64,000 nucleotides of DNA from positions 47,956 to 111,955 of the forward strand of contig DATKWU010000018.1 in NCBI GenBank assembly GCA_035529375.1, given 5' to 3'. Both the position numbers and the translations under genes were made by a program. Below are positions 1 through 64,000 of this stretch, in pieces. The notes under the pieces were generated by a model. That model searched no databases and was not told the origin of the DNA. It saw nothing but the letters and a program-made list of their open reading frames with translations. The stretch is from Patescibacteria group bacterium (GTDB taxonomy: Bacteria > Patescibacteriota > Microgenomatia > PFEM01 > JAHIFH01). How positions within the stretch are numbered: the first letter of the stretch is position 1; each line of letters begins with the position of its first letter.

Positions 1-661
1 TGTTCTCAATAAGACCATTAAATATCTCCTCCATATAATGTCTAAATTCTGTGACCTCTTTACCTTCTCTCTTTTTTTCTTTAACAGAATAAGGTACAGT
101 TATCCGATACCCTTTTCCATCCCAAGCAGTGTCGTGTTCAATAAATTGCGATAAAGGATTTTCGGCATCAATTCTATATAAACCTTTTGATTTTAATACC
201 CGCGCAACTTCGGAATAAACTTTTCTTACATCTGGAACATAAGCCATTGATGGAGCTTGAAACACCAGGTCAAAAGAATCACTTTTTAGCATAGATAAAT
301 CACCCATATCTGATTGGATCGTTTTAATTCTGTAACCATAGTGTTCAGCAGCTCTTTTATCACCTTCAAGCTGTCCTTCAGCTATATCTACTACAGTTAC
401 ATTAGCACCTAGTAGACCAAAAACTGCTGATTGCTGGCCACCGCCTGATGCAAGACATAAAATATCTTTACCTTCTACATTTGTAAGGATACTGACTGGA
501 AACATCTGATCAAGAGGCTTAGGAGGATTTTTAAGTTTGCCATCAGCATACTGTCTAACTATATCTGGATCTAAATCCAACCAAGGACGAGTAAAACCAT
601 TATCTTCCGCCACCATTTTCTCCCACCACTCCTTATTTGCTTGAATTTTTGGATCTTGCAT
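1..661 (-). CDS. Class I SAM-dependent methyltransferase; partial, C-terminus runs off the window edge
   Basis: Reverse-strand ORF starts at ATG 659-661 (MQDPKIQANKEWWEK...) and stays open to position 1. It has a glycine-rich SAM-binding motif I (DILCLASGGGQQSAVFGLLGANVTVVDIAEGQL) and an acidic motif II (VVDIAEG). A TATAAT box lies ~12 nt upstream on the minus strand (around 673-678). Confidence 0.6.
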   Translation of the reverse strand, partial: MQDPKIQANKEWWEKMVAEDNGFTRPWLDLDPDIVRQYADGKLKNPPKPLDQMFPVSILTNVEGKDILCLASGGGQQSAVFGLLGANVTVVDIAEGQLEGDKRAAEHYGYRIKTIQSDMGDLSMLKSDSFDLVFQAPSMAYVPDVRKVYSEVARVLKSKGLYRIDAENPLSQFIEHDTAWDGKGYRITVPYSVKEKKREGKEVTEFRHYMEEIFNGLIEN

Positions 662-850
662 ATCAACTAATTTGATTATAGCACTAGAAATTATTTATAA
701 CTTATCGGGGGAACTTTGGTAGCTATAATTCTCCCTAAATAATCCCTTTTGATAATTTCTCTTTCTTTTCTGGCTCTTGGAATAGCTACTTTGAAGTAAA
801 AATCAAATTGTGGGTTGGCGAAAAGTGCATCCCGACCTCTAAAGCCATTT

Positions 851-1501
851 TTAATGAAGAATATAATAACCGCTGGTTCTGGTACTTTGGATAATGTTTT
901 TCAAATCAAGGAATAAAGATTTCACCTGGTCAACAATTCCTAGAGTCCTGACCAATCTTTTTTCCTGAACCTCAAAATAAGAATCAGAGTAAATCCTTAA
1001 ACCCGATCCTGGAGGTGGTGGTGTGGTTCTAAAAGTGCCTCTTAACTCATAAACCTCACCTGGTTGCCAGTCACCACAATCATAACGACAGGCATTACTA
1101 ATTCGCTGACAAAATGATTCTTTGCTTGGCCCCAGTAAGCGAAGATTGCCTGATGACTGAGAGATAACCGTTGTCCCTGAATTACTAACCACCAAATCTC
1201 TTTTATGCTCACAACCACAGCAGGGATCATCAGACGGACATTCTTTTCTTTCACAAACCATATCTCCTTCGGTCACCCTCCCTTGAATCACTATAAATTT
1301 ATCTTGGTATTGAGCCTTATCTCTTGAAATCTCACTAGGAGAAACATAAACTGCGCTCAATTCTTCTTCTTCAACAACTGGTCGAATCCAACTCTGACCT
1401 AACCAGGTAGCGCTCAAAACCACCAAAATCGCTGGAATAATCAAAATAAACAAAATACTAAGACTAACTAAAAATTTCTTATCTTTTAAAAGATTCTTCA
1501 T
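851..1501 (-). CDS. Hypothetical membrane-anchored Cys-rich protein
   Basis: 216-aa ORF with an N-terminal TM helix (LVSLSILFILIIPAILVVLSATWL) and clustered cysteines (CERKECPSDDPCCGCEHK). Its stop abuts the start of the next gene (1501/1502). Confidence 0.4.
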   Translation of the reverse strand: MKNLLKDKKFLVSLSILFILIIPAILVVLSATWLGQSWIRPVVEEEELSAVYVSPSEISRDKAQYQDKFIVIQGRVTEGDMVCERKECPSDDPCCGCEHKRDLVVSNSGTTVISQSSGNLRLLGPSKESFCQRISNACRYDCGDWQPGEVYELRGTFRTTPPPPGSGLRIYSDSYFEVQEKRLVRTLGIVDQVKSLFLDLKNIIQSTRTSGYYILH

Positions 1502-2176
1502 TTATTTCAAAATTAATTTTATTCTACCAGAATCATAAAAGGCTTCATAGCCAGTCAAAGATTTTACCTGAACTCGATAAAGATTCTTTCCCTGCCAAAA
1601 ACTTAAAGAACCAGATTCCACTAAAGCAAAACTCTCACTAACAGCCGAAACCTCGCTTCCCTGAACGCCAACATTGTGGGTGACATCATAAAGCCTGGCA
1701 AAAGCCTGGCCATTGCCGTGCTGGACCCGGATAAAAGCCTCAAAGTAAGCCTTGTCAAGATTAGGATAATCACTTAAATCCAAATAAATCTCGGCATTAA
1801 CGACATCAGCCCAATCCCGACTGGTGGTTGAGCCGCCACCACCTAAAGGAATATAAATGACGGTTGGTTGAGAAGTTGAGCTGGTTGAAGAAGGAGTCAC
1901 TGGTGTTGGTGTGGTTGTTTCTTTTCCAGAAAGAGTCGCCCCCAATTCCGCCACTTTCTGACCAATTAGTTGTTGACAAATTGGGCCACAAGTATCAACG
2001 ACGGCGGTCACCGAACCATCTAAAGACGAACCTGTCTCCGCCGAAGTTAAAGGCGAAAGAGCTTTCTCTGATTGAGGCTTTTGAAAACGGAGCCAAAGAA
2101 CATCCAAAGCGACTAAATTAATCACGACCAAGCCCAAGAAAACGAGAAAGATGATGGGCAGGGTTCTTTCTTTCAT
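1502..2176 (-). CDS. Hypothetical membrane-anchored protein with S/T/P-rich linker
   Basis: 224-aa ORF with an N-terminal TM helix and a TTTPTPVTPSSTSSTSQPT linker. It is collinear and abutting the previous gene. Confidence 0.4.
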   Translation of the reverse strand: MKERTLPIIFLVFLGLVVINLVALDVLWLRFQKPQSEKALSPLTSAETGSSLDGSVTAVVDTCGPICQQLIGQKVAELGATLSGKETTTPTPVTPSSTSSTSQPTVIYIPLGGGGSTTSRDWADVVNAEIYLDLSDYPNLDKAYFEAFIRVQHGNGQAFARLYDVTHNVGVQGSEVSAVSESFALVESGSLSFWQGKNLYRVQVKSLTGYEAFYDSGRIKLILK

Positions 2177-2183
2177 AAAACTT

Positions 2184-3584
2184 TCATAAAACTGGTTTTA
2201 ACTTTATTCCTTTAGCGGTATCTTCCAGTTGCCAGCCTAGTTTTTTGATTGCTTGCCTTAGCTTATCGGCCTCTTGCCACTTTCCTTTTTTTCTTAACGC
2301 TTCCCTTTTCTTAACCAAAGCCTCCACTTTTTTAGGCGGTTTGGCTAACCGATAATCAGCTAAGCCTAAACCTAAAACTTGATCAAATTTTAACAGAGTC
2401 GCTTTTTTCTCCGCCTCCGGATAGTTTGATTTTAGCAAATCCCAGACAACGGCTAAAGCCCTGGGCATTTCTAAGTCATGATTAATTGCTTCTAAAAATT
2501 TCTTTTCAAATTCAGGAATGGTTTTTTTGCCAACTGGCCAGGCCACTATTTGCTGACGTAATTTATTAAGGGCTTTTTCCGCCCCAGTCAAAGATTTCCA
2601 GGTAAAATTAAAGTTCTTCCGATAATGAACTGTCAAACACAAATAACGAAAAGCTAAGGGGTCATAACCCTTATCAATTAAATCCTGAATTAAATAAACA
2701 TTGCCTTTAGATTTACTCATCTTGACCCCACCAACCAAGTTATGACGAATATGGAGCCAATAGCGAACGAATTTCTTGTCGGTGGCTGCTTCTGATTGGG
2801 CAATTTCATTCTCATGATGAGGAAAAATATTATCTTCACCCCCAGTATGAATATCCAGAGTCGGACCTAAATACTTCATGGACATCGCTGAACACTCCAA
2901 ATGCCAACCAGGATAACCTGTTCCCCAGGGCGAATCCCAATGCATTAAATGTTTTGGGTCTTTAATCCATAAAGCAAAATCAAAAGGATTCTTTTTTCCA
3001 GGGACGGCTTCCAACCTCGCCCCTGATTGAAGTTCATCTAACTTCTTTCCAGAAAGCTGGCCGTAATTTTTAAACTTGGCAATATCATAAACAAAATATT
3101 TATCCCCAGCCCAATAGGCATAACCTTTTTTCTCCAGTTTCTTAACCAACTCAATCATCTCCTTAATGTGATCAGTCGCTTTGGGCGCAACATTAGGTTG
3201 AAGAAGGTTTAATCTCTCCGTATCTTTAAAAAAAGCCTGGGTGTAAAAAACAGCGATTTGTTCAGGCGTTTTCCTCTCTCTTTTAACGGCTACTTCCATC
3301 CTGTCAAGGCCAGTATCCGCGGCTAAATCGTCTTCAGTCAAATGACCAACATCAGTAATATTCATCACCTGTTTGACCTGATAACCGTTATATTCCAAAG
3401 TTCTCCGCAAAAAATCAGAGATAAGATAACGCCACATATTGCCAATATGGGCATACCAATAAACCGTTGGTCCACAGTCATACTGACGGACAAAGTCCGA
3501 CTTCAAGGGTTTAAATTCTTCAATCTTTTTACTTAAAGTGTTGTAAAGCTTAATTTTCATTTTAAATTCCCCCTTTAATCTCAC
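2184..3584 (-). CDS. cysS: Cysteine--tRNA ligase
   Basis: Class I aaRS HIGH-like motif (AHIGN), KMSKS motif and the CysRS-specific FPHHENEIAQSEA segment. Length 466 aa. Confidence 0.9.
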   Translation of the reverse strand: MRLKGEFKMKIKLYNTLSKKIEEFKPLKSDFVRQYDCGPTVYWYAHIGNMWRYLISDFLRRTLEYNGYQVKQVMNITDVGHLTEDDLAADTGLDRMEVAVKRERKTPEQIAVFYTQAFFKDTERLNLLQPNVAPKATDHIKEMIELVKKLEKKGYAYWAGDKYFVYDIAKFKNYGQLSGKKLDELQSGARLEAVPGKKNPFDFALWIKDPKHLMHWDSPWGTGYPGWHLECSAMSMKYLGPTLDIHTGGEDNIFPHHENEIAQSEAATDKKFVRYWLHIRHNLVGGVKMSKSKGNVYLIQDLIDKGYDPLAFRYLCLTVHYRKNFNFTWKSLTGAEKALNKLRQQIVAWPVGKKTIPEFEKKFLEAINHDLEMPRALAVVWDLLKSNYPEAEKKATLLKFDQVLGLGLADYRLAKPPKKVEALVKKREALRKKGKWQEADKLRQAIKKLGWQLEDTAKGIKLKPVL

Positions 3585-4017
3585 CGGTTCCCTGGCTCTT
3601 TCTCACCCTTAAAGGTAAAAAGGCTGAACCTCGCGCTGTCCGACTCGGTGTTTCCGGTAAAGGTTTTTCTTTTTTGGCTGTCTCTATTAGTTCTTTTTGT
3701 TTTTCCTGTTTTTCAATTTCCTCTTGAGAAATAACAGCCTCTCTAGGTCTACTAGCCAAATCTCTTTTCCTTTGACGCCAGAAAGCTAATTCTTTTTCTT
3801 GCTTTTTCTCAGATTCAGTTTTCTTTTTTCTAATCACTTCTTGAGAAACGGAAGGTTCTAAATTTTCACCCCAGCCTTTTGGTAAAATACCTATTTGTTT
3901 AGCCGCCGTTTCTAAGATTTTACCAGGTTGTTTCAGCCCTTCTTTAAGAATCTCTTCACCTAAATCTCTTGCTTGTTGAGCTGCTTGTCTGGCCAAATCC
4001 CGAGTAAATTTAGGCAT
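3562..4017 (-). CDS. Hypothetical K/E-rich protein
   Basis: 151-aa low-complexity charged ORF. Its 3' end overlaps the cysS start by ~23 nt. Confidence 0.35.
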   Translation of the reverse strand: MPKFTRDLARQAAQQARDLGEEILKEGLKQPGKILETAAKQIGILPKGWGENLEPSVSQEVIRKKKTESEKKQEKELAFWRQRKRDLASRPREAVISQEEIEKQEKQKELIETAKKEKPLPETPSRTARGSAFLPLRVRKSQGTGEIKGGI

Positions 4018-4078
4018 CTTGAATTAATTCTAACATAAATTAGTTTAATCTTGTTAGAACTGCTATAATAAAATCAAG

Positions 4079-4100
4079 CTGCCTGGTTGGCAGTTTTTTT
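4079..4100 (+). terminator. Terminator-like hairpin (CTGCC-tggtt-GGCAG) followed by T7 run, 7 nt upstream of the 4107 ATG
   Basis: Seen directly in sequence. Its location between divergent genes and inside the putative 5'-UTR suggests an attenuator or leader structure rather than an end-of-operon terminator. Confidence 0.4.
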
Positions 4101-4106
4101 AGATAA

Positions 4107-5459
4107 ATGAGAGATATTGATTTTGGACCCCAAGAAATTCCTAACCAAAATAACCAAGGAGAAACTCAACCCTCCAGAGATGTAGACAAGCGTCTTTTAG
4201 TAAGCTCTTATGAGATTTTTAAGAAATTTAAGGAATTACCTCACAGGTTTGCTTGGCCAAGAAGTTTAGAAAGAGGTCTTAAAGGAGAAGTTTATGAGTA
4301 TCTCCAAGATTTTTGTGATGTCATGAACTTAGCTTCCGAAAGTGATCTGGGAGCTTTCCCACGATTTCATCAAGAAAGAGTTCAATTTTTAAATAAACTT
4401 GCAGATCATATAAAAAGGAGGCGAAGATATCGACTTCTTAACGATTTTACTGAAAGAGTATCAGTCTTATCAGATCTTTATCCTGAAATAGCTAGCATTG
4501 TAACCATGGGGAATTTTGACCTCTACCTTCTTCTTTGTGATGAAGATCAGATTTTAGCTGGATCTAAGAATGGTCTTTGGTATAAGGAAATTAATCTCGA
4601 AAACCATTCGCCAGAAGAAAAAGAATCTACTTGGGAATCAATTGTACTTCAAATGAGCGCTTTTTTTCGAGGTTTAGGTAGATCAGCTATTGAGCTTGTT
4701 CCTGACCATTTTATTACCAGAGAAGACCTTAAGGAACTTAATCTACCTCAACCAGCCAAATCAATTGAAGAACTTTTAGAAGAAGCTTACTACCGCCAAA
4801 GATACACGGTTTCGCCTGAAGGGGCTGAAGTCCGCCTTCAAAACGCTGGTGACCTTAAAACAATAGTCGTTAAACAAATAGGTAATATGATTATGGCCAA
4901 AGCCGTTACCACTCTAGGAGAAGCGTTGGTTATTGTTGATCTTGATCGAGCGACAGCTATTTCACCGGAAATCATTGTTAAAAAAGAACCAGTTTTAGCT
5001 AATATCCTGGCTGAAGTTTATCGTGACTTAGTCGTTGCTGTCGAAATCCCCAGTTCTGGCAAAAAAAGAAAAAGAGCTTCAGTAGGAATTCCAACTGAAG
5101 AAAGAACTCCAAGAGAACCAACTTATATTTATATCCCCAGAAAAAGATGGGTAAGAGGCGAAGAAACAGAAATGCCAATTCGGACTCCCTATGAAGGACC
5201 TCGAAGACCAAGGCAGTTTCACGAAGTTACTGGCCATAAGCGTCACGTCAACATGACCGAAGCACACCGTTTGGCCTTAATAGAATATGAAGAAGAAACC
5301 GGTCTGAGAATTTTAGATTTCCTTCCTGAGGGTTGCACTTTCGTTCGTCGCCACTTCAGAGGTGGTACAGAAGCAGACATCAAAAACCTTCCTACTTTTA
5401 TTAAAATAAAAATCCAAACCAAATTAGAAGAAAGTCTAAACCTTCCAGATCTTCAATAA
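4107..5459 (+). CDS. Hypothetical protein (450 aa), Arg/Lys-rich C-terminal region
   Basis: Long intact ORF with no recognisable motifs and no canonical SD. A possible -10 TATAAT lies at about 4063-4068. Confidence 0.5.
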   Translation: MRDIDFGPQEIPNQNNQGETQPSRDVDKRLLVSSYEIFKKFKELPHRFAWPRSLERGLKGEVYEYLQDFCDVMNLASESDLGAFPRFHQERVQFLNKLADHIKRRRRYRLLNDFTERVSVLSDLYPEIASIVTMGNFDLYLLLCDEDQILAGSKNGLWYKEINLENHSPEEKESTWESIVLQMSAFFRGLGRSAIELVPDHFITREDLKELNLPQPAKSIEELLEEAYYRQRYTVSPEGAEVRLQNAGDLKTIVVKQIGNMIMAKAVTTLGEALVIVDLDRATAISPEIIVKKEPVLANILAEVYRDLVVAVEIPSSGKKRKRASVGIPTEERTPREPTYIYIPRKRWVRGEETEMPIRTPYEGPRRPRQFHEVTGHKRHVNMTEAHRLALIEYEEETGLRILDFLPEGCTFVRRHFRGGTEADIKNLPTFIKIKIQTKLEESLNLPDLQ

Positions 5460-5529
5460 ACGGCTCTTGACAAAGATGAAAACTATCCTTAATCTGAAAA
5501 TAGTTAAAAATTTTCACAAAGGAGAAAAA

Positions 5530-5709
5530 ATGACAGAAGATACTAAAAAAGAAGTAGGTACTGAAGAAAGCTTAAGAGAAAGAACAAAAAGAACAAGTTC
5601 TATGCCCGCTTATTTTAGGGCAGGAGCATTTTCTTCTGTTGACTTAAAGAACGCGCCAGAAAACCTTCCCCCCTTTATGCCTAAGGATTGGGCGAAGGTC
5701 AGCAGCTAA
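5530..5709 (+). CDS. Small hypothetical protein (59 aa)
   Basis: The internal ATG at 5530 is preceded by an AAGGAG SD. The longer ORF from 5467 lacks an SD. Confidence 0.3.
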   Translation: MTEDTKKEVGTEESLRERTKRTSSMPAYFRAGAFSSVDLKNAPENLPPFMPKDWAKVSS

Positions 5710-5712
5710 AGT

Positions 5713-6309
5713 TTAATACTTTCTCCTACCTTCAATCGCTCGAGATAAGGTAACCTCATCAGCGTACTCTAAATCAGCCCCAACCGGTAAACCATGAGCT
5801 AAACGAGTCACCTTAATTTCCAAAGGTTCAATTAATTTGGCAACATACATGGCCGTGGCCTCACCTTCCATATTAGGATTGGTGGCCAGAATCACTTCTT
5901 TTACTCCTCCATCTTTTAAACGAGGCAATAATTCCCGGATATGGAGTTCGTCCGGACCAATATTATTTAAAGGTGAAATAGCGCCATGAAGAACATGATA
6001 AACGCCTTTGTATTCACCAGTCTTTTCCAAAGCCAAAATATCCAAAGGCTGTTCAACTACACAAATAAGGGACTTGTCCCGATTCTGACTAGAACAAATG
6101 GGACAAGGATCAACTTCAGCAATATTCAAACAAATTGAACAAAGAACCGTGTTTTTCTTCAAAGTCTCTAAGGACTCAGCAAAATCATCTAACTGTTTTT
6201 GAGGAACATGAAATAGATAAAAAGTTAACCTCTGGGCTGTCTTTGGCCCAATCCCTGGTAATTTTTCAAAAGACTCAATTAATTTTCGGACTGGCTTGGG
6301 AAGATTCAT
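5713..6309 (-). CDS. recR: Recombination protein RecR
   Basis: HhH motif (LPGIGPKTAQRL), C4 zinc finger (CSICLN...CPICS) and Toprim domain (VILATNPNMEGEATAMY). The start is set at the MNLPKP methionine. The 36-aa hydrophobic N-extension up to 6417 is unlikely to be real. Confidence 0.85.
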   Translation of the reverse strand: MNLPKPVRKLIESFEKLPGIGPKTAQRLTFYLFHVPQKQLDDFAESLETLKKNTVLCSICLNIAEVDPCPICSSQNRDKSLICVVEQPLDILALEKTGEYKGVYHVLHGAISPLNNIGPDELHIRELLPRLKDGGVKEVILATNPNMEGEATAMYVAKLIEPLEIKVTRLAHGLPVGADLEYADEVTLSRAIEGRRKY

Positions 6310-6436
6310 CAGAGAAATTATAACAAAATAAACTAAGAAACCAAATAATCCTATAAGATTGACTGTTGAATAAAAATCACTTATAATGCCTTTCAAATTG
6401 GCCTGATACACCATCATAAGGAAATGAAGGGAGAAG

Positions 6437-6718
6437 ATGATGGCAAAAATCTACGTCCAAATCCATGGGCCTAGGCCCCTGGACAGTATCAGCCAGGCAG
6501 TGCATGAGATCATCAAAAAAAGCCAAGGAGAGGCTTCGGTTGAGACTCAAGCATTTGAGCCAACTCTGAAGATCGGAAATACAGACGAGAGAGTCATCGA
6601 GGTAACCATCTTCAGAGATAAAGCTCTGCCAGAGGGTTCTATTATGGAAGCCATAGAGAATATCAGGAAACAAAGGTTTCCACGAACCCAGATCTTCATC
6701 AGCTTCAGACAGAGCTGA
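6437..6718 (+). CDS. Hypothetical small protein (93 aa) in a locally GC-elevated patch
   Basis: A GGGAGA SD-like sequence lies upstream of ATGATG. Composition is ~47% GC versus ~37% in the flanks. It sits between ybaB and recR on the opposite strand. Confidence 0.3.
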   Translation: MMAKIYVQIHGPRPLDSISQAVHEIIKKSQGEASVETQAFEPTLKIGNTDERVIEVTIFRDKALPEGSIMEAIENIRKQRFPRTQIFISFRQS

Positions 6719-6806
6719 TGAAGAAAAAGCTAGGCGGTAGCGAACATTGTGATTCCCTCCTCCGGGAAAACCACAACAATCGCTGCCGCCTATTCAAACT
6801 TTTCCC

Positions 6807-6834
6807 ATAAAAAATTCGCCCAAAAAAAGGCGAA
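6807..6834 (-). terminator. Rho-independent terminator downstream of ybaB (minus strand)
   Basis: Hairpin TTCGCC-loop-GGCGAA followed on the minus strand by TTTTTTAT. Confidence 0.5.
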
Positions 6835-6863
6835 TAAAATTCAAAAAAATAATAATCTTTTCT

Positions 6864-7148
6864 TTACTTCCCTAACAAACCACCTAGTCCCCCACCCATT
6901 TGCTGTAGTTTTTGGGCGGCCACTTCTTGAGACTTTTTAATCGCTTCGTTTAAAACTTCAATCAAATCGTCTTTTTTTTCTCCCTTAATTTCAACGGTTT
7001 GGATTTTTTGATCACCGGTAATCACCACTTTAATACCCTTATCCTCAACCTCAATCTCTTCAGCCGCCAATTCCCGTTGAATGGCCATCGCCTGATCGCG
7101 CATCTTCTTCAACTCTCTCATTTGTTGAAATGAATCAGTAATTCCCAT
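6864..7148 (-). CDS. ybaB: Nucleoid-associated protein YbaB/EbfC
   Basis: 94 aa with a conserved YbaB core (MRELKKMRDQAMAIQRELAAEEIEVEDKGIKVVITGDQKI). It sits in the canonical dnaX-ybaB-recR arrangement. Confidence 0.85.
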   Translation of the reverse strand: MGITDSFQQMRELKKMRDQAMAIQRELAAEEIEVEDKGIKVVITGDQKIQTVEIKGEKKDDLIEVLNEAIKKSQEVAAQKLQQMGGGLGGLLGK

Positions 7149-7180
7149 TGAGAAAAGAATAACGAATTAAGAAAGCTTTG

Positions 7181-8644
7181 TCAATTAGCCCGAGTACCAA
7201 AAATTTCTTCCGCCACCTGGAAAACATCTGGTTCTGATTTTTCTTCTTTAACTATTTCCTCTTTCTGACCCAAAACACAACGCAGTTTAAGTGGTTTGTT
7301 GGCCACTTCACTGACCACCTCTTCGACCACAGACCGACATTTATCTGTTTCCAATCTTTCTTTATGAAATTTATAAAAGACTTCGAGGATTAAAATACTA
7401 CCCTGGACGCTGGATGGTCGACTTGCTTTTAAAAGAGCTTCGACCGAATGATTAAGTGGCCTGACACTATCAAGAACTTCTTGCCAATGATTTTCGATTT
7501 CCTTAAACAATTCACTATCCTGACGACTAGACTGTTTATTAATCACTGGTTGTTCTTCAATTTTCTTTGTTTCCCCAATGATTTCTTTCTGCTCATCTCC
7601 CAACCACTCGACCACCACTAATTCTAAAGGTAATTGAGGAATAGGATTAGTTTTTAAGTCATTAATCGCTTGAGAAAAAAGGCGAATTAGACTAGTTAAT
7701 TCTCTAATATTAAAACCCCTGACTTCCTCAGGCGAACTAATTTCAGTTAAGCCAGCCTGGGATAACAAACCCAAACGAAGTTTGTCCAAAACTTCTCGGC
7801 AATATTGAGACAAATCAGCCCCTAAAGAAACAATCCGATCAATTTCTAAAAGAGAGCTTTTTAAATTTTTTTCAGCCAAAAGTTGTAATAACTTACCCGG
7901 CGCTGTGGCTTCGACTCTACCTAAAAGTTCCTTTGTTTTCTCTAGACTAATTTTCTTTTTTTCCATAGCCAACTGGTCAAGAATCTTTTGGGCATCCCGA
8001 AAACTACCATCAGTTGACTTAGCGATTTCCTCCAAAACCCCTTTTTCTACTTTAAGTTTTTCTCCTTTGATGACCCTCTCTAAGGACCGAAAAATTTCAT
8101 CCTCAACCGCTTTCTTAAAATTTAAACGGAGACAACGAGAAATAATCGTGTCCGGTAATTTCTCTGGCGCGGTCGTACAAAGAATAAAAACCGCGTGTTC
8201 CGGCGGTTCTTCTAAAGTTTTCAACAAGGCATTAAAAGCCTCTTTGGTCAACATATGAACTTCATCAACGATATAGACCTTGTAACGACACTCGCTGGGA
8301 GAAAATTTAATTTTATCCCGCAACTCCCGAACATCATCAATCCCTCGATTCGAAGCAGCATCAATTTCAATTAAGTCAATCGCCCGGCCTTCGGTAATTG
8401 ACTGACAAATTTGACAACGATTACAGGGCTCGTGATCTTTTTTCTTACCAATACAATTAATCGCTTTGGCCATGACCCTGGCCGCTGAAGTCTTCCCAAT
8501 CCCCCTGGGTCCAGAAAAAAGCAAGGCATGAGGAATTTTTTTGGACTTCAAAACTTTGGTTAGAGTTTCGCGGACGTCAGTTAAATCAAGTTCGGAGATT
8601 TTTTGAGGACGATATTTGAGATAATAAACTCTGTTGTCTTTCAT
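7181..8644 (-). CDS. dnaX: DNA polymerase III subunit gamma/tau
   Basis: KYRPQ motif, Walker A (GPRGIGKTS), Zn module (CNRCQICQS), DEVHML box and SRC motif. Confidence 0.9.
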   Translation of the reverse strand: MKDNRVYYLKYRPQKISELDLTDVRETLTKVLKSKKIPHALLFSGPRGIGKTSAARVMAKAINCIGKKKDHEPCNRCQICQSITEGRAIDLIEIDAASNRGIDDVRELRDKIKFSPSECRYKVYIVDEVHMLTKEAFNALLKTLEEPPEHAVFILCTTAPEKLPDTIISRCLRLNFKKAVEDEIFRSLERVIKGEKLKVEKGVLEEIAKSTDGSFRDAQKILDQLAMEKKKISLEKTKELLGRVEATAPGKLLQLLAEKNLKSSLLEIDRIVSLGADLSQYCREVLDKLRLGLLSQAGLTEISSPEEVRGFNIRELTSLIRLFSQAINDLKTNPIPQLPLELVVVEWLGDEQKEIIGETKKIEEQPVINKQSSRQDSELFKEIENHWQEVLDSVRPLNHSVEALLKASRPSSVQGSILILEVFYKFHKERLETDKCRSVVEEVVSEVANKPLKLRCVLGQKEEIVKEEKSEPDVFQVAEEIFGTRAN

Positions 8645-8999
8645 TAGCTTTGATTAGATTCTTTAATCCATGAACCAATAATTCTTCAAGAGAATAACCT
8701 TTTTTTTCGGCTTCTTCTAAACAAATAACAAGATCGCCTAAAATCTTTAATTTTCTAGGGGACTCTGGAAAAGCCTGCCCCTCATTTTTCTCCTGCTGGG
8801 AAAAAGTCAAAACCGTGGTCACCTGATCAATCTCTCGATATTGTCTATTCAATCGCCGCATTATTTGCCCTTTAACAAAGATCAAACTGACTTCAACATT
8901 GTCAATCTTTTCTTTTTCTAAGAATGACTTGATTATCTTTTGGGCCTTATTGTTCTGTGCAGGAGAGCGATTTACTGGCTTTATTAAAACGGAAATCAT
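8586..8999 (-). CDS. ybeY: YbeY-like (UPF0054) endoribonuclease homolog lacking two of three zinc-ligand histidines
   Basis: The protein aligns to the YbeY core (ILGDLVICLEEAEKKGYSLEELLVHGLKNLIKANE versus LGDLVIC...HGSLHLLGYDH). The His-x3-His-x5-His motif reads HGLKNLIKANE. The 3' end overlaps dnaX by 59 nt. Confidence 0.6.
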   Translation of the reverse strand: MISVLIKPVNRSPAQNNKAQKIIKSFLEKEKIDNVEVSLIFVKGQIMRRLNRQYREIDQVTTVLTFSQQEKNEGQAFPESPRKLKILGDLVICLEEAEKKGYSLEELLVHGLKNLIKANERQQSLLSQISSSKNLRT

Positions 9000-9037
9000 T
9001 CAAAGCTGTCAACTATTAATAAACATATCAGAGGGTA

Positions 9038-9478
9038 TCATTGACTTAAAATCTTTTTAACAGCCTCACTCACTGTTTGACCATCAGCCCGACCCTTAAC
9101 TTTAGTCATCACCACTCCCATCACCTTACCAAAATCGCCTGGCCCACTGGCACCAATCTCCTTAATCACCGATTGGACAGTTGTCTCCAGCTCTTCGACA
9201 GATAATTGTTGAGGAAGATATTTATTCAATGTGGCCAATTCTTCTTCTTCTTTACTAACTAAGTCATTCCGCTTTCCTTTTTGATAAGCTTCAATTGATT
9301 CCTTTCTTTGTTTAATTTCTTTTTGAATCAAACCAACAATTTCCTCTTCACTTAATTGGCTCTGTTTAGCAATCTCCTGATTGTGAATCTCGGCCAATAA
9401 CAAACGCAAAGTAGAAACAACGTTTTCCTTTCTCTCTTTTAAGGCCTGATTTAAATCTGATTGAATTTTATCTTTCAT
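9038..9478 (-). CDS. yqeY: GatB/YqeY domain protein
   Basis: 146 aa with a YqeY-type sequence. It lies immediately downstream of rpsU (the rpsU-yqeY operon). Confidence 0.8.
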   Translation of the reverse strand: MKDKIQSDLNQALKERKENVVSTLRLLLAEIHNQEIAKQSQLSEEEIVGLIQKEIKQRKESIEAYQKGKRNDLVSKEEEELATLNKYLPQQLSVEELETTVQSVIKEIGASGPGDFGKVMGVVMTKVKGRADGQTVSEAVKKILSQ

Positions 9479-9687
9479 TAATACCTCTTTACTCGTCTTC
9501 TCCTTAATTCTGCTTTTTGCTTTTTTTTCTTAACTGACGGTTTTTCGTAATATTCTAACTCCTTAATTTCGGTTAATAATTGTTCTACTTGAACCTTTTT
9601 CCGAAATTTAGCGATAAGCTTATCATCAGATTCTCCTGGTTTTTTACGTACCACGGTTGCCACTTCATATAGCACCTCCTTCCCCAA
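9478..9687 (-). CDS. rpsU: 30S ribosomal protein S21
   Basis: 69-aa basic protein with the S21-like YEKPS..KKK..RRRR pattern. Confidence 0.75.
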   Translation of the reverse strand: MGKEVLYEVATVVRKKPGESDDKLIAKFRKKVQVEQLLTEIKELEYYEKPSVKKKKQKAELRRRRVKRY

Positions 9688-10042
9688 GTCTCTTTCTAAC
9701 TAACTCTATAAACTCCGGCAAATCTTTCCAACCACCCACCAAATGAAGATGCAAGTGAAAGACTGCTTGTCCTCCTATCTTACCACAATTAAAAAAAACA
9801 CGATAACCTTTTAACTTCTTTTGCTTAGCAATTTTACTAGCGGTCAAAAGAATTTTACCTAAAACAACTTGATCATCACTCTTAACTGTCTGAATCCCTT
9901 CAATATGTTTTTTGGGAACAATCAAAATATGGCAAGGAGTTAAGGGATTGATGTCATGAAAAGCAACAACATCTTTATCTTCATAAATTAAATCATTTGG
10001 CATTTCTTTTCTAATAATTTTGCAAAAAAGACAATCTTTCAT
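9665..10042 (-). CDS. HIT family (histidine triad) hydrolase
   Basis: HLHLHLVGG histidine triad and CHILIVPKKH motif. Confidence 0.85.
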   Translation of the reverse strand: MKDCLFCKIIRKEMPNDLIYEDKDVVAFHDINPLTPCHILIVPKKHIEGIQTVKSDDQVVLGKILLTASKIAKQKKLKGYRVFFNCGKIGGQAVFHLHLHLVGGWKDLPEFIELVRKRLGEGGAI

Positions 10043-10875
10043 TTTTTAAAAACCTCAATTATTTCTGCTAAACTTAATTTGGTTGGTTTCATCTCATGAC
10101 TGGTGGCGGCATTAAGCAATAATTTTTTTGATTGATGCAAATACCAATCTGAATTAGGGTCCCTTTTTCTGAATTGATTATAAGCCTTAGTCAAATCAAC
10201 CTCAGTATCATAACGACCATAAATCCTCACCCCGCCCGATTCCGGATCTCTTCTAATCACCAAACTATAACCACCCTTTTCTCCCTCCCACAAGACATTA
10301 TCATTACCAGTTTCTAAACCAATGCCTTTACCCCAAAGGGTTGAAAATTCAATCCCCTCTTTCAATTCTTCCTGAGCGTCAAGACTTTTTTTAATTTGAT
10401 GGAAAACCGCATCCATCCCTTTTAAGCCAAAATTCATTGCTTCCTCATCACTCCCAGCCATGCCTCTAATCCCAGCAATTAAACTATGTAAATAAAAATC
10501 ATAACGATGAGTTTTTGTTTCTGGCCAATTCAAATCCCGAGCATTATCAACTTCAGTCGCCACTTTAATTATTTGAATCAAAGATTTTTCATCTAAATCT
10601 TTAAAAGGACTTCCTTTCCTTTCTTGCTTAAGGAACACAAAACAACGTTCAGCGGCCGAAGTTATTTCTTCCAACTGGTGATGATCAAGTTTCCCCAAAC
10701 CAGTATCAACATGTAAAACATTGGGGTCTTTATCTGGTGGTTTTTGGTCAATCGTTTCACCAGCTTGACAATAAGCAATTTCCGCCTCTTCCCAATCAGG
10801 TAAAAAACGTTTGATTAACCAAACAGCCACCACGGCATCCAAATCAGGATTAATGTGAGTAACGATCTTTTTCAT
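10039..10875 (-). CDS. DHH-family phosphoesterase-like protein
   Basis: DHH motifs I/II (THINPDLDAV) and III (LDHHQ). No clear DHHA1 GGGH motif. Confidence 0.6.
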   Translation of the reverse strand: MKKIVTHINPDLDAVVAVWLIKRFLPDWEEAEIAYCQAGETIDQKPPDKDPNVLHVDTGLGKLDHHQLEEITSAAERCFVFLKQERKGSPFKDLDEKSLIQIIKVATEVDNARDLNWPETKTHRYDFYLHSLIAGIRGMAGSDEEAMNFGLKGMDAVFHQIKKSLDAQEELKEGIEFSTLWGKGIGLETGNDNVLWEGEKGGYSLVIRRDPESGGVRIYGRYDTEVDLTKAYNQFRKRDPNSDWYLHQSKKLLLNAATSHEMKPTKLSLAEIIEVFKK

Positions 10876-10888
10876 TGAAACAATTCTA

Positions 10889-11857
10889 TCACAAAAGTTT
10901 AATTATTGCCCGAGCGAGTTTTTGCGAATCATGACGAAGAAGATTGCCTTTTTGAGAAAAATCTCGAACGATTACTACCACATTAAAATTTTTCCCCTGA
11001 CCTAAATCATTCTTAACCAACTCTGCTTTGTATTTTTTATACCAACGTAAAGTTTTGGGGGTCACTTTAACTTTCTTACTGACTAAAGCATAATTTAATC
11101 TCTTTCCCGCCGGCCCTAAATATTTTTTTATCTCCCTGACAAAATCACTGGCTTTAAAACCATTAGTCTCACCATGTTTAGTCATTAAATTAACAATTAA
11201 AATTACTTTTGCTTTTGAATCCTTAATCGCTTTGTTAACTCCAGAAACTAAAAGATTAGGAATAATCGAGGTGTAAAGATCGCCAGGTCCCAAAGCAATC
11301 AAATCAGCTTTTAAAATCGCTTTTTTTGTTTCAGAAAAAATTCTGCCTTTAGGGGAAAGGTAAATTTCCTCAATCGGTACTTTTGGTTTAATATCCCGAA
11401 CATCAATATTAGTTTCACCTCGAATAATTGTCCCGTCCTTGAGACGAGCAATCAATTCGGTCTTACCTGTCGTCACTGGTAGGACTTGGCCAGAAACTTC
11501 CAAAATTCTGGCGGCTTCAGAGATAGCGATATCGGTCCGACCGGTTATCTGCATTAAAGCTGCTAAAAGTAAATTACCCAAAGAATGACCGGCCAATTCA
11601 CCATTGTCAAAACGAAAATCAAAAAGGGCGTTAAGCGTTTTCTTCTTAATCCGCAGACCAGATAAAGCCAGTAAGGCTCGGCGAGCATCACCAGGCGGTA
11701 AAATACCTAACTCCTTTCGTAAACGACCACTCGAACCACCAGAATCAGACATGGTCACCACAGCGGTTAAATCAACTGGAAATTGACGAAGTCCAAGAAG
11801 TACTTGGTAAGTACCTGTTCCCCCACCCAAACAAACTATCTTGGGGCGTCGCTTCAT
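10889..11857 (-). CDS. YvcK/CofD-like (UPF0052, gluconeogenesis factor family) protein
   Basis: N-terminal IVCLGGGTGTYQVLLGL and MSDSGGSSGRLR motifs. Confidence 0.8.
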   Translation of the reverse strand: MKRRPKIVCLGGGTGTYQVLLGLRQFPVDLTAVVTMSDSGGSSGRLRKELGILPPGDARRALLALSGLRIKKKTLNALFDFRFDNGELAGHSLGNLLLAALMQITGRTDIAISEAARILEVSGQVLPVTTGKTELIARLKDGTIIRGETNIDVRDIKPKVPIEEIYLSPKGRIFSETKKAILKADLIALGPGDLYTSIIPNLLVSGVNKAIKDSKAKVILIVNLMTKHGETNGFKASDFVREIKKYLGPAGKRLNYALVSKKVKVTPKTLRWYKKYKAELVKNDLGQGKNFNVVVIVRDFSQKGNLLRHDSQKLARAIIKLL

Positions 11858-11901
11858 TAAGGAATCATTATAACAAAATAAAGCAAGAAGGTTTTTTTAT
11901 T

Positions 11902-13344
11902 TTAATAAGCTTGGGCAAAAAACCAACGATGTTGAGCAGATCGACCACAACAAACACACTTCCCTTTTTCTACCTTAGCATCTAAAGGCAGTAATCGCGA
12001 AGTTGCTTTAGTTTCTTCTTTAATTTTAGTTTCACATTTGGGATCCTCACACCAAAAGGCCTTAATAAAACCTTTCTTTCCTGTCATTATCTTTTTAAAT
12101 TCCTGATAATCCTTAACTTCATGAGTATTATCATCTAGAAATTTCCGGCTTTCATCAAGGATTGAATCTTGAATTTCCTCAAGAGTTTTTCTTGTCTCTG
12201 CTACTACCTTATTCAAGTCTACCTCCCACTTTTTTTGTTGATCCCGTCGTCCTAAGGTAACTATTTTCTTTTGAACTTCTTTTGGACCAACCATCATCTG
12301 AATAGGAACGCCTTTTAACTCCCACTCATTAAATCGCCAACCAGGTGTTTGCTCTTCCCGAGAATCAAGAACTGTCCGAATACCAGCTTTTTCTAAGTCA
12401 TATTTCAGTTTACTAGCCATTTTAAAAACTGCCTCGTTATTCTTATCATTAATAGGAATAATCACCACTTGATTGGGAGCAATTTTAGGAGGTAGAACTA
12501 ATCCTTGATCATCACCATGAGCCATAATTAGAGCGCCAATCGAACGAGTCGAAAAACCCCAACAAGTCTGCCAAACATTTTCCAACTTTCCTTTTTTGTT
12601 TTGAAACTGAATCTTAAATGGCTTAGAAAAGTTTTGACCCAGATCATGAGAAGTACACCCCTGAAGAACCTTACCATCAGGCATTAACATTTCGTAAGCA
12701 AAAGTATCAACCGCTCCAGGAAATTTCTCTGCTTCAGATTTTTTTCCCATTAATCCTGGCAAAGCCAACCATTCTTGATAGAGTTTGGCATACATCATAA
12801 GAGCTCTATCAACTTCTTTCTTTGCCTCCTCATGGGTAGCATGACAAGTATGTCCCTCTTGCCATAAAAACTCTGTGGTTCTCAAAAAAAGATAAGTCCG
12901 TTTTTCCCAACGAACAATGTTGCACCACTGGTTAATACATAAGGGTAAACTCCGCCAGGAATCAATCCACTTGGCGAACATTGAATAGATAATTGTTTCT
13001 GAAGTAGGCCGAACGACTAATTTCTCCTCCAACTTTTCACCACCACCAATGGTTACTACCGCCAGTTCTGGTGAAAAACCCTCAACGTGTTCTTTTTCCT
13101 TTTTAATAAAGCTTTCAGGAATAAAAAGAGGAAAATAGGCGTTTTTAATCCCAGCTGATTTAATCATCTCATCCAAAGCAGACTTAATATTCTCCCATAA
13201 ACCATAGCCATAAGGCCTAATTACCATACAACCCTTAACCGGTGAATAATCAGCTAAGCCAGCCTTCAAAATAACGTCGGTATACCAACGAGAAAAATTC
13301 TTTGATTTCTTAGCAATTTCTTTTTTTTCAAATTCTTCTGCCAT
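11902..13344 (-). CDS. proS: Proline--tRNA ligase, archaeal/eukaryote type
   Basis: Class II aaRS motifs, a C-terminal Zn-binding segment (CVCCGRS) and a terminal Tyr. Confidence 0.9.
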   Translation of the reverse strand: MAEEFEKKEIAKKSKNFSRWYTDVILKAGLADYSPVKGCMVIRPYGYGLWENIKSALDEMIKSAGIKNAYFPLFIPESFIKKEKEHVEGFSPELAVVTIGGGEKLEEKLVVRPTSETIIYSMFAKWIDSWRSLPLCINQWCNIVRWEKRTYLFLRTTEFLWQEGHTCHATHEEAKKEVDRALMMYAKLYQEWLALPGLMGKKSEAEKFPGAVDTFAYEMLMPDGKVLQGCTSHDLGQNFSKPFKIQFQNKKGKLENVWQTCWGFSTRSIGALIMAHGDDQGLVLPPKIAPNQVVIIPINDKNNEAVFKMASKLKYDLEKAGIRTVLDSREEQTPGWRFNEWELKGVPIQMMVGPKEVQKKIVTLGRRDQQKKWEVDLNKVVAETRKTLEEIQDSILDESRKFLDDNTHEVKDYQEFKKIMTGKKGFIKAFWCEDPKCETKIKEETKATSRLLPLDAKVEKGKCVCCGRSAQHRWFFAQAY

Positions 13345-13407
13345 TTTAGAAAGATTCTAAATTATCTACAAAATTCATTATAGTGAAACCTATTTATAAG
13401 AGCAAGA

Positions 13408-14574
13408 TTAAAATGGAAGAATTGAATGAAGTTTGGTTCCCAAAGAAGTCGTTTCAATTAAACGTCGCACATCATTAATCGTCACTAAGGCCAAAAGTAA
13501 CATTAAAAGTGCCATACCAATCAGATTAACCCATTGTTCAATCTTGGGTTTAGGTTTTTTTCTGGCAATCGCTTCGTAAGCAATAAAAATCAATTTACCG
13601 CCGTCTAAAGCCGGAAAAGGCAAAATATTAAGAATCGCCAAATTAATTGATAAAACACCAATAAACTGAAGAATAGTTAGCCAGCCACTTCGAGCCACGG
13701 TTGAAGTTAATTGAAGAATTCCCACTGGACCAGCAATTTCCTTAGGCACCTGGCCTTTAGTGACCAAATCACCAAACATTTGACCGATACCTCCAGCAAT
13801 CAAACCTGTCCAGGCAAAAGCTTCTTTAAAACCCTCTTTTGCTCCGTAAAAGGGCATTTGCCAAAGCGGATACTTTTTCATTTCCATATCACTAATCACC
13901 ACTCCCAAGGCCCCTTCGCCTTCAGGCGGATTTTCCCGCGGTGTCATAAAAAGAATTAATTTTCCATTCTCACAACTAAAACCCAAACCGCCTAAAACCT
14001 TTTCCAAACAGGGATTGTTTTCTTTTCTGTCTACTTTAAGGGTAATTTGTTTGCCTTTTTCCTGATTAACCAAGTCAACAAATTGATTAACATTATCAAC
14101 CACCACCTCATTAACACTCAAAACAAGATCACCTGTCATTAAACCGGCTTGAACCGCCGGTCCGTTTTCCACCAAACCGACAATTTCCACTTGATTAGTC
14201 TTGGTGGGAATACCGGCTACCGAATAAACAACCGAAAAACAAACAATGGCTAACAAAAAATTGCCTATAACGCCGGCAACAATCACTCCGGTTCTGGCTC
14301 TTTTTGATTTATTCCAAAAACTTCTCTCTTGTTTTTTAAGTCGCTCACTTTCTTCTAAATCTTCACCCAAAAGCCTGACAAAACCACCAAACAATAACCA
14401 GTTAATTGAATAAACGGTCTCACCAATCTTTTTAGCAAACATCCGAGGCGGGTAACCAAAGCCAAATTCTTCCACCCCAATTCCGGCTCTTTTGGCCACT
14501 AAAAAATGGCCCAGCTCATGAACTAAGATTAGAAGGGATAAAACTAATAAGGCGAGAATAATGGTTAAAAGCAT
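13408..14574 (-). CDS. rseP: RIP metalloprotease RseP (site-2 protease, M50 with PDZ)
   Basis: HELGH motif in TM1, a PDZ segment (GLMTGDLVLSVN) and an LDGG motif. Confidence 0.85.
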   Translation of the reverse strand: MLLTIILALLVLSLLILVHELGHFLVAKRAGIGVEEFGFGYPPRMFAKKIGETVYSINWLLFGGFVRLLGEDLEESERLKKQERSFWNKSKRARTGVIVAGVIGNFLLAIVCFSVVYSVAGIPTKTNQVEIVGLVENGPAVQAGLMTGDLVLSVNEVVVDNVNQFVDLVNQEKGKQITLKVDRKENNPCLEKVLGGLGFSCENGKLILFMTPRENPPEGEGALGVVISDMEMKKYPLWQMPFYGAKEGFKEAFAWTGLIAGGIGQMFGDLVTKGQVPKEIAGPVGILQLTSTVARSGWLTILQFIGVLSINLAILNILPFPALDGGKLIFIAYEAIARKKPKPKIEQWVNLIGMALLMLLLALVTINDVRRLIETTSLGTKLHSILPF

Positions 14575-15120
14575 TTAGATGGTTAGTAATTGGTCTTCTT
14601 TTTGCTTACCTATTTCCGCAATTTTCTGATTAAACTCGTTGGTAATTTCCTGTAATTCCTTTTCTCTTCTAAATTTTTCATCTTCAGAAATTTCTTTTTT
14701 TTCAAAAGCACTCCGAATCTCCTGCATCTTATCCTGACGCACCTGACGAATCATCACCCGGCCTGATTCCAATTTTTGACCTAAAACCTTAACTAACTCC
14801 TTCCGTCTTTCCTCACTCAAAGGAGGGATGGTTAAACGAATCGTCTCACCATCAACCACCGGATTAAGACCCAAATCCCGATCCAAAGATAAGGCCTTCT
14901 CAATATTTCTGATAACCGCTTGATCAAAAGGGGTAATTAATAATTGGTTGGATTCAGGAGAGGCAATCGTTGCTAACTCCACCAAAGGCATTTTTGTTTC
15001 ATAAGCCTCAACCTGAATTTGTTCGACTAAAGCCGGTGTCGCCCGGCCCACTTTCAAACTTACCAGTTCTTGGTGCAGGAGGTCGAGCACTTTTTCCATT
15101 TTTTGACGAACTTCGTCCAC
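14575..15120 (-). CDS. frr: Ribosome recycling factor
   Basis: 181 aa with clear RRF sequence character. Confidence 0.9.
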   Translation of the reverse strand: MDEVRQKMEKVLDLLHQELVSLKVGRATPALVEQIQVEAYETKMPLVELATIASPESNQLLITPFDQAVIRNIEKALSLDRDLGLNPVVDGETIRLTIPPLSEERRKELVKVLGQKLESGRVMIRQVRQDKMQEIRSAFEKKEISEDEKFRREKELQEITNEFNQKIAEIGKQKEDQLLTI

Positions 15121-15121
15121 T

Positions 15122-15583
15122 TTACTCTCCTAATTCAAAACGGGCCACTCGATTAACAACAATATTCTCACCGGTCTTACTGATTAATTCCTTGACTAAA
15201 GAATCAATTGTTTCCTTTTCGTCTCGAATCCAAACTTGTTTTAAAAACTCTTTCACATTTTTAGGTTTCATTGCCGCCGCTTGCATGGCCAATTCATGAG
15301 CTAATTTTTTAAACTCGTCTGTTCGAGCCACAAAGTCGGTCTCACACAAAAGTTCAACCAGACCGGCAATCTTGCCATCATTATGAAGATAAACCTCGAT
15401 CAAACCCTGTTTTGTTTCTCGACCCTCTCTTTTAGAAGCTGATTCAATCCCTTTTTTTCTCAACCAAGCTTCGGCCTTTTTCAAATCACCACTCGACTCT
15501 TCCAGAGCTCGACGACAATCCATCACCCCTGCCTTGGTTTTAGCTCGAAGTTTCTTAATCTGGTCTGCCTTGATTTTGGTCAT
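15122..15583 (-). CDS. tsf: Elongation factor Ts (short form)
   Basis: UBA-like N-terminus (IKKLRAKTKAGVMDCRRAL) and TDFVAR motif. Only 153 aa. Confidence 0.8.
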   Translation of the reverse strand: MTKIKADQIKKLRAKTKAGVMDCRRALEESSGDLKKAEAWLRKKGIESASKREGRETKQGLIEVYLHNDGKIAGLVELLCETDFVARTDEFKKLAHELAMQAAAMKPKNVKEFLKQVWIRDEKETIDSLVKELISKTGENIVVNRVARFELGE

Positions 15584-16305
15584 GATGTTTCCTTCTTTTC
15601 CTTACTGGCTTTTTTCTGCCAAGCCTCTCGGCCACTTCTCGCTGCTTCACCGATAATTGAAACAATTAATTTAATCGCGCCGACGGCATCATCATTAGCT
15701 GGTATTAGATAGTCTACCAAATCAGGATTGGAATTAGAATCAACAATCGCCACCACTGGAATATCTTTCATCTTCGCTTCCCTAATCGCAATTTCCTCTG
15801 TCTTGGTATCGACCATAAAAATAGCGGCTGGCAAATCTTCTAAATTAACCAAACCGCCCAATTTTTTATTCAATTTTTCCATTTCCCGATCAAGTAACAA
15901 TTGTTCTTTTTTAGTATATTTCTTATAATCACCTTTTTCCTTCTGCTCTCTCATCTCTATTAAGCGATTAATCCGTCCCTTGATTTCTTGCCAATTGGTA
16001 ATCGTTCCCCCCAACCAGCGTCGATCAACAAAAGGCATACTGGCTTTCTTGGCTTCTTCTTTAATAATCGCCTGGGCCTGACGTTTAGTACCGACAAAAA
16101 TAATTTGACCACCTTGGGCCGTCAATTCTCTGACAAAATCAGCCGCTTTTTCTAAGCCCTTCTTAGTTTTGACCAAATCAAAAACATGGACTCCGTCTCG
16201 AACCCCAAAAAGATAATCCTCCATTTTAGGATTCCAACGACGCGCCTGATGACCGAAGTGAGCTCCGGCTTCCAATAAATCTTTAAGCGATACTTTAGTG
16301 GCCAT
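15580..16305 (-). CDS. rpsB: 30S ribosomal protein S2
   Basis: LLEAGAHFGHQARRWNPKM signature. Confidence 0.9.
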   Translation of the reverse strand: MATKVSLKDLLEAGAHFGHQARRWNPKMEDYLFGVRDGVHVFDLVKTKKGLEKAADFVRELTAQGGQIIFVGTKRQAQAIIKEEAKKASMPFVDRRWLGGTITNWQEIKGRINRLIEMREQKEKGDYKKYTKKEQLLLDREMEKLNKKLGGLVNLEDLPAAIFMVDTKTEEIAIREAKMKDIPVVAIVDSNSNPDLVDYLIPANDDAVGAIKLIVSIIGEAARSGREAWQKKASKEKKETS

Positions 16306-16393
16306 TAATTTGTTTCCTTAAACCTCTATCCGGAAGGAGCAGTCAGGAAACTTCGTCCCGGATATGTGTGATGAAATAATTTTAACACAAAAC

Positions 16394-16927
16394 TTAAGGC
16401 TTCACAAGCGTTTTAGCTCCATTCAAAATCTCATCAATTTTATTTTTTAATTCGACTAAATATTTTTCATCTTTAATAAAAGGAAGGTTGGCCCGAACAT
16501 TTTCTAAAGCTCCGTAAACAGCCGCTGTCGCCAATTCAATGGCGCAAAAAGCATCAGAGCGAAGATTTTGGTTACCATATTCAGAAGCATAGATAGCTCT
16601 TTTTAAAACTTCCAAAGATTTTTGCGCCGTCTCCAAGGGCACTTCAGCTGCTTTTTTAGTGGCCGCTTGGCCGCCCTTGGTTTTAACCACCGCTTGATAA
16701 GCCCGCATATCCTTATCAACTAAAATAAACAAATCTTTCTGAAGTTTAACAATTTCCTTGTTTAACTGTTTAAACTGTTCCTCAACCTCTCGATACTTGC
16801 CTTTACCAATCGTTAAAAGACAAACCTTATTCACCAAAGCCGCAGCCAAAGCACCAGCCAAAGCCGAAGCACTACCTCCACCAGGAGCGGATTTTTTAGA
16901 AGCAACTTCATTTAAAAATTTTTTCAT
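16394..16927 (-). CDS. Formiminotetrahydrofolate cyclodeaminase-like protein (FTCD C-domain family)
   Basis: SAPGGGSASALAGALAAAL signature. 4-nt overlap with the upstream formimidoyltransferase gene. Confidence 0.75.
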   Translation of the reverse strand: MKKFLNEVASKKSAPGGGSASALAGALAAALVNKVCLLTIGKGKYREVEEQFKQLNKEIVKLQKDLFILVDKDMRAYQAVVKTKGGQAATKKAAEVPLETAQKSLEVLKRAIYASEYGNQNLRSDAFCAIELATAAVYGALENVRANLPFIKDEKYLVELKNKIDEILNGAKTLVKP

Positions 16928-17859
16928 TCTTTTAATTTGTTTTCCAAAATCTGGTCTTCTTTAAAATCGATTAATTGAAGTTCAGCTAAATCAATCCCCT
17001 CTAAAGCCGCCTTGGGAACCATACCATAGATTTCAGAGCCAAAAACCTTAATTCCTCTTTTTCCCACCTCTTCCTTAACTTTTCGAAAAACCACATCCAT
17101 GTTCGTTTTTTCAAAATCACATAAATTAATCGAAACCTGAACAAAACCTTTATCCTTAATAGCAAAACCTAAAGCCTTGACTGCCGGAAAACCACCGTCT
17201 TTTTCCCGAATCAACCTGGCAATCTCTTTAGCAATTTCAACGTCTTGAGTATCAAGATTAATATTGTAAGCGATTAAAAACTTCCGGGCGCCAATCACCA
17301 TTGCCCCAGCTGTGGGATGCATTTGACTCGGACCAAAGTCAGGTTTTCTTTCAGGATTACTAGTAATTTCCTTTTTCAAATCCTCGTAATCACCTTGCCT
17401 GACATTAGCCAAATTAACTCTTTCTGGTCTACTAGCCGCCGCTTCATATAAATAAACTGGAATCTTCAATTCTTCGCCAACTCTTTTCCCCAATCTCTTA
17501 GCTAATTCAACACACTCTTCCATGGAAACATTGGCCACCGGTATAAAGGGAACGACATCAATGGCCCCAATTCGAGGATGTTCACCCTGATGTTTTTCCA
17601 TATCAATTAATTCGGTTGCCTTTTTAATCATCTCCCAAACCGCAACCAAAACCGCTTCTGGTTCACCAACAATTGTCGCTAAAGAACGGTTATGATCCTT
17701 GTCCCACTCAACGTCTAAAACTCTAACCTTTTCTTTATCACGAGCGGCATTAGCAATGGCCTGAATAATCTCTTGGTTTCTACCTTCAGAAAAATTGGGA
17801 ACACACTCAATAATTTTATCCATCAGAAGAATTATATAATAAGATTCTCTTGAAGCCAA
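16924..17859 (-). CDS. Glutamate formimidoyltransferase (FTCD N-domain)
   Basis: ECVPNFSEGR hallmark at the N-terminus. 311 aa. Confidence 0.8.
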   Translation of the reverse strand: MASRESYYIILLMDKIIECVPNFSEGRNQEIIQAIANAARDKEKVRVLDVEWDKDHNRSLATIVGEPEAVLVAVWEMIKKATELIDMEKHQGEHPRIGAIDVVPFIPVANVSMEECVELAKRLGKRVGEELKIPVYLYEAAASRPERVNLANVRQGDYEDLKKEITSNPERKPDFGPSQMHPTAGAMVIGARKFLIAYNINLDTQDVEIAKEIARLIREKDGGFPAVKALGFAIKDKGFVQVSINLCDFEKTNMDVVFRKVKEEVGKRGIKVFGSEIYGMVPKAALEGIDLAELQLIDFKEDQILENKLKE

Positions 17860-17872
17860 TTAGAAGTAATAA

Positions 17873-18112
17873 TTAAAATTGACAATGCCCTCTGCCAGAC
17901 CTACTCTCAACTCTAGCAATAAAAATATCTCCTTCTTGGATAGGCTCAATAATTTCACAGGAAACAGAGCCAATTTCTCCAGGATAACCAACATTAACAC
18001 TTCCCCCTACTTTTAAGCTATTTAAAACCTCAGAGCCATAAACTATTTCTTGTTGAATATCGCCTTCAAATCTAACTCTTATTGATCTTTCTTGATTTTT
18101 ATATCTCTCCAT
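17873..18112 (-). CDS. Hypothetical small protein
   Basis: 79-aa ORF with no motifs. Confidence 0.3.
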   Translation of the reverse strand: MERYKNQERSIRVRFEGDIQQEIVYGSEVLNSLKVGGSVNVGYPGEIGSVSCEIIEPIQEGDIFIARVESRSGRGHCQF

Positions 18113-18146
18113 CCTATTTTTTAATAATCTTTTAATAATTATTTAT

Positions 18147-18377
18147 TTACCAAGTCCCCTCGATATCCTCAGGATTAACTCCAGAGTTTAATAATCGGGC
18201 CGCCTCTTCAGCTGTTTCAGGATCGAGAAAAAGCTGATCACCCGCACCGGTTCTGGCTCCTTCTCCAAATCTAACAATACCACCTTTTTGGGTATCTCTA
18301 ACATGGGGATAACACCCTATCTCACCAGGTAGATAAACTACCTCAAACCTTCCTTCAGCTTCTAAATTCCTTCCCAT
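18147..18377 (-). CDS. Hypothetical small protein
   Basis: 76-aa ORF with no motifs. Confidence 0.3.
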   Translation of the reverse strand: MGRNLEAEGRFEVVYLPGEIGCYPHVRDTQKGGIVRFGEGARTGAGDQLFLDPETAEEAARLLNSGVNPEDIEGTW

Positions 18378-18378
18378 T

Positions 18379-19086
18379 TTATTTTTTAATTATTTTTCTT
18401 TTTTTCAAAGCCTCTAAAACCTTTTCGTGAATCTCTTGAGGCGTTAACAAATCATCATCAAAACAATTAATTCTTATCCAATAAGGATATCTTCTTACCA
18501 ATCGCAAATAAACTTCCGAACTCTTTTTTTGATGGTCCAAATCAGCTTCGTGAATATCCCGCCCCTGACCTCCAATATAACCACGATTTCCCTTCTTGTC
18601 AACCAATAGCTGGCCAATAACAACTGGCATATAAAGAAAAATAACAATATCCTCCTTGGGAATACCAAAAATTTCATATTCCAACTTTTCTAAAAAACGA
18701 AGAAATTTTATTTGTTCTTCTTTAGGCAATTTGGCGGTCTGGTGACCCATACTCGAACCTGTATAACGATTAGCGACCACAAGTTTGCCTTGAGTCAACC
18801 ATTTCTCAATTCTTTCCTTGGCTTCAAACCGATCACCAGCATAAGTCAGAGAAGCTAAATAAGGACTGACTTCATCATTGCCACCAAATTCCCCTTTTAA
18901 AAACCGCCCCACTAACTTCCCAAAAAAAGAAGTGTAGTATTGAGGAAAATCAGCCTCTTCAACCTGATAGCCATTTGCTTTTAAATAGAAAATCAACAAC
19001 TTTAACTGAGTTGTCTTCCCGCTCCCATCGGTTCCTTCTAAAACAATAAACTTGCCTTTCTTCGTTTCCTTAACAGGTTTTCTCAT
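18379..19086 (-). CDS. tmk: Thymidylate kinase
   Basis: P-loop FIVLEGTDGSGKTTQ and ANRYTGSSMGHQ (DRY-box equivalent). 4-nt overlap with the upstream kinase gene. Confidence 0.7.
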   Translation of the reverse strand: MRKPVKETKKGKFIVLEGTDGSGKTTQLKLLIFYLKANGYQVEEADFPQYYTSFFGKLVGRFLKGEFGGNDEVSPYLASLTYAGDRFEAKERIEKWLTQGKLVVANRYTGSSMGHQTAKLPKEEQIKFLRFLEKLEYEIFGIPKEDIVIFLYMPVVIGQLLVDKKGNRGYIGGQGRDIHEADLDHQKKSSEVYLRLVRRYPYWIRINCFDDDLLTPQEIHEKVLEALKKRKIIKK

Positions 19087-20141
19087 TTTAGTCTATCCAA
19101 ATGAGTATAATTCCTAACGCCAGCGTAATTAATAACAGCCCATTTTCTATAAGCCCTCTCGCCATGAATCTCAACATGGCAATGCGAACAAACAGGAATA
19201 TAAACATTCTCAACGGCTACTCTTTCTTGATCAATCGGTACTAAAGGCCTCACAACATATTCCTCTCCATCACTAAGCATTCCTTTCCAGTAATAAAGCT
19301 CAGTCAAGGCTTGTGTTTCTGCTCCGGCACCACAAAGACATTGCGGATACATTGTAAAATACTCAATCTCTCTATTTTCTCTCTGAGCCCTTAAGACTTC
19401 TAAAATCGGTGGGAAAGCTTCTCCAGTAGCAAATCTTTCTATAAGTCCACCAGCATACTTTATACCCCTAGCGATAGCAATCTCAGGAATTGTTACCGCA
19501 GCTCTTTCTCTTTGGTAAAGATAAGGCAAAGCTTTAGATTTCCCAAAGGTTATCAAATTAATTTCATCCTGAATAAGCAAATCAACATTACATTTTCTAA
19601 CAACCTCTATAGCTTGAGCGATATCTTCCACCTCAATAAGTTCGACCGAATCAGGAAAAGCCTCAATCAACGACTGATGTCTATCTGCTTTTCTCGCTTT
19701 TGCTGGTCTCAAATGAATAACCTTCAATCCTCTCTTAGCAGCCTCATAGCCTAATCCGGCTAAAAATATACTTTTACCTCCCCTCATCCCTCCTCCTGCA
19801 TACAAAGCTTTGTAATCTGCATCTCCCTCCAAAAAACCATGTCTCTCAACAACAAGTTTAACCATCGCCTCGACCCGAGGACGAGTCTGCCAACCAAGTT
19901 CTCTGTCTGGAGCAAGATAATAATTAACTCCTTGTTCATCCATAATAATATGACCGAACTCGCCATCAACAACTTCAGCGGCTGGTCCTGGAAAAGGAGC
20001 CTCTTCTTCCATAAAAGAAGGTAAAGGTTTTTCCTTTATCTTTGGATCAAAACTTTCAAATCTAATCGACCCTGACCAATGCAAATCAAGATCCTGCTTC
20101 ATTTCAGAAAATCTTGTACAAGGACTATTTTCGGGTGTCAC
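19083..20141 (-). CDS. TK1-family thymidine-kinase-like P-loop protein with ~110-aa N-terminal extension
   Basis: P-loop GGGMRGGKS, a DE box (LLIQDEINLITF) and a C-terminal zinc-ribbon-like CLCG...CSHCH. It is translationally coupled to tmk. The assignment is tentative. Confidence 0.45.
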   Translation of the reverse strand: MTPENSPCTRFSEMKQDLDLHWSGSIRFESFDPKIKEKPLPSFMEEEAPFPGPAAEVVDGEFGHIIMDEQGVNYYLAPDRELGWQTRPRVEAMVKLVVERHGFLEGDADYKALYAGGGMRGGKSIFLAGLGYEAAKRGLKVIHLRPAKARKADRHQSLIEAFPDSVELIEVEDIAQAIEVVRKCNVDLLIQDEINLITFGKSKALPYLYQRERAAVTIPEIAIARGIKYAGGLIERFATGEAFPPILEVLRAQRENREIEYFTMYPQCLCGAGAETQALTELYYWKGMLSDGEEYVVRPLVPIDQERVAVENVYIPVCSHCHVEIHGERAYRKWAVINYAGVRNYTHLDRLK

Positions 20142-20203
20142 AAATTATTAATTCCTTTCTGGGCAGAAAAGAAATAAAAAGGAAGAGTCTAATGTTTTTA
20201 TTT

Positions 20204-21631
20204 TTAGCCCTTATCCTTTTGCGAGTCAAGACTTAAAGTTTCTTCAACTCCTGCTCGCCATTGTTGATAAATCTCTGGATGACCACAGGATTTTGATTCT
20301 TGACACTTACCTTTGTAACAACTAGGTCCAAGCTCTTCAAATAATTCTGGGTAATTTTTAATTGAAACCTCGGCAATCTGAAACATCCAATCACGACTTT
20401 CCCATTGGGCTCTATCACAGAGTCTTCGCTTACCAATATGAAGAATATCAGTGGCATTGGTCACTAAAAACGTAGGTACACTAATCATAACAAGAACCCC
20501 ATGATCAAGTTCTGGCTCCGGAAAACCCAACTCCCGGCCTTTTCCGATAAAAGCCTTTGATAAGCCCAAAGTTTGGAGAAATAATTCTTTGGCTCTGGGA
20601 TTGGCCTCAATTGAAGGCGGAATAACCACCTGATACCTTTTAGCGGCCTCCCAAATCGTCATTGCCCGTCTAATAGGAATTCTATGTCTCCTTATTTCTT
20701 GACCATTAGCTTCACTCATCGCTCCCATAACCAGAAAATGAGGATGTTCAGTCACAGAGGTATGGCCTGATTCAATAATATTCTCTAAAACCCTTAACTG
20801 TTCTTCTCTAGAAAAATCGGTAACAAATTCTGAAGGCGGTTTCTCCTGCCAGCAAGTCTTGGCCGCAACCGCCGCTCGGCCAACTGGATTGAAACTTAGA
20901 GGATGAACAATCACCTCGCCTTCATAACCATATAAATAAGCGGCTCTCATCTCTTCGATTCTCATCCGGTCCTCAAAACTAATTCCTTCTTGCTTAGCTA
21001 CCCTTTTTAAATTTTCAATCGTCATTGGTAACTCTTGACCTAAAGTTTGAAGAACCTCCTCAGCCATATCCCTCATCGCCTGATAGGGTGAATTCAAATT
21101 GTCAATGGCAAAATCAACTAATTTCGGTCCTTGAATGGTAACCACCATATTCGAATCAAAAGACCAAGGAAAAACATAACGAGCGTCTTCTTTAGGAATT
21201 CCCATTTCAACCATCTGATTATAAGCAGCCATTGCTTGGTTCGCTAATTCCAAAAATTGGCCTTCAAACTCAGTTCCCATAATGCATTTAGGAGGATGAA
21301 TCCTGCTAAGATCACCTTTTTCAATATTAATTCTCGCATAACGCCATGACTGGGCGCTGTAAACATCCCTGCCTAAGGTAATTAAATCATGGTCTAATCT
21401 TGGAATATGTTCCAAAGAAAAGCCAACTACGATTCCGGCCAAGGCTTGTCTTAGACCTTCAGCGTTAAAATATTTTTCCGAAACCATTTGTTCAAGAGTA
21501 TCTCTTAATTCAGGCGAACAGCCAATTTCCATCTCTTTAACATGGGCTTCTTCAGGAGGAAAAGGAGATTCGGCTCTAAGACAATAAAGTTCACCTAAAA
21601 GTGGCTCTCTTCCTAATTCTGGCGAGGTCAT
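20204..21631 (-). CDS. thyX: Flavin-dependent thymidylate synthase ThyX, tandem/pseudo-dimeric form (475 aa)
   Basis: C-terminal half carries GHTSVTEH and RHR-x7-T motifs plus QWESRD. The N-terminal half carries a second, degenerate ThyX-like segment (EDARYVFPWSF...). Confidence 0.75.
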   Translation of the reverse strand: MTSPELGREPLLGELYCLRAESPFPPEEAHVKEMEIGCSPELRDTLEQMVSEKYFNAEGLRQALAGIVVGFSLEHIPRLDHDLITLGRDVYSAQSWRYARINIEKGDLSRIHPPKCIMGTEFEGQFLELANQAMAAYNQMVEMGIPKEDARYVFPWSFDSNMVVTIQGPKLVDFAIDNLNSPYQAMRDMAEEVLQTLGQELPMTIENLKRVAKQEGISFEDRMRIEEMRAAYLYGYEGEVIVHPLSFNPVGRAAVAAKTCWQEKPPSEFVTDFSREEQLRVLENIIESGHTSVTEHPHFLVMGAMSEANGQEIRRHRIPIRRAMTIWEAAKRYQVVIPPSIEANPRAKELFLQTLGLSKAFIGKGRELGFPEPELDHGVLVMISVPTFLVTNATDILHIGKRRLCDRAQWESRDWMFQIAEVSIKNYPELFEELGPSCYKGKCQESKSCGHPEIYQQWRAGVEETLSLDSQKDKG

Positions 21632-21665
21632 TCTGTCCTTTCTACTACTGATAACTGGCAGAAAA

Positions 21666-22121
21666 CTATTTCTTCTTTTGGGGTAGTTTAGTTAATTTAA
21701 TCTTCGCTTGTCTTAAAAGTTTTTTTGTTTCCGGATCAGGTCGATAGACTCGACGATAAACAATTTTTTCAATGCCAGCATTAATCAAAACTTTAGCACA
21801 ATTATAACAAGGAAGCCAGTTAACATATAAAGTCGAACCATTAGTGGAAACGCCGTGATAAGCCGCTTGAACAACAGTATTGACTTCAGCGTGAACTGTC
21901 CGAACACAGTGACCACCCCTCACCAAACAACCCTTAGCATAACAATCAGGAATACCCTTAGGGGCGCCACAATAACCAGTAGAAATAATTTTCTTATCCT
22001 TGACCAAAATGGCGCCAGCATGAAGACGTTGGCAAGTCGCCCGAGTTGAAACTAAATCAGAGATTTGAAGAAAATAATCATCCCAAGAAGGTCGGAAGTT
22101 TTTCTTTCTTTTGCCTGCCAT
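21666..22121 (-). CDS. dCMP deaminase (ComEB-like)
   Basis: HAE...PCYNC zinc-binding deaminase motifs. 151 aa. Confidence 0.8.
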   Translation of the reverse strand: MAGKRKKNFRPSWDDYFLQISDLVSTRATCQRLHAGAILVKDKKIISTGYCGAPKGIPDCYAKGCLVRGGHCVRTVHAEVNTVVQAAYHGVSTNGSTLYVNWLPCYNCAKVLINAGIEKIVYRRVYRPDPETKKLLRQAKIKLTKLPQKKK

Positions 22122-22199
22122 CTGTTATTTGATAACAGATAAAGAAAATCTTTGTCAACTAGCAAAAGATAAAATTAAAGAAAAATAATAGCAATATTT

Positions 22200-24164
22200 T
22201 TACTTTGGTTTTGTCCAAGAAGCCCAATCACATTTAGGGTAATTGGAGCAACCATAAAATTGTTTGCCTTTTCTAGTTTTCCTGACCACAATTTCCCCAC
22301 CACATTTTGAACACTTGACTCCTTTAAGTTTCGGCACATAAGGAGCCGTGTATTTACATTCTGGAAACCGGGAACAGGACAAAAACTTACCAAACCTGCC
22401 AATCCGAATCACTAGTTTCCCTTGTTTGCATTCCGGACATTTTTCATCAGTGACTTCAGTAGGAATTTGAACCCGCTCGGCCACTTGAGCTACTCCCTCA
22501 AGCTGTTTTTCAAAAGGCTGGTAAAATTCTTTAATGACTGGCACCCATTTTCTTTTACCATTAGCAATTTCATCTAATTCATCTTCCATCTTGGCGGTAA
22601 AATCATAATCAACAATTTCCGAAAAATATTCGACCAAAAAATCATTAACCGTGGTCCCTAAAGGGGTTGGCTGAAAAAGACCTTCTACCTTTTCCACGTA
22701 TTGACGAGTCTGAATCGTAGAAATGATGGGAGCGTATGTCGAAGGCCGACCAATGCCTCTTTCTTCTAAAGCTTTAATTAAAGAAGCTTCGCTGTATCTG
22801 GGTGGCGCCAGGGTGAATTTTTGTTTGGGATTAAGCTTAACCAAATCTAAATCATCACCTTTTTTAACTTCGGGCAATTCCATCCCTCCCTCTGGCTCCT
22901 GCCGATTATCAAGAATTAACCAACCAGCAAATTTAATAATCTTGCCTTCACTGGTTAAAAGATAAATATTTTTCTTAGAAGTGGCTTGGGTTTTAATCTT
23001 CGTTTTATCCCAAAGAGCGGCTTTCATCTGCGAAGCCAAAGCCCTTTTCCAAATCAATTCATAAAGACGTTGTTCTTCACGACCTAATTTTTCAGAAATT
23101 TTATTAGGCGCTCTTTGGATATCAGTCGGTCTAACCGCCTCGTGGGCCTCTTGAGCCACCTTGGATTTAGTTTGATAAAAATAAGGCTTCTCCGGAACAT
23201 ATTCCTTCCCATAAGTACTATTTATATAGGCGCGCATCTTTTCGACGGCTGACTGAGCCAAATTAAAGGAATCAGTCCGATGATAGGTAATCAAACCTTT
23301 TTCATAAAGACGCTGGGCCGCATACATCGTTCTCTTACTGGAAAAACCTAAACGCCGAACCGCATTCTGTTGTAAAGTGGAAGTACTAAAAGGCGGCAAA
23401 GGTCTTTGTTTAACTTCTTTTCTTTCAACCTCGTAAACCTCGTAATTAGCCTTCTTCAAATCATCAACCATTTCTCGAGATTGAGTTTCATTCTCAATCT
23501 TGACTGTCTGGCCATTTTTCTTAATTAATTTGGCTTCAAAAATAGGGGCGTCCTTTAATTGACCACCAAGAAGCTTCTTTAATTTAGCCCAAATCTCCCA
23601 ATATTCTTCAGGAACGAATTTTTCAATCTCTCTTTCCCGATCAACAATCAAACGAACGGTCACTGACTGAACCCGACCAGCTGATAAACCCCGTCGGATT
23701 TTGCGCCAAAGGAGAGGGGAAAGTTTATAGCCAACTAGCCGATCAAGAATCCGCCGGGCTTGCTGGGCATGAACCAAATCAAGGTTAACTTTCTTAGGAT
23801 CAGCCAAAGCTTTTTCAATTGCCTCTTTAGTAATCTCATGGAAAACAATTCGAGCTAAATCATCGGCTTTTCTTTTAAGAATATAGGCAATATGGAAGGC
23901 AATCGCTTCACCTTCGCGATCCGGGTCAGTCGCCAAAAAAATCTTCTTAGCTTTTTTAGCGGAATCTTTAATTTTCTGAATCGCTTCTTTCTTCTGAGGT
24001 ACCAAAGCATATTCAGGTTTAAAGTCTTTTTCGACGTCAATACTTAATTTCTTTTTAGGCAAATCCCGAATATGACCCATCGTCGAAACCACCTGATAAC
24101 CTTTACCCAAAAAGCGAGTTAAAGTTTTTGATTTCGTTGGTGACTCAACAATAATTAAATTCAT
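22200..24164 (-). CDS. topA: DNA topoisomerase I
   Basis: Toprim N-terminus (LIIVESPTKSKT) and C-terminal C4 zinc ribbons. Confidence 0.9.
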   Translation of the reverse strand: MNLIIVESPTKSKTLTRFLGKGYQVVSTMGHIRDLPKKKLSIDVEKDFKPEYALVPQKKEAIQKIKDSAKKAKKIFLATDPDREGEAIAFHIAYILKRKADDLARIVFHEITKEAIEKALADPKKVNLDLVHAQQARRILDRLVGYKLSPLLWRKIRRGLSAGRVQSVTVRLIVDREREIEKFVPEEYWEIWAKLKKLLGGQLKDAPIFEAKLIKKNGQTVKIENETQSREMVDDLKKANYEVYEVERKEVKQRPLPPFSTSTLQQNAVRRLGFSSKRTMYAAQRLYEKGLITYHRTDSFNLAQSAVEKMRAYINSTYGKEYVPEKPYFYQTKSKVAQEAHEAVRPTDIQRAPNKISEKLGREEQRLYELIWKRALASQMKAALWDKTKIKTQATSKKNIYLLTSEGKIIKFAGWLILDNRQEPEGGMELPEVKKGDDLDLVKLNPKQKFTLAPPRYSEASLIKALEERGIGRPSTYAPIISTIQTRQYVEKVEGLFQPTPLGTTVNDFLVEYFSEIVDYDFTAKMEDELDEIANGKRKWVPVIKEFYQPFEKQLEGVAQVAERVQIPTEVTDEKCPECKQGKLVIRIGRFGKFLSCSRFPECKYTAPYVPKLKGVKCSKCGGEIVVRKTRKGKQFYGCSNYPKCDWASWTKPK

Positions 24165-25249
24165 TTCTTTATTGAATATAACATATTACCCAAATTTTTG
24201 ATTTGACCCTTGATTTCCATCAAACTTATAAGCTTCATTACCTGACCAGGATCAAAACCTGATTCCTGGACAATCTCCTCAATAGATTTTGCCTGACTCT
24301 TAAGTAAAAATAAAATCACTTCTTCTTCAGGATTTTCAGCAACTATTTCCTTTAATCTTTTAATTCTAGTCTCTTTGTCAAAACCTAACTCTTCTAAAAT
24401 ATCATCAACCTCAAAAACAAGTTTGGCTCCCATCTTAATTAAATAAGCCGGACCAGCCGCATTTGGCGAAGTAATCGGACCGGAAACAGCAAAAACCTCC
24501 CGGCCTTGTTCGGCCGCATGACGGGCGGTAATTAAAGTCCCAGATTTTTTCGGCGCTTCAATTACCAATGTCCCTAAAGATAAACCAGAAATAATCCTAT
24601 TCCGGGATGGAAAACTGCCTGGCGTGGGTCTCACCCCTAAAGGAAATTCGGAAACAACTGCTCCATGATCCTTAGTAATCTCCTGAACCAAACCAAGATT
24701 CTCAGGCGGATAAACCAAATCCAAACCACAAGCCAAAACGCCAATTGTCCGACCACCAGCTTTTAAAGCAACCCTATGAGCCAAAGAATCAACCCCGCGA
24801 GCTAATCCAGAAACAATCGTCAAACCGGCTTTTACCAGTCCCTTAACCAGGTTTTCCGTCACCTGATAACCGTAATTTGTCATCCTTCTTGTACCTACCA
24901 CCGCCATTGCTAATTTGTCTCGAGGACTGATAGTGCCTTTACTATATAACACAAATGGCGGATTATCTGTCTTTTTTAAGCTTTCTGGGTAACGATTATC
25001 ATCTAGAAAATAGCACTCTATTTCATTTTCACGCAACCGAAGAAAATACGAATCTGGATTAAAGTCACGCCTGAATCTAACCAACCGAGAAGTTAATTTT
25101 GGTCCCAAACCAATCGCCAACAACTCCCCTTTCTTGGCTTGCCAAGCTTTTTTAGCCGAACCAAAATAATTTTTAAGAAGAGCAAATCTTTTAGGACCAA
25201 TTCCCTCAAAAGCCGAAAAAGCTAACCAAGACAATCTCTCTTCATTCAC
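24161..25249 (-). CDS. dprA: DNA processing protein DprA/Smf
   Basis: Rossmann-like core (GTRRMTNYG...SGLARGVDSLAH). 4-nt overlap with topA. Confidence 0.85.
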   Translation of the reverse strand: MNEERLSWLAFSAFEGIGPKRFALLKNYFGSAKKAWQAKKGELLAIGLGPKLTSRLVRFRRDFNPDSYFLRLRENEIECYFLDDNRYPESLKKTDNPPFVLYSKGTISPRDKLAMAVVGTRRMTNYGYQVTENLVKGLVKAGLTIVSGLARGVDSLAHRVALKAGGRTIGVLACGLDLVYPPENLGLVQEITKDHGAVVSEFPLGVRPTPGSFPSRNRIISGLSLGTLVIEAPKKSGTLITARHAAEQGREVFAVSGPITSPNAAGPAYLIKMGAKLVFEVDDILEELGFDKETRIKRLKEIVAENPEEEVILFLLKSQAKSIEEIVQESGFDPGQVMKLISLMEIKGQIKNLGNMLYSIKK

Positions 25250-25288
25250 CCTTCTAGAATAACATAAGAAGTTTCTTGCAAAAAAGTA

Positions 25289-25329
25289 GCGAGGTTTAAC
25301 GCTTTTCCATTCGAATGGAAAGACCTCGC
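25289..25329 (-). terminator. Hairpin (GCGAGGT...16-bp palindrome TTCCATTCGAATGGAA...ACCTCGC) followed by a T-run on the minus strand
   Basis: It lies immediately downstream of the 25343..25774 minus-strand gene and is followed on the minus strand by CTTTTTTGC. Confidence 0.45.
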
Positions 25330-25342
25330 AATAACGTACACT

Positions 25343-25774
25343 TTACGGGTGTAAACCGTTTTCTTGAACTTGAATCGAAACCAATTGGTTTGACGGTTGA
25401 TCTGGATGAGGATCTGTTATTCTCCAGACCAAACAGAGAAGAATCATAGCGATGACCCGATTCGGCTGGCAGTTGAGTATGTCATCTACTAACCAGAAGG
25501 CAATCGGATACGAAACCAGCCCGCTGATGAAAATGTAGAAGCTGGTTCTGGCTATGATTCTATCCGTCATCGTCAACCCAATGACTCCAGTCATGATGAA
25601 GAGGAGTGGGATCAAGATCATATAGAAAAGCACAGGCACCTCCCATAGGAGATGAATGCTAATCTCTCTCATCTGAACCCACCTCAGCCAGGTGCTGAAG
25701 ATATGATACTCGAATATCACAGCAGCACCTATCAGACTGAAGTAGTAGAGTCCCGCCAGTACCTTCTTTCTCAT
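25343..25774 (-). CDS. Hypothetical integral membrane protein (GC-rich islet)
   Basis: 143 aa with about 4 predicted TM helices. Local GC is elevated (~48%). Confidence 0.45.
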   Translation of the reverse strand: MRKKVLAGLYYFSLIGAAVIFEYHIFSTWLRWVQMREISIHLLWEVPVLFYMILIPLLFIMTGVIGLTMTDRIIARTSFYIFISGLVSYPIAFWLVDDILNCQPNRVIAMILLCLVWRITDPHPDQPSNQLVSIQVQENGLHP

Positions 25775-25789
25775 CTCTCCCCCTCTCCC

Positions 25790-26077
25790 TTAGTAGGAAT
25801 TCTTCACCATGAAATAGTGGCAAGCAGCCGCTCCCGAGGCAATGCTCGCAACAATCAGGACCATTCTCGGGATATAGCGCCAAGCTAACGCAGGGTCTCT
25901 TAGTATGAGGAGAAACAGGATTATTCCCATGGCCAAGAGTCCAAATATGCCACCCCACATGAACATTCGATATGGCGGCATTGGCGAAGGGTAACCTATC
26001 TTGTCTATCCTCCAGTAATTGAATGCTGCTACGAATAAACAACCGCCCGCGAAACCCTTCAGTAGATCCCAAAGCAT
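25790..26077 (-). CDS. Hypothetical small membrane protein (GC-rich islet)
   Basis: 95 aa with 2-3 TM helices. A strong SD (AAAGGAGGGAGGGG) lies upstream, and TATAAT at about 26140. Confidence 0.45.
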   Translation of the reverse strand: MLWDLLKGFAGGCLFVAAFNYWRIDKIGYPSPMPPYRMFMWGGIFGLLAMGIILFLLILRDPALAWRYIPRMVLIVASIASGAAACHYFMVKNSY

Positions 26078-26158
26078 GGTCCCCTCCCTCCTTTAGTTTA
26101 CTTTTGAGTGTGCTAAAATCTAATATAAATAGTATTCTATCAATTATTATAGGATTTG

Positions 26159-27832
26159 TCAATCAGTTTTAAACCAGACCTCCATTACTTCTTTGACAAT
26201 CGGCGCGGCCACATAAGAACCCTCGCCTCCAGCTTCTACTAGAGCGGTAACGACAATTTCTGGATCATCCACCGGCGCAAAAGCGGTTAACCAAGCATGA
26301 GTTCTGTCTTCAGGATCGCCAAATTCAGCCGTTCCGGTTTTACAGCCTACTTGAGGACTAAAATCAAAGAAAGGAAAAGCGGTCCCTTCAGGCGAACAAG
26401 CTTCTTTCATTCCCTCTTTGATTAATTTCAAAGTTTCCGGTTTTAGTTTTAAATCCACACATTCAGCAGTCTGATCTCCTTGTTTGATTTTGGGTGAACA
26501 AAGCTTGCCATTATTGGCAATGACACTGGTCATCATATTAACCTGCAGAGGTGTTGTTAACAGGTCTGCCTGACCAATGGCAAAATGATAAGTATTGCCT
26601 AAAAACCATTTTTCGCCAATGGTTTTTTCTTTCCATTCTGGTGTCGGCACTAAACCCTTAACCTCTCCTTTCAAATCAATTCTCGTTTCCCGACCCAAAC
26701 CAAACGCCTTACCCCACTCTGCTAATTTATTGGCCCCTACCCACTCGCCAATTTTGTAAAAGAAAGTGTCGGTTGAACGTTTAATCGCCCTGACTAAATT
26801 AATTTCTCCTTCGGTTCGACCGTATTGAGTGTAATACCAATTCTTGTAAATGTAATCACCAATCTGAATAAAACCTTGGTCTTCATAAACAGTTCCTTCA
26901 TCAACTTTACCCTCCTCAATCCCCGCCGCTACCGTCACAATTTTAAAGGTTGATCCAGGTGGATAAGCCCCACTAATGGCCCGATTAAACATGGGTTTTG
27001 ACTCATTAATTAAATCTTCAGACTTAATCTGATTAGGATCAAAGGAAGGCGAAGAAATGAGTACAATAACTTGGCCGGTTTTAACTTCAGTAACCACCAC
27101 GACCCCTGGTCTGCCTTTTAAGGCCTGGTAAGCTACTTTTGAGAGCTGGGCATCAAGGGAAAGATGAAGATCTTGACCTGGCAGAGATTCTGTCCGACCA
27201 ATTTCCCGAACCCGATTCCCGGCCGTGTCCACTTCATAGATAACACCACCATCCTGACCCCGTAGAATCTTCTCATACTCTTCCTCAATTCCGGTCCGAC
27301 CCACCAAATCACCTAATTGCCATTGATTTTTTCTGACTTCCTCTTCACTCGCCTCGCCTAAGTAACCTAAGACATGGGCCAGAGCCTGACCATAAAGATA
27401 ATCTCGACCGACATCTAAACGCAAATCTGCTTCCTTTTTCCCACCAGCCACCTCAATCCTCAAAGCTTCCTCACGACTAATTTCCTCAAAGCAATCCCCT
27501 TCTTCCAAATCACAATTTTCTTTTTTCAATCGGTAAACCGGTTTGTTTTTAATTAAAGGCTTTCCCTGACGATCATAAATCATTCCCCTGGGCGCCGGAA
27601 TGATTTCTTTTTTAATCCGATTCTCCTCAGCTAAAAGCCTATTTCTGGCGCCAAGAATAATCTGCAATTCAAAAAGACGACCAATTAACAATAAAAAACA
27701 AATAATTAAAAAACCATAGAAAAAATAGATTCTGCCTAAAGAAAACCTATTACCTTGTCTATTTTCTATATCTGATTCTGTCAGAAAAGAAGAATCAGGT
27801 TTAGCGGTGATATCTGTAGAAAGTTTCCTCAT
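26159..27832 (-). CDS. mrdA: Peptidoglycan D,D-transpeptidase PBP2
   Basis: STFK active-site motif (PPGSTFKIV), dimerisation and transpeptidase domains. Follows mreCD. Confidence 0.85.
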   Translation of the reverse strand: MRKLSTDITAKPDSSFLTESDIENRQGNRFSLGRIYFFYGFLIICFLLLIGRLFELQIILGARNRLLAEENRIKKEIIPAPRGMIYDRQGKPLIKNKPVYRLKKENCDLEEGDCFEEISREEALRIEVAGGKKEADLRLDVGRDYLYGQALAHVLGYLGEASEEEVRKNQWQLGDLVGRTGIEEEYEKILRGQDGGVIYEVDTAGNRVREIGRTESLPGQDLHLSLDAQLSKVAYQALKGRPGVVVVTEVKTGQVIVLISSPSFDPNQIKSEDLINESKPMFNRAISGAYPPGSTFKIVTVAAGIEEGKVDEGTVYEDQGFIQIGDYIYKNWYYTQYGRTEGEINLVRAIKRSTDTFFYKIGEWVGANKLAEWGKAFGLGRETRIDLKGEVKGLVPTPEWKEKTIGEKWFLGNTYHFAIGQADLLTTPLQVNMMTSVIANNGKLCSPKIKQGDQTAECVDLKLKPETLKLIKEGMKEACSPEGTAFPFFDFSPQVGCKTGTAEFGDPEDRTHAWLTAFAPVDDPEIVVTALVEAGGEGSYVAAPIVKEVMEVWFKTD

Positions 27833-28260
27833 TGAAGTCTAAGTTGCTTGCGATCAATCCGACCAACCAAAAAGACTAAAAGATATCTGGCTCCTAAAGC
27901 CACCAAAGCCAAGATTAAACTCTCAAACCAGAACCAATAATGAGAGAAAATAAACCTATAAACCAAAGAACTAAAGAAAACAAAAACCGGTAAAAATAAA
28001 GGATAGAGTGAATCAAAACGCCGTGAATAAAGGGAAAGAAGAAAAACAACTACCAGGAAAATTAAACTCGAAAGACCAAGAGGCATACCCTTAGCCAAAT
28101 CAAGTAACAAACCTGAAAAAAAAGCCACCAGAAAAACTTCTTTAGTTGGCCGAAAGATTGCCCAAGCAAGAACTAAAAGCAAAACCAAATTAAGCCTTAA
28201 AAAAGCACCCTGTAAAATAGCTAAGAAAAAAACCAGAATTAGAATTAAATAGGGCTTCAT
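27829..28260 (-). CDS. mreD: Rod shape-determining protein MreD (polytopic membrane protein)
   Basis: 143-aa multi-TM protein placed between mreC and mrdA with 4-nt overlaps. Confidence 0.55.
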   Translation of the reverse strand: MKPYLILILVFFLAILQGAFLRLNLVLLLVLAWAIFRPTKEVFLVAFFSGLLLDLAKGMPLGLSSLIFLVVVFLLSLYSRRFDSLYPLFLPVFVFFSSLVYRFIFSHYWFWFESLILALVALGARYLLVFLVGRIDRKQLRLQ

Positions 28261-29054
28261 GGTATGACCAAGAAAACAAACCTTAATGACGAATAATCAA
28301 GTAAAGGAGAAACTACGGCCTGCTGATAAATCTCGGCTGTGCCTTTGTTCACTTCCTTGATCTGACCAATGACTAAATCAGGCAAGTAGCCTTCTTCGCC
28401 AGAAGTGACTATCAAATCACCTTGACGAATATCTTCTTCTTGTAAAACCCGTTCCAAAACCAATTGACCCCCAAATTTACCAATCAATAAACCTCGGGCT
28501 TGAAAACCAGTGGCCCCAGGTTGTTTAATCACCACCGGTATTCTTGAATTAGGGTCAGTGGGTAACTGGACCAAACTTTCTCTTTCATTAACCATAACCA
28601 CTCGACCCACATAAATATTTTCTGAAACTAGATTCATGCCTACCTCAACCTCCTTACTCCTCCCTAAATCAATCTTCAGTTGTTCAGTCAAACCAATCAC
28701 CCTAACCATTTTAAACTGCCAAGCTGAAGGTAAAGATGTTCCCAAAAGTTTTTTCAAGTATTCGTTTTCCTCAAGGCAAGTAGTTAATTTATTTTGATCA
28801 AGAGCCAATTGACGCAATTCAACCTGAAGTTCAGCAATCTGCTGACTTTCATTTCGATCAGCCAATTGATTAAAAGACTGATTAACAGATTGATAGACTG
28901 AATAAAAAGGACGTTCAATAAACAAAAAAGGTCTTTCGAAAAAACCTGTCACTCCGGTTAGCCAACCAAAATAATCAAACAAAAAGAAAAAAATAGAGAT
29001 AAAAACTAGAAGTAAAAAGAAAGGAAAAATTTTCCTTAAAGAATCGTTACTCAT
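28257..29054 (-). CDS. mreC: Rod shape-determining protein MreC
   Basis: TM, coiled-coil and C-terminal beta domain (GDLIVTSGEEGYLPDLVIGQI). Confidence 0.7.
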   Translation of the reverse strand: MSNDSLRKIFPFFLLLVFISIFFFLFDYFGWLTGVTGFFERPFLFIERPFYSVYQSVNQSFNQLADRNESQQIAELQVELRQLALDQNKLTTCLEENEYLKKLLGTSLPSAWQFKMVRVIGLTEQLKIDLGRSKEVEVGMNLVSENIYVGRVVMVNERESLVQLPTDPNSRIPVVIKQPGATGFQARGLLIGKFGGQLVLERVLQEEDIRQGDLIVTSGEEGYLPDLVIGQIKEVNKGTAEIYQQAVVSPLLDYSSLRFVFLVIP

Positions 29055-29197
29055 AAAAATATCTTAACATAGAATATTTTAATTAACAGGATAATGGGCA
29101 ATAAATTTAAATTCGCAACTAAAAAAACCGCAATCCTCCTCTCCAATCTCTTAAGACTCTAGATAGACAATGAAAATGAAAAATAATAGCAATTAAT

Positions 29198-31543
29198 CTA
29201 AGGGGGTATTTCCTGCCAAGTGTAAGAAGGGGTAAAGAGCACTGAAGGAGCAGTCATCAAAAAGTCTGGTCGGTAAACAAATTTCTCTGCTGGTCTTGTT
29301 CTGTTCAAATCCTCTCCTAAATCTCTTGCCAACTCAAAAGACTGAGCCACAAAAACTCCTTCACCCACAAACTGAACATCGTTGCCTTCACCAACTTTAT
29401 CAACCTCAAACTCTTTATCAGTAATAAAGACTCCTTCCACTTGAGTTACTGTTTCCGCTACCTTGATTTTTCCTGAGGCAATAATGGCTAAAAAGCCATT
29501 AACATCAAGATTACTATCAATATTCACCTCATTATCAACTAAGATAACAATTTTTGTTCCCTCAGGAATACTCCAACCATCAACCGTTAAAGCATCAGCA
29601 GTGTAGTAAACTCCAGAATCAGATGGTAAACCACCACCGTAATCTTCTTCAGGTGAACCCAAAAGTTCATAAAAGTAATTGAATCTCTTCCGAGAAAATT
29701 CTGTATTGGCTAACCAGCCTTCCACAGAGACGTTCCCTTCCCCCCAAGGATTATCTCCCAAAGTTTCTTTATGAGAAACCACGCCTGGAGTGCCTCCCTC
29801 ACCCGCTAAACAAAAATTATCATCCTCTCCAGGTAAATCAGAATTAATACTCTCTTGAGAATGAACATCACCTTCTTGAGCCTGAAACCAAGACCCAGCC
29901 GCCTTAGTCAAACCAATATTGATTGTCTTAGTTTCTCCTCCCTCAGTTAACATCACTTGATTAGTCTCATCACCCTCATCATCACAATAAATCGGATCAG
30001 AATACTCTCCAGGAAAAGCAGTCATCATCACTGTATGCAATTGATCTATAGGTACCTCAAAGGAATAATCAGGATCAGGAGTATCTGTACCATAACCGGC
30101 AATTTGAACGGTACCCCCAGAAACGGTTTCCCCTAATTCAGAACAGGAAGATCCTTCAAAAACCGTCCCCTGAATAGTTCCAGTTGGAGCAGGATAAAGA
30201 ATTGAATCGGCACAATAACTCCATTCAGCTGTTTTAAACTTAACTCTTGCCATTACCGAATTTTCGCCAGGATTAAGCGTTAAAGGATAACTGAAATTTC
30301 CACCCTCAGGAATATCCATAACTGACCCCCAGGTAGATCCACTATCAATACTTAATTGAATTTTGCCATCTTCAACCGCTCGAAAGTGCCATATTCCCAC
30401 TTTATGGGTATACATCGCATCATCTACGTAATAAACAAGAGAATTATTAATAACTTCAGCTTCTGCTTCATGGACGTCATCTGTTTTTAGTAAATTAAGC
30501 TCCATATCATAGAGCTCAAAACTATTAACATTACAATCATTTTCAGGATTTTCTTTTTCAGATATCTGGGAGTAAACAAAGAAATATTTCGTTCCTCTAT
30601 CCATCTGAATTGTTCGCTTCCCTGAACTGGTGTAACTAGCGATGATTGCATTTGCCCTTAAGCCATCACTAAGATGCCAACGCATTCCTCGGGAAAAATT
30701 AAGACTACCGTGGCAACCTGTCTTGTTACACATCCTAAAATCAACACTGAAAGTAAAAGATTTGATCACATAACCAGTTGGAGCAGTAACCTTAAGAGCA
30801 GCTCCACACGGTTGTTCGCCGTCACATATTATGTGCTCAGTAAATCTTAACCGACTGTCTCCCGCAAGGTGTCCAAATTTTCCAGGACCACAAGTTAACT
30901 CACAATCATAGCAGGCGTGACTAGAAGGAGCACAAGTAGTTCCAAAAGCAGGATAACAACCGCGACAGGGTTGACCGGCACTTATACAACTCCTTCTTTT
31001 ATACAAACAGCCATTAATTACTTGACCAAACCGGCAAACTTGGTCACCACCTCCTTCTGTGTAGCCATTACCACCCGGTCCAATACCGTAATACTGAAAA
31101 AGATTCCTGAAAGCGTTACCATGATTACCAACATTCCATGTTTCAAGATAGCCCTCATCCCTTAATTGATTGTCACTCTTGCCCTGAATTCGAGGAGCTA
31201 CTTCAATAAAACAGACAGCGTCTCTTTCAGACCCTTTATTATGTACGGCAAAATCATTGGCGAAAAAGGTTTCTTCACCATCAACCGAAAGATTGTAAAC
31301 TTCAACCGGCTCTTGTTTGTATTCAAGTTTAGTGATTTGCTCAGGCACCAAACCCTCTTCTCCCTTAACAAAAACCACATCGCCAATATTTAATTCCTTA
31401 ACCTGAATAAATCCAGCCTCTTTAATCTCCGGTCCAGGAATTTCCACCACCTCTTGCGCATGAATGGTTTTAGAGAAGACGAAGAATAAACTAATTCCTA
31501 ATATCCAATATCCAATATCTCTAACCGAGAGCAGTTTTTTCAT
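29198..31543 (-). CDS. Large secreted Cys-rich protein beginning with a Hint C-terminal (blocks F/G) segment
   Basis: Hydrophobic N-terminus, then GFIQVKELNIGDVVFVKG...VYNLSVDGEETFFANDFAVHN, then ~680 aa of Cys-rich extracellular sequence. Confidence 0.6.
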   Translation of the reverse strand: MKKLLSVRDIGYWILGISLFFVFSKTIHAQEVVEIPGPEIKEAGFIQVKELNIGDVVFVKGEEGLVPEQITKLEYKQEPVEVYNLSVDGEETFFANDFAVHNKGSERDAVCFIEVAPRIQGKSDNQLRDEGYLETWNVGNHGNAFRNLFQYYGIGPGGNGYTEGGGDQVCRFGQVINGCLYKRRSCISAGQPCRGCYPAFGTTCAPSSHACYDCELTCGPGKFGHLAGDSRLRFTEHIICDGEQPCGAALKVTAPTGYVIKSFTFSVDFRMCNKTGCHGSLNFSRGMRWHLSDGLRANAIIASYTSSGKRTIQMDRGTKYFFVYSQISEKENPENDCNVNSFELYDMELNLLKTDDVHEAEAEVINNSLVYYVDDAMYTHKVGIWHFRAVEDGKIQLSIDSGSTWGSVMDIPEGGNFSYPLTLNPGENSVMARVKFKTAEWSYCADSILYPAPTGTIQGTVFEGSSCSELGETVSGGTVQIAGYGTDTPDPDYSFEVPIDQLHTVMMTAFPGEYSDPIYCDDEGDETNQVMLTEGGETKTINIGLTKAAGSWFQAQEGDVHSQESINSDLPGEDDNFCLAGEGGTPGVVSHKETLGDNPWGEGNVSVEGWLANTEFSRKRFNYFYELLGSPEEDYGGGLPSDSGVYYTADALTVDGWSIPEGTKIVILVDNEVNIDSNLDVNGFLAIIASGKIKVAETVTQVEGVFITDKEFEVDKVGEGNDVQFVGEGVFVAQSFELARDLGEDLNRTRPAEKFVYRPDFLMTAPSVLFTPSYTWQEIPP

Positions 31544-31544
31544 C

Positions 31545-32168
31545 TTATTTTAATATTTCACTTACCTTCGCCTGTAAACCAGTAATCAACCGATAAGTCA
31601 GCGTATTTGAAAGAATATCTTTAAATTTATCAAGTGTTGTTTGGAGTTTGGTGCTTGAAGCTTGGTTATTCTCGCCTTTAATGGCGAGGAATGGGTGTTC
31701 TCCCGTCACCTTCACCTTCTTCCCACTTTCAGTTTCCAGCCCATAGTAGCCTTCCCGAATTGTTTTAGTCACATTAGAAACCGTGCCTTCTTTTATTTCC
31801 CCTGTCTCCGGATTAAACGAAGAAACAATCTCACCCGGTTTCAAGTCTTTAATTTGCTTCGTCTCCCCCTTCTGCTCTCCTGCTCTTTCACCCTCCTGTC
31901 CTAAATTAATCTCCGTTTCCCCAGTAAAACAAGGAGCACCACATGAAGAACAGGGGCAACAATATCCATCGGACATTTCGCAACCAACACACAAACAGTC
32001 ACTCCAGGAACAACCATCCCCCATTTGACCCACCTCAATAATGCAACGTCCACATTCACAAGAAATGCGTCCAGTTGAAGTACAAACATCCCCATAAACA
32101 CTTTTTGCCGTAAACATTAGGACACAAACGGTGAATAGCAAAACTAAAATTAAAGTCTTAGTTCTCAT
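31545..32168 (-). CDS. Secreted Cys-rich protein ending in a Hint N-terminal (blocks A/B) segment
   Basis: Signal peptide, ~50-aa Cys-rich module, then CFTGETEI...TGEHPF running to the C-terminus. The stop TAA is followed by G and then the ATG of the next gene. Confidence 0.6.
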   Translation of the reverse strand: MRTKTLILVLLFTVCVLMFTAKSVYGDVCTSTGRISCECGRCIIEVGQMGDGCSWSDCLCVGCEMSDGYCCPCSSCGAPCFTGETEINLGQEGERAGEQKGETKQIKDLKPGEIVSSFNPETGEIKEGTVSNVTKTIREGYYGLETESGKKVKVTGEHPFLAIKGENNQASSTKLQTTLDKFKDILSNTLTYRLITGLQAKVSEILK

Positions 32169-32175
32169 AGCAAAA

Positions 32176-32769
32176 TTACTTTCTTAAAAAACTTAAAAGT
32201 GATAAAAATTCCCCCGTGATTATTCCTGTCTCTCCTAAATTAATTTTATTTACAACAACAAAGTCACCAATATTGATTAACAGGTTTAAATTGTCAACTT
32301 GGAGTCGATGAGAGTCTATAATGATCCCTTTTTCTCGGAGTTCTTTGTCTATAATTTCTTTGCTTTTTGTTATGCTTCTCTCTTCATTCTTACTTAGATT
32401 TAAACCCACTTTATCATCGGAAGTGCTCTTTGGCTCTCTAGTAATATCTGCATATTCAAAATCTTTGTTAATTTCTATTGTAACCTCCTGCCTATTATTT
32501 TCAATTGTCAAAAACCAACCATCAATCTTCGTCACCCAACCCCTGATGGCGATTGGTTCTTTAGTTTCTTTATCGTACAAAAACACTCCCTCTTGGTAAA
32601 CAACTTCAGTATTGATATATTTTGATTCCTCGGCTGTCTTTCTTAAAGTCCAAAGATAATAAAAACCTTCAGCAACTATAATCAAAATTAAAATGAATAA
32701 GATTGGAAGTAAAACCTTAAGTAAACGAGGCAACCCTAATATTTTTTCTCTAATGGCAGGCAGCTGCAT
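32176..32769 (-). CDS. Hypothetical membrane-anchored protein
   Basis: 197 aa with an N-terminal TM helix. Confidence 0.35.
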   Translation of the reverse strand: MQLPAIREKILGLPRLLKVLLPILFILILIIVAEGFYYLWTLRKTAEESKYINTEVVYQEGVFLYDKETKEPIAIRGWVTKIDGWFLTIENNRQEVTIEINKDFEYADITREPKSTSDDKVGLNLSKNEERSITKSKEIIDKELREKGIIIDSHRLQVDNLNLLINIGDFVVVNKINLGETGIITGEFLSLLSFLRK

Positions 32770-32838
32770 TAGTTAAATTTAAACAAATTTACTACTAGAT
32801 GTCAACAACTCGGAAAAAAATTAACAAATCATTCAGCC

Positions 32839-34353
32839 TCAATGATTATATCTCATGTATTCTCCTATAAATTGGGGCCAATATAAATCAACCATCGCCA
32901 TTATCTCATCTTGAGCTCTTTCATCAAATTGAAGTAACTGAGCACTAAAGAGTTCATCCCATGATAAATGATTCCCTCTTACTTCTTCGTAATCATCCGT
33001 CATAAGGCAAGAACCGCTAGCCATCGAGTTAAGCAACCCTTTAAATGCGTCTTTACCTCCCTCTTTCAGGACACCATAAACATAAACAACCGGAATGAGG
33101 CGAACCGAAGGCCCTTCTGGATAGAGAACTTCAAGCCCTTTCTCTCTCAATATTTTTAAAGCAAAATCCTCCACAGCCTCTTGGGTGGCATGAACAAATT
33201 TCGATTCTGGAGTTCTCGTCGCCCAATCAACACCTTCAATACCTGGGGCTCTTTGGGCTTGAGGGAAGGAGTGAATTGCTTCATGGATATATTGGACTAT
33301 GAAATCAGCTGCATATTTATTATAATCCGAAACTGGTTTTGCATAACTATCTCCAAATATCATGACGCTGTTTGGATAACCCAAGCCTGCCCCAACTGTA
33401 CTCCATCCAGGAAGAATCAACGAACTAAGAATTTCCTCTTCCTCCTCAGGTAGTTGAGGAATAACTCCATCACGAAACAAAGCAGGGTTAAGATTGTCTC
33501 TAAACATTTCATTGATAGACCTTGAGATTGGTATAATATCAGAAACCACCTGTTTCATAAATGGACTCCTGATTCGTTCTTCGTGGGAGGCTAATGATAG
33601 GTATAAACCCTCTTCTGTTGGAAAAGGAACCGAATCAATGATCTCCCCACCTCTTCTTTCTCCATTTAAATAGGCATAAATCCAGAAATCCCTAAAAGGC
33701 CCAGTTCCTGGTTCTATGTTGCCTTTTCCTCGATTGACTACCTCAAAGAAATTGATAACTCTCTCATTGAGTCTCGAATCTAGCTCGGGATCAATCCGGT
33801 CCACTAATCCTTTGGGGATAACAAATTCACCCGGCCCGGAAGTCAAAGAAATTCTACATATCGCGTTGATCTCGGGGGACAGGATCTCCGCTTCTCCCCC
33901 CACTCCCGCTCCTTCAGGATTGACAATATTTAGTTGACCACTTCTGATTTCATCCGCGGTAGGGGTGACGACATTTAAAACAACATTTTGTTCTTGATTG
34001 ATTGCTTTAATTGTTGCCTCAAACTCCCCCCCTTCTCTATCTTCTGGAGCAGGAAGAATTCTTGGAGTTGGGCCTGATTCGGAGGCTGAAGAAACACCAA
34101 TACTAGCCGCTCCCTTAATTTGAGCAGCCCCCAGGGCAGCAAGAACGAGACCCGTAGTAACTGCTTGACTTCTCGATATTCGCTTTCTGGGTTCTAATCC
34201 AGTTAACTGTTCCTCAGATCCCAACCCCTGCCTTCTTCTCTCCCTTTCCTCCCTAATTCCTCTACGACTGGCTACCTGACTCTCTCTTAGCGCTTGTTTA
34301 TATAATGGACCGCCGTTAAGCTCGTCGGTTTCTTTGCCCATGTTTTCTTCCAT
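32839..34353 (-). CDS. Membrane-anchored HExxH (putative zincin) protein
   Basis: HEAIH motif near the C-terminal third and a TM anchor around residue 70. The ORF track start at 34374 is a TTG. The ATG at 34353 (MEENMGKE) has a GGGAG SD. Confidence 0.5.
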   Translation of the reverse strand: MEENMGKETDELNGGPLYKQALRESQVASRRGIREERERRRQGLGSEEQLTGLEPRKRISRSQAVTTGLVLAALGAAQIKGAASIGVSSASESGPTPRILPAPEDREGGEFEATIKAINQEQNVVLNVVTPTADEIRSGQLNIVNPEGAGVGGEAEILSPEINAICRISLTSGPGEFVIPKGLVDRIDPELDSRLNERVINFFEVVNRGKGNIEPGTGPFRDFWIYAYLNGERRGGEIIDSVPFPTEEGLYLSLASHEERIRSPFMKQVVSDIIPISRSINEMFRDNLNPALFRDGVIPQLPEEEEEILSSLILPGWSTVGAGLGYPNSVMIFGDSYAKPVSDYNKYAADFIVQYIHEAIHSFPQAQRAPGIEGVDWATRTPESKFVHATQEAVEDFALKILREKGLEVLYPEGPSVRLIPVVYVYGVLKEGGKDAFKGLLNSMASGSCLMTDDYEEVRGNHLSWDELFSAQLLQFDERAQDEIMAMVDLYWPQFIGEYMRYNH

Positions 34354-34453
34354 CTTTCTAAAAATCTCCCGCAATTCGGAGGATGTTAAACTACTTCAAA
34401 ATTCCACGAAAAGATTCAATTTTGGTTTAAAAATCATTTGGGCAATTGAAATT

Positions 34454-34462
34454 ATTATATCA
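34454..34462 (-). promoter_or_regulatory. Extended -10 promoter box TGATATAAT (minus-strand sense) for the 32839..34353 gene
   Basis: Plus-strand ATTATATCA, followed by a conserved ~95-nt 5'-UTR module. Confidence 0.45.
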
Positions 34463-34512
34463 CTCTTATTAGGTGAGGGGAATCTCTAGCCAAGGTGTCC
34501 CTATTCCCATAA

Positions 34513-35214
34513 TTACCTCAATGATTTTTTCTCTCGGAGAATATTATAGTCAATATATCTATTTGCAAATCCATCACAATATATTTCTTTGTCTTCATCT
34601 CCAATTTTGACTCCTTGCAACTTAAGCACCTCGTGGCCTAATTCATGGAGGAGAGTCCACTCTAATCTTTTTATACCAATTAGCTGATTGTATTTTGAAT
34701 AATCTCTTTTACCACTATTTTCCGGCTCTGCTAAAGATGCCGAAACACTTAGCCACCTGGTTTTACCCTCTCCGCTTTCAATCTCTCGAGCTATTCCCAA
34801 AGCAAATTTTCCTTCATTTCTACCACTTTTGATTGGGATTAAATCACGATAGAAGATAAACATTAACGGCATTAGTTCTCTGCAATCAACACCGCTATCT
34901 TCTAAAATTGCCTGTATTGTCTTATCATCAACTGTATAGTCTAGTCCAGGGTCCATACTGAATTCTTTAAAATCGCACAAACTCTCTGGGGTAGGAGGGG
35001 AAATTATTGATTCAGCGCGACCTGGACGGATAGACGACTTGGGGGACAAATTTTCCAAAACCCCATTTCGCTTTAGTAAATATGAGGCTCCTTTTATCAT
35101 CAAGATTCCAGTTGCTGCAGTTCCAACTATTAGAAATTCTCTCCTAGTCAATGGTCTTCTTCTTTTTTCTTGGCGGATTGAAATTGACTCGTTTTTACCT
35201 TGTTCAATTACCAT
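34513..35214 (-). CDS. Tat-signal secreted HExxH (zincin-like) protein
   Basis: Twin-arginine motif (TRREFLIVGTAATGILM) and HELGHE near the C-terminus. GGAGGA SD 10 nt upstream. Confidence 0.55.
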   Translation of the reverse strand: MVIEQGKNESISIRQEKRRRPLTRREFLIVGTAATGILMIKGASYLLKRNGVLENLSPKSSIRPGRAESIISPPTPESLCDFKEFSMDPGLDYTVDDKTIQAILEDSGVDCRELMPLMFIFYRDLIPIKSGRNEGKFALGIAREIESGEGKTRWLSVSASLAEPENSGKRDYSKYNQLIGIKRLEWTLLHELGHEVLKLQGVKIGDEDKEIYCDGFANRYIDYNILREKKSLR

Positions 35215-35312
35215 TATAAAAAATCCTCCGTTTTTCGGATGATATTAAACTACTTTATTTATCTACCAAAAGATTCAATTTTGGTTTAAAAATCATTTTG
35301 ACAACTATGAAA

Positions 35313-35321
35313 ATTATACCA
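35313..35321 (-). promoter_or_regulatory. Extended -10 promoter box TGGTATAAT (minus-strand sense) for the 34513..35214 gene
   Basis: Plus-strand ATTATACCA, followed by the same conserved 5'-UTR module as upstream of the neighbouring gene. Confidence 0.45.
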
Positions 35322-35367
35322 CTTTTTAGCAAGAATTTCAGACTAACAACTCTGGTATACTAAAATT

Positions 35368-36848
35368 ATGAAGTTCAAACAACTAAAATCTCTTTTCCTC
35401 TATCTGACCGCCTTTCTTTGCGGCGTTGCCGGCATGATAGTGGAACTGACCGCCGTTCGTTTAGTCGCCCCTTTTTTCGGCTCATCGATGGAGGTCTGGG
35501 CAACGATTATTGCTTTGGTGATGACTGCCCTCGCCTTAGGCTACTTCTTTGGTGGCCAGCTTTCAAAGAGGATCAAGAAAATAGATTCGGTTGTTTATTT
35601 GATTATTGCTTCTGCCGGCTTGTTAATCAGCTTTTCCTATCTTTTTGTCGAGCCTATTGTTTCTTTTACTTCTCTCTCCTTACAATTAGCCAAGTTTTCC
35701 CTTTCTTTCAAAACCTTTTTAGTCGTCCTTTCTCTTTTCTTTCTGCCTGTTTTTCTTCTCGGCTCAATCTATCCCTTAATTATTGCCAGCTTTAAAAGTA
35801 AGAAATCAGGCCAGGCCGCGGGCCTTATTTTTGCTATTTCCACTGCCGGCAGCATCCTCGGCACTCTTCTTCCTTCTTTTGTTCTTATTCCCTTAATCGG
35901 CACTAAATTAACTTTTTTCTTAACCGGTATTGCTTTGGAAATCATTGCCTTAATTGGTCTACCCAAATTCCAGAAAATTATCCCGGCCTTAATTTTAATC
36001 ATCCTCCTTTTTAACTTTCCCAAATCCCAAAAGCTTTCATTTTCACCAAATAATGAGGTTATTTATCAAACCGAATCTCTTTATCAAGAAATCAAGGTTA
36101 TCAAAAGGGGAAAGATTTATCTTCTTTCCTTAGGTCCAAATAGTTTTATCAGCTCTTCTTATTCGCCTTATTCCTATTTAACCGATGGATGCTTTGATTA
36201 TTTCAACCTTTTGCCTTTGTTGAGAAACGACAAAAACCTAGACGTTCTTATCATTGGCTTAGGTGCTGGTACTATTTCTCGCCAGTACCAGCATTTCTTT
36301 TCTAATCAATATGATCTCAAAATCGATGGGGTGGAAATTGATCCTGAAGTAATCAAGGTGGGCAAAAAATATTTTGAATTAGAGCAACCTAGCTTAACCA
36401 TCTATCAAATGGATGGCCGGGCTTTTCTTAATCAAACTGAAAAAAAATATAACGTTATCATTGTCGACGCCTATGCCCGCCAAACCTATATTCCTTTTCA
36501 TTTAGCCACTGAATAGTTTTTTCAGGAAGCTAAAAATCATCTTCAAGAAAAAGGTATCCTTGCCTTTAATATTGCCACTTCTTCCCAGAACAGCTTCCGT
36601 TTTCAAACAATCAGTCAAACAGTAAAATCGGTTTTCAACTACACTTATTCTTTTTCAGTTGATAATGGTAATAGCTTAATTTTTGCTAGTAATGAATCTA
36701 TAAAGCCACTAAAGAATATTAATTTAGAGGAAGTTCCTGATGAGCTAAAAGCATTAATCCAAAATCTGACTCTTCAATTCTTAAAACCGACTAATCTTGA
36801 TAAGCCAAATTTAATCCTCAAAGACGACACTGCTCCAACAAGACTTTA
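35368..36848 (+). pseudogene. Membrane-bound spermidine synthase-like protein (polyamine aminopropyltransferase fused to N-terminal polytopic membrane domain) interrupted by a single in-frame TAG at 36514-36516
   Basis: About 7 TM helices, then a PABS domain (VLIIGLGAGT, IDPEV, DGRAFL, VIIVD, HLATE-stop-FFQEAK..ASNES) that continues in the same frame for 110 more codons to TAA at 36846-36848. Confidence 0.6.
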
Positions 36849-36896
36849 ATTGTTTTTTAATTATTGGGATTTTTTTAATTTCTTCTGAATTTCTTT

Positions 36897-37946
36897 CTAC
36901 CTTAAACCACCCGTCACTCTAACCTTTTTTAATAAAGATTCATCTTCCAAAACCTTACCACAACCTCTAACCACGGCATTCATCGGATTATCGGCCAACC
37001 AAACAGGCATCTTGGTTTCCTCGGCAATTAATTTATCTAAACCCACCAATTGAGAGCCACCGCCACATAAAGTAATCCCCCGAGCAATAATATCGGCCAC
37101 CAACTCTGGGGGTGTTTCTTCAATCACTTCCGAAATCTGATCAACAATCTGACGAACGACTGGTGAAATCGCTTCCCTAATCTCTTCTGAACCAATTTTC
37201 AAAGATTTAGGCAAACCTGTTTCCAAACCCCGACCTCGAACAATCATCTCCCGAATTCTTTCTCGAGAGTAAGCTGAACCAAGTTGAATTTTAATCTCCT
37301 CAGCCGTGGCTTCACCTAGAAGAAGAGAATATTTTAATCTCATGTAAGTGATAACCGCTTCATCCATTTCATCGCCAGCAATCCGCAAACAACGCTCAAT
37401 CACAATTCCCCCAAGAGAGATAACCGCAATTTCCGTGGTGCCCCCACCAATGTCCACTAAAAGAGCGCCTTCTGGCTTTTCAATTGGCAAACCAATCCCA
37501 ATCGCCGCCGCCATTGGTTCTTCAATCAAATAAGCTTTTCTTGCTCCTGCACTTAAAGCCGCATCCTGAACCGCCTTTCTTTCGACTTCGGTTACGCCTG
37601 AAGGAATACCAATGACCATTCTTGGCTTAGGAATTCTGGGAAAAAGAGGTCCTGACTGATGAATTTCCTCAATGTATTTCTTAAGTATCGCCTCGGCAGC
37701 ATCGAAATCAGCAATCACCCCATCCTTTAAAGGCCGAATCGTCTCAATCATTTCCGGTGTCTTGCCAATCATTTTCTTGGCTTGACTGCCAATCGCCAAA
37801 ATCTCTTTGGTTTTTTTATGGCGGGCAACCACCGACGGTTCCCGAATGACAATTCCCTTTTCCTTAACCCAAACCAGAGTATTGGAAGTGCCTAAATCAA
37901 TGCCGACATCATGAGAGATTAGACTAAAAAGAGAGTCAAATATCAT
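36897..37946 (-). CDS. mreB: Rod shape-determining protein MreB
   Basis: Actin-fold motifs (GIDLGTSNT, LVDIGGGTTE). Confidence 0.9.
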   Translation of the reverse strand: MIFDSLFSLISHDVGIDLGTSNTLVWVKEKGIVIREPSVVARHKKTKEILAIGSQAKKMIGKTPEMIETIRPLKDGVIADFDAAEAILKKYIEEIHQSGPLFPRIPKPRMVIGIPSGVTEVERKAVQDAALSAGARKAYLIEEPMAAAIGIGLPIEKPEGALLVDIGGGTTEIAVISLGGIVIERCLRIAGDEMDEAVITYMRLKYSLLLGEATAEEIKIQLGSAYSRERIREMIVRGRGLETGLPKSLKIGSEEIREAISPVVRQIVDQISEVIEETPPELVADIIARGITLCGGGSQLVGLDKLIAEETKMPVWLADNPMNAVVRGCGKVLEDESLLKKVRVTGGLR

Positions 37947-38004
37947 TTAAAAAAATAATCTTAAAGAAGCCATTAAATAATGGGCTTAGTATAACACAAA
38001 TTCT

Positions 38005-38337
38005 TTAATCTGAGGAAGGAATTTTTAAACGAACTCGCTGACCATCATGAGAAACCCAAGTCCCAGGCGGTAAATCTTCAAGGGTCCTTAAATCCAAACA
38101 AAAACCTGGTTCCCTTGATAAACGGAGTGAACCCCAACCACCGCTTGGACCGTAAACCCAAACCGAATTAGCTTCCTCCCAATTATTAAAATCAACTTCA
38201 TCATATCGCTTGGCTTCGTCTTCAGTCATAAAATGCCAAACATTCCAAGACCGGAAAAAACCTTTTGGTTCTGGTATCGGCTCTCGCTCCCTTAGATTCA
38301 TGAGGGGAATAATAACAAAGAGTTTGTTCCTACGCAA
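38005..38337 (-). CDS. Hypothetical protein
   Basis: 110-aa ORF with no motifs. Confidence 0.3.
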   Translation of the reverse strand: MRRNKLFVIIPLMNLREREPIPEPKGFFRSWNVWHFMTEDEAKRYDEVDFNNWEEANSVWVYGPSGGWGSLRLSREPGFCLDLRTLEDLPPGTWVSHDGQRVRLKIPSSD

Positions 38338-38367
38338 GAAATTTGTTAAACTAAGTTAAGGTCAGGA

Positions 38368-40443
38368 ATGAACAAGACAATTTCCCTTTTGCTTAATCGA
38401 ATTATTGAATCAAGTTTTTATCTTCTTTTTTTCCTGGTTCCTTTGATCCTGACTCCCTGGAACTACGAGCTTTTTGAGTTTAATAAAATGATCCTCGCCT
38501 ATCTCCTAACAGTCGTTATTATTGCTGCCTGGATTGTTAAAATGATTACTGAGAAAAAGATTATCTTTCGTCGGACTATCCTTGACCTTCCTTTAATCCT
38601 TTTTCTTGGTTCCCAAATTATGGCTACTATTTATAGTATTGATCGTCATACTTCCCTTTGGGGTTATTACAGCCGCTTCAATGGCGGTCTTTTCCCCACC
38701 ATCAGCTATCTTCTTCTTTACTGGGCCTATGTCAGTAACTTTAATAAAGAAAAAACCCTGACCACCATTCGCTTTACTCTAGCTTCCACTATCCTCGTCT
38801 CTCTTTATGGCCTTGCTGAACATTTTGGTATTGATGCTCAATATTGGGTCCAAGAAGTTCAAATCAGAGTTTTCTCCACTTTTGGCCAGCCTAATTGGTT
38901 AGCCGCCTGGCTAGTGGCACTCTTACCCCTCACCTGGGCAATGATTCTTCTAAAAAAACAATTAATCTTCAAAAAATTTTCTTTTCCTTATTTTGGTTAT
39001 GTCTTAACTACCATCTTTTTCCTTTGTCTTCTTTACACCAAATCCCGCTCTGGCTTGATTGGTTTGGCAGTGGCCTATCTGGTTTTCTGGGGTTTAACTG
39101 GTTTTCTTAACCGTCAAAAGATAAAAGCATTAACTAAACCCTTTATCAGCCTTTCTCTTCTTCTCCTAGTTCTAACCTTCCTGACCGGCACTCCCTGGAC
39201 CCCTCATCTTGGTCAAATCAAAGAAAAAATAAAAGGAACAACTCAAGAAGCAATCATCTCGGCCGAAGCCCAACAACCAGGCTTGCTTATTAGTGAATCT
39301 GGTGATATCCGCAAAATTGTTTGGCAGGGCGCCCTGGAAATCTGGAAAAACCACCCGATTTTAGGCACCGGCGTTGAAACCTTTGGTTACGCTTATTATT
39401 GGTACCGCCCCCGAGCCCATAATGATGTTTCGGAATGGGATTTACTCTACAACAAAGCCCATAATGAATACCTAACTCTTTTAGCCAACACCGGCTTAAT
39501 TGGTCTCTCTACCTACCTAATCTTAATCGGCACTTTTCTTTTCTGGTCTCTCAAACAAATCATCATTCACTTAAAAAAAGCCAAAGAAACCACTCTCTTA
39601 GTGACGGCTCTCCTCGCTGGTTATATCAGTATCCTCATCACCAACTTTTTTGGCTTTTCGGTAGTCCCGATTAGTCTCCTTTTCTTTCTTATTCCGGCCA
39701 TAGCTATCACTCTCGTCAGTCAGTCAGAAAAAGAACCAAAGCCTAAAAAACAAATTATAGAAAGCAAACAATGGGCCGTGATTATCCTCATCTCTCTTCT
39801 CTCTCTAGGAGCCATCATTTATCTCATCAAATTCTGGTATGCTGATACCCGCTTTGCTTTGGCGGAAAAACTTAATGAGGGAGCTAAATATGATCAGGCC
39901 TATAATGAATTGAAAACCGCTATCAGCCTTCATCCCAGTGAACCCTATTACCGCGCCGAAATGGCTCTCTCTCTGGCTGGTCTAGCCGAATTAGCCCAAG
40001 AAGCGGATGACGCCTCGCTTTCCGCCCAACTAGTTGATTTAGCTATTGCTGAATCAGACCAGGCTTTAAAAACCAGTCCCTATCACCTTAACTTCTGGAA
40101 AAAACGGGCCAAGATGTTTATTAGTCTGGCCTTAGCCAATCCTCACTATGAACAGGCAGCCCTTGAAACTCTCCTCAAAGCCACGGACCTCGCTCCAACT
40201 GATGCCAAAATTCAATACAATCTAGCTCTCCTTTATTCTCATCTTGGTCAAAAAGAAACCGCCATTAAAACCCTGGAACACACCATCGAATTAAAACCCA
40301 ACTACGCTGACGTCCGCTACGCCTTAGCTCTTTTTTATGAAGAAAATAAGCAAAGAGAAGAAGCGAGAAAACAATTAAACTATATTCTGGAAAAGATTAA
40401 TCCGGCAGATACCCGAGCCAGCGACAAACTCAAAACCCTTTGA
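38368..40443 (+). CDS. O-antigen ligase-like (Wzy_C) polytopic membrane protein with C-terminal TPR repeats
   Basis: AHNEYLTLLANTGLIGL motif, ~10 TM helices and C-terminal TPR-like repeats. 4-nt overlap with the downstream radical SAM gene. Confidence 0.7.
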   Translation: MNKTISLLLNRIIESSFYLLFFLVPLILTPWNYELFEFNKMILAYLLTVVIIAAWIVKMITEKKIIFRRTILDLPLILFLGSQIMATIYSIDRHTSLWGYYSRFNGGLFPTISYLLLYWAYVSNFNKEKTLTTIRFTLASTILVSLYGLAEHFGIDAQYWVQEVQIRVFSTFGQPNWLAAWLVALLPLTWAMILLKKQLIFKKFSFPYFGYVLTTIFFLCLLYTKSRSGLIGLAVAYLVFWGLTGFLNRQKIKALTKPFISLSLLLLVLTFLTGTPWTPHLGQIKEKIKGTTQEAIISAEAQQPGLLISESGDIRKIVWQGALEIWKNHPILGTGVETFGYAYYWYRPRAHNDVSEWDLLYNKAHNEYLTLLANTGLIGLSTYLILIGTFLFWSLKQIIIHLKKAKETTLLVTALLAGYISILITNFFGFSVVPISLLFFLIPAIAITLVSQSEKEPKPKKQIIESKQWAVIILISLLSLGAIIYLIKFWYADTRFALAEKLNEGAKYDQAYNELKTAISLHPSEPYYRAEMALSLAGLAELAQEADDASLSAQLVDLAIAESDQALKTSPYHLNFWKKRAKMFISLALANPHYEQAALETLLKATDLAPTDAKIQYNLALLYSHLGQKETAIKTLEHTIELKPNYADVRYALALFYEENKQREEARKQLNYILEKINPADTRASDKLKTL

Positions 40444-42788
40444 TGAAAAAAACCCTGCTCGCCAAAACATTAAAGAATAAAAAAGTTGCCTGTTTTACCT
40501 GCCAACGCCGATGCCAAATCTCACCAGACCAATGGGGTTTTTGTCAAACTAGGATTAATAAAAACGGAACCCTCAAATCAGTCATCTATGGCGTCGTTTC
40601 TTCAGTTAACCTTGATCCGATTGAAAAAAAGCCAGTCTTTCATTATAAACCAGGCTCAAATTGTCTTTCTCTTGGGACTTATGGTTGTAATTTCAAATGT
40701 GCTTTTTGTTTTCTTCCTGACACAAATATTGCTACAGAAAAAGGTATTTATAACCTTAAAAAACTTTTTGAACTTAATAAAAAACCGCGTGTTTATAGTC
40801 ATACCGGAAAACTAAGAAAAATTAATAAAGTTTTTCGTCACCGATATGATGGAAAAATTATAACAATAAAACCTTATTACGCCCCTCAAATAGAATGTAC
40901 TCCTTCACACGAATTTTTCGTCACAACTAATTCTCAAGATAATAAAATTCAAAAAATAAAAGCTAAAGATTTAACTAAAAAGCATTATCTGCTAATTCCT
41001 AAAAATTATCCTTTTTCAAAACTGTCCACTTTTGATCTTAACAAGGTTCTTTACTCTTCAATAGGAGAATATAGAAAATCAAGAAAGACTTCATACAACG
41101 ATATCTTAAAAATTCTCGAATTAAGTCAAAATGGAACCACATCTAGAATTATAGGAGATACTTTTAATCTCCATCCCGCGTATGTTAGAACTTTACGTTC
41201 ACGATTGAAAAATAAGAAAATCATTCAGAAAGAGATTGTTTTTGGAAAAAACCTCCTAATAGAAAAAAATGGAGGAATTAAATTTAAGACTGAAAAACAA
41301 CCATCACTTCCTCGTTTTATTGCTCTTGACAAGAATCTTGCTAAACTTCTGGGTTATTATTGCGCAGAAGGATGGGTAGTAAAAAATAAATCACGTCCTA
41401 ATTCATTTCAAATAAGTTTTGCTTTCTCAAAAAAAGAAAGACATTATGCTGAAGAGGTAAAGAAGTTAATTGTAACCATTTTCGGGATCAATCCAAAAAT
41501 CGTGACGCGAGAAACGACAGTCACGGTAGAAATCGGTAAGTCAAGTTTAGCTCTTTTCTTCAAAAATCTTTGTGGTTCGACAGCCTTGAAAAAAAGAGTC
41601 CCAGCAGAAATTAATCAATCCCCAAGAGAAATTATTCAACAATTCCTAGAAGGATATATTAATGGCGATGGTTGGCGAAAACCTGACGAAATAGCAATTA
41701 ATACTGTCTCTCCTACGCTCGCTATTGGAATATATTGGCTGGTCTTAAAACTAGGCTTTTTACCACGATTTTATAAGTGGGAACCATCCATTACTAAAAA
41801 AATCGGTACAAGATTAGTCAAACAATCAACTCTCTATTACGTCAAATGGAAAATTAAAAAACCAACTACTCCTAAAGCTAAAGCTTCGACCAAATATATA
41901 GAAAAAAATGGTTACTATTTCATACCAATAAATAAAATCAATAAAAGAAAGTATCGCGGAGAAGTTTTTAATCTTGAAATTGAAAAAGATCATTCGTATT
42001 TAGCAAACTTTATTGGTGTAGGAAATTGCCAAAATTGGGATATTAGCCATACCAACGGGGCTTCGATTAACCTTGACAACCAAAAACTTCTTTCTCCAAA
42101 AGAAGCTATTAAAATGGCGAAAAAATCAGGCGCTGAAGGAATTGCCTGGACCTACAACGAACCGGCTATCTGGCTAGAATACTCTCTAGATGGCGCCAAA
42201 CTCGCCCAAAAAGAGAAGATTTACACTTGTTGGGTGACTAATGGCTATGCCACTAAAGAAGCGATTGATAAAATTGCTCCCTATCTCAACATTTACCGAG
42301 TTGACCTGAAAAGTTTTGATAATAAGCTCTACAAAAAATTAATTGGTGTCCCCCAAGCCAAAGGGGTTTTCGAAGTCACCAAATACGTTCATAATCAATA
42401 TCCCGAGATTCATCTTGAATGCGTGACCAACATTATCCCCACCTGGAATGATTCAGAAAATAATCTCAAGAAAATAGCTCACTGGATTGTTAAAAACCTG
42501 GGCAAAAAAACTCCCTGGCACGTCACCCGATTCTTTCCCTACGCTGACCTGACCAATGTCCCCCCTACGCCACCAGAAACTCTGCTCAAAGCCAGAAAAA
42601 TAGGGATGAAAGAAGGTTTAGAATTTGTCTATATTGGTAACCTACCAGTTGATGAAGAAGACGATACCTTTTGTCCTAAGTGTCATAACTTAGCCATTAG
42701 AAGAACTGGCTACCGAACCGAAATCCTAGCCGTTGATAAAGACGGTCACTGTTCTGACTGTGGTGAAGATTTGAATATCAGAATGTGA
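40440..42788 (+). CDS. Radical SAM enzyme of the AmmeMemoRadiSam-system type (PFL-activating-enzyme-like) containing a 440-aa intein
   Basis: N-extein ends GCNFKCAF and the C-extein starts CQNWDISH. This rebuilds CNFKCAFCQNW (CxxxCxxC-QNW) with a spliced length of ~342 aa. A C-terminal Cys pair is also present. Confidence 0.75.
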   Translation: MMKKTLLAKTLKNKKVACFTCQRRCQISPDQWGFCQTRINKNGTLKSVIYGVVSSVNLDPIEKKPVFHYKPGSNCLSLGTYGCNFKCAFCFLPDTNIATEKGIYNLKKLFELNKKPRVYSHTGKLRKINKVFRHRYDGKIITIKPYYAPQIECTPSHEFFVTTNSQDNKIQKIKAKDLTKKHYLLIPKNYPFSKLSTFDLNKVLYSSIGEYRKSRKTSYNDILKILELSQNGTTSRIIGDTFNLHPAYVRTLRSRLKNKKIIQKEIVFGKNLLIEKNGGIKFKTEKQPSLPRFIALDKNLAKLLGYYCAEGWVVKNKSRPNSFQISFAFSKKERHYAEEVKKLIVTIFGINPKIVTRETTVTVEIGKSSLALFFKNLCGSTALKKRVPAEINQSPREIIQQFLEGYINGDGWRKPDEIAINTVSPTLAIGIYWLVLKLGFLPRFYKWEPSITKKIGTRLVKQSTLYYVKWKIKKPTTPKAKASTKYIEKNGYYFIPINKINKRKYRGEVFNLEIEKDHSYLANFIGVGNCQNWDISHTNGASINLDNQKLLSPKEAIKMAKKSGAEGIAWTYNEPAIWLEYSLDGAKLAQKEKIYTCWVTNGYATKEAIDKIAPYLNIYRVDLKSFDNKLYKKLIGVPQAKGVFEVTKYVHNQYPEIHLECVTNIIPTWNDSENNLKKIAHWIVKNLGKKTPWHVTRFFPYADLTNVPPTPPETLLKARKIGMKEGLEFVYIGNLPVDEEDDTFCPKCHNLAIRRTGYRTEILAVDKDGHCSDCGEDLNIRM
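40707..42026 (+). mobile_element. Intein with LAGLIDADG homing endonuclease domain
   Basis: Block A CFLPDTNIATEKG, block B TPSHEF, LAGLIDADG-like motifs (LLGYYCAEGW, FLEGYINGDGW) and block G VFNLEIEKDHSYLANFIGVGN followed by a +1 Cys. Confidence 0.7.
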
Positions 42789-42792
42789 TTAG

Positions 42793-43563
42793 TCAGTAGA
42801 AAAAACCTAAGACAAAAACAAACAAAAGAATCCCTAAAATAAGGCCAACAATAATTAAATCACTCTTACCTTTTTTATTTTTCTGCCACTGCCAGAAACT
42901 ATAAATCAAAACAAGGCTGATTAAAACCAAAACTGGCAAAAGAATTTCCCGCAAACCCCGAACCAAACTAAAAAAATTCTTGATTTTAATTTGCGACTCT
43001 AATTCAGTCAAACTCTCAACTGGCTCCTGATTTAAAAAATCAGTCATTTCCTCTTTAAGATTATCTAGATAAAGCTGATCAACTACCAGGGTTTTACCTT
43101 GGTGATTTAAGGTTAAATCCCAATCTTTGTTTCCTTGGCTTAAATTCTGATCAACTAAACCCTCTATCCTTCCCACCCAATCAGGCGAGAAAAAGGCAAT
43201 TGGTCTACCAAAAAACTCTCTCATTGGATACCAGTGTTCTGGGCAAAAAGAATCTTGATAAAGATGAGCCGCCGCCCCTAAAAGATTAATATCTTTCTCT
43301 CCCTCAAAATAATATTTCTTTAAATAGTACTTCGCCATCAAGCGAGGTGGACAATCTGGTTTGTTATCCAAACATAAATGATTAACTTCTCCCAAAGGAT
43401 AAGTTTCTTTAAAATGAACATCATCAGCGATATTACAATTGAGCCCAGTCATGGGCGGACAAAGATAAGCATGAGTCCCTCCTGCCCAGGCAAACACCGA
43501 AGCAGGCAAAAGAAAAGCCAAACCAAACAAAAAAGAAACAAAAAAAACTATTTTCAATTTCAT
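42793..43563 (-). CDS. Membrane-anchored zinc-dependent hydrolase-like protein (S1/P1 nuclease or phospholipase C fold candidate)
   Basis: Signal peptide, N-terminal WAGGTH (compare W-G-x-x-G-H), AAAHLYQDSFCPEHW His/Asp cluster and a C-terminal TM anchor. Confidence 0.35.
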   Translation of the reverse strand: MKLKIVFFVSFLFGLAFLLPASVFAWAGGTHAYLCPPMTGLNCNIADDVHFKETYPLGEVNHLCLDNKPDCPPRLMAKYYLKKYYFEGEKDINLLGAAAHLYQDSFCPEHWYPMREFFGRPIAFFSPDWVGRIEGLVDQNLSQGNKDWDLTLNHQGKTLVVDQLYLDNLKEEMTDFLNQEPVESLTELESQIKIKNFFSLVRGLREILLPVLVLISLVLIYSFWQWQKNKKGKSDLIIVGLILGILLFVFVLGFFY

Positions 43564-43577
43564 TTTTAATTAACTAT

Positions 43578-45572
43578 TCAATCTCCCATGGAGCAGTCTT
43601 GGGAGCAACTTTCCTTTGTCTCACCTAAATTCGGTTCACAAAAAGTATTGCCGCAAACCTCCTGACTTCCCGATGGTGAAGATTCTTCTAAAGGAAATCC
43701 CGAAGGGATTTTACTATTTTCTCGAAAATCTTTTAAACCAAAAAACAAAGCTAAAATTAAAAATAAACCAGTCAAAACCGCCAAAGGAATAATGACTTTT
43801 TTACTAATTTTCAAACGACTTTCCTCTGGTTTCCTTAAAAGATTAAACCGAACCAAAGCAAAATAAAAACCCAAAGCCAAAAGGGAAACTAAAGTACCGA
43901 GACCAAAAAAGATGGCCAGGGAAGGTAGTTTATTTTCTTTACCTTCTCTGATATTCGAGTCGACGTCTAACATTGCCCCCTCTGGCTCTGGTTCAATAAT
44001 TTCCTCGCAAGGAAAAACCTTGCCTTCATCCTTGCTAAAACTTTCGAAAAAGTAAACGGAACCGCCTGTCCCCACAGCAATGTATTTGCCGTTACCAGAA
44101 ATATCAATTTCTTCAACATACTCATCAAAACTAACCTCTTTTTTTTCTTGACTATCCTTGAAAAGAAGATGAAGTTTGTTGTCTGTACCGCCAGTGGCTA
44201 GAAAACTACCATCATCAGCAATATCAACCCCACCTAAGGCTGCCTGAACCTGCCAAGAAGCGACCGGCTGATTCGAGTCTTTGGCAAAGATATAGGCGTT
44301 ACCCGCAAAAGTAGTTGCCCCAATATATTCACCACTAGGCGTAAAATTAAGGGCTCTCACCGAACTACCACCGGGCACCGGAAATTGCCAAAGAGGTTTG
44401 GTTGAGTCCTTGGAAAAAAGAAAAACCGCTCCCCGATCTGATTCCGTCCCAAAAGCGACCAACTGACCATCACTGGAAATTTTGGCCCGATGAACCGGTG
44501 AATCCCGAGTCAACATCTCTGATTTCATGATTGGTACATTAGATTCCTTGGAAAAAATATAAGCCCTCCGATCAGGACAGCCCGTGGCTCCAGCAATAAA
44601 ACTACCGTCAGCAGACAAAGAAACATCATGGAAATTACCCGAACTGTGGTATTGCCATAAAGGTTTCTCGCTCTTGTAATCCCAGAGAATTAAAAGATTA
44701 GAATTGAGATTAGCTTCTTCGCCGACAGTTGCCGCCGCCATGTAGCGACCATCCTTAGAAATGGCCACATTATAAGTGTTGCCTATTTGAGCTTGCCAAA
44801 GAGGATTATTACTGGTTTTGTCAAAAAAAAGAACCGAATCACCAATCCCAGCAATTATTCTTGAGCCATCACCAGAGATATCAATCCCGCCTTTGACATC
44901 ACCACCGACTTCACCACCGGTTTGTTCATAAGACCAAATTGGCGCCTTAGGAAAAGCCAGATCAAAAAGATAAATATGGTGGGAAGTTTTAGCGGCTAAA
45001 TACTTGCCGTCATCAGAGAGGGCCACCCCACCGACCCATTCTTTACCGGTTGGATAGCTTAGAACCCTTTCTCCGGTTTGTTGATTAATGACGGCAATTT
45101 CATTCTGATCAAAAGCACTCTCAAACAGAACTGGGCCGTTATCCGGCGAATCAATAATCGAATCCCTAGCCTTACCTAGCCCATTAGAAGCTTCGAAGTA
45201 ATAGAAGTTAGAGCCTAATTTCTTAGGCACAAACTGATAAATATATTTGACTCCTTTTTGGTAATCATTATCTTCAGGATTCTCTTTCTCAATATCAATC
45301 ATCTGACCATTAAAGTAAATTTGAATATATTGAGGCGGCCGACCTTCTTTATCCCGATAAACCACGGAATAGGTGTAACGCTGACAAACCGGTCCCCAAC
45401 TCGGATAAACATGACCATTTAAAAGTTCAGGATCATTAGGGGTAGTCGCTAACTTAGGAATCATCCCTCCAGAAGGAGCATTCATCTTTTCTTCAGCCAA
45501 AGAAAAAGAAGCCAAACAGAAAAAGAAGAGAAAGAGAAAAACAAAAGGCAGCCACTTTTTCATTAACTCCAT
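43578..45572 (-). CDS. Secreted beta-propeller (WD40/PD40-like repeat) protein with C-terminal TM segments
   Basis: Repeated DGS(F/Y)(L/I)A..T....(L/I)(F/L) units, an N-terminal signal and two C-terminal TM helices plus a Cys-rich tail. Confidence 0.5.
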   Translation of the reverse strand: MELMKKWLPFVFLFLFFFCLASFSLAEEKMNAPSGGMIPKLATTPNDPELLNGHVYPSWGPVCQRYTYSVVYRDKEGRPPQYIQIYFNGQMIDIEKENPEDNDYQKGVKYIYQFVPKKLGSNFYYFEASNGLGKARDSIIDSPDNGPVLFESAFDQNEIAVINQQTGERVLSYPTGKEWVGGVALSDDGKYLAAKTSHHIYLFDLAFPKAPIWSYEQTGGEVGGDVKGGIDISGDGSRIIAGIGDSVLFFDKTSNNPLWQAQIGNTYNVAISKDGRYMAAATVGEEANLNSNLLILWDYKSEKPLWQYHSSGNFHDVSLSADGSFIAGATGCPDRRAYIFSKESNVPIMKSEMLTRDSPVHRAKISSDGQLVAFGTESDRGAVFLFSKDSTKPLWQFPVPGGSSVRALNFTPSGEYIGATTFAGNAYIFAKDSNQPVASWQVQAALGGVDIADDGSFLATGGTDNKLHLLFKDSQEKKEVSFDEYVEEIDISGNGKYIAVGTGGSVYFFESFSKDEGKVFPCEEIIEPEPEGAMLDVDSNIREGKENKLPSLAIFFGLGTLVSLLALGFYFALVRFNLLRKPEESRLKISKKVIIPLAVLTGLFLILALFFGLKDFRENSKIPSGFPLEESSPSGSQEVCGNTFCEPNLGETKESCSQDCSMGD

Positions 45573-45592
45573 TATTGATTTTTAGAAAATAA

Positions 45593-45613
45593 GTGTCAAT
45601 CCTTGCTTGACAC
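45593..45613. promoter_or_regulatory. Perfect 7-bp-arm palindrome GTGTCAA-n7-TTGACAC overlapping candidate -35 boxes of divergent genes
   Basis: Seen in sequence between the 43578..45572 (-) and 45706..46575 (+) genes. Confidence 0.3.
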
Positions 45614-45705
45614 TAGATTTCAAAAAAGAATAAAGTCAAAATATAATGTCGTAGTTAAGAAAAAGATAAAGAAGAATCTCTAAAATATCTATTCATTAAT
45701 AAATA

Positions 45706-46575
45706 ATGGAAAAAGTCATTACCCCTTCAGTTCTTTTTGGCCTCTTAGCCATGTTTGGCTGGGGCACGGGCAGTTTTGTAGTCGCCTCTTTAACTAAAAA
45801 GTTTGGCGTTTTTAAAGTCGGTTTTTTAATCCAAATCCTAGCTTTTTTTCCTACCCTTCTCCTCCTCCCAATCATTAAAGAAGAATTAATTCTTAATCAA
45901 ACTTGGTTTTACCTTAGTTTAATTGCTCTGATTGGCAGTCTCGCTTATATCTCCATTCTCAAGAGTTACGAACAAGGGATTATTTCCATTGTTGTCCCCT
46001 TAAGTTCTGTTTGGGCCATTATTACAGCCATCCTCAGTTTTATCTTTTTAAAAGAAAGCGTAGTTCCCATTAAAATAATCGGCATGAGTATTGCCATTAT
46101 TGGCATTATTCTCATTTCCACTGACTTTAGAAAAGTCCTTAAAGAAAAAAAGATTAAAATTTATAAAGGGGTTAAATGGGCCAGTCTAGCCGCTCTGGCC
46201 TGGGGAGTGGAAATGTTTCTCCTCGCTTTTTTCTCAAGAAAATTAGGCTGGTACACAGCCAATCTTGGTCTCCGATTCTGGAACCTGGTTATCTTTTTCC
46301 TCTTAGCTGTTTTAATTAAACAAAAAATTCCTCTTCTCTTTAAAAAAATCCCTAGATTAATCTGGCTGGCTATTTTAATTGATGTTTTTACTCTCACCAC
46401 CTATAACCTAGGCTTAGTTAGAGGTGAACCAGGTGTGGTTTCAGTGATTGCCAGCACCAGCCCTCTAATCACGATTATTCTCGCCACCCTTTTCTTCAAA
46501 GAAAAAATAGAACTAATCCAAAAAATAGGCATCTTCTTGATTCTCGCTGGTATTGCTAGTTTGTCTTTGGTTTAG
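45706..46575 (+). CDS. DMT superfamily (EamA-like) transporter
   Basis: 289 aa, ~10 TM helices in two EamA-like halves. Confidence 0.65.
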   Translation: MEKVITPSVLFGLLAMFGWGTGSFVVASLTKKFGVFKVGFLIQILAFFPTLLLLPIIKEELILNQTWFYLSLIALIGSLAYISILKSYEQGIISIVVPLSSVWAIITAILSFIFLKESVVPIKIIGMSIAIIGIILISTDFRKVLKEKKIKIYKGVKWASLAALAWGVEMFLLAFFSRKLGWYTANLGLRFWNLVIFFLLAVLIKQKIPLLFKKIPRLIWLAILIDVFTLTTYNLGLVRGEPGVVSVIASTSPLITIILATLFFKEKIELIQKIGIFLILAGIASLSLV

Positions 46576-46623
46576 AAGTTAAAATAAGAGTTTTAATTGA
46601 GTTAATAAATTACCTATAATCAG

Positions 46624-47151
46624 TTGGTTATGAACGAAAGTCAGGAATTAAATATTCAAATAGTCAGAGATCTTCAAGAAGTAATTAGAGAGGGTGGTTT
46701 AATTGACAAAACTGTTTCTGAAGAAGAAGCAAGAGAATTCCTGCCTCAACTTCTTCTTACTGGAGAACAAATGGGAATTTCGGCACCTGAATTAGGCTCA
46801 GCCATGCAAATAACCGAGGCTGGTATTTTAAAGATTGATGAAGCTAGAATCCAAGCCAATCATCCCCAATTCCAAGGGGTAATCAAAATTTCAGGTGAAT
46901 TTTACAATATTAGAGGAACACCAAAAGGTATTCTTGCTCAAAGAAATCTTAAAGTAGAAACAGAAGGAACTGGAGTTAAAGCAGCTTTGGTCAAAAGCAT
47001 GGTAAAAATAAAATTGGCTGAACCTCACAAAACAATTGTCACCACACTAAGAGAACAGGCAAGAAAGCAAAACCATGAATTAAAACAATTTGGAATTTGG
47101 ATTCAGGGTGGTGAAGAGAAAAGCCTCAGAATTCTTCTTGAAGTTACTTAA
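46624..47151 (+). CDS. Hypothetical protein
   Basis: 175-aa ORF with no motifs. Confidence 0.35.
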   Translation: MVMNESQELNIQIVRDLQEVIREGGLIDKTVSEEEAREFLPQLLLTGEQMGISAPELGSAMQITEAGILKIDEARIQANHPQFQGVIKISGEFYNIRGTPKGILAQRNLKVETEGTGVKAALVKSMVKIKLAEPHKTIVTTLREQARKQNHELKQFGIWIQGGEEKSLRILLEVT

Positions 47152-47160
47152 TCAAAAAAC

Positions 47161-47520
47161 TCAAATTTTTGGATCCTCATGGCCAAAGATATCACGATAT
47201 TTATCATCCAGGTCTCTTGACCAACCAAAACTTGATCTAGCTACTTCTGGCGAATCCGCTCCCGAAGTAATTCTCTTCCCTCCCACCTTTTCCATTTCTG
47301 CAACAAATTTTTTGGCTCCTTTTTCACTAGCAGCTGCAACAGAAAACACATCACCTCCAGGAATAATTTCACCTTCATTAACCACTACTCTCGAATCATC
47401 ACCTTCACCAGCTGTATAAAACAAAAGTCTATCTCCTTGCGCTAAAGCCATACCTGGTTCTCCGCCTGCAGCAATATTTTTAATTACTTCTGGTGGTTCG
47501 GGAATTTCTCCTTCTTTCAT
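47161..47520 (-). CDS. Hypothetical protein
   Basis: 119-aa ORF with no motifs. Confidence 0.3.
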   Translation of the reverse strand: MKEGEIPEPPEVIKNIAAGGEPGMALAQGDRLLFYTAGEGDDSRVVVNEGEIIPGGDVFSVAAASEKGAKKFVAEMEKVGGKRITSGADSPEVARSSFGWSRDLDDKYRDIFGHEDPKI

Positions 47521-47577
47521 ACTTCAATTACAACTCCTTTAAATTGAAGACGAGTCTAACAAACCAAAATGAAAAAA

Positions 47578-48831
47578 TCAAGCAAAAACCTTTTCTTCTT
47601 TCACCTTTGTCAAAAGAAAAAGACCAATGATCATTAAGAAAACCAAACCAAAACCCGCCACTCGATATTTCAAAATCCCATGCTCTCTTAACATCAGAGT
47701 AATTACACCCCAAGTCAAAGGGCCAACAATTGAAGCAAACCTCTCAAAAGTAGAATAAAAACCAAAATATTCACCTAATTGTGACCTAGGAGAGATTTTG
47801 ACTAACAAGGCTCGGAAAAGAGTGTAAAAACCACCCCAACCAATACCCGCAAAAACAGCAAAGAGATAAAGAATCCTGGGGTCAGAAGCCACAAAACAAA
47901 GAGCAAAAATTAAAATCAAATCAAAACAAACCAAAACCAAGAGTCTTTTAGTTCCATATTTATCCGCCAACCTTCCTAAAACATAGGCAGCCGGAACCGC
48001 AATTAAAAACATCATCCCCAAGATCTGAACCTTAACTGGATCAGAAACTTTAAAAATCTGATCCATTAAAATGGCAAAATAGAGCTCACCTGTCTGAATA
48101 GCATCAGAGATAAAGAAAAAGGCTAAAAGAAAAAGAGTCACATTCCGATTCTTTTTTAACAAATCCTTTAAACCCTGAATCGTCTTATTATAAATATCCT
48201 TAAAACTAATCTTTTCCTTTATCTCTTTCACTCTAGGTTCTCGAAACCAAAGTAACATTGGCCAGGCTAATAAAGCAAACAAAATTACGCCTGGTAAAAA
48301 AACCTGGGTTCGGCCAGGTTGACCAAATAAAGTAATTTTCCCTTCATTAAAAGGCAAAAGCAGAGCCACACCCACAATCCAACCAAAAGAACCCACGGCA
48401 CTGCCTAATCCTGAAATCTTGCCCCGACTCTTAGAAGTTGATAATTTATCAAGGAGACTATTGTAAAAAATCAAACTTATCTGATAAACATATTGAATAA
48501 CCAAGAAAAAAGCCAAAGCCATCATTACCCGAAAAAGTACAGAAAATTGAGAGTTGACCGTAAAACTCAATAAAAACCCAAAAACAATCAAAACAATGGT
48601 CATCCAACTAATAAAGGGTTTTCTCCGACCAAGTTTATCTGACCAAGCTCCCCAAAAAGGTGAAGTTAAAAGAAGTAAAAGAGTCGCTAAAGTAAAAGTC
48701 CCACCATACCAAATATCATCAAAACCATTATCAATCACAATCCACTGACCTAAATAAAGCCCAGTCACGGCCGCCATTAAAAAAGAATTGGCCGCATCAT
48801 AAAGAAGCCAAACAGAAAGATTTCTTTTCAC
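47578..48831 (-). CDS. MFS transporter
   Basis: 417 aa, 12 predicted TM helices and a GR(R/K)-type loop motif (WSDKLGRRKP). Confidence 0.75.
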   Translation of the reverse strand: MKRNLSVWLLYDAANSFLMAAVTGLYLGQWIVIDNGFDDIWYGGTFTLATLLLLLTSPFWGAWSDKLGRRKPFISWMTIVLIVFGFLLSFTVNSQFSVLFRVMMALAFFLVIQYVYQISLIFYNSLLDKLSTSKSRGKISGLGSAVGSFGWIVGVALLLPFNEGKITLFGQPGRTQVFLPGVILFALLAWPMLLWFREPRVKEIKEKISFKDIYNKTIQGLKDLLKKNRNVTLFLLAFFFISDAIQTGELYFAILMDQIFKVSDPVKVQILGMMFLIAVPAAYVLGRLADKYGTKRLLVLVCFDLILIFALCFVASDPRILYLFAVFAGIGWGGFYTLFRALLVKISPRSQLGEYFGFYSTFERFASIVGPLTWGVITLMLREHGILKYRVAGFGLVFLMIIGLFLLTKVKEEKVFA

Positions 48832-48860
48832 AACCCAATTTTAACATAGAAAAAGAAGAT

Positions 48861-49283
48861 TTATTCGTATTTTGCTAAAATTGCTGATCCCAAAATAATC
48901 AAAAAGAGGGCTAGAATCTTGAGAAAACCAACTGATTCACCTAAGAAAATTCCAATAATGGAAGCAATGGCAATACTACCACCAATAATAATTGGTCCTC
49001 CCACCGATATGGGTAAACCTTTGGCATAAGCAGAAAGAGCCAGAAAATCAATAAAAAAAGCACAAATTCCAGCTAAGACTACAAAAAGAATTCCCTTGGG
49101 ATTGCTAACTAATTGCTTGTTTTTCAATTGAGGTAATAAGATAACCGCCCCCAAGATAACCGCTGTTAAAGAAACCAGAATGGCTCCGAAAACTTGATCA
49201 ATATGAGGAGAAGCATATTTATGAAAGATTGTCCAAAATCCAAAAGCAATTGCCGCTAAAAAAGCTAAATAAACAGCTGACAT
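48861..49283 (-). CDS. Small 4-TM DMT/EamA-like membrane protein
   Basis: 140 aa with four TM helices. Confidence 0.5.
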   Translation of the reverse strand: MSAVYLAFLAAIAFGFWTIFHKYASPHIDQVFGAILVSLTAVILGAVILLPQLKNKQLVSNPKGILFVVLAGICAFFIDFLALSAYAKGLPISVGGPIIIGGSIAIASIIGIFLGESVGFLKILALFLIILGSAILAKYE

Positions 49284-49356
49284 ATTTTTATTCTATCACA
49301 AAACAAATTTAAAAATCCTTATCCTTGCCGGCGTGGCTAGTTTGTTTTTGGTTTAG
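49273..49356 (+). pseudogene. Relic of an EamA-family transporter C-terminus (27 codons, no start)
   Basis: Encodes ...ILILAGVASLFLV-stop, closely matching the C-terminus IFLILAGIASLSLV-stop of the 45706..46575 gene at the DNA level. Confidence 0.4.
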
Positions 49357-49399
49357 GGAGAATTCGAGGGCGGGGTAGGAAAAAATTGATGATATAATT

Positions 49400-50224
49400 A
49401 TGTCAGGGACAGAAACGATGATAAATCTTAACGTAAGAAAATTTAGTTTCGTACAAACCCTATTACTCGTTTTGGTCTTTAGTATAATTACTTCCTTGGG
49501 GACATTGTTTGCTTCGGATAAAGTAATAATAAACCTTCCTGAGACTGGACAAAGGAAAGAATTAACCATCGAACCTGGAAAAACCTTAGAGGCCACGCCA
49601 AATCCACCTACACCTATAAAGAAGGATAAATGTATCAGTGGCGATTTTGAAGAGTATAAAAACTTCTGGGAAGTCGATGAATATTTCAAGATTGACGAGG
49701 AAGGATATTATTGCCCGATGAGAAGAGGTTATCAACTTTGGGAAATCTGGTATACAGAAAAACTTCCTGTTGGATTTACATCTGCAACGTTAAGATACCT
49801 ACTAAAAGATGGTACTCCAGGAAATGATATTCCACCTCCTGCCGTTTTTTCCTACGGAGATAGTAAAAAGAGATTTTACACAATAATTATACCGGATGGG
49901 GATTTAAAAAGCGTTAGATTCAAGGGAGAAGAAGGGACTGCAAAACCGCAAGGGCGCCTTAAAGAAGAAGTGAACATAGATAACGAAATGACAATTATAA
50001 TAAAACCAAGAGTACCAAGCCCAACTAAGAACGAAATTAAAGTCACGTTTGATTCGACCTACATCTCTAAAGACTCCGGTGACCAAATGCCACCTGAAAC
50101 TTTTGAGTACGATACTAAGGTTCCAACCGTCAGCCCAGAAGAAGAGGGAGCTAAGAAACTATTCGGCTTTGGTACCTTTAATGGCGATTGTATTAAGCCA
50201 ATATGGTTCGAAATCTGCCCTTAA
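49400..50224 (+). CDS. Hypothetical secreted/membrane-anchored protein
   Basis: 274 aa with an N-terminal hydrophobic segment. Confidence 0.4.
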   Translation: MSGTETMINLNVRKFSFVQTLLLVLVFSIITSLGTLFASDKVIINLPETGQRKELTIEPGKTLEATPNPPTPIKKDKCISGDFEEYKNFWEVDEYFKIDEEGYYCPMRRGYQLWEIWYTEKLPVGFTSATLRYLLKDGTPGNDIPPPAVFSYGDSKKRFYTIIIPDGDLKSVRFKGEEGTAKPQGRLKEEVNIDNEMTIIIKPRVPSPTKNEIKVTFDSTYISKDSGDQMPPETFEYDTKVPTVSPEEEGAKKLFGFGTFNGDCIKPIWFEICP

Positions 50225-50432
50225 CCTAACTTGAAAACTTAATCAAAAGCAGAGAAATTTTACTTCTTTTTTTATTTTAATTTAATCTCTTTTAGGATTT
50301 CTTTAAGAATACCCATTAGCTGTCTAAATTGATTTGGGCTCATTTATATCACCTCCTCTCCCACAAAAAAATATTCGCCAATTCTCTTTTTGAGAAATTA
50401 ACTTCTAATTTTTTTGAATAGGCTCGATCGTC

Positions 50433-50768
50433 TCATTCCTCTTTTTTATTACATTCATAAGTACCTTCTTTAAGAAGATGTGATTCTGCGGCAATTCTAT
50501 TATCTTCGCCGCTCAAAAGGGCATATTTAAAGTAACAATCTTCATTTACCAAATTCCTTTTTAAACAGCTATTTTGTTCGTTTGGCGAAAGATGTTCAAG
50601 ATAGCGTTTTCTAAGATGGAAGGCTCTGCCGACATAAACTCGAGTCATTTTGTCCTTTTCCCCATCATTTCTTAACACCTTATAAATCCCACCAATTTCT
50701 GGTACCTTGTAGGAATTACCCGTTGTGTAGCGAAAACTTGTCGACCATTTTAGATTTTGACAACTCAT
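50433..50768 (-). CDS. Stand-alone GIY-YIG nuclease domain protein
   Basis: GIYKV...YVGRA...R...EH motif pattern. 111 aa. GGAGGTG SD. Confidence 0.6.
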   Translation of the reverse strand: MSCQNLKWSTSFRYTTGNSYKVPEIGGIYKVLRNDGEKDKMTRVYVGRAFHLRKRYLEHLSPNEQNSCLKRNLVNEDCYFKYALLSGEDNRIAAESHLLKEGTYECNKKEE

Positions 50769-50802
50769 ATCTTTTTCACCTCCTATCTTCGTAAAATTCT
50801 AA

Positions 50803-50842
50803 CAAAAAAAGGTAGGCTTCTCGCTTTGCGAGTCGCTCTACC
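50803..50842 (-). terminator. Rho-independent terminator (minus strand) in the 3' region of the 2-hydroxyacid dehydrogenase gene
   Basis: GGTAG...CTCGC-aaa-GCGAG...CTACC hairpin followed on the minus strand by TTTTTTTTG. Confidence 0.5.
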
Positions 50843-51062
50843 TCCCAATCGAAAATTCTAAAGTCTAACCCCTGTCCTTGTTAACTGAATTTTTTAAGGC
50901 AGGATTCAACATAATCTTCTTTCGGGTCGTTAGAAAACGACCCCCAAATTGACTAAAATTACCTTACCAAAGCTATCCCGAAAAGTCAAGCCCTTTTTAA
51001 GGCTAATTTTAGCAGACTTGTTTGGAAACTGCTGGAAATTTTGGCTTTTGAAGCTTGGTTGG

Positions 51063-52016
51063 CTAATTAACCTTGTTAGTTGGTTTGCCTTTGAGGAAAT
51101 TTTCAAGATTTTGAACAAAAATTTCTTGTTTTGCTGCTGTCGCTTCTTTAGTAGTATAGGCAATTGGCGGATAAAGGATGCAGTTTTTGTATTTTGAAAG
51201 TCTTTTTGCGATGGCTGGAGAAAGTTCGTCTGAGTGATCCAAGATAAAAGTTATGTCTCCCTTCTTTAACCTTTTTTCCAGGGCCTTGATATCTAAAAGC
51301 TCCATCGGTGCCAGATTAATCACCACAGCTCCAGATTTAATCAGCCCAATTCTTTTGCTATTCAAAAAATTTTCAGTGTCTTTATTGTAGGCAAGATTGA
51401 GAGAAAGAAAATCACATTCTTTGATTAGAGATTCTACTTCTTGGTATTTTATTCCTTTTCTTTCATATTTCTTCTTTCTTATTCTCGACCAATATCTTAC
51501 ATCTGCCCCAAAACCATCATGAGCAATCTCGGCAATTCTTCCTCCAATTTGCCCCAAACCAATAACGCCAAATTTTTTACCTTTTATTTCTGAAACTCCA
51601 AAGAAAGTTGCCTCAGAATAATCACCTTTTCTCGCCTGATTTTTACCCCTTTCAACTTCTCTTAAATGTTCCAAAATGGCGGCAAAAGCAAACTCCGTCA
51701 CCGCTTCTGTGCTGTATCCTGGAATATTACAAACAACAATTCTCTTTTTGGCTGTGTAAGCGTCATCTATCCTGCCGTAACCTGTCGAAAGAGCACCAAT
51801 GTATTTTAGTTTCGGTGCATGGTCAATTATTTTCTTATCGACAGTAATACCGAGACTAACGAGTAAACAATCTGTTGTTGAAAGATGTTTTTGAATATCC
51901 TTACTGTCTGCTGGAAGTAAAACTTTCTTTTCGGTTAAGCGGTCAATTTTCCCCCAAGTTTCTTTTGTAAGACTTCCTTTTCCTATACCAACGACTAAGA
52001 TTTTTTTAAATCTCAT
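51063..52016 (-). CDS. D-isomer-specific 2-hydroxyacid dehydrogenase family (glycerate/phosphoglycerate dehydrogenase-like)
   Basis: NAD-binding GVIGLGQIGGRIAEIA and a catalytic-domain layout. 317 aa. Confidence 0.8.
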   Translation of the reverse strand: MRFKKILVVGIGKGSLTKETWGKIDRLTEKKVLLPADSKDIQKHLSTTDCLLVSLGITVDKKIIDHAPKLKYIGALSTGYGRIDDAYTAKKRIVVCNIPGYSTEAVTEFAFAAILEHLREVERGKNQARKGDYSEATFFGVSEIKGKKFGVIGLGQIGGRIAEIAHDGFGADVRYWSRIRKKKYERKGIKYQEVESLIKECDFLSLNLAYNKDTENFLNSKRIGLIKSGAVVINLAPMELLDIKALEKRLKKGDITFILDHSDELSPAIAKRLSKYKNCILYPPIAYTTKEATAAKQEIFVQNLENFLKGKPTNKVN

Positions 52017-52082
52017 CTTTGCCTTGAAAATAGCATATTTTTCCTTATTTGTCTAGGTAAAACTAATAGGGAAAGTTTAATT

Positions 52083-52739
52083 TTATTCTCTTGCCCTCTC
52101 AAACCCAGCCTCTAAAGCCTCTCCCTCAGAACAAAACCATCTGTCTCCATGTTTCAAATTAACTTCAGTGGCTTCGTAATGCCTAAAACTAGGCAAATGA
52201 TACCAACGTTTATCTAATCTATCCACATTACCCTTTATCTGACAGCCATTCTTATCAAGAGCACAAACCTGCCAAAGTCCTTTCTTTTCATCATGAGCCT
52301 TCTCGGCTGCCTGAGCCAAAACTTCTTGATGTTTTAAATTAACGGTATCTAAGAAAAACTCTCCGGCTCCTTCTTCTAATAAAAACTGATTAACAAAAAC
52401 TTCCTTTTCTTCCTCTTGAACATAAATATAAGCCAGGTAACGACCAAATCTGTCCATTTCATTAACATCCCTTTCCAATCTAACCTCTTTTCCTAAAACC
52501 AATTCCTCATTTATTTTCTTTGCTTCTTCAGCAAAGCATTTCTCTTCTTCAGGCGCATCCAAACCAATGTATCTTACTCTTCGACCATCATTAAGCCTAA
52601 TCGTATCGCCATCAATCACTTCACTAACAAGAAAAAGTTTTGGAGAAGAAAAATATTGCCAAGAGAAAAAACCAAAAAAGGAAAGAAAAAGAAAAATAAT
52701 AAAAATAAGAGGGGTTTTAGACCGAGGTCTTTTGACCAT
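52083..52739 (-). CDS. Thermonuclease (staphylococcal nuclease-like) family protein, membrane-anchored/secreted
   Basis: VIDGDTIRL...RYIGLDAPE...FGRYLAYIY SNase motifs, plus a C-terminal Cys-containing extension and an N-terminal TM helix. Confidence 0.8.
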   Translation of the reverse strand: MVKRPRSKTPLIFIIFLFLSFFGFFSWQYFSSPKLFLVSEVIDGDTIRLNDGRRVRYIGLDAPEEEKCFAEEAKKINEELVLGKEVRLERDVNEMDRFGRYLAYIYVQEEEKEVFVNQFLLEEGAGEFFLDTVNLKHQEVLAQAAEKAHDEKKGLWQVCALDKNGCQIKGNVDRLDKRWYHLPSFRHYEATEVNLKHGDRWFCSEGEALEAGFERARE

Positions 52740-52788
52740 GCTTCAATCCTATCAACAAAAAACAGTTATTACTAGAAGAAATCTAGTC

Positions 52789-53214
52789 TTAAGACTCTCT
52801 TACCAAATCATATCTTGTGCCCAGCTCAGGATTAGCATATTCCAAAACATGAACTGTTATTTGAGGATTGTTTGTTCTCATTACCGTTACCTCTGCTCCG
52901 CCTTCGCTCCGCTCACCTTTGACTCCTTCCTCATGATACTTTCTAGTAATTTGTTCCCTAGGAAGATTAATTAAATCCACACCTAAGTAAGCCCTAACAC
53001 CAACAATAATCACTTCTCGAGCCTCAGCACTCAGTTTTTCCCACTCATAAGGATCATTGAGTATTTGTTCAAGTCCATATCTCTCTCTAACGCCAATAAA
53101 ATCCATTTCAACTAACTCAATTACCTCATTAACTTTTTCTTTAATCCGAGCCGCTAGAATTTCTATTTGCGGTTCTAATGCTTCCATTTCAGAATTTAAT
53201 TCTTCGTTTTCCAT
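52789..53214 (-). CDS. Hypothetical acidic protein
   Basis: 141-aa ORF with no motifs. Confidence 0.35.
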   Translation of the reverse strand: MENEELNSEMEALEPQIEILAARIKEKVNEVIELVEMDFIGVRERYGLEQILNDPYEWEKLSAEAREVIIVGVRAYLGVDLINLPREQITRKYHEEGVKGERSEGGAEVTVMRTNNPQITVHVLEYANPELGTRYDLVRES

Positions 53215-53257
53215 GCCATTCTATTTTATTATATTGAAAAAAATTGGCTTTTTGAAG

Positions 53258-53569
53258 CTACTTTGGCAAGAAGCGAATTTCGAGACGCGTATTTAAAGCT
53301 CCAGCTAACCGCTGAAGAAAATTTAAAGAAGGATTAGCCTTTCCAGATTCTAACCGAGAAATGGCTGATTGTTTAGTCTTCATTCTTCTTGCTAACTCTT
53401 TTTGAGTTACCCCTTCTTTTACTCTTGAATCAATAATTTTTCTAATAATAGCAAACTCTGGTTGAAGCTCCAGATAAACCTGACGAACCTTGGGGTCTTT
53501 CATCAATTGTTTCCGATGTTCTCTCCAGGTCATTAACTTTTCTTTTCTACGTCTTTTTGTTTCACTCAT
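53258..53569 (-). CDS. XRE-family HTH antitoxin (HigA-like)
   Basis: HTH (QKELARRMKTKQSAISRLESGK) located downstream of a HigB/Gp49-like toxin gene. Confidence 0.7.
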   Translation of the reverse strand: MSETKRRRKEKLMTWREHRKQLMKDPKVRQVYLELQPEFAIIRKIIDSRVKEGVTQKELARRMKTKQSAISRLESGKANPSLNFLQRLAGALNTRLEIRFLPK

Positions 53570-53590
53570 GGGTTCAATATATCATATATG

Positions 53591-53917
53591 TTATAACTTG
53601 TCAAGACGCAAAAGAGCTGTCTTGATTTCTTTAAGTGGGGTTCTTTGAGTTTTCTTTTTAAAAGCATGAAGAAGAATAATATTTCTTTCTCGCACCGTAT
53701 ATAAAACCCTAATTTGTTCTTTACCAGTTATCCTTAGTTCGTATAAATCTTTTCTTAACTTTTTAGTATATTTTCCACTTAAAAATGGCCCATATTCTTC
53801 AAGAAAATCAATCATCCCAATATATTTAGCTTTGACGACAGGAGCCAGCCCATCAATAAACTTCTTAACAAATCTCTCACCCCGAGGACTCTCAAAATAA
53901 ACCACTCTCCAAGCCAT
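53591..53917 (-). CDS. RelE/ParE-superfamily toxin, HigB/Gp49-like
   Basis: 108 aa with YELRI...IRVLY...IILLHAFKKKTQ pattern. Toxin-first, antitoxin-second order. Confidence 0.6.
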   Translation of the reverse strand: MAWRVVYFESPRGERFVKKFIDGLAPVVKAKYIGMIDFLEEYGPFLSGKYTKKLRKDLYELRITGKEQIRVLYTVRERNIILLHAFKKKTQRTPLKEIKTALLRLDKL

Positions 53918-53980
53918 ATTTTTATTATAACAAATGTTCTTAGAAAAACTGACTTTTAAATCTTTGCTATAATCAAATCA

Positions 53981-54601
53981 ATGTTAGTCTTTGCTTGTCT
54001 CTCGCCTCACCCACCTCTTATCCTGCCTTCAGTTGGTTCAGAAAAAGATAGGCAAGAAGTTAAAAAAACGATTACCTCTCTAGAAAAACTAGGCAAACAA
54101 CTAGCTAAGATCAAACCAGATTGTCTGATCATTACCTCACCCCATCCTGATTGGGGTTTTAATGTTCCTCTTCATTATCTAGCCAAAAATCTTCATGGAA
54201 TTGAAGTTAAGGCTCATTTAACTGACCTTGAATCACCTGAAGTTCACTTTAATAGAGGCAAAGAATTAATCAAAAACCTCAATTACATTAAGAAACTAGC
54301 TTGGGTTGCTTCTGGGGATATGAGCCACCGACTGAAAGAAGATGGTCCTTACGGCCTCCATCCCTCTGGTCCAAAATTTGATAAGGAATTCATTAATCTC
54401 CTTAAAAGAAAAGATATTGGTAGTCTTTTAAACATAGATCCCAAGCTCATTGACGAAGCCGGTGAATGTGGCTTAAGAAGCTTTTGTCAACTATTAGGTG
54501 CCCTAGAAGGTGCCAAGGTCAAATGGCAATCAGAAATTCTCTCTTATGAAGCCCCTTTTGGTGTGGGTTATCTTGTGGCTAATTTTAAAATAAAAAAATA
54601 A
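53981..54601 (+). CDS. Class III extradiol dioxygenase / Memo-like (LigB superfamily) protein
   Basis: CLSPHPP, IITSPH and SGDMSHR motifs. 206 aa, short relative to Memo1. Confidence 0.5.
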   Translation: MLVFACLSPHPPLILPSVGSEKDRQEVKKTITSLEKLGKQLAKIKPDCLIITSPHPDWGFNVPLHYLAKNLHGIEVKAHLTDLESPEVHFNRGKELIKNLNYIKKLAWVASGDMSHRLKEDGPYGLHPSGPKFDKEFINLLKRKDIGSLLNIDPKLIDEAGECGLRSFCQLLGALEGAKVKWQSEILSYEAPFGVGYLVANFKIKK

Positions 54602-54608
54602 CTTAAAC

Positions 54609-54872
54609 TTAAGAATCTTTTGGTTCTAAAATCCACTCACCCTGTTCTATTCGCCGCAAAATCGTTTCTGGTAGTAAAGGATCCATCCGTTTCCTAACTA
54701 TAGAGATGGGATTTAAAAGAGGTTTGATTTTTACTCTTTCTCTTCTACCCTCTCTTTTCTCAATCCCCACTATTTCAAAAGGAATAGATTTTGAATTAAC
54801 TCCAGTCCTACCAATCAGTTCTCTAACCTCATCTAAGGCAGAAGGGCTGCCCTTTCTTTCAACTCTCTCCAT
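54609..54872 (-). CDS. Hypothetical small basic protein
   Basis: 87-aa ORF. Confidence 0.3.
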   Translation of the reverse strand: MERVERKGSPSALDEVRELIGRTGVNSKSIPFEIVGIEKREGRRERVKIKPLLNPISIVRKRMDPLLPETILRRIEQGEWILEPKDS

Positions 54873-54989
54873 CTTTAACTCCTTTTACTCTTAAATTCTA
54901 TTATTTTTCTTACCAAAACTCAATCAGTCAAACAGTCAAACTAATTTTTTCTTAATTTTTCTCTAGATAAATGCTAGAATAAATTAATT

Positions 54990-55508
54990 ATGGATCCAGT
55001 CATTAAACTTGCCAAACAAACAATTGAAACCTATCTTAAAACCAACCAAATTCCTCCTTTACCAGAAAAATTGCCTTCTGAATTGCTCAAGAAAAGAGCT
55101 GGGGTTTTTGTCTCTATCCATAAAAAAGACGGCTCCCTTAGAGGCTGTATTGGTACCTTCTTACCGACTAAACCCAACCTTGCCCTAGAAATTATAACCA
55201 ATGCCATCTCTTCAGCCACTCAGGACCCCAGATTCCCACCAATCACCAAAGAAGAACTCCCATCTTTAATCTATTCTGTTGATGTTCTTTCAGAACCAAA
55301 AAGAGCCAACAAAAAACAACTCAACCCCCAAAAACATGGTCTGATTGTGGCCACTAAAGATGGCCGCCGGGGATTGCTTTTACCGGCTCTCCCTAATGTT
55401 AAAACCGTAGAGCACCAAATTGAAATTTGCAAAATGAAAGCAGGGATTGGTCCCAAAGAAGAAGTCGAATTCCAAACTTTTACAGTCAAGAGACACGAAG
55501 AAAAGTAG
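54990..55508 (+). CDS. AMMECR1 domain protein
   Basis: AGVFVSIHKKDGSLRGCIGT signature. Confidence 0.8.
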   Translation: MDPVIKLAKQTIETYLKTNQIPPLPEKLPSELLKKRAGVFVSIHKKDGSLRGCIGTFLPTKPNLALEIITNAISSATQDPRFPPITKEELPSLIYSVDVLSEPKRANKKQLNPQKHGLIVATKDGRRGLLLPALPNVKTVEHQIEICKMKAGIGPKEEVEFQTFTVKRHEEK

Positions 55509-55540
55509 CTTCTAAGCCTTAAATCTGCTAAAATTTCCTT

Positions 55541-56089
55541 ATGGCGATTAAAAAAATTATTACGGTCCCTAATTCCAAACTTCGTCAAAAATCAAAACCA
55601 GTTAAAAAAATTGACAAAAAAATAAAACAACTGGTTAAGAATTTAATTGAGACCGCTAAAGCCGCCGAAGAACCTAAAGGTGTCGGCCTTTCTGCTATCC
55701 AAATAAATAAGCCAGTCAGGGTCTTTGTCATTAAAAGAGGTAATAAATTTACTCCCTTTATTAACCCCAAAATTACTTGGCAATCTAAGAAAAAACTCTC
55801 CCAAGTTTTAGAAAAAGAAAAGCTGCTGTTTGAAGGTTGTCTCTCTATCCCTGGCTTTTATGGTTTTGTTGACCGCCCTTATGCGATCAAATTAAAATGG
55901 CAAGATTTAGAAAGAAAAAATCATCAAGAAAAGTTTGCAGAAAAAGAATCCACTTTTGTTCAGCACGAACTCGACCATCTTAACGGGATTCTTTTTACTG
56001 ACCACATTCTTAAACAAAAAGGAAAAATCTTTAAAATCGAAAAAGACGAAGAAGACAACGAAGTCTTTGTGGAAGTTGAAATCGAATGA
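55541..56089 (+). CDS. def: Peptide deformylase
   Basis: GVGLSAIQ, EGCLSIPG and HELDHLNG motifs. Confidence 0.9.
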   Translation: MAIKKIITVPNSKLRQKSKPVKKIDKKIKQLVKNLIETAKAAEEPKGVGLSAIQINKPVRVFVIKRGNKFTPFINPKITWQSKKKLSQVLEKEKLLFEGCLSIPGFYGFVDRPYAIKLKWQDLERKNHQEKFAEKESTFVQHELDHLNGILFTDHILKQKGKIFKIEKDEEDNEVFVEVEIE

Positions 56090-56823
56090 AACCTAAAGTT
56101 ATTTTCTTTGGTTCAGACCAATATTCTCAAATTGTTTTAGATCTTCTTAAAAAAGATCAGCGCTGGCAAATCGTCAAATCTCTAGAAGAAAAACCCGATG
56201 TTGGTATCTTGGCTTCTTATGGCCAAATTCTTAAAAAAGAAGTCTTGGAAAAACCAAAACACGGCATTCTCAACATTCATCCCTCTTTACTCCCTAAGTA
56301 CCGTGGCCCAACCCCTGTGCCTACCGCCATTCTTAATGGCGAACAAGAAACCGGTGTCACCATTTTCAAGATGGACGAAAAAATTGATCACGGACCGATC
56401 CTTTCTCAATTCAAAGAAGAAATTAGACCCAATGATACGGCCGAATCCTTACTCAAACGTCTTTTTCTGGCTGGAGCCAAAGTTCTGACCACTATCCTTC
56501 TTTCTTATCTAGAAGGCAAAATAGAATTAAGAGAACAAGATGATTCTCAAGCCACCCCTACCAAAAAATTCACCCGAGAAGACGGCAAAATAAACTGGCA
56601 AGAAGAACCAGCTAAAATAGAAAGAAAAATAAGAGCCTTTTATCCTTGGCCAGAGACTTGGACAGAAGTCACAATCAAAGAAGAAAAGAAAAGACTAAAA
56701 ATTCTTAAAGCTCACTTAGAAAATAATAGACTCATTCTTGACCAAGTCCAACTAGAAAGCAAAAAAGCAGTCACCTACAAACAGTTCAAAGAGGGCTATC
56801 CTGAAGCAAAGATCGTAAGTTAA
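56086..56823 (+). CDS. fmt: Methionyl-tRNA formyltransferase
   Basis: NIHPSLLPKYRGPTP and IDHGPIL motifs, with the C-terminal domain. 4-nt overlap with def. Confidence 0.8.
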   Translation: MKPKVIFFGSDQYSQIVLDLLKKDQRWQIVKSLEEKPDVGILASYGQILKKEVLEKPKHGILNIHPSLLPKYRGPTPVPTAILNGEQETGVTIFKMDEKIDHGPILSQFKEEIRPNDTAESLLKRLFLAGAKVLTTILLSYLEGKIELREQDDSQATPTKKFTREDGKINWQEEPAKIERKIRAFYPWPETWTEVTIKEEKKRLKILKAHLENNRLILDQVQLESKKAVTYKQFKEGYPEAKIVS

Positions 56824-57571
56824 TGATTGAGACTACTTCTGGGATTTTTAATTTATCCGGTCTATTCTGAGTGAGTCTTAAACACATTTCACCTCTGGAA
56901 GCACCGTGGGTAAACCACCAACCATCAAGAAGCTTATCCCTTTTGCCTTCTTCATCATGATCCATCACTGAATGACATCTTTCTGCGTAGCGGATAAGTA
57001 GTTTAGAATTTTTATCTTCACCTTCCTGGAAAAAAGAAGGTGAAACAAAACTATTTAAACTATTATTGGTTGGATCAAATAATTCCAGCTTGGTGATTTT
57101 ATTATCCATCCCACCATACAAGAATTTATTGAGGCTGTAGGCTTGAAAAGAATGACCGGAATCAATTACTACCCAAATAATATCTTTTTCTTCTGGGAAT
57201 AGTAAGGAAAGTCTTTTCTTGACTTTAGCCAAATTCTCAGGGGTTGGTTCACACTCCAAATCCATCATCAGAATATGACCCAAAGTACTACCAAACTTTA
57301 CCTGAGAAGAAAGGCCAATATCATAGCCATCATAAAGGTTATTCTTCACTAGCTCTTCAAAAATGCCCATCTCATCGATGGTAAATTCTAGATGAGGATC
57401 TTGTTGCGCCAGTTTAGTCGGATAATAAGAGTACCGAACAAGCGAGCCCATGGTGATTGACTTTTGATTTAATCTAAAAATTGTTTCGGCGACTTTAATT
57501 GAAGTTTTATTGATCAGTGATTCGGAGGGAAAGATTGTTTTCTTTATCTTCATCCAATCTAACCATAACAA
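56786..57571 (-). CDS. Hypothetical protein with possible archaeo-eukaryotic primase (PrimPol) motifs
   Basis: Candidate AEP motifs I (ILMMDLECEP) and II (VVIDSGHSFQAY). The real start is probably at the internal Met MKIKK. The 3' end overlaps fmt by 38 nt. Confidence 0.35.
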   Translation of the reverse strand: MLWLDWMKIKKTIFPSESLINKTSIKVAETIFRLNQKSITMGSLVRYSYYPTKLAQQDPHLEFTIDEMGIFEELVKNNLYDGYDIGLSSQVKFGSTLGHILMMDLECEPTPENLAKVKKRLSLLFPEEKDIIWVVIDSGHSFQAYSLNKFLYGGMDNKITKLELFDPTNNSLNSFVSPSFFQEGEDKNSKLLIRYAERCHSVMDHDEEGKRDKLLDGWWFTHGASRGEMCLRLTQNRPDKLKIPEVVSIINLRSLLQDSPL

Positions 57572-57692
57572 CTAAGACCATATATTGATATAACCAGATA
57601 TATCAGGAAAATGGCTATTCAGCCCGAATTAACAGTTGATTTTTAGGAAATAGTCAGGTAAAATTTTAAATAAATAATATCAATATATTGCT

Positions 57693-58145
57693 ATGAATTG
57701 TCCATTTTGTCGAAGTTCTCAAGTTTTTGTTACTAATTCTCGCCCAACAAAGGGAAATACTCAAATTTGGCGTAGGCGAAAATGTTCAAATTGTAAAAAA
57801 TTATTTACTACTTACGAAAATATTGATCTTTCTTATCTCATTGTTATAAAAAAATCAGGTAGAAGACAAAGGTATGATCGAGCCAAACTATATTCAAGCA
57901 TCTACCATGCGGCTATTCAGGAAAAAGGTAGTGATCGAGGCGAAACTGGCAACTTAGCAGAAGAAATTACTAAGGACGTAGAAACAGAGATTCTCTCCTT
58001 AAAAAGAAAAAGAATTAAAACCTCTGAAATCTTTAATATTGTCTTTGATATCCTTAAGAAAAAACATCTCAGCACTTCCTTAAGATATTTAGCCTACTTT
58101 CAGAAACCTAGCAATTTATTAAGTCTTCGGAAATTATTATTTTAA
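57693..58145 (+). CDS. nrdR: Transcriptional repressor NrdR
   Basis: N-terminal zinc ribbon (CPFC...CSNC) plus ATP-cone. Confidence 0.85.
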   Translation: MNCPFCRSSQVFVTNSRPTKGNTQIWRRRKCSNCKKLFTTYENIDLSYLIVIKKSGRRQRYDRAKLYSSIYHAAIQEKGSDRGETGNLAEEITKDVETEILSLKRKRIKTSEIFNIVFDILKKKHLSTSLRYLAYFQKPSNLLSLRKLLF

Positions 58146-58149
58146 TATC

Positions 58150-58443
58150 CTAATTGATTTTGGAAACAGAAGATTTTTCAGGAGCAGGTTTTTCTTTCTT
58201 AATCTCTTTTTTCTCTTTTGCTTCTCTTTGTTTTTTCTTAATCGTTCTTAAACACTGAGTGCAAAGTTTCCATTTCCCCATCTCACCATTTAACTTCCCT
58301 CTGTAAGTTTGAAGATTGGGTTTTAAAACTTTTTTACTTTTTGGGGCTCGATACTTCCAACGACCACCAGCCACACCTTTTTTGTGTCGCTGTTGAGAAG
58401 TAATCACAATCCCTTTACCGCACCGGTCACATTTAAATGCCAT
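58150..58443 (-). CDS. rpmB: 50S ribosomal protein L28 with K/E-rich C-terminal extension
   Basis: CDRCGKG...RHKKG...RWKYRAPK...KPNLQ pattern typical of L28. Confidence 0.55.
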   Translation of the reverse strand: MAFKCDRCGKGIVITSQQRHKKGVAGGRWKYRAPKSKKVLKPNLQTYRGKLNGEMGKWKLCTQCLRTIKKKQREAKEKKEIKKEKPAPEKSSVSKIN

Positions 58444-58473
58444 ATGATGTAGTATAATAACAGAACAGGCATA

Positions 58474-59118
58474 ATGTTACAATATCTTTTTACCAATCCT
58501 TTATCTTTTGCTATCTGGGCCGCCGCTCTTCTGGTAGCGGTCACGGTTCATGAATTTGCTCATGCCTGGACAGCTGATCATTTAGGTGATCCTACTGCCA
58601 GACTAGCCGGTAGAGTCACCCTCAACCCCATCGCCCATCTTGATCCGATTGGTACTCTAATGCTCCTTGTCTTTCGTTTTGGCTGGGGCAAACCAGTTCC
58701 GATTGATCCCTTTAATCTCCGCAACCCTCGCCGAGACGCCGCTATTATCTCTTTTGCCGGACCAGCCGCTGATTTAGCTCTGGCTCTGATTCTTTCCTTA
58801 ATTATTCGCCTTTCCTATCTTTTTCTTAATTCTGCCCTCCTTATCCAAACCATTCTCCTGCCTTTTATCACCTTAAGTGTTATTCTCGCCATCTTTAATA
58901 TGATTCCCATCCATCCTCTAGATGGTGGTAAAATCCTAGTTGGTCTTTTACCCAAAGAAAATGCTTACAAAATAGACGCTGTTCTTAACCGATATGGTTT
59001 CTTCATTCTCATTCTTCTTATCTTTCCTTTTTTCGGCACTTCACCTATTATTGCCATTATCTCGCCTATCATTAACCTTATCCTGTCTCTTCTTCTCCCA
59101 AACGCCCCGCTCGTGTAA
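58474..59118 (+). CDS. Site-2 protease family (M50B, SpoIVFB-like) membrane metalloprotease
   Basis: HEFAH in TM1 and LDGG in a later TM. Confidence 0.7.
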   Translation: MLQYLFTNPLSFAIWAAALLVAVTVHEFAHAWTADHLGDPTARLAGRVTLNPIAHLDPIGTLMLLVFRFGWGKPVPIDPFNLRNPRRDAAIISFAGPAADLALALILSLIIRLSYLFLNSALLIQTILLPFITLSVILAIFNMIPIHPLDGGKILVGLLPKENAYKIDAVLNRYGFFILILLIFPFFGTSPIIAIISPIINLILSLLLPNAPLV

Positions 59119-59409
59119 AAAAACTGACCTATTACGATATAGTTTAGCCTCTTGACTATGAAAATAAAAAATGTTACCTTTAATTTGTCCTGCCGGAAAA
59201 GGATCAGGAATGTAAGCACTTTTCCTCAACGTTTCTAAGGGAGTTTAGCTCTCTAAACCTCGTGGGGTTTAGAGGCGAACACCCACTTGAAAATCATTCA
59301 GGAAAAAAGCTCTGCACTCCCCCTCTTCGGTGGGACTTACATACTCAAATTTATTCCTTCCAAAGATTAGATTTCTCTCTCTTTTTTTGTTAAAATCAAA
59401 AATACAAAT

Positions 59410-59485
59410 GCCGCCTTAGCTCAGCTGGTAGAGCACTCGCTTTGTAAGCGATCGGTCCTCGGTTCGAATCCGAGAGGCGGCTCCA
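59410..59485 (+). tRNA. tRNA-Thr (anticodon UGU)
   Basis: Hand-folded cloverleaf: acceptor GCCGCCT/AGGCGGC, D-arm GCTC-AGCTGGTA-GAGC, anticodon loop TTTGTAA, T-loop TTCGAAT. 3' CCA is encoded. Confidence 0.85.
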
Positions 59486-59490
59486 GAAAA

Positions 59491-60438
59491 ATGAAGCCCT
59501 TCCTTGCCCAAATAAGCAAATTAAGTTTTCTTACCCTTGTTTTCATTTCACCACTAGTAATTGCTAACCATCTCTCTTCCCCAAAAGTCATCTCTCTCAA
59601 AGAAACATTAACTCCAGCCATTGCTTATCACTCCCAAAACCAACTAACTAACCAAAATCCAACCAACAAAAATAAAACCAAGTTTGCTGTTCTCCTTGCC
59701 CAAAATCCTCAACCAAAAGTACTTGGAACTGAAACAACCAAAGATGAAGAAAAAGAAGAAAAAACTGAATCTTCTCAAACCACCGGTACTTACACCATTG
59801 CCCTGCTTGGAGATTCAATGATTGATGTCATGCAACCAGATTTACCCCAACTAGAAGCGGCTTTAAAAAAATATTATCCCCAAGCTCAATTCAAACTCCT
59901 TAATTATGGCGTCGGCGCCAGTAACATCGAATATGGTCTGACCAGACTAACCAAAAAATATACTTATCTAGGCAGAGAATTTCCGGCTCTCTTATCCCAA
60001 AACCCAAACATTATTGTGATTGAATCTTTTGCCTATAATCACTGGGACAACAATCAAACCGGTCTAGATCGCCAATGGCTAGCCCTAGGCGGCATTATTC
60101 AAACCATCAAAAACCAAAGCCAAACGAAAATTGTCCTGGCCGCCACCATTGCCCCAAACGAAAACACTCTTTGTAATGGAATTGATGGTATCAACTTACC
60201 CCCTGATCAAAAGAAAGAAAAGGCTCAAACTATAAAGAAGTATCTCAATAACCTCATCAACTTTGCCAATTCCCAAAACTACCCCTTAGCTGATGCCTAT
60301 CATCCTAGCCTTAATGAAAATGAAAATGGCCAAGCAATCTACATTAATGAAGGTGATCATCTTCATCCTTCAGGCCCAGGCGGTGAATTATTTGCCGAGA
60401 AAATAGCGGAAGCAATCTTTAAAAATAAACTCCTTTAG
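59491..60438 (+). CDS. SGNH/GDSL-family hydrolase, secreted
   Basis: Signal peptide, GDS block (IALLGDSM) and DxxH block (GDHLHPSG). Confidence 0.7.
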   Translation: MKPFLAQISKLSFLTLVFISPLVIANHLSSPKVISLKETLTPAIAYHSQNQLTNQNPTNKNKTKFAVLLAQNPQPKVLGTETTKDEEKEEKTESSQTTGTYTIALLGDSMIDVMQPDLPQLEAALKKYYPQAQFKLLNYGVGASNIEYGLTRLTKKYTYLGREFPALLSQNPNIIVIESFAYNHWDNNQTGLDRQWLALGGIIQTIKNQSQTKIVLAATIAPNENTLCNGIDGINLPPDQKKEKAQTIKKYLNNLINFANSQNYPLADAYHPSLNENENGQAIYINEGDHLHPSGPGGELFAEKIAEAIFKNKLL

Positions 60439-60442
60439 TTAA

Positions 60443-61114
60443 TTATTTATTTAATTGACTAATCCTTAAAACCACCTTTTGATTATCAGCCACAAATCTG
60501 AATATAACCGGATAATCCAGACTATTAGTAATATATAAATTCTGGTTAGGACTTTGAGAACGAATCGAAGTCCCGTATTCCCGAGCCACACCAGGAATTA
60601 AGGCAAAATCGTGACTAGCTTTAGCGACTACTTCTAAATCCGCTTCAATGGCTACCCAGTTAATCAAAGAAGCTAAGTGACAAACACCATTCCCACCCAA
60701 TCCCCAAACACTTTTGTAGCCCTCATCAACAAAGAAACGAGAGTTCATCGTCACCTGAGGATTCTGGTATTCAGTTAAAACATTCTCATGGAAAGCAAAA
60801 ACCTCACCCGATTGAAGCACAAAACTGACTTCAAACGGCTGACGCGCCCAATCCCAATTAATTTTGGGATTTTTAATATCACCTTTTAAATAATGCAAAG
60901 CCAATAAAATATTGTCAGTATAGCCCTGATTAGCGTTTGGATTCGGTTCACGAATCGTTAAATCCAAGGTTTCTTCAGCCAAAACTTCATCACTCTGATT
61001 AAAAACCAAAAGATAATCAGGTACTGGCGACAATAGCGGACCCGCCGCCTGAGAAACCGGCAATAAAGCGGTGGAAACTAAAGCAACAGCACTAATAAGC
61101 GTTTCTTTTAACAT
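60443..61114 (-). CDS. VanW-like domain secreted protein
   Basis: GLGGNGVCHLASLINWVA resembles the VanW GGGVCQ(V/L)S(S/T)TLYN motif. Signal peptide present. Confidence 0.45.
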   Translation of the reverse strand: MLKETLISAVALVSTALLPVSQAAGPLLSPVPDYLLVFNQSDEVLAEETLDLTIREPNPNANQGYTDNILLALHYLKGDIKNPKINWDWARQPFEVSFVLQSGEVFAFHENVLTEYQNPQVTMNSRFFVDEGYKSVWGLGGNGVCHLASLINWVAIEADLEVVAKASHDFALIPGVAREYGTSIRSQSPNQNLYITNSLDYPVIFRFVADNQKVVLRISQLNK

Positions 61115-61236
61115 TTTTTATATAAAAAGCCTCTGCTTTCGCAGAGGTGTCAAAACGTTAATTTATGTTGCTTATTATATCTTAAGACATCAAAAAAGTC
61201 AAGTCAGATGATGATTAAAAAGGAGAAAAAAGGTAG

Positions 61237-61860
61237 TTACTCAATCACTTCTTCAGCTTCTTCAATAATACCGCCCGCACCGCCAGCTCCTTGCCAACCC
61301 GATTCTGTTTCTTCACCTTCAAGAGGAATAAAAGTAAAGGTATCAAGAATATTGTTGTAAACCTCTTGCCAATAATTTTCTTCGTCAGGATACATCTCAA
61401 CTAACACTAGCGAATCAATATCAATCGCCGCCACCACTAATTTTTCTGGATCAGAAAAAGCGATCTTTTTTGCTGGTTCAGTATCTAACTTAGTATCAAA
61501 AACTTGTTCCTCCTCCCCTATCTCATCGGCCAACCAATCTTCTATATCTGTATAATCAGTTTCTTTTACCCAAACTAAAATTTTACCTGAATGGTCAGGC
61601 GAAGTTAATTCAAGATGAGCGTAACTTTCTTCATCCTCTTCATGAGGATCAATTTTAATCTCTTTAGGATAAAGAAAACTGAAACCAGCCGGGTCTTCCC
61701 AGGTCACTTCTTCAGCGCTCTCGCTCTCCTTAACAATCGGGCCAACTAGCGAGCGACTACCTTTTATTTTAAAAAGAACCACGCCTCCAACTAAAACACC
61801 GATAAGAATAAGACTAGTGATTAATAATTTTTTTCGTTCCATTAAAAATAACTCTATCAT
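61237..61860 (-). CDS. Hypothetical acidic membrane-anchored protein
   Basis: 207 aa with an N-terminal TM helix. Confidence 0.35.
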   Translation of the reverse strand: MIELFLMERKKLLITSLILIGVLVGGVVLFKIKGSRSLVGPIVKESESAEEVTWEDPAGFSFLYPKEIKIDPHEEDEESYAHLELTSPDHSGKILVWVKETDYTDIEDWLADEIGEEEQVFDTKLDTEPAKKIAFSDPEKLVVAAIDIDSLVLVEMYPDEENYWQEVYNNILDTFTFIPLEGEETESGWQGAGGAGGIIEEAEEVIE

Positions 61861-61942
61861 ATGATTTTTCTTAACTCAACAAGAAATTAAAATATTAATA
61901 ATAAACTTGACAGCCAACCAATAACTCGCTATTCTCCAATTA

Positions 61943-62377
61943 ATGAAGAAATTTTTAACAGCCTTTGTCCTGACCAGTTTCGCTCTCTTAGTTTTGGTCT
62001 CAGGCGTTAAAGCCGCTAAAACTCGTCCTCCCAGAGGCAGTGCCACGGGCACGCCCGTTGCTAGAACCTATACTCGAGGCATCTACTCAACCGTTCGCTT
62101 CCGACCCGATAGATTAGGTCTCCTAATTAATTTTTCTGGTTTTAGTGGTATCACCACGGTTACTTATACCCTTACCTACGAAGCCAATGGTATTCCCCAA
62201 GGCGCCATGGGAACGGCCACCCCAGAAACTGGCAGTGAACAAAGAGAACTGCTTTTCGGGACCTGCTCTCATGGAACTTGCCGCTACCACACTAATATCA
62301 CCAATGCTCGTCTCGTGATTGATTCCAAGCTTACTTCAGGTTTAATTATCCGCAAACCTTATCGAATTAATATTTAA
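61943..62377 (+). CDS. Hypothetical secreted protein
   Basis: 144 aa with a signal peptide. Confidence 0.35.
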   Translation: MKKFLTAFVLTSFALLVLVSGVKAAKTRPPRGSATGTPVARTYTRGIYSTVRFRPDRLGLLINFSGFSGITTVTYTLTYEANGIPQGAMGTATPETGSEQRELLFGTCSHGTCRYHTNITNARLVIDSKLTSGLIIRKPYRINI

Positions 62378-62393
62378 TTAATATTTGAAAAGC

Positions 62394-62588
62394 TTATTCT
62401 TTAATTGAAGCTAAAAATTCTTCTTTAGTAAGCAAAGGCGCTACTTTTCTAACCTTTATCAAGATTTCTTCTTTCTTATCCTGACTATTGGCTTTTGAAT
62501 AAAGCTGACGCCACTTAGCTAATTTCTTTTTTCTTCTTTGTTTAATCTTGATTTGGCTTCTTCTTTTATTTCTGTCAATCTTGGCCAT
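62394..62588 (-). CDS. Hypothetical highly basic small protein (may be spurious)
   Basis: 64-aa K/R-rich ORF abutting the tRNA 3' end. Confidence 0.2.
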   Translation of the reverse strand: MAKIDRNKRRSQIKIKQRRKKKLAKWRQLYSKANSQDKKEEILIKVRKVAPLLTKEEFLASIKE

Positions 62589-62663
62589 TTGGAGCTGAGA
62601 GCGGGAATCGAACCCGCGTCGGCTGCTTACCGAGCAGCTGCTTTTCCACTAAGCTATCCCAGC
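62589..62663 (-). tRNA. tRNA, probably tRNA-Thr (anticodon GGU)
   Basis: Hand-folded: acceptor GCTGGGA/TCTCAGC (one G-U), D-arm GCTT-AGTGGAA-AAGC, anticodon stem GCTGC/GCAGC with loop TCGGTAA, T-arm GCGGG-TTCGATT-CCCGC. CCA is encoded. Confidence 0.65.
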
Positions 62664-62956
62664 TGGGACATAATCCATTTCTTCAATTTTATATTTCCAA
62701 AAGCAACGCTGCAAACCCCGTATTTTGATTTTTTCTTGTATGACCCCTTACCCTGAGGAGGTATCACCGTTATTTTACCAAATTTCTCATTAGAAACTTT
62801 TAGCTTTTTAGACCAATATTCCAAAGCTCTCTCTGGGTCAACATCGTTGAAAATTATAAGATTAAATCTTAGTTTATTAGTATTAATTTGACAAATTTTT
62901 ATCAAGAACTCAATAAATTTTTCAATAACTTTTGGGTCTGAGTTACTCACAGACAC
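62654..62956 (-). CDS. Hypothetical protein
   Basis: 100-aa ORF whose 3' end overlaps the tRNA by ~10 nt. Confidence 0.3.
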   Translation of the reverse strand: MSVSNSDPKVIEKFIEFLIKICQINTNKLRFNLIIFNDVDPERALEYWSKKLKVSNEKFGKITVIPPQGKGSYKKKSKYGVCSVAFGNIKLKKWIMSQLG

Positions 62957-62967
62957 CCTATGTTTAC

Positions 62968-63459
62968 TTACTTATTACCTTCTCCCCAATAAATACCAAG
63001 ACCCATCCCTAAAAGTTGTCTTTCTTCTGGTGAAAGTTTTTCCTTTATTTCAAAAGGATCTCCATTTGGATTATATTTGAGATAAATAGCTTCACTAACT
63101 GAACGCTTGGGTATCTGAAAATTTTTCAACCAATAATTAACTTTATAGAGCGAAATGCCTAATTTTTCAGCAATTTCATTTGCAGAAAGGCCATTTTTAT
63201 AAAGCTTTTCTAGTCGTACTTTAGATACAGGCGATTCCGGACTCCTTTTCAAATTATTTACTTTGGCTGCACAAGACTGACTACAATACTTTTTTGGGTC
63301 AGAAGCTACAACTAGAAAAGTTTCTTCACACCTCCTCCTCGCACAAGTTCGCTCCACCTCTTCCTTTAAATGATTATAAGCACCCTTTTGCCAATTCTTT
63401 TTTGTTAAAGAACTCTGTTTCTCTCTATAAACTGATGAATCATAAAAGGCAGGTCTCAT
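62968..63459 (-). CDS. Hypothetical protein with HTH-like segment
   Basis: 163 aa. LSANEIAEKLGISLYKVNYWL resembles a sigma-region-4/resolvase-type HTH. The C-terminus LGMGLGIYWGEG is weakly LAGLIDADG-like. Confidence 0.4.
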   Translation of the reverse strand: MRPAFYDSSVYREKQSSLTKKNWQKGAYNHLKEEVERTCARRRCEETFLVVASDPKKYCSQSCAAKVNNLKRSPESPVSKVRLEKLYKNGLSANEIAEKLGISLYKVNYWLKNFQIPKRSVSEAIYLKYNPNGDPFEIKEKLSPEERQLLGMGLGIYWGEGNK

Positions 63460-63464
63460 TTCAG

Positions 63465-63547
63465 TGCCAGGGGAGGGACTTGCACCCCCGAAGGCTTGCG
63501 CCAGCGGTTTTACAGACCGCCCCGTTTGACTACTTCGGTACCCTGGC
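63465..63547 (-). tRNA. tRNA-Tyr (anticodon GUA), type II with long variable arm
   Basis: Hand-folded: acceptor GCCAGGG/CCCTGGC, anticodon stem GCGGT/ACCGC with loop CTGTAAA, and a variable arm GGC-GCAA-GCC with a GNRA loop. The T-loop reads TGCAAGT. No CCA is encoded. Confidence 0.7.
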
Positions 63548-63613
63548 TTGTTCTTAATTTTACCATAAATTGTCTTTGAGAAAAAGTAAATTTTATGTTA
63601 AAATCCCTTCATC

Positions 63614-63787
63614 ATGGCAAAAAAAGGACCAAGACAACCAATTGTTTTAATCTGTACTGCTTGCAAATCCCAAAATTATATCACCAGTAAATCAAAAACA
63701 AATACGCCCGATAAATTGGTTTTAAAGAAATATTGCCGAAAATGTCGAAAAAAAACTGAGCACAAAGAATCTTCTAAATTAAAATAA
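63614..63787 (+). CDS. rpmG: 50S ribosomal protein L33
   Basis: 57 aa, MAKKGPRQPIVLICTACKSQNYITSKSKTNTPDKLVLKKYCRKCRKKTEHKE. It falls below the ORF-track length cutoff. Confidence 0.8.
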   Translation: MAKKGPRQPIVLICTACKSQNYITSKSKTNTPDKLVLKKYCRKCRKKTEHKESSKLK

Positions 63788-63837
63788 ACTATTTTTTTCT
63801 TTGACAAAATTGATTTAATGCTATACAATTTGATTCA

Positions 63838-64000
63838 ATGAAGCGGGTTCAATCACTCATTCCTCTTCTGCCCGCCTTAATTCTTCTTCTTGTTCTGCCT
63901 AAAACTGTTCTGGCCGAAACCAAAACTTTTAATCTTACCAAAGATACTTACGCTAACCAGGCTTATCCTGACCAAAACCGAGGCACCACCGGCAGTGTCG
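63838..64000 (+). CDS. Hypothetical secreted protein (partial, runs off window end)
   Basis: MKRVQSLIPLLPALILLLVLPKTVLA signal peptide. Confidence 0.4.
   Translation, partial: MKRVQSLIPLLPALILLLVLPKTVLAETKTFNLTKDTYANQAYPDQNRGTTGSV

Follow-up and report, generated by a model that had tools for sequence, protein, structure and literature searches.

To our knowledge, all split Hint domains reported from nature are inteins of cytoplasmic enzymes of DNA metabolism. These inteins require a Cys, Ser or Thr where the exteins are joined. Bacterial intein-like (BIL) domains have so far been split only in the laboratory. In natural split inteins, such as those of cyanobacterial DnaE and the metagenomic gp41-1, NrdJ-1 and IMPDH-1, the N half lies at the C-terminus of one protein and the C half at the N-terminus of a second. 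Charge complementarity drives the association of the DnaE and gp41-1 split-intein fragments. Type-A BILs (Amitai 2003; Dassa 2004) are defined by a terminal HN followed by a non-nucleophilic +1 residue (PMC4031507) and by their hypervariable, typically secreted context (PMC7765530). They can splice by aminolysis without a +1 nucleophile, and when they are expressed in E. coli cleavage products outweigh spliced ones (PMC4031507). In Tetrahymena, BIL2 forms a Lys isopeptide, with ATP-free joining of the C-terminus of the N-flank to a Lys amine (PMC8616854). An artificially split BIL is reported to trans-splice (Aranko 2013, as cited in PMC4031507).

Two adjacent genes, A and B, from an uncultured Patescibacteria bacterium (GCA_035529375.1, contig DATKWU010000018.1) are described here; they lie within the 64,000 nt stretch that was analysed, referred to as the window. 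The pair fits a split type-A BIL and does not fit a canonical split intein. With type-A BILs it shares the Hint fold, Cys1, the block B TxxH, the C-terminal His-Asn and a +1 residue other than Cys, Ser or Thr (VHN/K), as well as a location in hypervariable regions of non-conserved secreted bacterial proteins, where the domain is more conserved than its flanks. It differs from them in being split into two cistrons, in the signal peptide that each half has of its own, in the invariant Lys at +1 and in a split-specific tail on A. The order of the halves is that of the natural split inteins, as are the catalytic residues carried by both halves and the predicted disorder of the isolated C half. Unlike those inteins, the pair has no +1 nucleophile, both of its halves are acidic and exported, and the exteins are hypervariable surface proteins (17 % identity in the flanks against 62–75 % in Hint) rather than a conserved cytoplasmic enzyme, with no intein-free allele logic. 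The position of the split differs too: it coincides with the pseudo-twofold boundary, immediately behind block B, and leaves halves of 85 and 73 aa rather than approximately 100 and 36 aa.

Our best explanation, which is put forward tentatively, is that A and B together specify a single Hint autoprocessing domain resembling a type-A BIL, with its coding sequence divided between two genes and its halves exported separately via Sec. Judging from the sequences, the halves probably form a functional, trans-acting split Hint. A conserved natural split domain of the BIL type would be new in the export of both halves, in the break at the pseudo-twofold axis and in the invariant Lys at the junction. 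The literature searched, of which coverage was partial, contained no account of a BIL or Hint domain of this kind that is split in nature, and none of Hint domains in CPR bacteria.

Two exported proteins with complementary Hint halves

Both open reading frames reported in a preliminary description of this DNA are present on the minus strand, gene A at 31545..32168 (product of 207 aa) and gene B at 29198..31543 (781 aa); their features are listed in Table 1. The A protein matches the profile TIGR01445 (intein_Nterm) at 35.8 bits (cut-off 24.5) over residues 80-161, and also the N-terminal parts of Pfam Intein_splicing, Hint and Vint. The B protein matches TIGR01443 (intein_Cterm) at 20.1 bits (cut-off 15.6) over residues 81-102, and also the C-terminal parts of PT-HINT (profile positions 71-130) and Intein_splicing. 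When the halves were joined in silico, as A(80-167) + B(42-108), the score against Intein_splicing (PF14890) was 58.4 bits (GA 35.8), and PT-HINT (PF07591) gave a single match of 36.0 bits (GA 27.7) that spans the join and covers profile positions 9-130 of 137; the match to Pfam Hint (PF01079) ends at profile position 135 of 213. These matches, significant for each half separately and for the two joined, together with the signal peptides support the earlier proposal of adjacent exported proteins carrying complementary Hint halves in an IntN/IntC-like layout. Motifs and profiles place A and B in the Hint superfamily. The two halves are complementary, and the catalytic residues Cys80, Thr155/His158 and His101-Asn102 are all retained.

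Table 1. Features of genes A and B and of the adjoining gene, in window coordinates
Feature	Position	Strand	Basis or remark
Upstream 197-aa protein, N-terminally anchored	32176..32769	-	
Gene A signal peptide, residues 1-26 (MRTK + hydrophobic core + VYG/D cleavage)	32091..32168	-	Read from sequence
Gene A hypervariable Cys-rich N-extein, residues 27-79, 12 Cys	31932..32090	-	
Gene A Hint N half, residues 80-164	31677..31931	-	TIGR01445 above cut-off
Gene A C-terminal region: linker of variable sequence (165-184), then the conserved amphipathic tail (185-207, ILSNTLTYRLITGLQAKVSEILK)	31548..31676	-	
A/B junction: stop TAA, spacer base G, gene B start ATG	31541..31547	-	AAA-TAA-G-ATG read
Gene B signal peptide, residues 1-29 (MKKL + hydrophobic core + IHA/QE)	31457..31543	-	Sequence comparison
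Gene B Hint C half, residues 30-102: strands after block B and blocks F/G, ending FANDFAVH101-N102	31238..31456	-	
Lys103, +1 residue after His-Asn	31235..31237	-	Invariant in 12/12 full-length homologues
Gene B C-extein, residues 104-781: Cys-rich hypervariable start, beta-sandwich middle, conserved C-terminal domain, beta-helix-like (~546-781)	29201..31234	-	

Export signals had been noted on both halves, and signal peptides are predicted in A as well as in B. By alignment, all aligned A homologues have n-, h- and c-regions with an A-x-A-like site. In B, the signal-peptidase site V/I-x-A/Q-E is kept in the 11 split-type homologues listed, and the hydrophobic start of the protein is best read as a cleavable signal peptide; some diverged B-type proteins have an apparent uncleaved signal anchor in its place.

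The A protein was previously described as a signal peptide, a Cys-rich module and Hint blocks A and B running to the C-terminus. This layout holds except at its end, where the Hint half stops at approximately residue 164 and is followed by a linker and a conserved tail (40 aa). Block A reads C80-F81-TGETEI and block B T155-G-E-H158-P-F. The tail, slightly basic by computed charge, is better conserved than the linker (identity 0.47 versus 0.18). It is missing in the compact contiguous relatives P0117 and P0127. Of the fused proteins, P0052 and P0097 retain part of it, and in P0052 the corresponding stretch is modelled as a low-confidence helix.

On the Intein_splicing profile (PF14890), the split point lies at positions ~78-83, compared with ~101-125 for Npu DnaE. 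This earlier split accounts for the longer-than-usual IntC-like part that had been pointed out. Compared with each other, the two Hint halves gave an E-value of 2.8e-5 in a profile–profile comparison and 0.07, not significant, in pairwise BLAST. When A, B and fused proteins are aligned together, MAFFT superposes the two halves on each other.

From Lys103 onwards, mean identity among B homologues rises from 0.17 (residues 103-350) through 0.25 in the middle to 0.40 in the C-terminal part. An AF2 model of B alone has a mean pLDDT of 49 and is confident only for residues 620-750, and Foldseek searches with it returned weak, generic adhesin, CBM and Ig-like matches. The homologues have sub-threshold matches to DUF7305, CarboxypepD_reg and CBM_4_9, and one has a Big_7 match of 25.2 bits against a cut-off of 24.1. 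Profile and Foldseek searches with the C-extein (680 aa, adhesin-like) gave no toxin-domain match. In this the pair is unlike the PT-HINT of polymorphic toxins, as it also is in the gene that follows B, which is mreC rather than an immunity gene.

Conservation and contiguous relatives

A homology search recovered 49 A-type clusters of 123-227 aa, nearly all of 177-227 aa, and the 27 A-type sequences aligned all end at the same point. On the B side there are 12 full-length homologues, with more than 20 B-type representatives at 50 % clustering; a search with a fused Hint as the query added few new sequences. The A/B pair recurs in loci L001, L022, L025, L028, L030 (two cassettes) and L033; the split is kept in many genomes. 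In L030, the tandem cassettes are diverged and have the same break point.

Within the family, the Hint halves are the most conserved parts, with mean pairwise identities of 0.62 for the N half and 0.75 for the C half. The N-extein of A stands at 0.17, and its Cys count is 7-17 per homologue. The catalytic residues are invariant in sequences that are otherwise down to ~37 % identical. The invariant positions are C80, F81, T155, E157, H158 and P159 in the 27 aligned A homologues, and H101 and N102 in B. Both halves are under strong purifying selection. The residue preceding Cys1 is usually Gly (GGG/CF) in the A homologues and is Pro in the window (GAP/CF). It had been noted that Lys, and not Cys, Ser or Thr, follows the terminal HN of B; this Lys proves to be invariant in the full-length homologues (Table 1) and is also found in the further B-type representatives inspected and in diverged B-type, fused and tandem-Hint relatives.

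Fused orthologues occupy the same syntenic site as the split pair and do not have the internal signal peptide of gene B. The structure of one of these, P0052, was predicted from an alignment of fused and A rows only. The horseshoe-like, pseudo-twofold Hint fold is predicted for this contiguous orthologue, as distinct from the A+B complex: its Hint region is modelled at pLDDT 82-95 as a complete Hint fold. Foldseek aligned the model with DnaB mini-inteins (TM 0.88), Cth BIL 2LWY (0.87) and Hedgehog (0.82-0.84). The entry 2LWY is the structure of Cth BIL4, a type-A BIL. The phmmer match to it is weak (E 1e-3), and inteins score similarly. By E-value, the best Foldseek match of P0052 is BIL2 of Tetrahymena BUBL1 (6Y75/6TMM; sequence identity ~22 %), which also shows how an invariant Lys might serve as acceptor. 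Unlike the present pair, BIL2 is eukaryotic, cytoplasmic and contiguous, and has ubiquitin-like flanks. Modelled alone, the Hint C half of B is disordered (pLDDT 26-46), as expected for a fragment that requires a partner.

Other relatives vary the theme. P0082-84 consist of a Cys-rich peptide, Hint and a short hydrophobic C-terminal stub, with His-Asn and Lys+1 retained, and in tandem-Hint proteins the Lys+1 is invariant (HNKGGCF). It is likely that a single clade holds an evolutionary series, from compact contiguous forms to contiguous forms with an inserted tail, then to split forms and finally to split forms with selfish genes in the gap.

Ligation or cleavage

In the split-BIL explanation, the halves, once exported and stripped of their signal peptides, would dock with each other and restore the active site of Hint. 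Docking might be aided by the conserved tail of A, by the conserved mature N-terminus of B (QEVVEIPGPEIKEAGF in the window, QEAVEIPGPELKDASF in the family consensus) and by membrane tethering. Cys80 would then be linked as a thioester to the C-terminal end of the Cys-rich peptide, and cyclisation of Asn102 would release the large surface protein with Lys103 as its new N-terminus. The alpha or epsilon amine of Lys103 could take the Cys-rich peptide from the thioester, a step that has been suggested for type-A BILs and demonstrated for Tetrahymena BIL2. Overall, a hypervariable Cys-rich head would be trans-ligated onto a hypervariable surface protein, with simple hydrolysis as a side path. Since type-A BILs can ligate without a +1 nucleophile (PMC4031507, PMC8616854), a splicing-like ligation is possible despite the Lys. 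Ligation is perhaps the main outcome. The Lys is invariant in the tandem-Hint proteins too, and may therefore serve Asn cyclisation rather than act as acceptor.

Several observations speak against this explanation. Both Hint halves are strongly acidic, with a mean charge of -7 for the HintN core and -10.5 for HintC, so there is no charge complementarity between them. The -1 residue is not strictly Gly, and A is found without a nearby B in L002 and L024, where no B lies within 5 kb of A. In its favour, L024 has gene A alone and L034 carries the same solo A in frameshifted form, which is consistent with A depending on B.

It is also conceivable, if somewhat unlikely, that the split Hint assembles after export and only cleaves. 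The Cys-rich peptide would be released by hydrolysis or, as in Hedgehog, by transfer to another nucleophile, which might be water, a lipid or an amine of the cell wall, and the surface protein would be freed from its HintC propeptide, the products never being joined. The pair shares with Hedgehog/Hog-Hint proteins a secreted, N-terminal cargo followed by a G/CF junction and a thioester-forming Hint, and the G/CF of most homologues resembles the Hedgehog autoprocessing site, which is GCF. The lack of Cys, Ser or Thr at +1 points the same way, and P0082-84, with their hydrophobic stub, would fit peptide release from a membrane-held precursor. Cleavage is dominant for type-A BILs, and one review says that they cannot ligate (PMC4031507, PMC7765530). 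Against this, P0082-84 keep both the His-Asn and Lys+1, which would be needless for pure N-terminal release, and no sterol-recognition-like adduct region follows the Hint. Hedgehog is contiguous and eukaryotic, needs the sterol-recognition region and cholesterol, and has no His-Asn C-terminal cleavage, whereas the Hint of A and B ends in the invariant His-Asn with the C-extein directly after it. Cys-rich hypervariable flanks lie at both junctions, as if they were one module, and the best structural match by E-value, Tetrahymena BIL2, uses a Lys amine (PMC8616854).

A role of the halves chiefly in non-covalent docking ('dock and lock'), holding A on B while their chemistry is vestigial, is improbable. 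Both halves are highly conserved and complementary, and the A tail and the mature N-terminus of B are conserved and specific to split forms, as docking would have it, but Cys1, the Thr and His of block B and the His-Asn are all invariant and are not required for docking alone.

To return to the split BIL, its farthest-reaching form would be an extracellular, cofactor-free ligation in which the split Hint transfers a hypervariable Cys-rich peptide to the alpha or epsilon amine of the invariant Lys that opens the surface protein, without Cys, Ser or Thr. The cargo is much less conserved than the Hint halves, and there are tandem cassettes and solo A genes, so that different A and B proteins could cross-react; this would diversify the cell surface of an episymbiotic bacterium combinatorially and after translation. 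In this full form the proposal is unlikely. If the domain is active, Hint chemistry would be used in trans outside the cell, and the pair would allow a test of the old proposal that surface proteins are diversified by BILs. Orthogonal tools of the split-intein kind, which ligate onto Lys and work under oxidising, extracellular conditions, could also be developed from it.

Junctions, inserted genes and flanking genes

The frame relation between A and B varies across loci. In the window, B lies in the +1 frame relative to A, in an A-rich context and with a 1-nt spacer and no insert; the junction is TAA-A-ATG in L001, and elsewhere the two genes overlap by ATGA or are 5 nt apart. Five loci have toxin–antitoxin (TA) modules of at least three families (PIN, BrnT/BrnA and ParE-like) occupying 0.4-0.7 kb between A and B. 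The two genes are intact in L023, L026, L027 and L029, and gene A is truncated in L057. The presence of these modules between intact genes indicates that A and B are separate cistrons. In having split Hint halves in adjacent genes, with a selfish gene between the halves in some loci, the family resembles the 'fractured genes' (Dassa et al. 2009, PMC2677866). It differs from them in that the inserts are TA modules and not homing endonucleases, and the hosts are surface proteins of Patescibacteria and not DNA-metabolism enzymes of phage.

If ribosomes crossed TAA-G-ATG by a programmed +1 frameshift or by bypassing, A and B would be made as a single chain, giving a contiguous Hint with an internal hydrophobic loop. 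The position of B one base after the stop in the +1 frame, the A-rich context and the existence of fused natural versions agree with this. It is nevertheless very improbable and is rejected, given the differing frame relations and the TA genes that part A from B; in addition, every B homologue opens with a Met-Lys-Lys signal peptide of the usual kind, which the fused forms do not have.

An assembly error or a recent fission pseudogene, suggested by the unusual layout and the frameshifted A of L034, has a negligible chance of being correct: the former is ruled out by the exact A protein on nine contigs and the junction shared by two independent assemblies compared (L019 and L020), and recent or random gene fission, raised as an option in the preliminary description, is rejected because the break point is conserved in the 49 A clusters, the more than 20 B-type representatives and the tandem L030 cassettes, with purifying selection on both halves.

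A Pfam search with the 197-aa protein encoded upstream of gene A gave no match. A homologue of this protein is found directly upstream of A in L001, L023, L024, L026, L030, L032 and L016, and the protein accompanies A and B and is possibly a third component of their cassette.

A Hint domain divided between two genes

Genes A and B of the window meet at TAA-G-ATG and encode complementary halves of one Hint domain, as proposed in the preliminary description from sequence alone. In the profile searches suggested there, A scored 35.8 bits against NCBIfam intein_Nterm (cut-off 24.5) and B 20.1 bits against intein_Cterm (cut-off 15.6); in the Pfam matches, A covers only N-terminal profile positions and B only C-terminal ones. 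Joined in silico, A(80-167) + B(42-108) scored 58.4 bits against Intein_splicing (GA 35.8) and gave a single match across the join to PT-HINT (36.0 bits, GA 27.7). The identification rests on these separate and joined matches. Only one such pair was found by HMM scan of all window ORFs. The export signals previously noted on both halves were likewise found.

Features of the Hint cassette and related loci (identity, mean pairwise)
Feature	Location	Strand	Description	Identity
Gene A	window 31545..32168	-	207 aa	
A, signal peptide	residues 1-26			
A, Cys-rich N-extein	after signal peptide		53 aa, 12 Cys	0.17
A, Hint N half			C80-FTGETEI ... T155-GEH158-PF	0.62
A, linker			variable	0.18
A, C-terminal tail	residues 185-207		conserved, amphipathic	0.47
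Gene B	window 29198..31543	-	781 aa	
B, N-terminus			M-K-K-L, hydrophobic core, IHA|QE (signal-peptidase-type site)	
B, Hint C half	after IHA|QE		73 residues, ends FANDFAVH101-N102	0.75
B, C-extein	after Asn102		K103, then 678 further residues	0.17 (first 250 residues)
B, C-terminal domain				0.40
197-aa protein	window 32176..32769	-	N-terminal membrane anchor	
Two HExxH proteins	window 34513..35214 and 32839..34374	-	LLHELGHEV and IHEAIH	
mreC-mreD-PBP2	window 26159..29054	-		
mreC-mreD-PBP2	L001 9053-11867; L016 9654-12477			
Tandem cassettes	L030:4695-8032; L030:8653-10330			
A, no B within 5 kb	L024:2036-2650; L034:4986-5539			
TA genes between A and B	L023:5463-6115; L026:4235-4884; L027:1589-2238; L029:3866-4129; L057:1115-1622			
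MNT-like nucleotidyltransferase behind A	L037:1275-1628; L039:3086-3439		judged by eye only	

On the Intein_splicing profile, A stops at about 77 and mature B starts at about 83, compared with IntN to about 101 and IntC from about 123-126 in Npu DnaE. From these positions, the split is placed directly behind block B, between two pseudo-symmetric lobes and not in the endonuclease-insertion loop. This explains the IntC-like part of 73 aa, earlier remarked on as longer than usual. The two Hint halves are alike enough for MAFFT to superpose them, and hhalign between them gave E 2.8e-5.

The Hint domain is conserved above its flanks, the opposite of the pattern in inteins, where flanks are conserved above the intein. 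Invariant residues are Cys80, Phe81, Thr155, Glu157, His158, and Pro159 in A homologues and His101, Asn102, and Lys103 in B homologues. The C-extein appears to be a multi-domain surface protein that opens with a Cys-rich stretch, continues in beta-sandwich modules, and ends in a beta-helix-like domain modelled with confidence. Supporting profile matches are weak: most (DUF7305, CBM, CarboxypepD_reg) stay below threshold and one, to Big_7, is just over cut-off. The Foldseek matches, also weak, are adhesin-like.

Recurrence of the split

An assembly error, raised as a possibility in the preliminary description, is excluded: the exact A protein is present on nine contigs, and two independent assemblies (ENA, Logan) have identical junction sequence and identical 207 + 781 aa gene calls. 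Nor is this a one-off pseudogene from random fission, since the split recurs. A search among 5.8 billion proteins gave 49 A-type clusters (123-227 aa, nearly all 177-227), all 27 aligned A-type homologues end at one point behind a shared conserved tail, and all 12 full-length B homologues have a signal peptide, Hint C half, and HN-K. Additional B-type subfamilies came from exhaustive phmmer against 1.84 billion representatives; a few of these have an apparent uncleaved signal anchor in place of the usual start.

Using HMMs of the two halves, 85 related loci were sorted into classes. The search for the same architecture found A and B abutting, as in the window, in L001, L022, L025, L028, L030 (two tandem, diverged cassettes), and L033. 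Inserted genes part them in L023, L026, L027, L029, and L057; A lacks B within 1-5 kb in L002/L031, L021, L024, and L034; and the two are fused in L016-18, L035, and more distant loci. Five loci have the junction TAA-N-ATG, two have an ATGA overlap, and one has TAA + 5 nt + ATG; the A-to-B reading frame is therefore not fixed. This varying frame and the genes inserted between A and B exclude a conserved programmed frameshift.

The inserted genes are toxin-antitoxin (TA) modules above Pfam thresholds (MazE/AbrB + PIN, BrnT + CopG/BrnA, ParE-like). The MNT-like nucleotidyltransferase of L037 and L039, judged by eye, would be a fourth family. Selfish modules thus seem to have landed at this junction repeatedly. 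These loci echo the 'fractured genes' (Dassa et al., PMC2677866), in which the inserts are homing endonucleases rather than TA modules.

The cassette of small protein, A, and B is tandemly duplicated in L030 and L032. Divergence is strong in the second pair, whose B opens with KKKQKTKNRP and 22 hydrophobic residues, which looks like an uncleaved signal anchor instead of a cleavable signal peptide; such cassettes could be orthogonal split-Hint pairs within one genome. L024 and its sister contig L034 represent one lineage with A and its upstream partner; in L034 a frameshift interrupts A, consistent with decay after loss of B. The L001 and L002 MAGs, which carry close homologues and have locus content as in the window, are labelled 'uncultured Gammaproteobacteria'. 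The protein identical to that of the window is Patescibacteria group in NCBI, and these labels may be wrong.

Contiguous relatives

The fused protein P0052 (876 aa), on contigs from three samples, occupies the same syntenic site 5′ of mreC-mreD-PBP2 and has a single continuous Hint with a tail remnant and no internal signal peptide. P0097 resembles it, P0117, P0124, and P0127 are compact Hints without the tail, and P0082-84 consist of a Cys-rich peptide, Hint, and short hydrophobic C-terminal stub. HN-K ends the Hint in all of these, and these fused proteins clear the GA cut-off of Pfam Intein_splicing, Hint, or PT-HINT. The P0052 AF2 model has pLDDT 82-95 in both Hint lobes, with a low-confidence helix in the linker between them; in B modelled alone, the Hint half has 26-46. 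In Foldseek, the P0052 model gave its best E-value with Tetrahymena BIL2 (2.8e-11) and matched DnaB mini-inteins (TM 0.88, rmsd about 2 A), the Clostridium thermocellum BIL (0.87), gp41-1 (0.86), and Hedgehog (0.82-0.84).

Within the same Hint clade, P0062-P0077 and P0085-P0087 have three to six tandem Hints linked by HN-K-G-G-C-F, and a Tim44-like domain forms the C-terminus of some. The invariant Lys is therefore a clade-wide trait, not specific to the split form.

Proposed processing

The likeness to split inteins holds for the complementary halves in adjacent genes; however, the pair departs from canonical split inteins in the +1 nucleophile, extein conservation, split site, and charge complementarity. 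It resembles type-A bacterial intein-like domains (BILs) in HN, a +1 residue that is not a nucleophile, and a hypervariable secreted context, although here the domain is split. In the full-text literature searched, neither a natural split BIL or Hint nor a Hint domain in CPR bacteria was described.

The simplest reading of the sequences is that the exported halves would reassemble outside the membrane and the Hint would then process both junctions, because no residue needed for the thioester or for Asn cyclisation has been lost and A and B are each exported. The residue after HN is Lys, as first described, not Cys, Ser, or Thr, and this rules out the branched intermediate of class 1 inteins. 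The Cys-rich peptide might instead be passed to Lys103, a tentative proposal. Cleavage only, with products never joined, is rather unlikely, but cleavage did prevail over ligation for type-A BILs in E. coli (PMC4031507). Transfer is favoured over cleavage only because of three precedents: type-A BILs share the layout and can ligate through attack of the released amine on the thioester (PMC4031507), a BIL that was split artificially is able to trans-splice (Aranko 2013, as cited in PMC4031507), and Tetrahymena BIL2 formed a Lys isopeptide (PMC8616854). A Hedgehog-type domain is ruled out, since HN is kept and the adduct region is absent, as is a PT-HINT toxin, since there is neither toxin domain nor immunity gene.

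Both Hint halves are acidic (mean charge -7 and -10.5; the A tail alone is slightly basic), a point against easy association. Docking may be aided by the split-specific A tail, the conserved mature B N-terminus, and membrane tethering.

Genomic neighbourhood

Split or fused, the cassette always lies directly 5′ of mreC-mreD-PBP2 (a PBP2-type transpeptidase) on the same strand, pointing to joint expression with the machinery of cell-wall elongation. On its 5′ side in the window, the 197-aa protein, without Pfam match, lies directly upstream of A, as do homologues in L001, L016, L023, L024, L026, L030, and L032, and in tandem cassettes it precedes every copy; it could serve as a third component, e.g. 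a chaperone or assembly factor. The two HExxH proteins further upstream are possible exported metalloproteases with a link to the cassette. A twin-arginine-like signal (LTRREFLIVG; weak Pfam TAT-signal match) is present in the 233-aa protein, whose L001 homologue has TRRRFLK and HELCH.

Follow-up and report, generated by a model that had tools for sequence, protein, structure and literature searches.

Two Neighboring Genes Share a Promoter and Leader Module

What is the ~100-nt module that stands ahead of each of two neighboring genes for putative secreted HExxH proteins in a patescibacterial genome? Patescibacteria (CPR) are tiny, mostly uncultivated, host-dependent bacteria that are usually assumed to have little gene regulation. 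We analyzed a 64-kb stretch of one contig (hereafter, the window) together with seven related loci, and we conclude that the module most probably codes for a leader peptide of 13 amino acids, with a hairpin downstream. Our main reading, to which we assign a probability of roughly 0.55, is that each module forms a complete promoter plus the regulatory 5′ leader of a ribosome-dependent attenuator. The leader has the look of a hitherto undescribed case of ribosome-controlled gene switching in a poorly known group; in the literature searched, we came across no account of a leader-peptide or attenuator element from Patescibacteria/CPR. If the reading is right, it provides a concrete switch of ~100 nt before a lineage-specific family of secreted HExxH proteins.

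A repeat search of the window returned an ungapped match of 108 nt with 78% identity on the minus strand (34360–34467 versus 35219–35326), and the mean column identity of the two modules in a MAFFT alignment was 83%. Within the repeat lies an exact 31-mer, AAATGATTTTTAAACCAAAATTGAATCTTTT, with two copies in the window (34409–34439 and 35268–35298, minus strand) and zero matches in 100 shuffles. We call the copy that precedes gene 2 (34513..35214) leader A and the copy that precedes gene 1 (32839..34353) leader B. Their parts, including an upstream open reading frame (uORF) and two hairpins (HP1 and HP2), are as follows.

35313..35321, minus strand: extended −10 element of leader A, TGGTATAAT; TGnTA(T/A)AAT stands in the same place in 9/9 leaders
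35255..35296, minus strand: candidate leader-peptide uORF of leader A, ATG to TAA, MIFKPKLNLLVDK and stop; open in 9/9 leaders
35265..35285, minus strand: HP1 of leader A, inside the uORF, ACCAAAA-TTGAATC-TTTTGGT; from the RNAalifold consensus and single-sequence folds
35245..35257, minus strand: stop cluster of leader A, TAAAGTAGTTTAA, with stops in all three frames, that of the uORF included
35223..35243, minus strand: HP2 of leader A, ATCATCCG-AAAAA-CGGAGGAT; ΔG −5.8 to −6.0 kcal/mol, one A.G mismatch
35215..35222, minus strand: U-run and linker of leader A, TTTTTATA, between HP2 and the ATG
34513..35214, minus strand: gene 2, coding for an orphan protein of 233 aa that has HELGH and a twin-arginine-like signal, TRREFLI
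34454..34462, minus strand: extended −10 element of leader B, TGATATAAT
34396..34437, minus strand: candidate leader-peptide uORF of leader B, ATG to TGA, MIFKPKLNLFVEF and stop
34406..34426, minus strand: HP1 region of leader B, ACCAAAA-TTGAATC-TTTTCGT; one C.C mismatch, weaker here
34386..34398, minus strand: three-frame stop cluster of leader B, TGAAGTAGTTTAA
34364..34384, minus strand: HP2 of leader B, ATCCTCCG-AATTG-CGGGAGAT; ΔG −6.2 to −6.5 kcal/mol, one C.A mismatch
34354..34363, minus strand: U-run and linker of leader B, TTTTAGAAAG, ahead of the ATG
32839..34353, minus strand: gene 1, 504 aa, with an export module at the N terminus and a gluzincin-like domain (HEAIH) at the C terminus

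A preliminary description of this DNA had claimed a ~95-bp repeat with an identical 31-bp core, an extended −10 box in each module, and a terminal hairpin with an SD-like 3′ arm. All of this was borne out: the repeat and its exact core are those given above, the box is conserved in every leader of the expanded set, and the 3′ arm is SD-like in eight of the nine.

The Leader Is Old and Conserved ahead of One Gene Family

Did the repeat arise by recent local copying? On other metagenomic contigs, seven further leaders built alike stand ahead of related HExxH genes, which brings the total to nine; a full HMMER search recovered 17 relatives. Leaders A and B are 77% identical to each other, and leader B is 82–87% identical to the leaders from other genomes. 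That leader B resembles foreign leaders more closely than it does leader A makes the duplication an old one, and the homologous leaders ahead of related HExxH genes on those seven contigs show that the module is not a recent local copy. These results contradict a recent local duplication without conservation elsewhere, the outcome that the preliminary description had named as fatal to its own proposal. As for the further copies that it had suggested looking for, nhmmer and a covariance model (R1) found no third copy in the 64-kb window and none elsewhere in the retrieved loci. Additional weak covariance-model matches (E = 0.33–9) were discarded as noise, and four matches from a 21-mer core scan of GTDB species genomes lacked flanking similarity and were attributed to chance. 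A scan of viral contigs with two patterns gave no match.

How strongly is the leader constrained? Leaders of the main group (group 1) are 77–94% identical in pairwise comparisons; the mutual identity of the downstream proteins is only ~30%. Between the window and L019, an adjacent conserved gene matches at only 50% of its third codon positions (i.e., near saturation). A 45-nt core is invariant in group 1, synonymous positions included, with a single exception (AAA to AAG in L029). Comparison of these sequences supports the view that the module is a promoter and 5′ leader under strong selection.

At some point a tandem duplication did take place at this locus, because the 3′ ends of both window genes carry an 18-nt motif, GAGA(T/A)A(T/A)AATCATTGAGG, that is absent from the relatives. 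That the module is a functionless footprint of a recent event of this kind is, in our view, scarcely credible: the two copies resemble each other less than leader B resembles its foreign counterparts, no similarity is left to detect between the two coding regions, and the leader is conserved across contigs with near-saturated synonymous sites.

A Short Open Reading Frame in the Invariant Core

What does the invariant core contain? It is a 13-codon ORF—MIFKPKLNL(L/F)V.. and then a stop—that the preliminary description had overlooked. Across the leaders the uORF, 13–17 codons long, sits in the interval that separates the −10 box from the main ATG. Its own frame (frame 0) is free of internal stops in 9/9 leaders; frames 1 and 2 hold one to four stops each in all nine. 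Eight of the uORFs start with ATG and that of L027 with GTG, 9 nt downstream of an in-frame ATG. A 1-nt indel shifts the uORF in L026 and L029, where it ends at the last TAA of the three-frame stop cluster. The uORF stop lies 1–13 nt from the HP2 stem, a distance within or at the edge of the footprint of a terminating ribosome.

The first 10 residues are conserved as M-I-[F/I]-[K/R]-x-K-[L/I]-[N/K]-hydrophobic-[L/F]. A diverged subgroup (L025, L027, and L028) has a similar peptide from other codons (MIIRLKINFF.., VIFRLKIKIF..), with changes from AAA to AGG (K to R), TTG to ATT (L to I), and CTT to TTT, ATT, or GTT; the L027 peptide is hydrophobic and basic (RLKIKIFKVKK). Between-group BLOSUM62 sums over the first 11 codons are 6–25 in frame 0 and −6 to 11 in the other frames. 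Several observations count against a coding interpretation. The estimated chance of a 13-codon open frame in A+T-rich sequence is ~0.3 per independent lineage, conservative-looking changes arise easily in F/I/L/K/N-rich peptides, and the variable sites of the diverged subgroup (6, 4, and 5) are not enriched at third codon positions. Judged on sequence, a conserved leader-peptide ORF would explain the invariant core better than a riboswitch aptamer or an sRNA target would, and the earlier suggestion of a riboswitch or sRNA target is not supported.

Promoter and Initiation Context

How would such a uORF be read? The extended −10 boxes (TGGTATAAT at 35321–35313 and TGATATAAT at 34462–34454) are of a type found 6–9 nt ahead of many ATGs in the source genome, at leaderless genes. 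The uORF ATG lies 15–19 nt past the box, compared with those 6–9 nt, and no SD was found before it; the upstream sequence is GCCCAA-ATG or CTGCC-ATG, which is not purine-rich. Its initiation mode is puzzling, because it lacks an SD and, with the ATG this far from the −10 box, is not leaderless. The element thus poses a question for translation more generally, namely how an SD-less, non-leaderless mini-ORF gets read where leaderless mRNAs dominate.

Only 8–10 nt separate HP2 from the main ATG. No separate promoter fits into this interval, so the main gene is transcribed through the element. The same spacing bears on the idea that the element is a separate small gene, for either an sRNA of ~90 nt or a peptide of 13 aa and with a terminator of its own, that merely happens to lie upstream of the peptidase gene. 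A promoter, a terminator-like end, and a hydrophobic, basic peptide would suit a gene of this sort. We consider it improbable, given the lack of room for a promoter behind it and the restriction of the element to the front of this HExxH gene family (9/9), with no copy elsewhere in the 64-kb window or the retrieved loci.

We also considered a second in-frame ATG/GTG (MEEK-M) as the true start, with GGAGG as its SD. This arrangement fits most members and was rejected, as L027, L032, and L033 lack the SD or the second start. Moreover, the −10 box of leaderless relatives lies 8–11 nt before the first ATG, and the first ATG was accordingly kept.

A Maintained Hairpin before the Main Start Codon

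Is the hairpin next to the main start codon maintained? HP2 is present in 9/9 leaders, with ΔG from −6 to −16.6 kcal/mol; the stems are G+C-rich and reach −10 to −17 kcal/mol in seven of them, and only the two window copies are weak (about −6). Its 3′ arm in leader A, GGAGGA, is the probable SD of gene 2. The stem top differs in L025 (CGCC/GGCG), and downstream of HP2 come U4–6, AGAAA, and then the main ATG. Paired cells make up 91.5% of the HP2 alignment, against 44–61% when the partners are slid (weak covariance-model matches excluded). The covariation check that the preliminary description had called for gave a partial answer: pairing is kept with changes on both sides, at two pairs that both come from L019 alone, which leaves the formal covariation thin. 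A natural deletion in L024 removes the uORF ATG, the 3′ half of the uORF, and the 5′ arm of HP2 together and retains the promoter and the GGGGATTTTAAGAAATA-ATG segment.

HP1 is A-U rich and weak, and the diverged subgroup has CUAAAAA-loop-UUUUUAG at the equivalent codons. Could its arms be half-sites in DNA rather than an RNA stem? A dimeric transcription factor might bind an inverted repeat downstream of the −10 box (ACCAAAA-N7-TTTTGGT, or AAATGATT-N15-AATCTTTT) and repress by roadblock, and inverted repeats do occur at +20 to +50 from the −10 box in all leaders, a position suited to a repressor. Yet the half-sites differ by subgroup and stay complementary (ACCAAAA/TTTTGGT versus CTAAAAA/TTTTTAG), which is typical of an RNA stem and not of half-sites that a protein recognizes; conservation extends over ~95 nt up to the ATG, with the second, covarying hairpin included; and the neighboring genes differ among L017, L019, and L026, with no regulator gene consistently linked. 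We give a DNA operator little chance.

Might the leader instead work as a structured RNA that is not translated? In this case it would be a riboswitch-like RNA, a protein- or sRNA-binding leader, or a thermometer. The working parts would be HP1, HP2, and the invariant bases; the open frame would have no role of its own, and gating of the SD or termination of transcription would fall to HP2 alone. The invariance of synonymous positions in the group-1 core points to constraint at the nucleotide level, and the diverged subgroup retains HP1, built from other bases and in a shifted register. In the folds, moreover, the strand AAUCUUUUGG enters two mutually exclusive pairings, one of which buries the AUG, and the uORF has neither an SD nor a leaderless start. 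Such an RNA, however, would leave unexplained why a start codon and an open frame occur in 9/9 leaders, why the stops fall just before HP2, and why the other frames are closed. Whole-leader folding of the two window leaders was no better than shuffled (z = +0.25 and +0.84), and the leader has no multi-helix junction and no pocket-like architecture. Rfam gave no match at the gathering score in the window and the seven related loci and, at E ≤ 10, only chance snoRNA/lncRNA matches in the leader region, in keeping with the earlier statement that the element was not recognized as a known one. We regard a structured RNA as possible but rather unlikely.

Two specific versions of that idea were rejected. 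For a riboswitch, the multi-helix architecture is lacking and the folding z-scores are not significant. In RNA thermometers, a hairpin of marginal stability pairs the SD with a strand that is U-rich (fourU) or reads U(U/C)GCU (ROSE); the pairing strand of HP2 is CCUCC(G), not UUUU or UYGCU, the hairpins of the relatives reach the −10 to −17 kcal/mol given above for seven of the nine leaders, and the conserved 45-nt block would be superfluous. The thermosensor suggested earlier is unsupported on the same grounds.

A Candidate Ribosome-Dependent Attenuator

How might the parts work together? The anatomy of the leader, its conservation ahead of one gene family, the open frame, and the maintained HP2 are observed; in proposing an attenuator, we infer that the uORF is translated, where transcription begins, which way the switch works, and what signal it answers. 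Transcription would start ~7 nt past the extended −10 box. The first part of the leader would encode the 13–17-codon uORF with the A-U hairpin HP1 inside it; the 5′ arm of HP2 would mimic an anti-SD (CCUCC), and its 3′ arm would present an SD-like GGAGG or GGGGG with the main ATG 10–12 nt downstream. By default, HP2 would form and the peptidase gene would be off, through SD masking, weak intrinsic termination, or both. Once a ribosome arrived or paused at the uORF end, it would cover the 5′ arm, open HP2, and turn the gene on, and HP2 would stay closed if the ribosome arrested earlier on the conserved peptide or if the uORF were not initiated.

The best reading has the attenuator acting on translation or on transcription. 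SD masking remains a live mechanism because the 3′ arm of HP2 is SD-like in 8/9 leaders, and HP2 with its U-run is equally compatible with transcription attenuation. The U-run is only 4–6 nt long, and a scan with the intrinsic-terminator consensus left HP2 unflagged both in the window and in three relatives. When the nascent leader was folded without the 3′ arm, no conserved antiterminator partner was found for the 5′ arm. The preliminary proposal of shared post-transcriptional control stands in part: the conserved leader, the maintained HP2, and the SD-like arm agree with it, but it had missed the uORF, and transcription attenuation fits equally well. A hairpin followed by U7-AGAUAA-ATG, with no uORF, also occurs in the window at 4061–4109, ahead of an unrelated gene. 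Because of this instance, HP2 and its U-run may be a general start-region design in this organism and not a switch.

Comparison with Known Leader Peptides

How does the proposed attenuator compare with known ones? As in these systems, a short ORF lies in the leader of the same transcript, and a hairpin lies downstream within reach of a ribosome on the uORF. We found neither an initiation signal of the uORF's own nor an alternative pairing for antitermination or anti-SD release, although the MsrDL type needs no such pairing. The MsrDL peptide, from the leader of the macrolide resistance gene msrD, has six amino acids (MYLIFM) and a strong RBS; the peptides here have 13–17 amino acids of unrelated sequence and no SD. 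Furthermore, the regulated gene here encodes a secreted HExxH protein rather than a resistance factor, and the U-run is shorter. What the two share is a very short uORF followed directly by a modest hairpin and a U-run (−7.9 kcal/mol there versus −6 to −17 here). For msrD, it is the ribosome stalled at the end of the uORF that itself obstructs the Rho-independent terminator of −7.9 kcal/mol, and the portion of the source consulted describes no separate antiterminator structure in the msrD leader (PMC10314930).

The erm leaders likewise place a leader peptide upstream of a hairpin that holds the SD of the main gene. In erm, a stalled ribosome frees segment 2 for a 2:3 antiterminator; no 2:3 pairing was found here, and this arrangement was rejected. 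No resistance gene lies downstream here, unlike in erm. All nine peptides carry [K/R]-x-K at residues 4–6 (KPK or RLK), resembling the RLR of ErmDL, although a +X+ match of three residues in a K-rich peptide could be chance. The order of promoter, short uORF, terminator-like hairpin, and structural gene is also that of vmlR of Bacillus subtilis (PMC9226507) and of the trp, his, and leu attenuators. By analogy with vmlR and the classical attenuators, HP1, lying inside the uORF, could make the polymerase or ribosome machinery pause. Unlike those systems, the leader has no mutually exclusive antiterminator and anti-antiterminator helices and no regulatory codon run; Leu, Ile, Val, and Phe are scattered through the leader peptide.

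A bolder version of the attenuator, which we advance tentatively and consider doubtful, would make the conserved peptide a nascent-chain sensor: an arrest peptide built around a +X+-like core, whose ORF would be initiated on a short leader with no SD, in an organism where most mRNAs are leaderless. Its cue would be a small molecule or the translational state of the cell (a macrolide-like compound, say, or nutrient status on the host surface), and it would gate secreted zinc peptidases used on hosts. The gated genes are proposed to form a fast-diverging, secreted, partly LysM-bearing cassette of episymbiotic bacteria. An arrest peptide of this kind would add a new sequence class to the small set of known ribosome-sensing peptides.

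The Regulated Proteins

What kinds of proteins would the leader control? The two had been described earlier as extracellular zincins. The motifs are present (HEAIH at residue 357 of gene 1 and HELGH at residue 190 of gene 2), but for gene 2 the name "zincin" would follow from the motif alone. No similarity between the two proteins was detectable.

Gene 2 encodes a signal that reads T-R-R-E-F-L-I and then VGTAATGILMI. Its sole Pfam match is a subthreshold hit to the Tat-signal family (E = 0.022; 14.6 bits against a cutoff of 24), and twin-arginine-like motifs also occur in relatives (SRRRFLK in P0013 and SRREIL in P0019). We found no homologs of gene 2 in a word-indexed protein search, which returned each protein itself only, and there was no NCBIfam or PDB sequence match. 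A single-sequence AF2 model was unusable (pLDDT 36).

The gene 1 product is a putative peptidase, with HExxH on the active-site helix within a thermolysin-like fold. In gluzincins, the third zinc ligand (Glu) follows ~18–25 residues or more after HExxH; here, His388 is nearly invariant 27 residues past the motif. Identity to gluzincins of MEROPS clan MA(E) (M1 aminopeptidase N, M61, and LTA4H) is only 5–11%. There was no Pfam or NCBIfam match, and a Foldseek search of the PDB returned nothing significant. Gene 1 differs from the clan MA(E) gluzincins in its conserved N-terminal export module (a hydrophobic segment and SSASESGPTP), and some relatives differ further in carrying LysM inserts. Across the HExxH family, the conserved leader and export module are joined to very different C-terminal domains, and because of this combination, we suggest that the family comprises effectors of host or cell-wall interaction under diversifying pressure.

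A conserved leader before the HExxH genes

How far does the resemblance between the starts of the two HExxH genes extend? A repeat search of the window returned 34360-34467 and 35219-35326 as a direct repeat of 108 nt with 78% identity (mean column identity of both copies in a MAFFT alignment, 83%), and the window has exactly two copies of the 31-mer core, where 100 shuffles gave none. The duplicated module with a shared 31-bp core, placed before both genes by the preliminary description, is real; both copies have the extended -10 box said to open them, and the HELGH and HEAIH motifs of the downstream proteins were confirmed. In gene orientation each copy runs from the -10 box through the invariant core, a hairpin (HP2), and a run of 4-6 U to the start codon.

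Parts of the two leaders in the window
35321-35313 (-), extended -10 box of leader A, before gene 2 (HELGH): TGGTATAAT
35243-35223 (-), imperfect hairpin HP2 of leader A: ATCATCCG/CGGAGGAT
35214 (-), main start codon of gene 2
34462-34454 (-), extended -10 box of leader B, before gene 1 (HEAIH): TGATATAAT
34384-34364 (-), imperfect hairpin HP2 of leader B: ATCCTCCG/CGGGAGAT
34353 (-), main start codon of gene 1

A word-indexed protein search matched the gene 1 and gene 2 products only to themselves, each annotated as a hypothetical protein, and a 21-mer of the core gave only chance matches in 185,579 species genomes. Among metagenome contigs, the same 21-mer found two true homologues, loci L017 and L019. 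A full HMMER search with gene 1 as query then returned 17 relatives, whose context revealed five further loci with the leader (L025, L026, L027, L028, and L029, the last with the same leader as L030) and one deletion variant (L024). Three distant members (L031, L032, and L033) have no leader, and their -10 box lies 8-11 nt before the ATG. L019 and the window share synteny (Wzy/TPR protein, divergent fused MFS/spermidine-synthase-like gene, leader, HExxH gene, “MQLPA(I/V)REK” protein, and Hint-domain protein), with a single HExxH gene in L019 in place of the window's two.

From -10 box to ATG, the group-1 leaders (window A and B, L017, L019, L026, and L029) are 77-94% identical, while conservation upstream of the box is poor. 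Leader B is closer to the foreign leaders (82-87%) than to leader A (77%). The proteins behind these leaders are ~30% identical overall and ~50% in a 95-residue N-terminal module, and third codon positions of the adjacent conserved gene are just 50% identical between the window and L019. These figures remove the recent local duplication, with no conservation elsewhere, that the preliminary description named as one refutation; the sequence comparisons indicate a leader under strong selection, not a recent copy. To a duplication without function we give small weight.

A candidate leader peptide

Is the conserved core translated? It starts with ATG in every leader except L027, which has GTG and an in-frame ATG 9 nt upstream. 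The frame set by this codon, a candidate upstream ORF (uORF), is free of internal stops in all nine leaders, every one of which has 1-4 stops in frame 1 and likewise in frame 2.

Predicted uORF peptides (*, stop codon)
Window A: MIFKPKLNLLVDK*
Window B: MIFKPKLNLFVEF*
L017: MIFKPKLNLLVKI*
L019: MIFKPKLNLLVEI*
L026: MIFKPKLNLLVEKYKVV*
L029: MIFKPKLNLLVDRYKLV*
L025: MIIRLKINFFKIDY*
L027: VIFRLKIKIFKVKK*
L028: MNIRLKIKVFRVTY*

The diverged subgroup (L025, L027, and L028) still has M-I-[F/I]-[K/R]-x-K-[L/I]-[N/K]-hydrophobic-[L/F] despite only ~65% nucleotide identity to group 1, and BLOSUM62 sums between the groups, taken across the first 11 codons, range from 6 to 25 in frame 0 and from -6 to 11 in the others. 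L026 and L029 have a 1-nt indel toward the 3′ end that changes the reading frame; their uORF runs on to the final TAA of the conserved TAAAGTAGTTTAA cluster, where all three frames meet a stop. The L029 uORF differs by a single synonymous substitution (AAA to AAG); within the diverged subgroup, which is small, variable sites are evenly distributed among codon positions. A 13-codon open frame is not rare at 70% A+T. Taken together, the open frame, the retained peptide, and the indel pattern favor a translated leader peptide, a candidate short of proof. A main weakness of this reading is that the uORF lacks a Shine–Dalgarno (SD) sequence and its ATG lies 15-19 nt behind the -10 box, vs. 6-9 nt for leaderless genes here. 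To a free-standing small gene we assign small weight. Residues 4-6 read [K/R]-x-K in all nine peptides, a likeness of three residues to the RLR of ErmDL and a lead only.

Many genes in the window lack an SD and have an extended -10 box (TGnTAWAAT, TAGAAT, or TATACT) only 6-9 nt ahead of the ATG (e.g., 53965-53983 (+), 55526-55543 (+), 53932-53915 (-), 48846-48829 (-), 11875-11855 (-), and 35351-35370 (+)), so leaderless mRNAs are apparently in wide use in this genome. SD-like sequences precede some other genes, such as those with ATGs at 50768 (-) and 47520 (-).

Hairpins and a proposed switch

RNAalifold predicted two hairpins from four sequences. The first, HP1 (ACCAAAA-UUGAAUC-UUUUGGU), falls within uORF codons 4-11; its equivalent in the diverged subgroup is CUAAAAA-loop-UUUUUAG, with the register shifted by one. 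In several group-1 leaders the HP1 3′ strand can pair instead with CCAAAUGAUU, burying the uORF AUG. HP2, the hairpin of the preliminary description, is followed by U4-6, AGAAA or a variant, and the main start codon. Its two window copies are predicted at -6.0 and -6.5 kcal/mol, and the other leaders range from -10.4 to -16.6 kcal/mol (L019 stem, GUCCCGAG/CUCGGGAU; L025, 10 bp topped by CGCC/GGCG). When the nine leaders were aligned by model fitting, 91.5% of HP2 cells paired vs. 44-61% with slid partners, and two pairs changed on both sides, both from one sequence, lend modest covariation support. We looked for a conserved alternative pairing of the HP2 5′ arm and found none. Owing to the short U-run, HP2 went uncalled when the window, L019, L025, and L027 were scanned for consensus terminators, and the Rfam search proposed earlier matched no known family.

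The two window HP2 copies are mismatched at one shared stem position through different mutations (5′-arm C to A in copy A and 3′-arm G to A in copy B), which weakens both to ~-6 kcal/mol vs. -10 to -17 kcal/mol in relatives; this could be parallel tuning or drift.

Between the uORF stop and the HP2 stem there are 12-13 nt in leaders with 13 uORF codons, 4-5 nt in the diverged subgroup, and 1 nt in leaders with 17. A ribosome with a stop codon in its A site covers ~10-13 nt downstream, so one at the uORF stop would reach or cover the HP2 5′ arm. In L024 (1-117), the promoter and first ~30 nt are recognizably homologous to the leader, a mutation has removed the uORF ATG (AAACAAT), and a deletion from uORF codon 5 through the HP2 loop joins the sequence directly to GGGGATTTTAAGAAATA-ATG, so the uORF was lost along with the closing arm of HP2. 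For the L024 protein, P0003, the true start probably lies 12 nt upstream of the annotated one (ATGGGAGAGAAGATG, MGEKM).

We propose, with a probability of roughly 0.55, that the leader is a uORF attenuator. HP2 would form by default, and its SD-like 3′ arm, serving the first ATG at 10-12 nt, would be masked, some termination would occur at the U-run, or both. Translation of the uORF to its end would open HP2 and permit expression; earlier ribosome arrest on the conserved peptide, or failed uORF initiation, would leave HP2 closed. The earlier suggestion of posttranscriptional control with a hairpin over an SD-like sequence is retained here, but it overlooked the key feature, the conserved candidate leader peptide. 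A structured RNA that is not translated would share both hairpins, and an open frame with a retained peptide is no part of it; we regard it as unlikely. A DNA operator receives small weight.

We would class the uORF attenuator among the leader-peptide attenuators, a known kind. The nearest documented logic is that of MsrDL: in the published account (PMC10314930), translation of a very short uORF leaves the ribosome stalled at its end, where it stands in the way of a Rho-independent terminator of -7.9 kcal/mol. The vmlR leader likewise has a uORF, but together with antiterminator helices (PMC9226507). Our literature search found nothing comparable described for Patescibacteria.

One unrelated gene, at 4107 (450-aa product, no Pfam match), has a similar start at 4061-4109 (+) with no uORF: TGCTATAAT, 9 nt, hairpin CTGCC-TGGTT-GGCAG, T7, AGATAA, and ATG. 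HP2 plus U-run could therefore be a general start-region design in this organism, a further weakness of the attenuator reading, and the hairpin/U-run/AGAnAA arrangement may be a general 5′-end design, such as a stabilizer plus an AU-rich landing site.

The genes behind the leaders

What do these leaders precede? The gene 1 and gene 2 proteins have no detectable similarity to each other. HExxH is present in every member checked (window genes 1 and 2, L017, and L019), and LysM domains in 5 of 13 family members. Leader-bearing members share an N-terminal module (charged region, hydrophobic segment, and SSASE(S/L)GPTP), and their C-terminal parts are often unalignable, so that the family looks like a conserved leader and export module combined with predicted catalytic domains that diversify. 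Gene 2 is an orphan, a putative zincin by its motif alone, and its candidate twin-arginine motif falls below the Pfam threshold and is convincing by eye.

Neighboring features

Both window HExxH genes end in AATCATTGAGG, in different reading frames (32837-32854 and 34516-34533); the motif is absent in relatives and is probably a tandem-duplication footprint. At the gene 2 end (34511-34529) it is complementary at 16/19 positions to the uORF B start (34429-34447), 63 nt downstream. At the gene 1 end (32806-32848) it forms a local hairpin, AAUCAUU-GAGGCUG-AAUGAUU, then UGUU (four bases) and AAUUUUUUU; the 3′ arm resembles the uORF start, and the region is possibly a vestigial third leader. In their 5′ part (CCTGCC-ATG-AATATTAGGCTAAAAATTAAGG; L025 2908-2935, L027 133-160, and L028 362-390), the diverged leaders look like the beginning of the conserved downstream gene (ATGCAGCTGCCTGCCATTAGAGAAAAAATATTAGGG..TTAAGG; window 32769-32720 (-)), a likeness that may be chance or may hint at leader origin.

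Downstream of the HExxH genes, 31545-32168 (-) encodes a Cys-rich secreted protein ending in the N-terminal part of a Hint/intein-like domain. The next gene, 29198-31543 (-), follows after 1 nt; its 781-aa product opens with a signal peptide of its own, after which comes the C-terminal part of a pretoxin-HINT domain. These genes, like L019 8012-8584 and L024 2147-2785, may represent a Hint module that is split or interrupted, beside a diversifying secreted-protein family and reminiscent of polymorphic-toxin loci.

The fused MFS/spermidine-synthase-like gene has an in-frame TAG at 36514-36516 (+) (HLATE*FFQEAK), behind which the frame stays open ~110 more codons; the 490-aa L019 homologue is open at this site (HLATQEFIQVAK). 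The TAG could reflect a pseudogene, a sequencing error, or recoding. Farther along, 40440-42788 (+) (L023 2427-4772) encodes a 782-aa radical-SAM protein with precomputed Pfam matches to Intein_splicing and a LAGLIDADG homing-endonuclease domain; its L019 counterpart has 354 aa, and the longer protein is probably an intein-containing radical SAM enzyme.

Follow-up and report, generated by a model that had tools for sequence, protein, structure and literature searches.

Soluble polyamine aminopropyltransferases (SpeE), whose reaction is the transfer of an aminopropyl group from decarboxylated SAM to putrescine, have been solved from Thermus thermophilus (1UIR and 3ANX), Thermotoga maritima (1INL and 1JQ3) and human (2O06). 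In these enzymes the acidic residues of a D-(S/T)-x-D-P motif, located after strand 4, have roles in amine binding and deprotonation. The gene described here resembles SpeE in its soluble-domain fold and in sequence, where the G-x-G loop, the motifs E-I-D and D-G and the first of the Asp residues behind strand 4 can be recognised; unlike SpeE, it is fused to a membrane domain. Such a fusion, with a multi-helix membrane domain and a C-terminal aminopropyltransferase-like domain, is the hallmark of the NCBIfam family NF037959, "fused MFS/spermidine synthase", which goes under the name 'predicted membrane-bound spermidine synthase' in IMG. Hundreds of NF037959-type homologues of about 490-535 aa are found in Patescibacteria, Chloroflexota and other phyla; a literature search by family name retrieved no work on the fused family.

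The gene lies in a 64,000-nucleotide stretch of a contig from an uncultured Patescibacteria group bacterium, the whole of which was analysed and is called the window below, and both characteristic domains of the family are encoded in it. It differs from the other family members in having a premature TAG at an invariant Glu codon, with a product of only 382 aa. Amber recoding by pyrrolysine, by suppressor tRNAs or in amber-recoded phages likewise involves a UAG that lies in frame within a conserved domain; in contrast to those systems, the homologues here have Glu instead of a conserved UAG, TAG stops the neighbouring genes, and the window is devoid of a tRNA-CUA. Ordinary nonsense pseudogenes offer the closer parallel, since they likewise combine one in-frame stop, no restart codon, a standard code and an alignable remnant. 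Nothing material separates the present locus from them, except that its remnant is unusually clean and carries no second lesion. We estimate a probability of roughly 0.8 that a recent nonsense mutation has produced a young pseudogene, present at high frequency in the sampled population.

Results

The reading frame starts with the ATG at 35368 on the plus strand and closes, as an earlier note on this DNA had reported, at a TAG at 36514-36516, giving a truncated ORF (35368..36516, +) of 382 codons plus TAG. The premature TAG (36514..36516, +) is codon 383; the local frame at the stop reads ACT GAA TAG TTT TTT CAG, and the wider sequence context is ACTGAATAGTTTTTTCAG. Beyond the TAG the same frame forms a stop-free tail of exactly 110 codons (36517..36846, +), the number claimed earlier. 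The original TAA of the full-length gene is at 36847..36849 (+), one base later than the 36846-36848 previously assigned to it (35368 + 3 x 493 = 36847). From base composition, the chance of 110 open codons is about 0.0013, and of the 7,486 stop-to-stop gaps counted in the six frames of the window, only 77 reach a length of at least 110 codons. ATG, GTG and TTG are all absent from the reading frame within 36517-36846, and hence no separate polypeptide is expected from a canonical start; a split gene with its own downstream start was ruled out on this ground.

Profile comparisons place the gene in the fused family. Translation across the TAG gives a 493-aa product that matches NF037959 with 184.9 bits (curated cutoff 40 bits) over profile positions 3-476 of 480, a full-length match that requires the segment 3' of the TAG, and this sequence similarity identifies the read-through product as a predicted full-length member of the family. 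Similarly, the Pfam Spermine_synth profile (PF01564) is matched at positions 11-100 by the truncated ORF (38.7 bits) and at positions 11-157 when the TAG is read through (55.6 bits). The earlier assignment of a membrane-bound, spermidine-synthase-like gene agrees with the NF037959 and Pfam matches, and since both alignments cross the stop, the intact domain described beyond the TAG is real as well. The actual frame is interrupted by the TAG at codon 383, and its product ends after strand 4.

A database search retrieved 759 homologues. The top match (P0001) is the truncated 382-aa product itself; the truncated ORF corresponds exactly to HUV43124.1 at NCBI, an entry named 'fused MFS/spermidine synthase' that comes from the MAG of a Patescibacteria group bacterium and is annotated there as a protein and not as a pseudogene. 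The best full-length homologues (P0002-P0007) are 74-76% identical, 475-493 aa long and uninterrupted, and a scan of genome contigs yielded, among the matches listed, relatives at 39% identity or less. None of the 120 homologues listed in the search ends at the TAG position. The shorter homologues P0026, P0028 and P0038 lack N-terminal sequence and have a complete C-terminal end; P0038 (385 aa), which was considered as a second truncated homologue, was rejected because its truncation is N-terminal and its C-terminus complete.

The domain structure was derived from an AlphaFold model of the orthologue P0004, which has the same length as the read-through product, is 75% identical to it and was modelled with a pLDDT of 92 and a pTM of 0.82. 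The model contains eight long helices (residues 3-37, 41-68, 72-88, 90-108, 112-140, 147-177, 179-197 and 204-215), followed by a beta-hairpin subdomain and then a Rossmann-type domain with strands at 291-297, 317-323, 344-347, 362-367, 393-404, 426-432 and 437-443. By this model and the NF037959 coverage, the N-terminal membrane domain spans approximately residues 1-215 (35368..36012, +). Ahead of the stop, the aminopropyltransferase-like domain (36055..36513, +) comprises the beta-hairpin subdomain and Rossmann strands 1-4, and contains GLGAGT, VEID, DGR and the invariant D367. The helix that follows strand 4 is encoded in the tail at 36517..36846, as are strands 5-7 and, at the C-terminus, a helix and tail. 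Foldseek aligned the soluble domain of P0004 with solved aminopropyltransferases (1UIR, 6O65, 1JQ3, 2O06 and others) at E-values of about 1e-10 over some 250-280 columns. The mutated Glu corresponds to residue 384 in P0004 numbering and lies at the start of helix 383-391, just after strand 4. Because the stop falls at the start of this helix, the truncated protein would, according to the model, be without helix 383-391, without strands 5-7 of the seven-stranded core and without the C-terminal helix.

In a 23-sequence alignment, all 22 homologues carry Glu where the window gene has TAG, in the context HLATQ-E-FF, which agrees with the earlier expectation of Glu, Lys or Arg in the orthologues and narrows it to the first. 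The same Glu is at least 90% conserved in a 102-sequence alignment. The column before this Glu is variable, being mostly Gln, with Glu in the window gene and in P0020. At the DNA level, the orthologues P0002-P0006 (490-493 aa, 74-76% identical, all intact) have GAA or GAG at the site, and the stop is most simply explained by one G>T change, a transversion that would have turned GAG into TAG. Three features of a nonsense pseudogene are seen: the sense codon of the orthologues is one step away, TAG is a true terminator in this organism, and an assembly artefact is unlikely.

The gene scores 57.3 bits against TIGR00417, the SpeE equivalog (cutoff 249.55), and 63.1 bits against PRK00811, also SpeE (cutoff 260). 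With both scores far under their cutoffs, "spermidine-synthase-like" is the right description, and "spermidine synthase" is not an established label for the gene. In the alignment to 1UIR (Thermus SpeE), which runs through the mutated site and pairs the position of residue 383 with the Glu of LYTVEFY, the motif DLTDP pairs with DAYAR (residues 367-371, 36466..36480). Of the two acidic residues that SpeE has after strand 4, only the first is present (D367, an invariant residue of the family); Ala takes the place of the second. Given the absence of the second acidic residue, spermidine synthase activity is doubtful and should not be assumed; judging from the sequences, the same doubt extends to all of the NF037959-like proteins encountered here.

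The simplest course of events can be outlined as follows. A single base change, GAG to TAG, would have converted the invariant Glu codon to a stop, within the one enzymatic domain that the protein has. Translation would then end at the TAG, and the 382-residue product would keep the membrane domain and transferase strands 1-4. A catalytic domain without strands 5-7 would most likely be unable to fold or work, and loss of function is accordingly the most likely outcome for a modelled seven-stranded fold deprived of these strands. The remaining 110 codons would represent a still-undecayed remnant, and the gene would be a young pseudogene or, in the best case, a crippled allele.

The state of the tail bears on the age of the lesion. 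It contains no extra stops and no frameshifts, and all 14 of its 14 conserved columns are kept. Raw distances had suggested decay: the C-terminal part of the window gene is 52% identical to its orthologues as against 62% among the orthologues, with a dN of about 0.38 versus about 0.24, whereas the N-terminal 382 residues show 82% identity in both comparisons and a dN of 0.10-0.13. Decay of the tail was dropped as an explanation on the basis of Tajima relative-rate tests with five outgroups, which counted 10.4 window-specific changes in the tail versus 12.7, i.e. no excess, and of singleton counts in the tail, which are ordinary; the N-terminal part likewise exhibits no window-specific excess in these tests. 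The greater distance of the C-terminal part most likely reflects tree position and not decay. As dS is saturated (1.2 to above 3), dN/dS is uninformative. The earlier statement that no decay is visible downstream of the TAG therefore holds for stops, frameshifts, conserved columns and rates alike.

Per unit of neutral divergence, the tail offers a target of about 13 for mutations to a stop codon. That no new stop has arisen limits the neutral divergence since the event to less than about 0.22 substitutions per site, and, as a rough estimate, the retention of conserved residues tightens this bound to less than roughly 0.1. Two readings fit the sequence alone: a young lesion, or a tail on which selection still acts. 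From the lack of a second lesion in the remnant we infer that the mutation is probably recent; an intact 110-codon remnant would also be expected from continued selection by way of readthrough.

The second of these possibilities corresponds to a functional, low-level or programmed UAG readthrough, in which a near-cognate or suppressor tRNA would allow the full 493-aa protein to be made and its tail to be selected. The unimpaired tail just described, with its conserved columns and its unaccelerated rate, fits this explanation, as does the finding that the TAG allele is the only one seen, on eight contigs. The RNA at 36508..36630 (+) also folds somewhat better than its shuffles (-21 kcal/mol vs -13.5 +/- 3.3 kcal/mol; z = -2.28, with 5 of 200 shuffles folding equally well), but this is a weak signal. 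No orthologue has a stop at this position; all have Glu, so the site is not a conserved recoding site, and because the replaced residue is invariant, most amino acids inserted at the UAG would be non-native. Neither pattern that characterizes amber recoding, a UAG kept in relatives or one recurring in-frame in other genes of the window, was found.

The use of TAG elsewhere in the window also argues against readthrough. Among 68 long ORFs, 33 end with TAA, 24 with TGA and 11 with TAG. At least four well-defined genes nearby end with TAG at their Pfam profile ends, namely EamA (45706..46575; profile position 134 of 135 reached at residue 287 of 289), AMMECR1 (54990..55508; position 167 of 168 reached at residue 168 of 172), MreB (36897..37946, -) and a 2-hydroxyacid dehydrogenase. 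The first two had been cited in the earlier note as evidence that TAG is a genuine stop, and both do end where their families end. The tRNAs in the 64-kb window are two tRNA-Thr and one tRNA-Tyr, with none that has a CUA anticodon; an Rfam scan of 34300-38400 gave no match, a terminator and promoter scan around the TAG revealed nothing meaningful, and the context of the TAG does not stand out among the other TAG stops of the window. On balance, we regard functional readthrough as unlikely, and assign a similarly small chance to the reading in which the TAG would be tolerated through a useful rate of readthrough that keeps the full-length protein beside the truncated one. Of the options named earlier, low-level readthrough therefore survives as a minor possibility that has gained no positive support, and a very recent nonsense mutation fits all of the data.

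Also improbable is a functional role of the truncated protein itself, with the membrane domain, alone or with half of the transferase domain, being useful and the C-terminal part dispensable. The N-terminal 382 residues are indeed as conserved as they are among the orthologues, and the allele appears to be fixed in the sampled contigs. However, a very recent mutation predicts the same conservation of the N-terminal part equally well, the lack of any listed homologue with this end point gives such a short form no precedent, and the cut removes three of the seven strands of a single compact fold. Moreover, an old allele with a dispensable tail should show decay, and none was found.

A sequencing or assembly artefact, in which the organism carries GAG and the TAG is a consensus error, would account for a stop that is one base away from a sense codon and is followed by a flawless frame, but an independently recurring consensus G>T error is improbable, and we consider this explanation to be very improbable in view of the following data. 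The identical 382-aa product is called on eight contigs from ENA, Logan, NCBI and JGI sources, which represent different assemblers (the ENA contig being megahit-style). Two of these contigs were read, and at the consensus level both are 100% identical to the window: ENA assembly ERZ27256834 (a 112-kb contig, 7149 bp compared) and a Logan contig common to three runs (SRR8554643 and two others; 4248 bp). An assembler-specific error is thus very unlikely, and sequencing error, one of the options listed in the earlier note, has become so too. No intact allele with more than 76% identity was found in the protein search; the 90% cluster of the 382-aa protein was looked at as well and contains that one member only. 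Two scans of the JGI metagenome collection by DNA pattern, in which any codon was allowed at this position so as to include a GAG allele, gave no match of any kind. At the level of contigs the TAG allele appears to be fixed in the sampled population; a minority GAG allele may still be present. The assemblies may stem from related samples with one clone, in which case they are uninformative on the age of the mutation.

Global amber reassignment, which had been thought unlikely at the outset, can be dismissed, since a further 10 ORFs of 100 aa or more in the window are closed by TAG, the four complete genes above among them. Nor is any other gene in the 64-kb window split by an in-frame stop. 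Three same-frame pairs were examined as candidate split genes and rejected: 14575..15120/13408..14574 and 25343..25774/24161..25249 involve separate complete genes (the RRF, M50 protease and DprA of these two pairs are each complete), and the pair 1502..2176/851..1501 has its own ATG and is without a Pfam match.

The window retains a gene neighbourhood that is seen at orthologous loci. Downstream of the gene in the window are a Wzy_C (O-antigen-ligase-like) and TPR membrane protein (38368..40443, +) and a radical-SAM gene (40440..42788, +). At the P0002 and P0006 loci the spermidine-synthase-like gene is directly followed by the Wzy_C/TPR membrane protein and then by the radical-SAM gene; at the P0005 locus one small gene lies between the first two, and in the window the two are separated by the minus-strand MreB gene together with a 110-aa ORF. 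The linkage of the fused gene to Wzy_C/TPR recurs in related Patescibacteria contigs (loci L086, L088 and L089), and at a further locus (L083) other cassettes are inserted (Asn_synthase, AbiEii and HicA). This Wzy_C/TPR neighbourhood hints that the family may have an envelope-related role rather than one in cytoplasmic polyamine synthesis.

Several other features of the window were observed in passing. The radical-SAM gene (782 aa) has Pfam matches to Intein_splicing at residues 125-525 and to LAGLIDADG_3 at residues 299-376; it holds an intein with a LAGLIDADG homing endonuclease, and its syntenic relatives are only about 337-354 aa long. A repeat of about 113 bp with 80% identity by blastn (34360..34472 and 35219..35329) has its copies immediately upstream of the minus-strand genes 32839..34374 and 34513..35214, both of which are without a Pfam match, and may represent a promoter or 5' leader common to the two genes. 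The 781-aa ORF at 29198..31543 (-) has a weak match to PT-HINT (pretoxin Hint; 22.4 bits vs a cutoff of 27.7) and could be a polymorphic-toxin-like protein. Finally, the ORFs 25343..25774 (-) and 25659..26162 (-), neither with a convincing Pfam match, overlap by 116 nt; they could be overlapping genes, or one of them could be spurious.

Discussion

The locus is most likely a nonsense pseudogene of the ordinary kind, in a known but uncharacterised family, and its truncated protein has already been deposited. Were readthrough to be true instead, the gene would be a case of natural, functional amber readthrough in an ultra-small bacterium, and as such would be of interest for the translation biology of the candidate phyla radiation. 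With a recent nonsense mutation as the preferred reading, the consequence of the finding is mainly for annotation. HUV43124.1 should be seen as the product of a nonsense-interrupted gene rather than as a family member that is naturally short, and the gene should not be counted as functional in metabolic reconstructions of this MAG. For the family as a whole, the usual 'spermidine synthase' label may mislead, as a canonical acidic residue is absent and the gene has, in these Patescibacteria, a Wzy_C/TPR envelope neighbour.

Follow-up and report, generated by a model that had tools for sequence, protein, structure and literature searches.

The precursor gene and its intein

The 64-kb window, by which we mean the whole stretch of DNA analysed, contains on its forward strand a gene for an AmmeMemoRadiSam-type radical SAM enzyme that is interrupted by an intein. 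The open reading frame extends over 40440..42788 and has an in-frame TTG at 40440; its likely start is the ATG at 40443, which overlaps the stop codon of the upstream gene (TGATG). The sequence-only reading of this DNA had given a 782-aa ORF and a product of ~342 aa: the ORF is indeed present, but with the ATG start it encodes 781 aa, and the product comes to 341/342 aa. The exact precursor protein is already deposited at NCBI (P0001, 781 aa, 100% identical). The features are as follows.

40443..42788, + strand: precursor gene, AmmeMemoRadiSam-type radical SAM enzyme plus intein, 781 aa from the ATG
40443..40706, + strand: N-extein, 88 aa; N-terminal cysteine motif (C17, C20, C24, C34), then CNFKCAF
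40707..42026, + strand: intein of 440 aa, beginning at Cys1 (CFLPD) and ending with the terminal Asn (VGN)
40707..40922, + strand: N-terminal splicing region of the intein (TIGR01445), containing block A (Cys1) and, at intein residues 65-68, block B (TPSH)
41091..41213, + strand: insertion of three helices, helix-turn-helix-like (…TSRIIGDTFNLHPAYVRTLRSRL…), separating the splicing domain from the endonuclease domain
41337..41378, + strand: LAGLIDADG motif 1 (LAKLLGYYCAEGWV; PF14528), predicted catalytic acid intein Glu221
41631..41678, + strand: LAGLIDADG motif 2 (IIQQFLEGYINGDGWR; second PF14528 stretch), predicted catalytic acid intein Asp321
41961..42026, + strand: C-terminal splicing blocks F and G (EVFNLEIEKDHSYLANFIGVGN), ending in Gly-Asn
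42027..42788, + strand: C-extein, 253 aa and stop codon, starting with the +1 Cys (CQNW)
53981..54601, + strand: LigB-family ORF (PF02900 LigB, 99.7 bits), adjoining the AMMECR1 gene
54990..55508, + strand: AMMECR1 gene, partner (system protein A) of the AmmeMemoRadiSam enzyme (TIGR04335, 139.1 bits for a cut-off of 99; PF01871, 158.5)

The precursor reads ...YGCNFKCAF, then CFLPDTNIA...ANFIGVGN for the intein, then CQNWDISH, so that the placement of the intein between CNFKCAF and CQNW at 40707..42026, as first proposed, is borne out by the ORF translation. The CNFKCAF of the N-extein holds the first two radical SAM cluster cysteines, C82 and C86, both invariant among 60 homologs. The +1 Cys is the third, and it is likewise invariant, as C529, in the 60-sequence alignment (A1). 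Beyond it, the C-extein contains the remainder of the radical SAM barrel as well as a C-terminal CxxC...CxxC motif.

The host enzyme after in silico splicing

Removing the intein in silico restores CNFKCAFCQNW. The resulting 341-aa protein matches TIGR04337 in a single stretch at 301.5 bits, above NCBIfam's own cut-off of 220 (spliced residues 9-338 against profile positions 5-329 of 349), which upholds the assignment of the host to the AmmeMemoRadiSam-type radical SAM enzymes. By BLASTP, the spliced product is 53% identical over 341 aa to P0140, an intein-free AmmeMemoRadiSam enzyme from the Armatimonadota, and the alignment is gapless at GCNFKCAFCQNW. The colinearity with homologs that had been anticipated was thus found, with no gap at the junction. 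Most members of the TIGR04337 family have no intein, whereas the window copy has one. Among the best 150 representatives matching the spliced product, most are ~340-aa proteins matched in a single stretch and about 10 are ~800-aa proteins matched in two, i.e. intein-bearing. The spliced motif also aligns to the cluster motif of the pyruvate formate-lyase (PFL) activating enzyme 3c8f.

The alignments agree with the earlier reading that the intein splits the CxxxCxxC motif; it lies between the second and third cysteines, and the +1 Cys supplies the third ligand of the cluster. The presence of an intein within the three-cysteine Fe-S motif of this patescibacterial radical SAM enzyme is real and confirmed. 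Binding of the cluster before splicing would presumably be impossible; the precursor retains a C-x3-C-x2-C triad composed of C-7, C-3 and the intein Cys1.

The AMMECR1 gene lies 12 kb downstream of the precursor gene and is not adjacent to it. The Memo partner gave no match within the 64-kb window, neither with TIGR04336 / PF01875 nor significantly in a tblastn search with the Memo part of P0089. Memo and the LigB-type dioxygenases have a published structural relationship; because of it, the LigB-family ORF next to the AMMECR1 gene, which matched nothing in NCBIfam, may substitute for the Memo partner.

Domains and predicted fold of the intein

Profile searches support the identification of the insert as a class 1 intein carrying a LAGLIDADG domain. 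The insert matches PF14890 (Intein_splicing) at 60.9 bits (cut-off 35.8), PF14528 (LAGLIDADG_3) at 45.1 bits in two stretches (cut-off 22.5) and TIGR01445 (intein_Nterm) at 40.4 bits over residues 1-72 (cut-off 24.5); the C-terminal model TIGR01443 scores 14.4 bits, slightly under its cut-off of 15.6. The motifs first noted from the sequence were all found: block B (TPSH), the LAGLIDADG pair LLGYYCAEGW and FLEGYINGDGW, and the terminal Asn with the +1 Cys. Motif 1 aligns to LAKLLGYYVSEGY of PI-PkoII, and the homing endonuclease looks intact in its sequence. Blocks F and G carry Asn at F:4, His at F:13, Gly at the penultimate position (G:6) and Asn at the end, so that two assisting positions are non-canonical: G:6 is Gly and not His, and F:4 is Asn and not Asp.

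The AlphaFold2 model of the precursor has a mean pLDDT of 89.4; only the split cluster loop, residues 83-86 and 530-541, is modelled with low confidence. With Foldseek, the best matches of the model were PI-PkoII (2cw7, E 1.4e-23), the Tli and Pho VMA inteins, PI-SceI and PI-PfuI; I-DmoI was also matched, for the endonuclease fold, and the extein part of the model retrieved the PFL activating enzyme 3cb8. The predicted fold of the window intein is therefore that of a HINT domain with a LAGLIDADG endonuclease. PI-PkoII (Thermococcus kodakarensis Pol intein 2) and the Tli/Pho VMA inteins (7qsu, 7qss, 7qst) are its closest solved relatives, this group ranking best both by sequence (phmmer E 7e-20) and by fold. 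They resemble the window intein in having a HINT splicing domain into which a LAGLIDADG endonuclease with two motifs is inserted, and have LAKLLGYY.SEG and FLEGY..GDG in common with it, but their hosts are DNA polymerase and V-ATPase, they keep the His-Asn ending, and they are only ~17-18% identical to the window intein.

They also differ from the window intein in that the latter has the extra three-helix insertion (helices 218-229, 234-240 and 245-255 of the precursor model). This element is kept in the inteins of the radical SAM site and missing from related inteins in IscU, Dcm and methyltransferases. A precomputed PF13936 match exists for the homolog P0062, and the insertion may have a role in DNA binding.

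These results bear on whether the 440-aa segment could be an assembly chimera or the insertion of a domain other than an intein. Apart from the comparatively low GC of the insert (31%, vs 38-42% in the exteins), nothing favours such an origin. Against it stand an identical protein on 8 contigs from independent assemblies, the same junction in more than 100 homologs, and the intein profile matches together with the HINT and LAGLIDADG fold; we consider this explanation effectively refuted.

Inteins at the same site in other lineages

Homologous inteins were found at exactly the same site in 110 cases. Cys1, the Thr and His of block B and the terminal Asn are each present in all 110, and the catalytic acid (Glu/Asp) is kept in 109 at motif 1 and in 107 at motif 2. 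Conservation of this kind suggests that the window intein splices and that its endonuclease is active. The same junction occurs in 57 loci of species-representative genomes, from the Micrarchaeota and Nitrososphaerota as well as the Chloroflexota, Acidobacteriota, Usitatibacter, Gemmataceae, Omnitrophota, Armatimonadota and Patescibacteria/CPR (Falkowbacteria). Taken together, the site inteins come from at least a dozen phyla of Bacteria and Archaea and from several radical SAM families, including hosts whose exteins are ~20-25% identical to those of the window and fall under the TIGR04337 cut-off. The window case is no isolated event but one of more than 250 clusters in public data; its intein is of an ordinary kind, belonging to a large same-site family in public metagenomes.

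His at the next-to-last position (G:6) and Asp at F:4 are assisting residues of class 1 inteins that are common but not obligatory. The penultimate Gly pointed out from the sequence is present; it is, however, no oddity of the window copy but the norm for the site, since the residue is other than His in 109 of the 110 inteins (His in 1/110). F:4 is Asn in 109/110 as well. The His-Asn C-terminus is retained by related inteins whose hosts are IscU, Dcm, methyltransferases and glycosyltransferases. Splicing without a penultimate His has been documented (Chen, Benner and Perler 2000; the Ssp DnaE intein), as cited in PMC4031507.

Could the intein have decayed and stopped splicing, leaving a pseudogene or a permanently interrupted, inactive enzyme? 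The penultimate Gly, the F:4 Asn and the TIGR01443 score under cut-off would point that way. Yet the gene runs through 781 codons without interruption of the frame, and the nucleophiles and block B Thr/His are invariant in 110 copies that have diverged to ~32% identity, which would not be expected without selection for splicing. Moreover, the exteins are conserved at the normal level of the family, as their TIGR04337 score indicates, and the window also holds an intact gene for the AMMECR1 partner. Decay is thus very improbable.

Intein and extein identities to the window copy co-vary (Spearman 0.78; 75/72, 69/58 and 46/46%). Since both parts diverged to similar degrees, the intein appears to be old and vertically inherited in the window lineage. 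A search for a closely related intein-free allele found none, the nearest being 53-54% identical, and gave no sign of recent mobility.

Predicted splicing at a cluster ligand and possible redox control

We consider it very probable that the insert is a true intein of class 1 whose LAGLIDADG endonuclease looks intact, and that it lies directly before the third CxxxCxxC cysteine of an AmmeMemoRadiSam-type enzyme. After translation, Cys1 would undergo an N-S acyl shift and the thioester would be attacked by Cys+1, the future cluster ligand; cyclization of the terminal Asn would then release the intein and join CNFKCAF to CQNW. Not until then would the enzyme be functional and have a contiguous cluster-binding loop where the barrel begins. 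As to its origin, the endonuclease would recognise, in intein-free alleles, the highly conserved DNA that encodes the motif, which would explain why the same intein occupies the same codon across phyla and radical SAM families. The reconstructed intein-less target, a predicted site, joins TATGGTTGTAATTTCAAATGTGCTTTT to TGCCAAAATTGGGATATTAGCCATACC.

A different question is whether the intein is more than a parasite and acts as a redox- or Fe-S-gated switch, to which we give a low chance. The first splicing step could be blocked by a CxxC disulfide between C-3 and Cys1, or else by C-7, C-3 and Cys1 mimicking CxxxCxxC and binding a metal or cluster. An oxygen-labile enzyme would then be released only under reducing conditions, and the loss of the penultimate His, specific to this site, would belong to the tuning. 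The N-extein indeed ends in C-A-F before Cys1, with C-3 (C86) invariant; but the role of C-3 as a cluster ligand accounts for this invariance, and the residue exists for reasons independent of the intein.

The closest parallel is the Pyrococcus abyssi MoaA intein, in which a native Cys-3/Cys1 disulfide was demonstrated to exert redox control over splicing (Callahan et al. 2011 NSMB, as summarised in PMC3922620 and PMC10663303). According to these published descriptions, it also lies inside an oxygen-sensitive Fe-S enzyme of the radical SAM type, and the window intein has the MoaA-type C-x-x-C1 arrangement (C-A-F-C1); it differs in its host, MoaA and not AmmeMemoRadiSam, and in its organism, a hyperthermophilic archaeon. 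By analogy, redox control may also apply to the window intein. The contrast in the penultimate residue between the site inteins and their relatives in IscU, Dcm, methyltransferases and glycosyltransferases also fits a switch, as do the similar divergence rates of intein and extein, which suit long retention. The case for a switch is nevertheless purely inferential: homing into conserved DNA and the need for a +1 nucleophile already predict insertion before a catalytic Cys, and selfish maintenance fits the conserved endonuclease residues equally well.

Carried over to the whole family, the same idea would make the site inteins a conserved, domesticated gating device that holds splicing until a reducing state or an adequate Fe-S supply is reached, which we think quite improbable. 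Its means may be the pseudo-CxxxCxxC formed by two N-extein ligand cysteines and Cys1, or the Cys-3/Cys1 disulfide. If it were true, the C-terminal step would be tuned through the site-specific exchange of the penultimate His for another residue, and the thaumarchaeal-type lineage with two inteins in the motif (see below) would carry a double lock on cluster assembly.

Other inteins in radical SAM enzymes

The MoaA intein is a published precedent for an intein in a radical SAM enzyme, and such inteins are already curated in NCBIfam, in the 'exception' models NF045703 (tetraether lipid synthase Tes, intein-containing) and NF038136 (intein-containing Rv2578c family radical SAM protein). The best NCBIfam match of the window intein is the intein part of NF045703, at 57.8 bits. 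The host families of both models differ from the window host, and the scores are far under the family cut-offs, so that only the intein portions match.

The site-b intein of the relative P0077 matches NF038136. In a relative lineage of thaumarchaeal type, the same motif is interrupted by a pair of inteins that lie only three residues apart, one ahead of each ligand Cys. This lineage is more striking than the window case.

An intein splits the cluster-binding motif of an AmmeMemoRadiSam-type gene

The gene and its insert were delimited as follows:

40440..42788, plus strand: continuous open reading frame, beginning TTG ATG
40707..42026, plus strand: intein of 440 amino acids, from CFLPD to VGN

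The ATG at 40443 shares bases with the stop codon of the upstream Wzy_C/TPR gene (TGATG). Translated from this ATG, the 781-amino-acid protein is 100% identical to an existing NCBI entry (P0001, 'MAG TPA: radical SAM protein [Patescibacteria group bacterium]'). The precursor reads ...LGTYGCNFKCAF / CFLPDTNIATEKG ... SYLANFIGVGN / CQNWDISH..., slashes marking the intein boundaries, and deleting the intein in silico left 341 amino acids with the motif CNFKCAFCQNW. The sequence-only reading had described the frame, the 440-residue insert at 40707..42026 and the motif restored by its removal, all of them correctly. Shifting the boundary by one Cys (an intein running from FLPD to GNC) would yield the identical product, but such an intein would have neither a nucleophile at position 1 nor a terminal Asn, and we rejected it. 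An assembly chimera was also ruled out, the protein being called on eight independent contigs. The GC content of the intein is 31%, falling to 26-27% in 150-nt windows, against 38-42% in the exteins and 38.6% in the whole window.

The insert is an intein. Profile searches gave 60.9 bits for PF14890 (Intein_splicing, cut-off 35.8), 45.1 bits over two stretches for PF14528 (LAGLIDADG_3, cut-off 22.5) and 40.4 bits for TIGR01445 (intein_Nterm, cut-off 24.5); the short C-terminal model TIGR01443 scored slightly under its cut-off (14.4 bits, cut-off 15.6). By sequence, the nearest solved structure was that of the intein endonuclease PI-PkoII (2cw7, E 7e-20); two VMA inteins ranked next. We also modelled the whole precursor with AlphaFold2, using 60 homologs as input. 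The model had a mean pLDDT of 89.4 and fell below 50 only at residues 83-86 and 530-541, where the insertion divides the cluster-binding loop in two. Foldseek searches of the PDB matched the insert to PI-PkoII (E 1.4e-23), the Tli and Pho VMA inteins, PI-SceI, PI-PfuI and I-DmoI, and the extein part to pyruvate formate-lyase activating enzyme (PFL-AE), NifB and LIAS. Profiles and folds thus both bear out the proposal of a LAGLIDADG intein. One further module lies between the splicing and endonuclease domains:

41091..41213 (intein residues 129-169): three-helix, helix-turn-helix-like module

This module (TSRxIGxxxGxHPxYVRxL) is common to the inteins of the radical SAM site, whereas their relatives in IscU, Dcm and methyltransferase hosts lack it. 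Possibly it serves as an additional element for recognising DNA.

The spliced product is a full-length AmmeMemoRadiSam enzyme

The protein spliced in silico scored 301.5 bits against TIGR04337, the AmmeMemoRadiSam radical SAM enzyme model (cut-off 220), in a single stretch (residues 9-338 against profile positions 5-329 of 349), which establishes the host family originally proposed. A HMMER scan of 1.84 billion representatives with the same sequence returned 6675 relatives; among the best 150 most were single-stretch proteins of ~340 amino acids, and about ten were two-stretch proteins of ~800 amino acids, which are intein carriers. The best relative (P0140, 360 amino acids, in a cluster named by NCBI as an Armatimonadota AmmeMemoRadiSam enzyme) is 53% identical over all 341 residues and runs without a gap across the junction (GTYGCNFKCAFCQNWDISH against GTLGCNFRCVFCQNWQIAY), so the colinearity on which the proposal depended holds. 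The spliced motif aligns with GCLMRCLYCHN, the cluster motif of E. coli PFL-AE (3c8f), which makes the +1 Cys the third [4Fe-4S] ligand.

Two genes of interest for the system were found downstream:

53981..54601: LigB-family open reading frame, preceding and adjoining the AMMECR1 gene
54990..55508: AMMECR1 (AmmeMemoRadiSam protein A) gene, 12 kb downstream of the radical SAM gene (TIGR04335 139.1 bits, cut-off 99)

No Memo-type partner was found within the 64-kb window by tblastn and NCBIfam searches. With AMMECR1 12 kb away and preceded by a LigB-family frame instead of a recognisable Memo gene, the three genes of the system do not sit together here; possibly, the LigB-type protein substitutes for Memo.

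A large family of inteins occupies the same position

A first database search recovered about 88 clusters of intein-bearing homologs, and more were added by a search with the intein only. All the full-length sequences share one junction, CxxxCxx-[C...N]-C(Q/C)N(W/Y/F/H), with the intein in brackets. When 110 inteins of the radical SAM site were aligned with MAFFT, Cys1, the block B Thr and His and the terminal Asn were each present in 110/110, the LAGLIDADG acidic residues in 109/110 and 107/110, and a conserved Lys in 109/110. Homologs with an insertion devoid of intein blocks had been raised as grounds for doubt; in all 110 homologous inserts Cys1, the block B pair and the terminal Asn proved invariant. 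On the same conservation we rejected a pseudogene.

We then scanned one genome per GTDB species, starting from a five-sequence alignment (A3) and the peptide pattern [KEW]LLG[YI][YF]CAE. Of the 64 loci found, 57 had a complete junction. These belonged to Micrarchaeota, Nitrososphaerota and Calditenuis as well as to Chloroflexota (Anaerolineae, Thermoflexus), Acidobacteriota, Usitatibacter, Gemmataceae, Omnitrophota, Armatimonadota, Rokubacteria, Patescibacteria/CPR (Falkowbacteria) and others, a list that is a lower bound because a single pattern was used. This single-pattern scan returned no Pyrococcus locus.

Radical SAM proteins that score below the TIGR04337 cut-off also carry this intein at the identical place in the motif (for example P0084 and P0100, of the 'putative PFL activating enzyme' type; P0098; and P0125, SPASM/NirJ-like), and overall no fewer than three further radical SAM families do so. 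Compared with the window copy, the exteins of these sub-cut-off hosts are only ~20-25% identical, against 33-40% for their inteins. Among AmmeMemoRadiSam hosts, intein and extein identity to the window copy covary (Spearman 0.78; for instance 75/72, 69/58 and 46/46%). The pattern is consistent with prolonged vertical inheritance and an occasional move from one family to another via the conserved motif. With more than 250 protein clusters, spread over many phyla and over several families of radical SAM proteins, this is a very large intein allele family that apparently has not been described.

Splicing residues are non-canonical at this site

The penultimate Gly pointed out as unusual in the sequence-only reading is indeed present in the window intein, but is not unusual for the site, where His stands next to last in just 1/110: the penultimate residue is G in 47, S in 30, A in 22, K in 5, C in 4, and E and H in one each. 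Distant relatives in other hosts (P0090, P0131, P0134 and P0135 among them), all inserted ahead of a ligand or catalytic Cys, retain the His-Asn end, as listed here:

IscU/NifU_N: intein before the CGD ligand Cys, His-Asn end
Dcm C5-methyltransferase: intein before the PCQ catalytic Cys (between P and CQ), His-Asn end
SAM methyltransferase: His-Asn end
Glycosyltransferase: His-Asn end

At block F position 4, where Asp is usual, the window intein and the other-host relatives have Asn. A JBC review (PMC4031507) classes F:4 Asp, like G:6 His, as an assisting, non-essential residue, and refers to cases of splicing in which the penultimate His is lacking (Chen, Benner and Perler 2000; Ssp DnaE intein). 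Since such splicing is documented, the substitution is no argument against splicing. Its restriction to the radical SAM site is nevertheless a real and unexplained signature; together, absence of the penultimate His, F:4 Asn and the added helix-turn-helix-like module constitute a site-specific signature.

Two inteins share one motif in a thaumarchaeal-type lineage

In a thaumarchaeal-type AmmeMemoRadiSam lineage (relatives P0077, P0079 and P0290-P0406; related locus L066, positions 4001-7387), a single CxxxCxxC motif carries two inteins, before its second and third Cys. The interrupted motif reads CNWL-[intein b, CHPxG...VHN]-C(R/K)Y-[intein c, CF.P...N]-CQN, leaving a middle extein of three residues. 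Classified by regular expression, 120 clusters comprised 52 with both inteins, 40 with c only, 25 with b only and 3 unclassifiable partial sequences. Full-length forms and mini-inteins of ~175-200 amino acids occur at each site. The full-length intein b (353 amino acids) has a DUF559/Vsr-like endonuclease in place of LAGLIDADG, and the full-length intein c (~400-470 amino acids) has LAGLIDADG. The P0077 gene is a single continuous frame on a 55.7-kb contig, and its doubly spliced product scored 331.5 bits against TIGR04337. Neighbouring insertion sites are not unprecedented, since those in DnaB lie two residues apart (Novikova et al. 2016), but routine co-occupancy around a three-residue middle extein is striking nonetheless.

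Proposed splicing and homing, and possible redox sensitivity

The window intein carries all the residues that the class 1 pathway needs, and its removal gives a full-scoring enzyme. Splicing would proceed by an N-S acyl shift at Cys1, trans-thioesterification by Cys+1 and Asn cyclisation, and a final S-N shift would produce CNFKCAF-CQNW. The loop bearing the three cluster cysteines forms the start of the radical SAM barrel. In the precursor this loop holds 440 inserted residues and is disordered in the AlphaFold2 model; very probably, the mature [4Fe-4S]/SAM site forms only after splicing.

The endonuclease target would be the conserved DNA coding for the CxxxCxxC motif, and we reconstructed the intein-less target of the window gene. 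The conserved active site, and the occupation of one codon across many phyla and several families, suggest that the endonuclease is active now or was so recently.

The precursor retains a C-x3-C-x2-C arrangement, in which the third Cys is intein Cys1, together with a C-x-x-C1 pair. In the Pyrococcus abyssi MoaA intein, according to PMC3922620 and PMC10663303, a native disulfide joins Cys1 to Cys-3, the N-extein Cys three residues before it, and blocks splicing until reduced. A radical SAM host and the C-x-x-C1 pair are common to both inteins, but the disulfide is that of MoaA. By this analogy, similar redox control of the window intein is conceivable, though we consider it unlikely.

Relation to known inteins

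Inteins are usually located in conserved catalytic motifs, directly before Cys, Ser or Thr. Radical SAM inteins are already curated in the NCBIfam 'exception' models NF045703 (Tes) and NF038136 (Rv2578c family), and a precedent in a radical SAM enzyme has been published with the MoaA intein. Moreover, P0001 is already public with precomputed Pfam annotation that includes intein domains, and some homologs carry the JGI name 'pyruvate-formate lyase-activating enzyme/intein/homing endonuclease'. The finding is therefore well supported and would not surprise an intein specialist. Among the papers searched, none reported an intein in an AmmeMemoRadiSam enzyme or in CxxxCxxC as such, and radical SAM hosts are unmentioned in Novikova et al. 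2016. The window intein is one member of a large allele family that has apparently not been described.

Alone, it is of modest importance: a clean, high-confidence case in which an Fe-S ligand Cys is also a splicing nucleophile. The full-length, mini, single and double occupancy states of radical SAM-site inteins form a natural panel, suited to asking whether inteins in oxygen-sensitive Fe-S enzymes are redox-conditional switches beyond the single MoaA precedent. Current gene names are often 'radical SAM protein', 'PFL activating enzyme' or 'LAGLIDADG homing endonuclease', and the real family of the host becomes apparent once the intein is recognised.

Other features in the window

Split HINT halves were seen at 29198..32168 in two adjoining frames for predicted secreted proteins:

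31545..32168, minus strand: 207 amino acids, signal peptide and Cys-rich region, with blocks A and B at its end (CFTGETEI...VTGEHPF)
29198..31543, minus strand: 781 amino acids, own hydrophobic N-terminus, with blocks F and G near its start (VYNLSVDGEETFFANDFAVHN), HN followed by Lys

The two halves may represent one bacterial intein-like domain that has been split or disrupted; canonical splicing is excluded because the +1 residue is Lys.

Two small frames of 108 and 103 amino acids, separated by a 21-nt gap, lie on the minus strand at 53258..53917. The downstream one has an XRE-type helix-turn-helix signature (QKELARRMKTKQSAISRLESG), and judged by eye they look like a candidate toxin-antitoxin pair.
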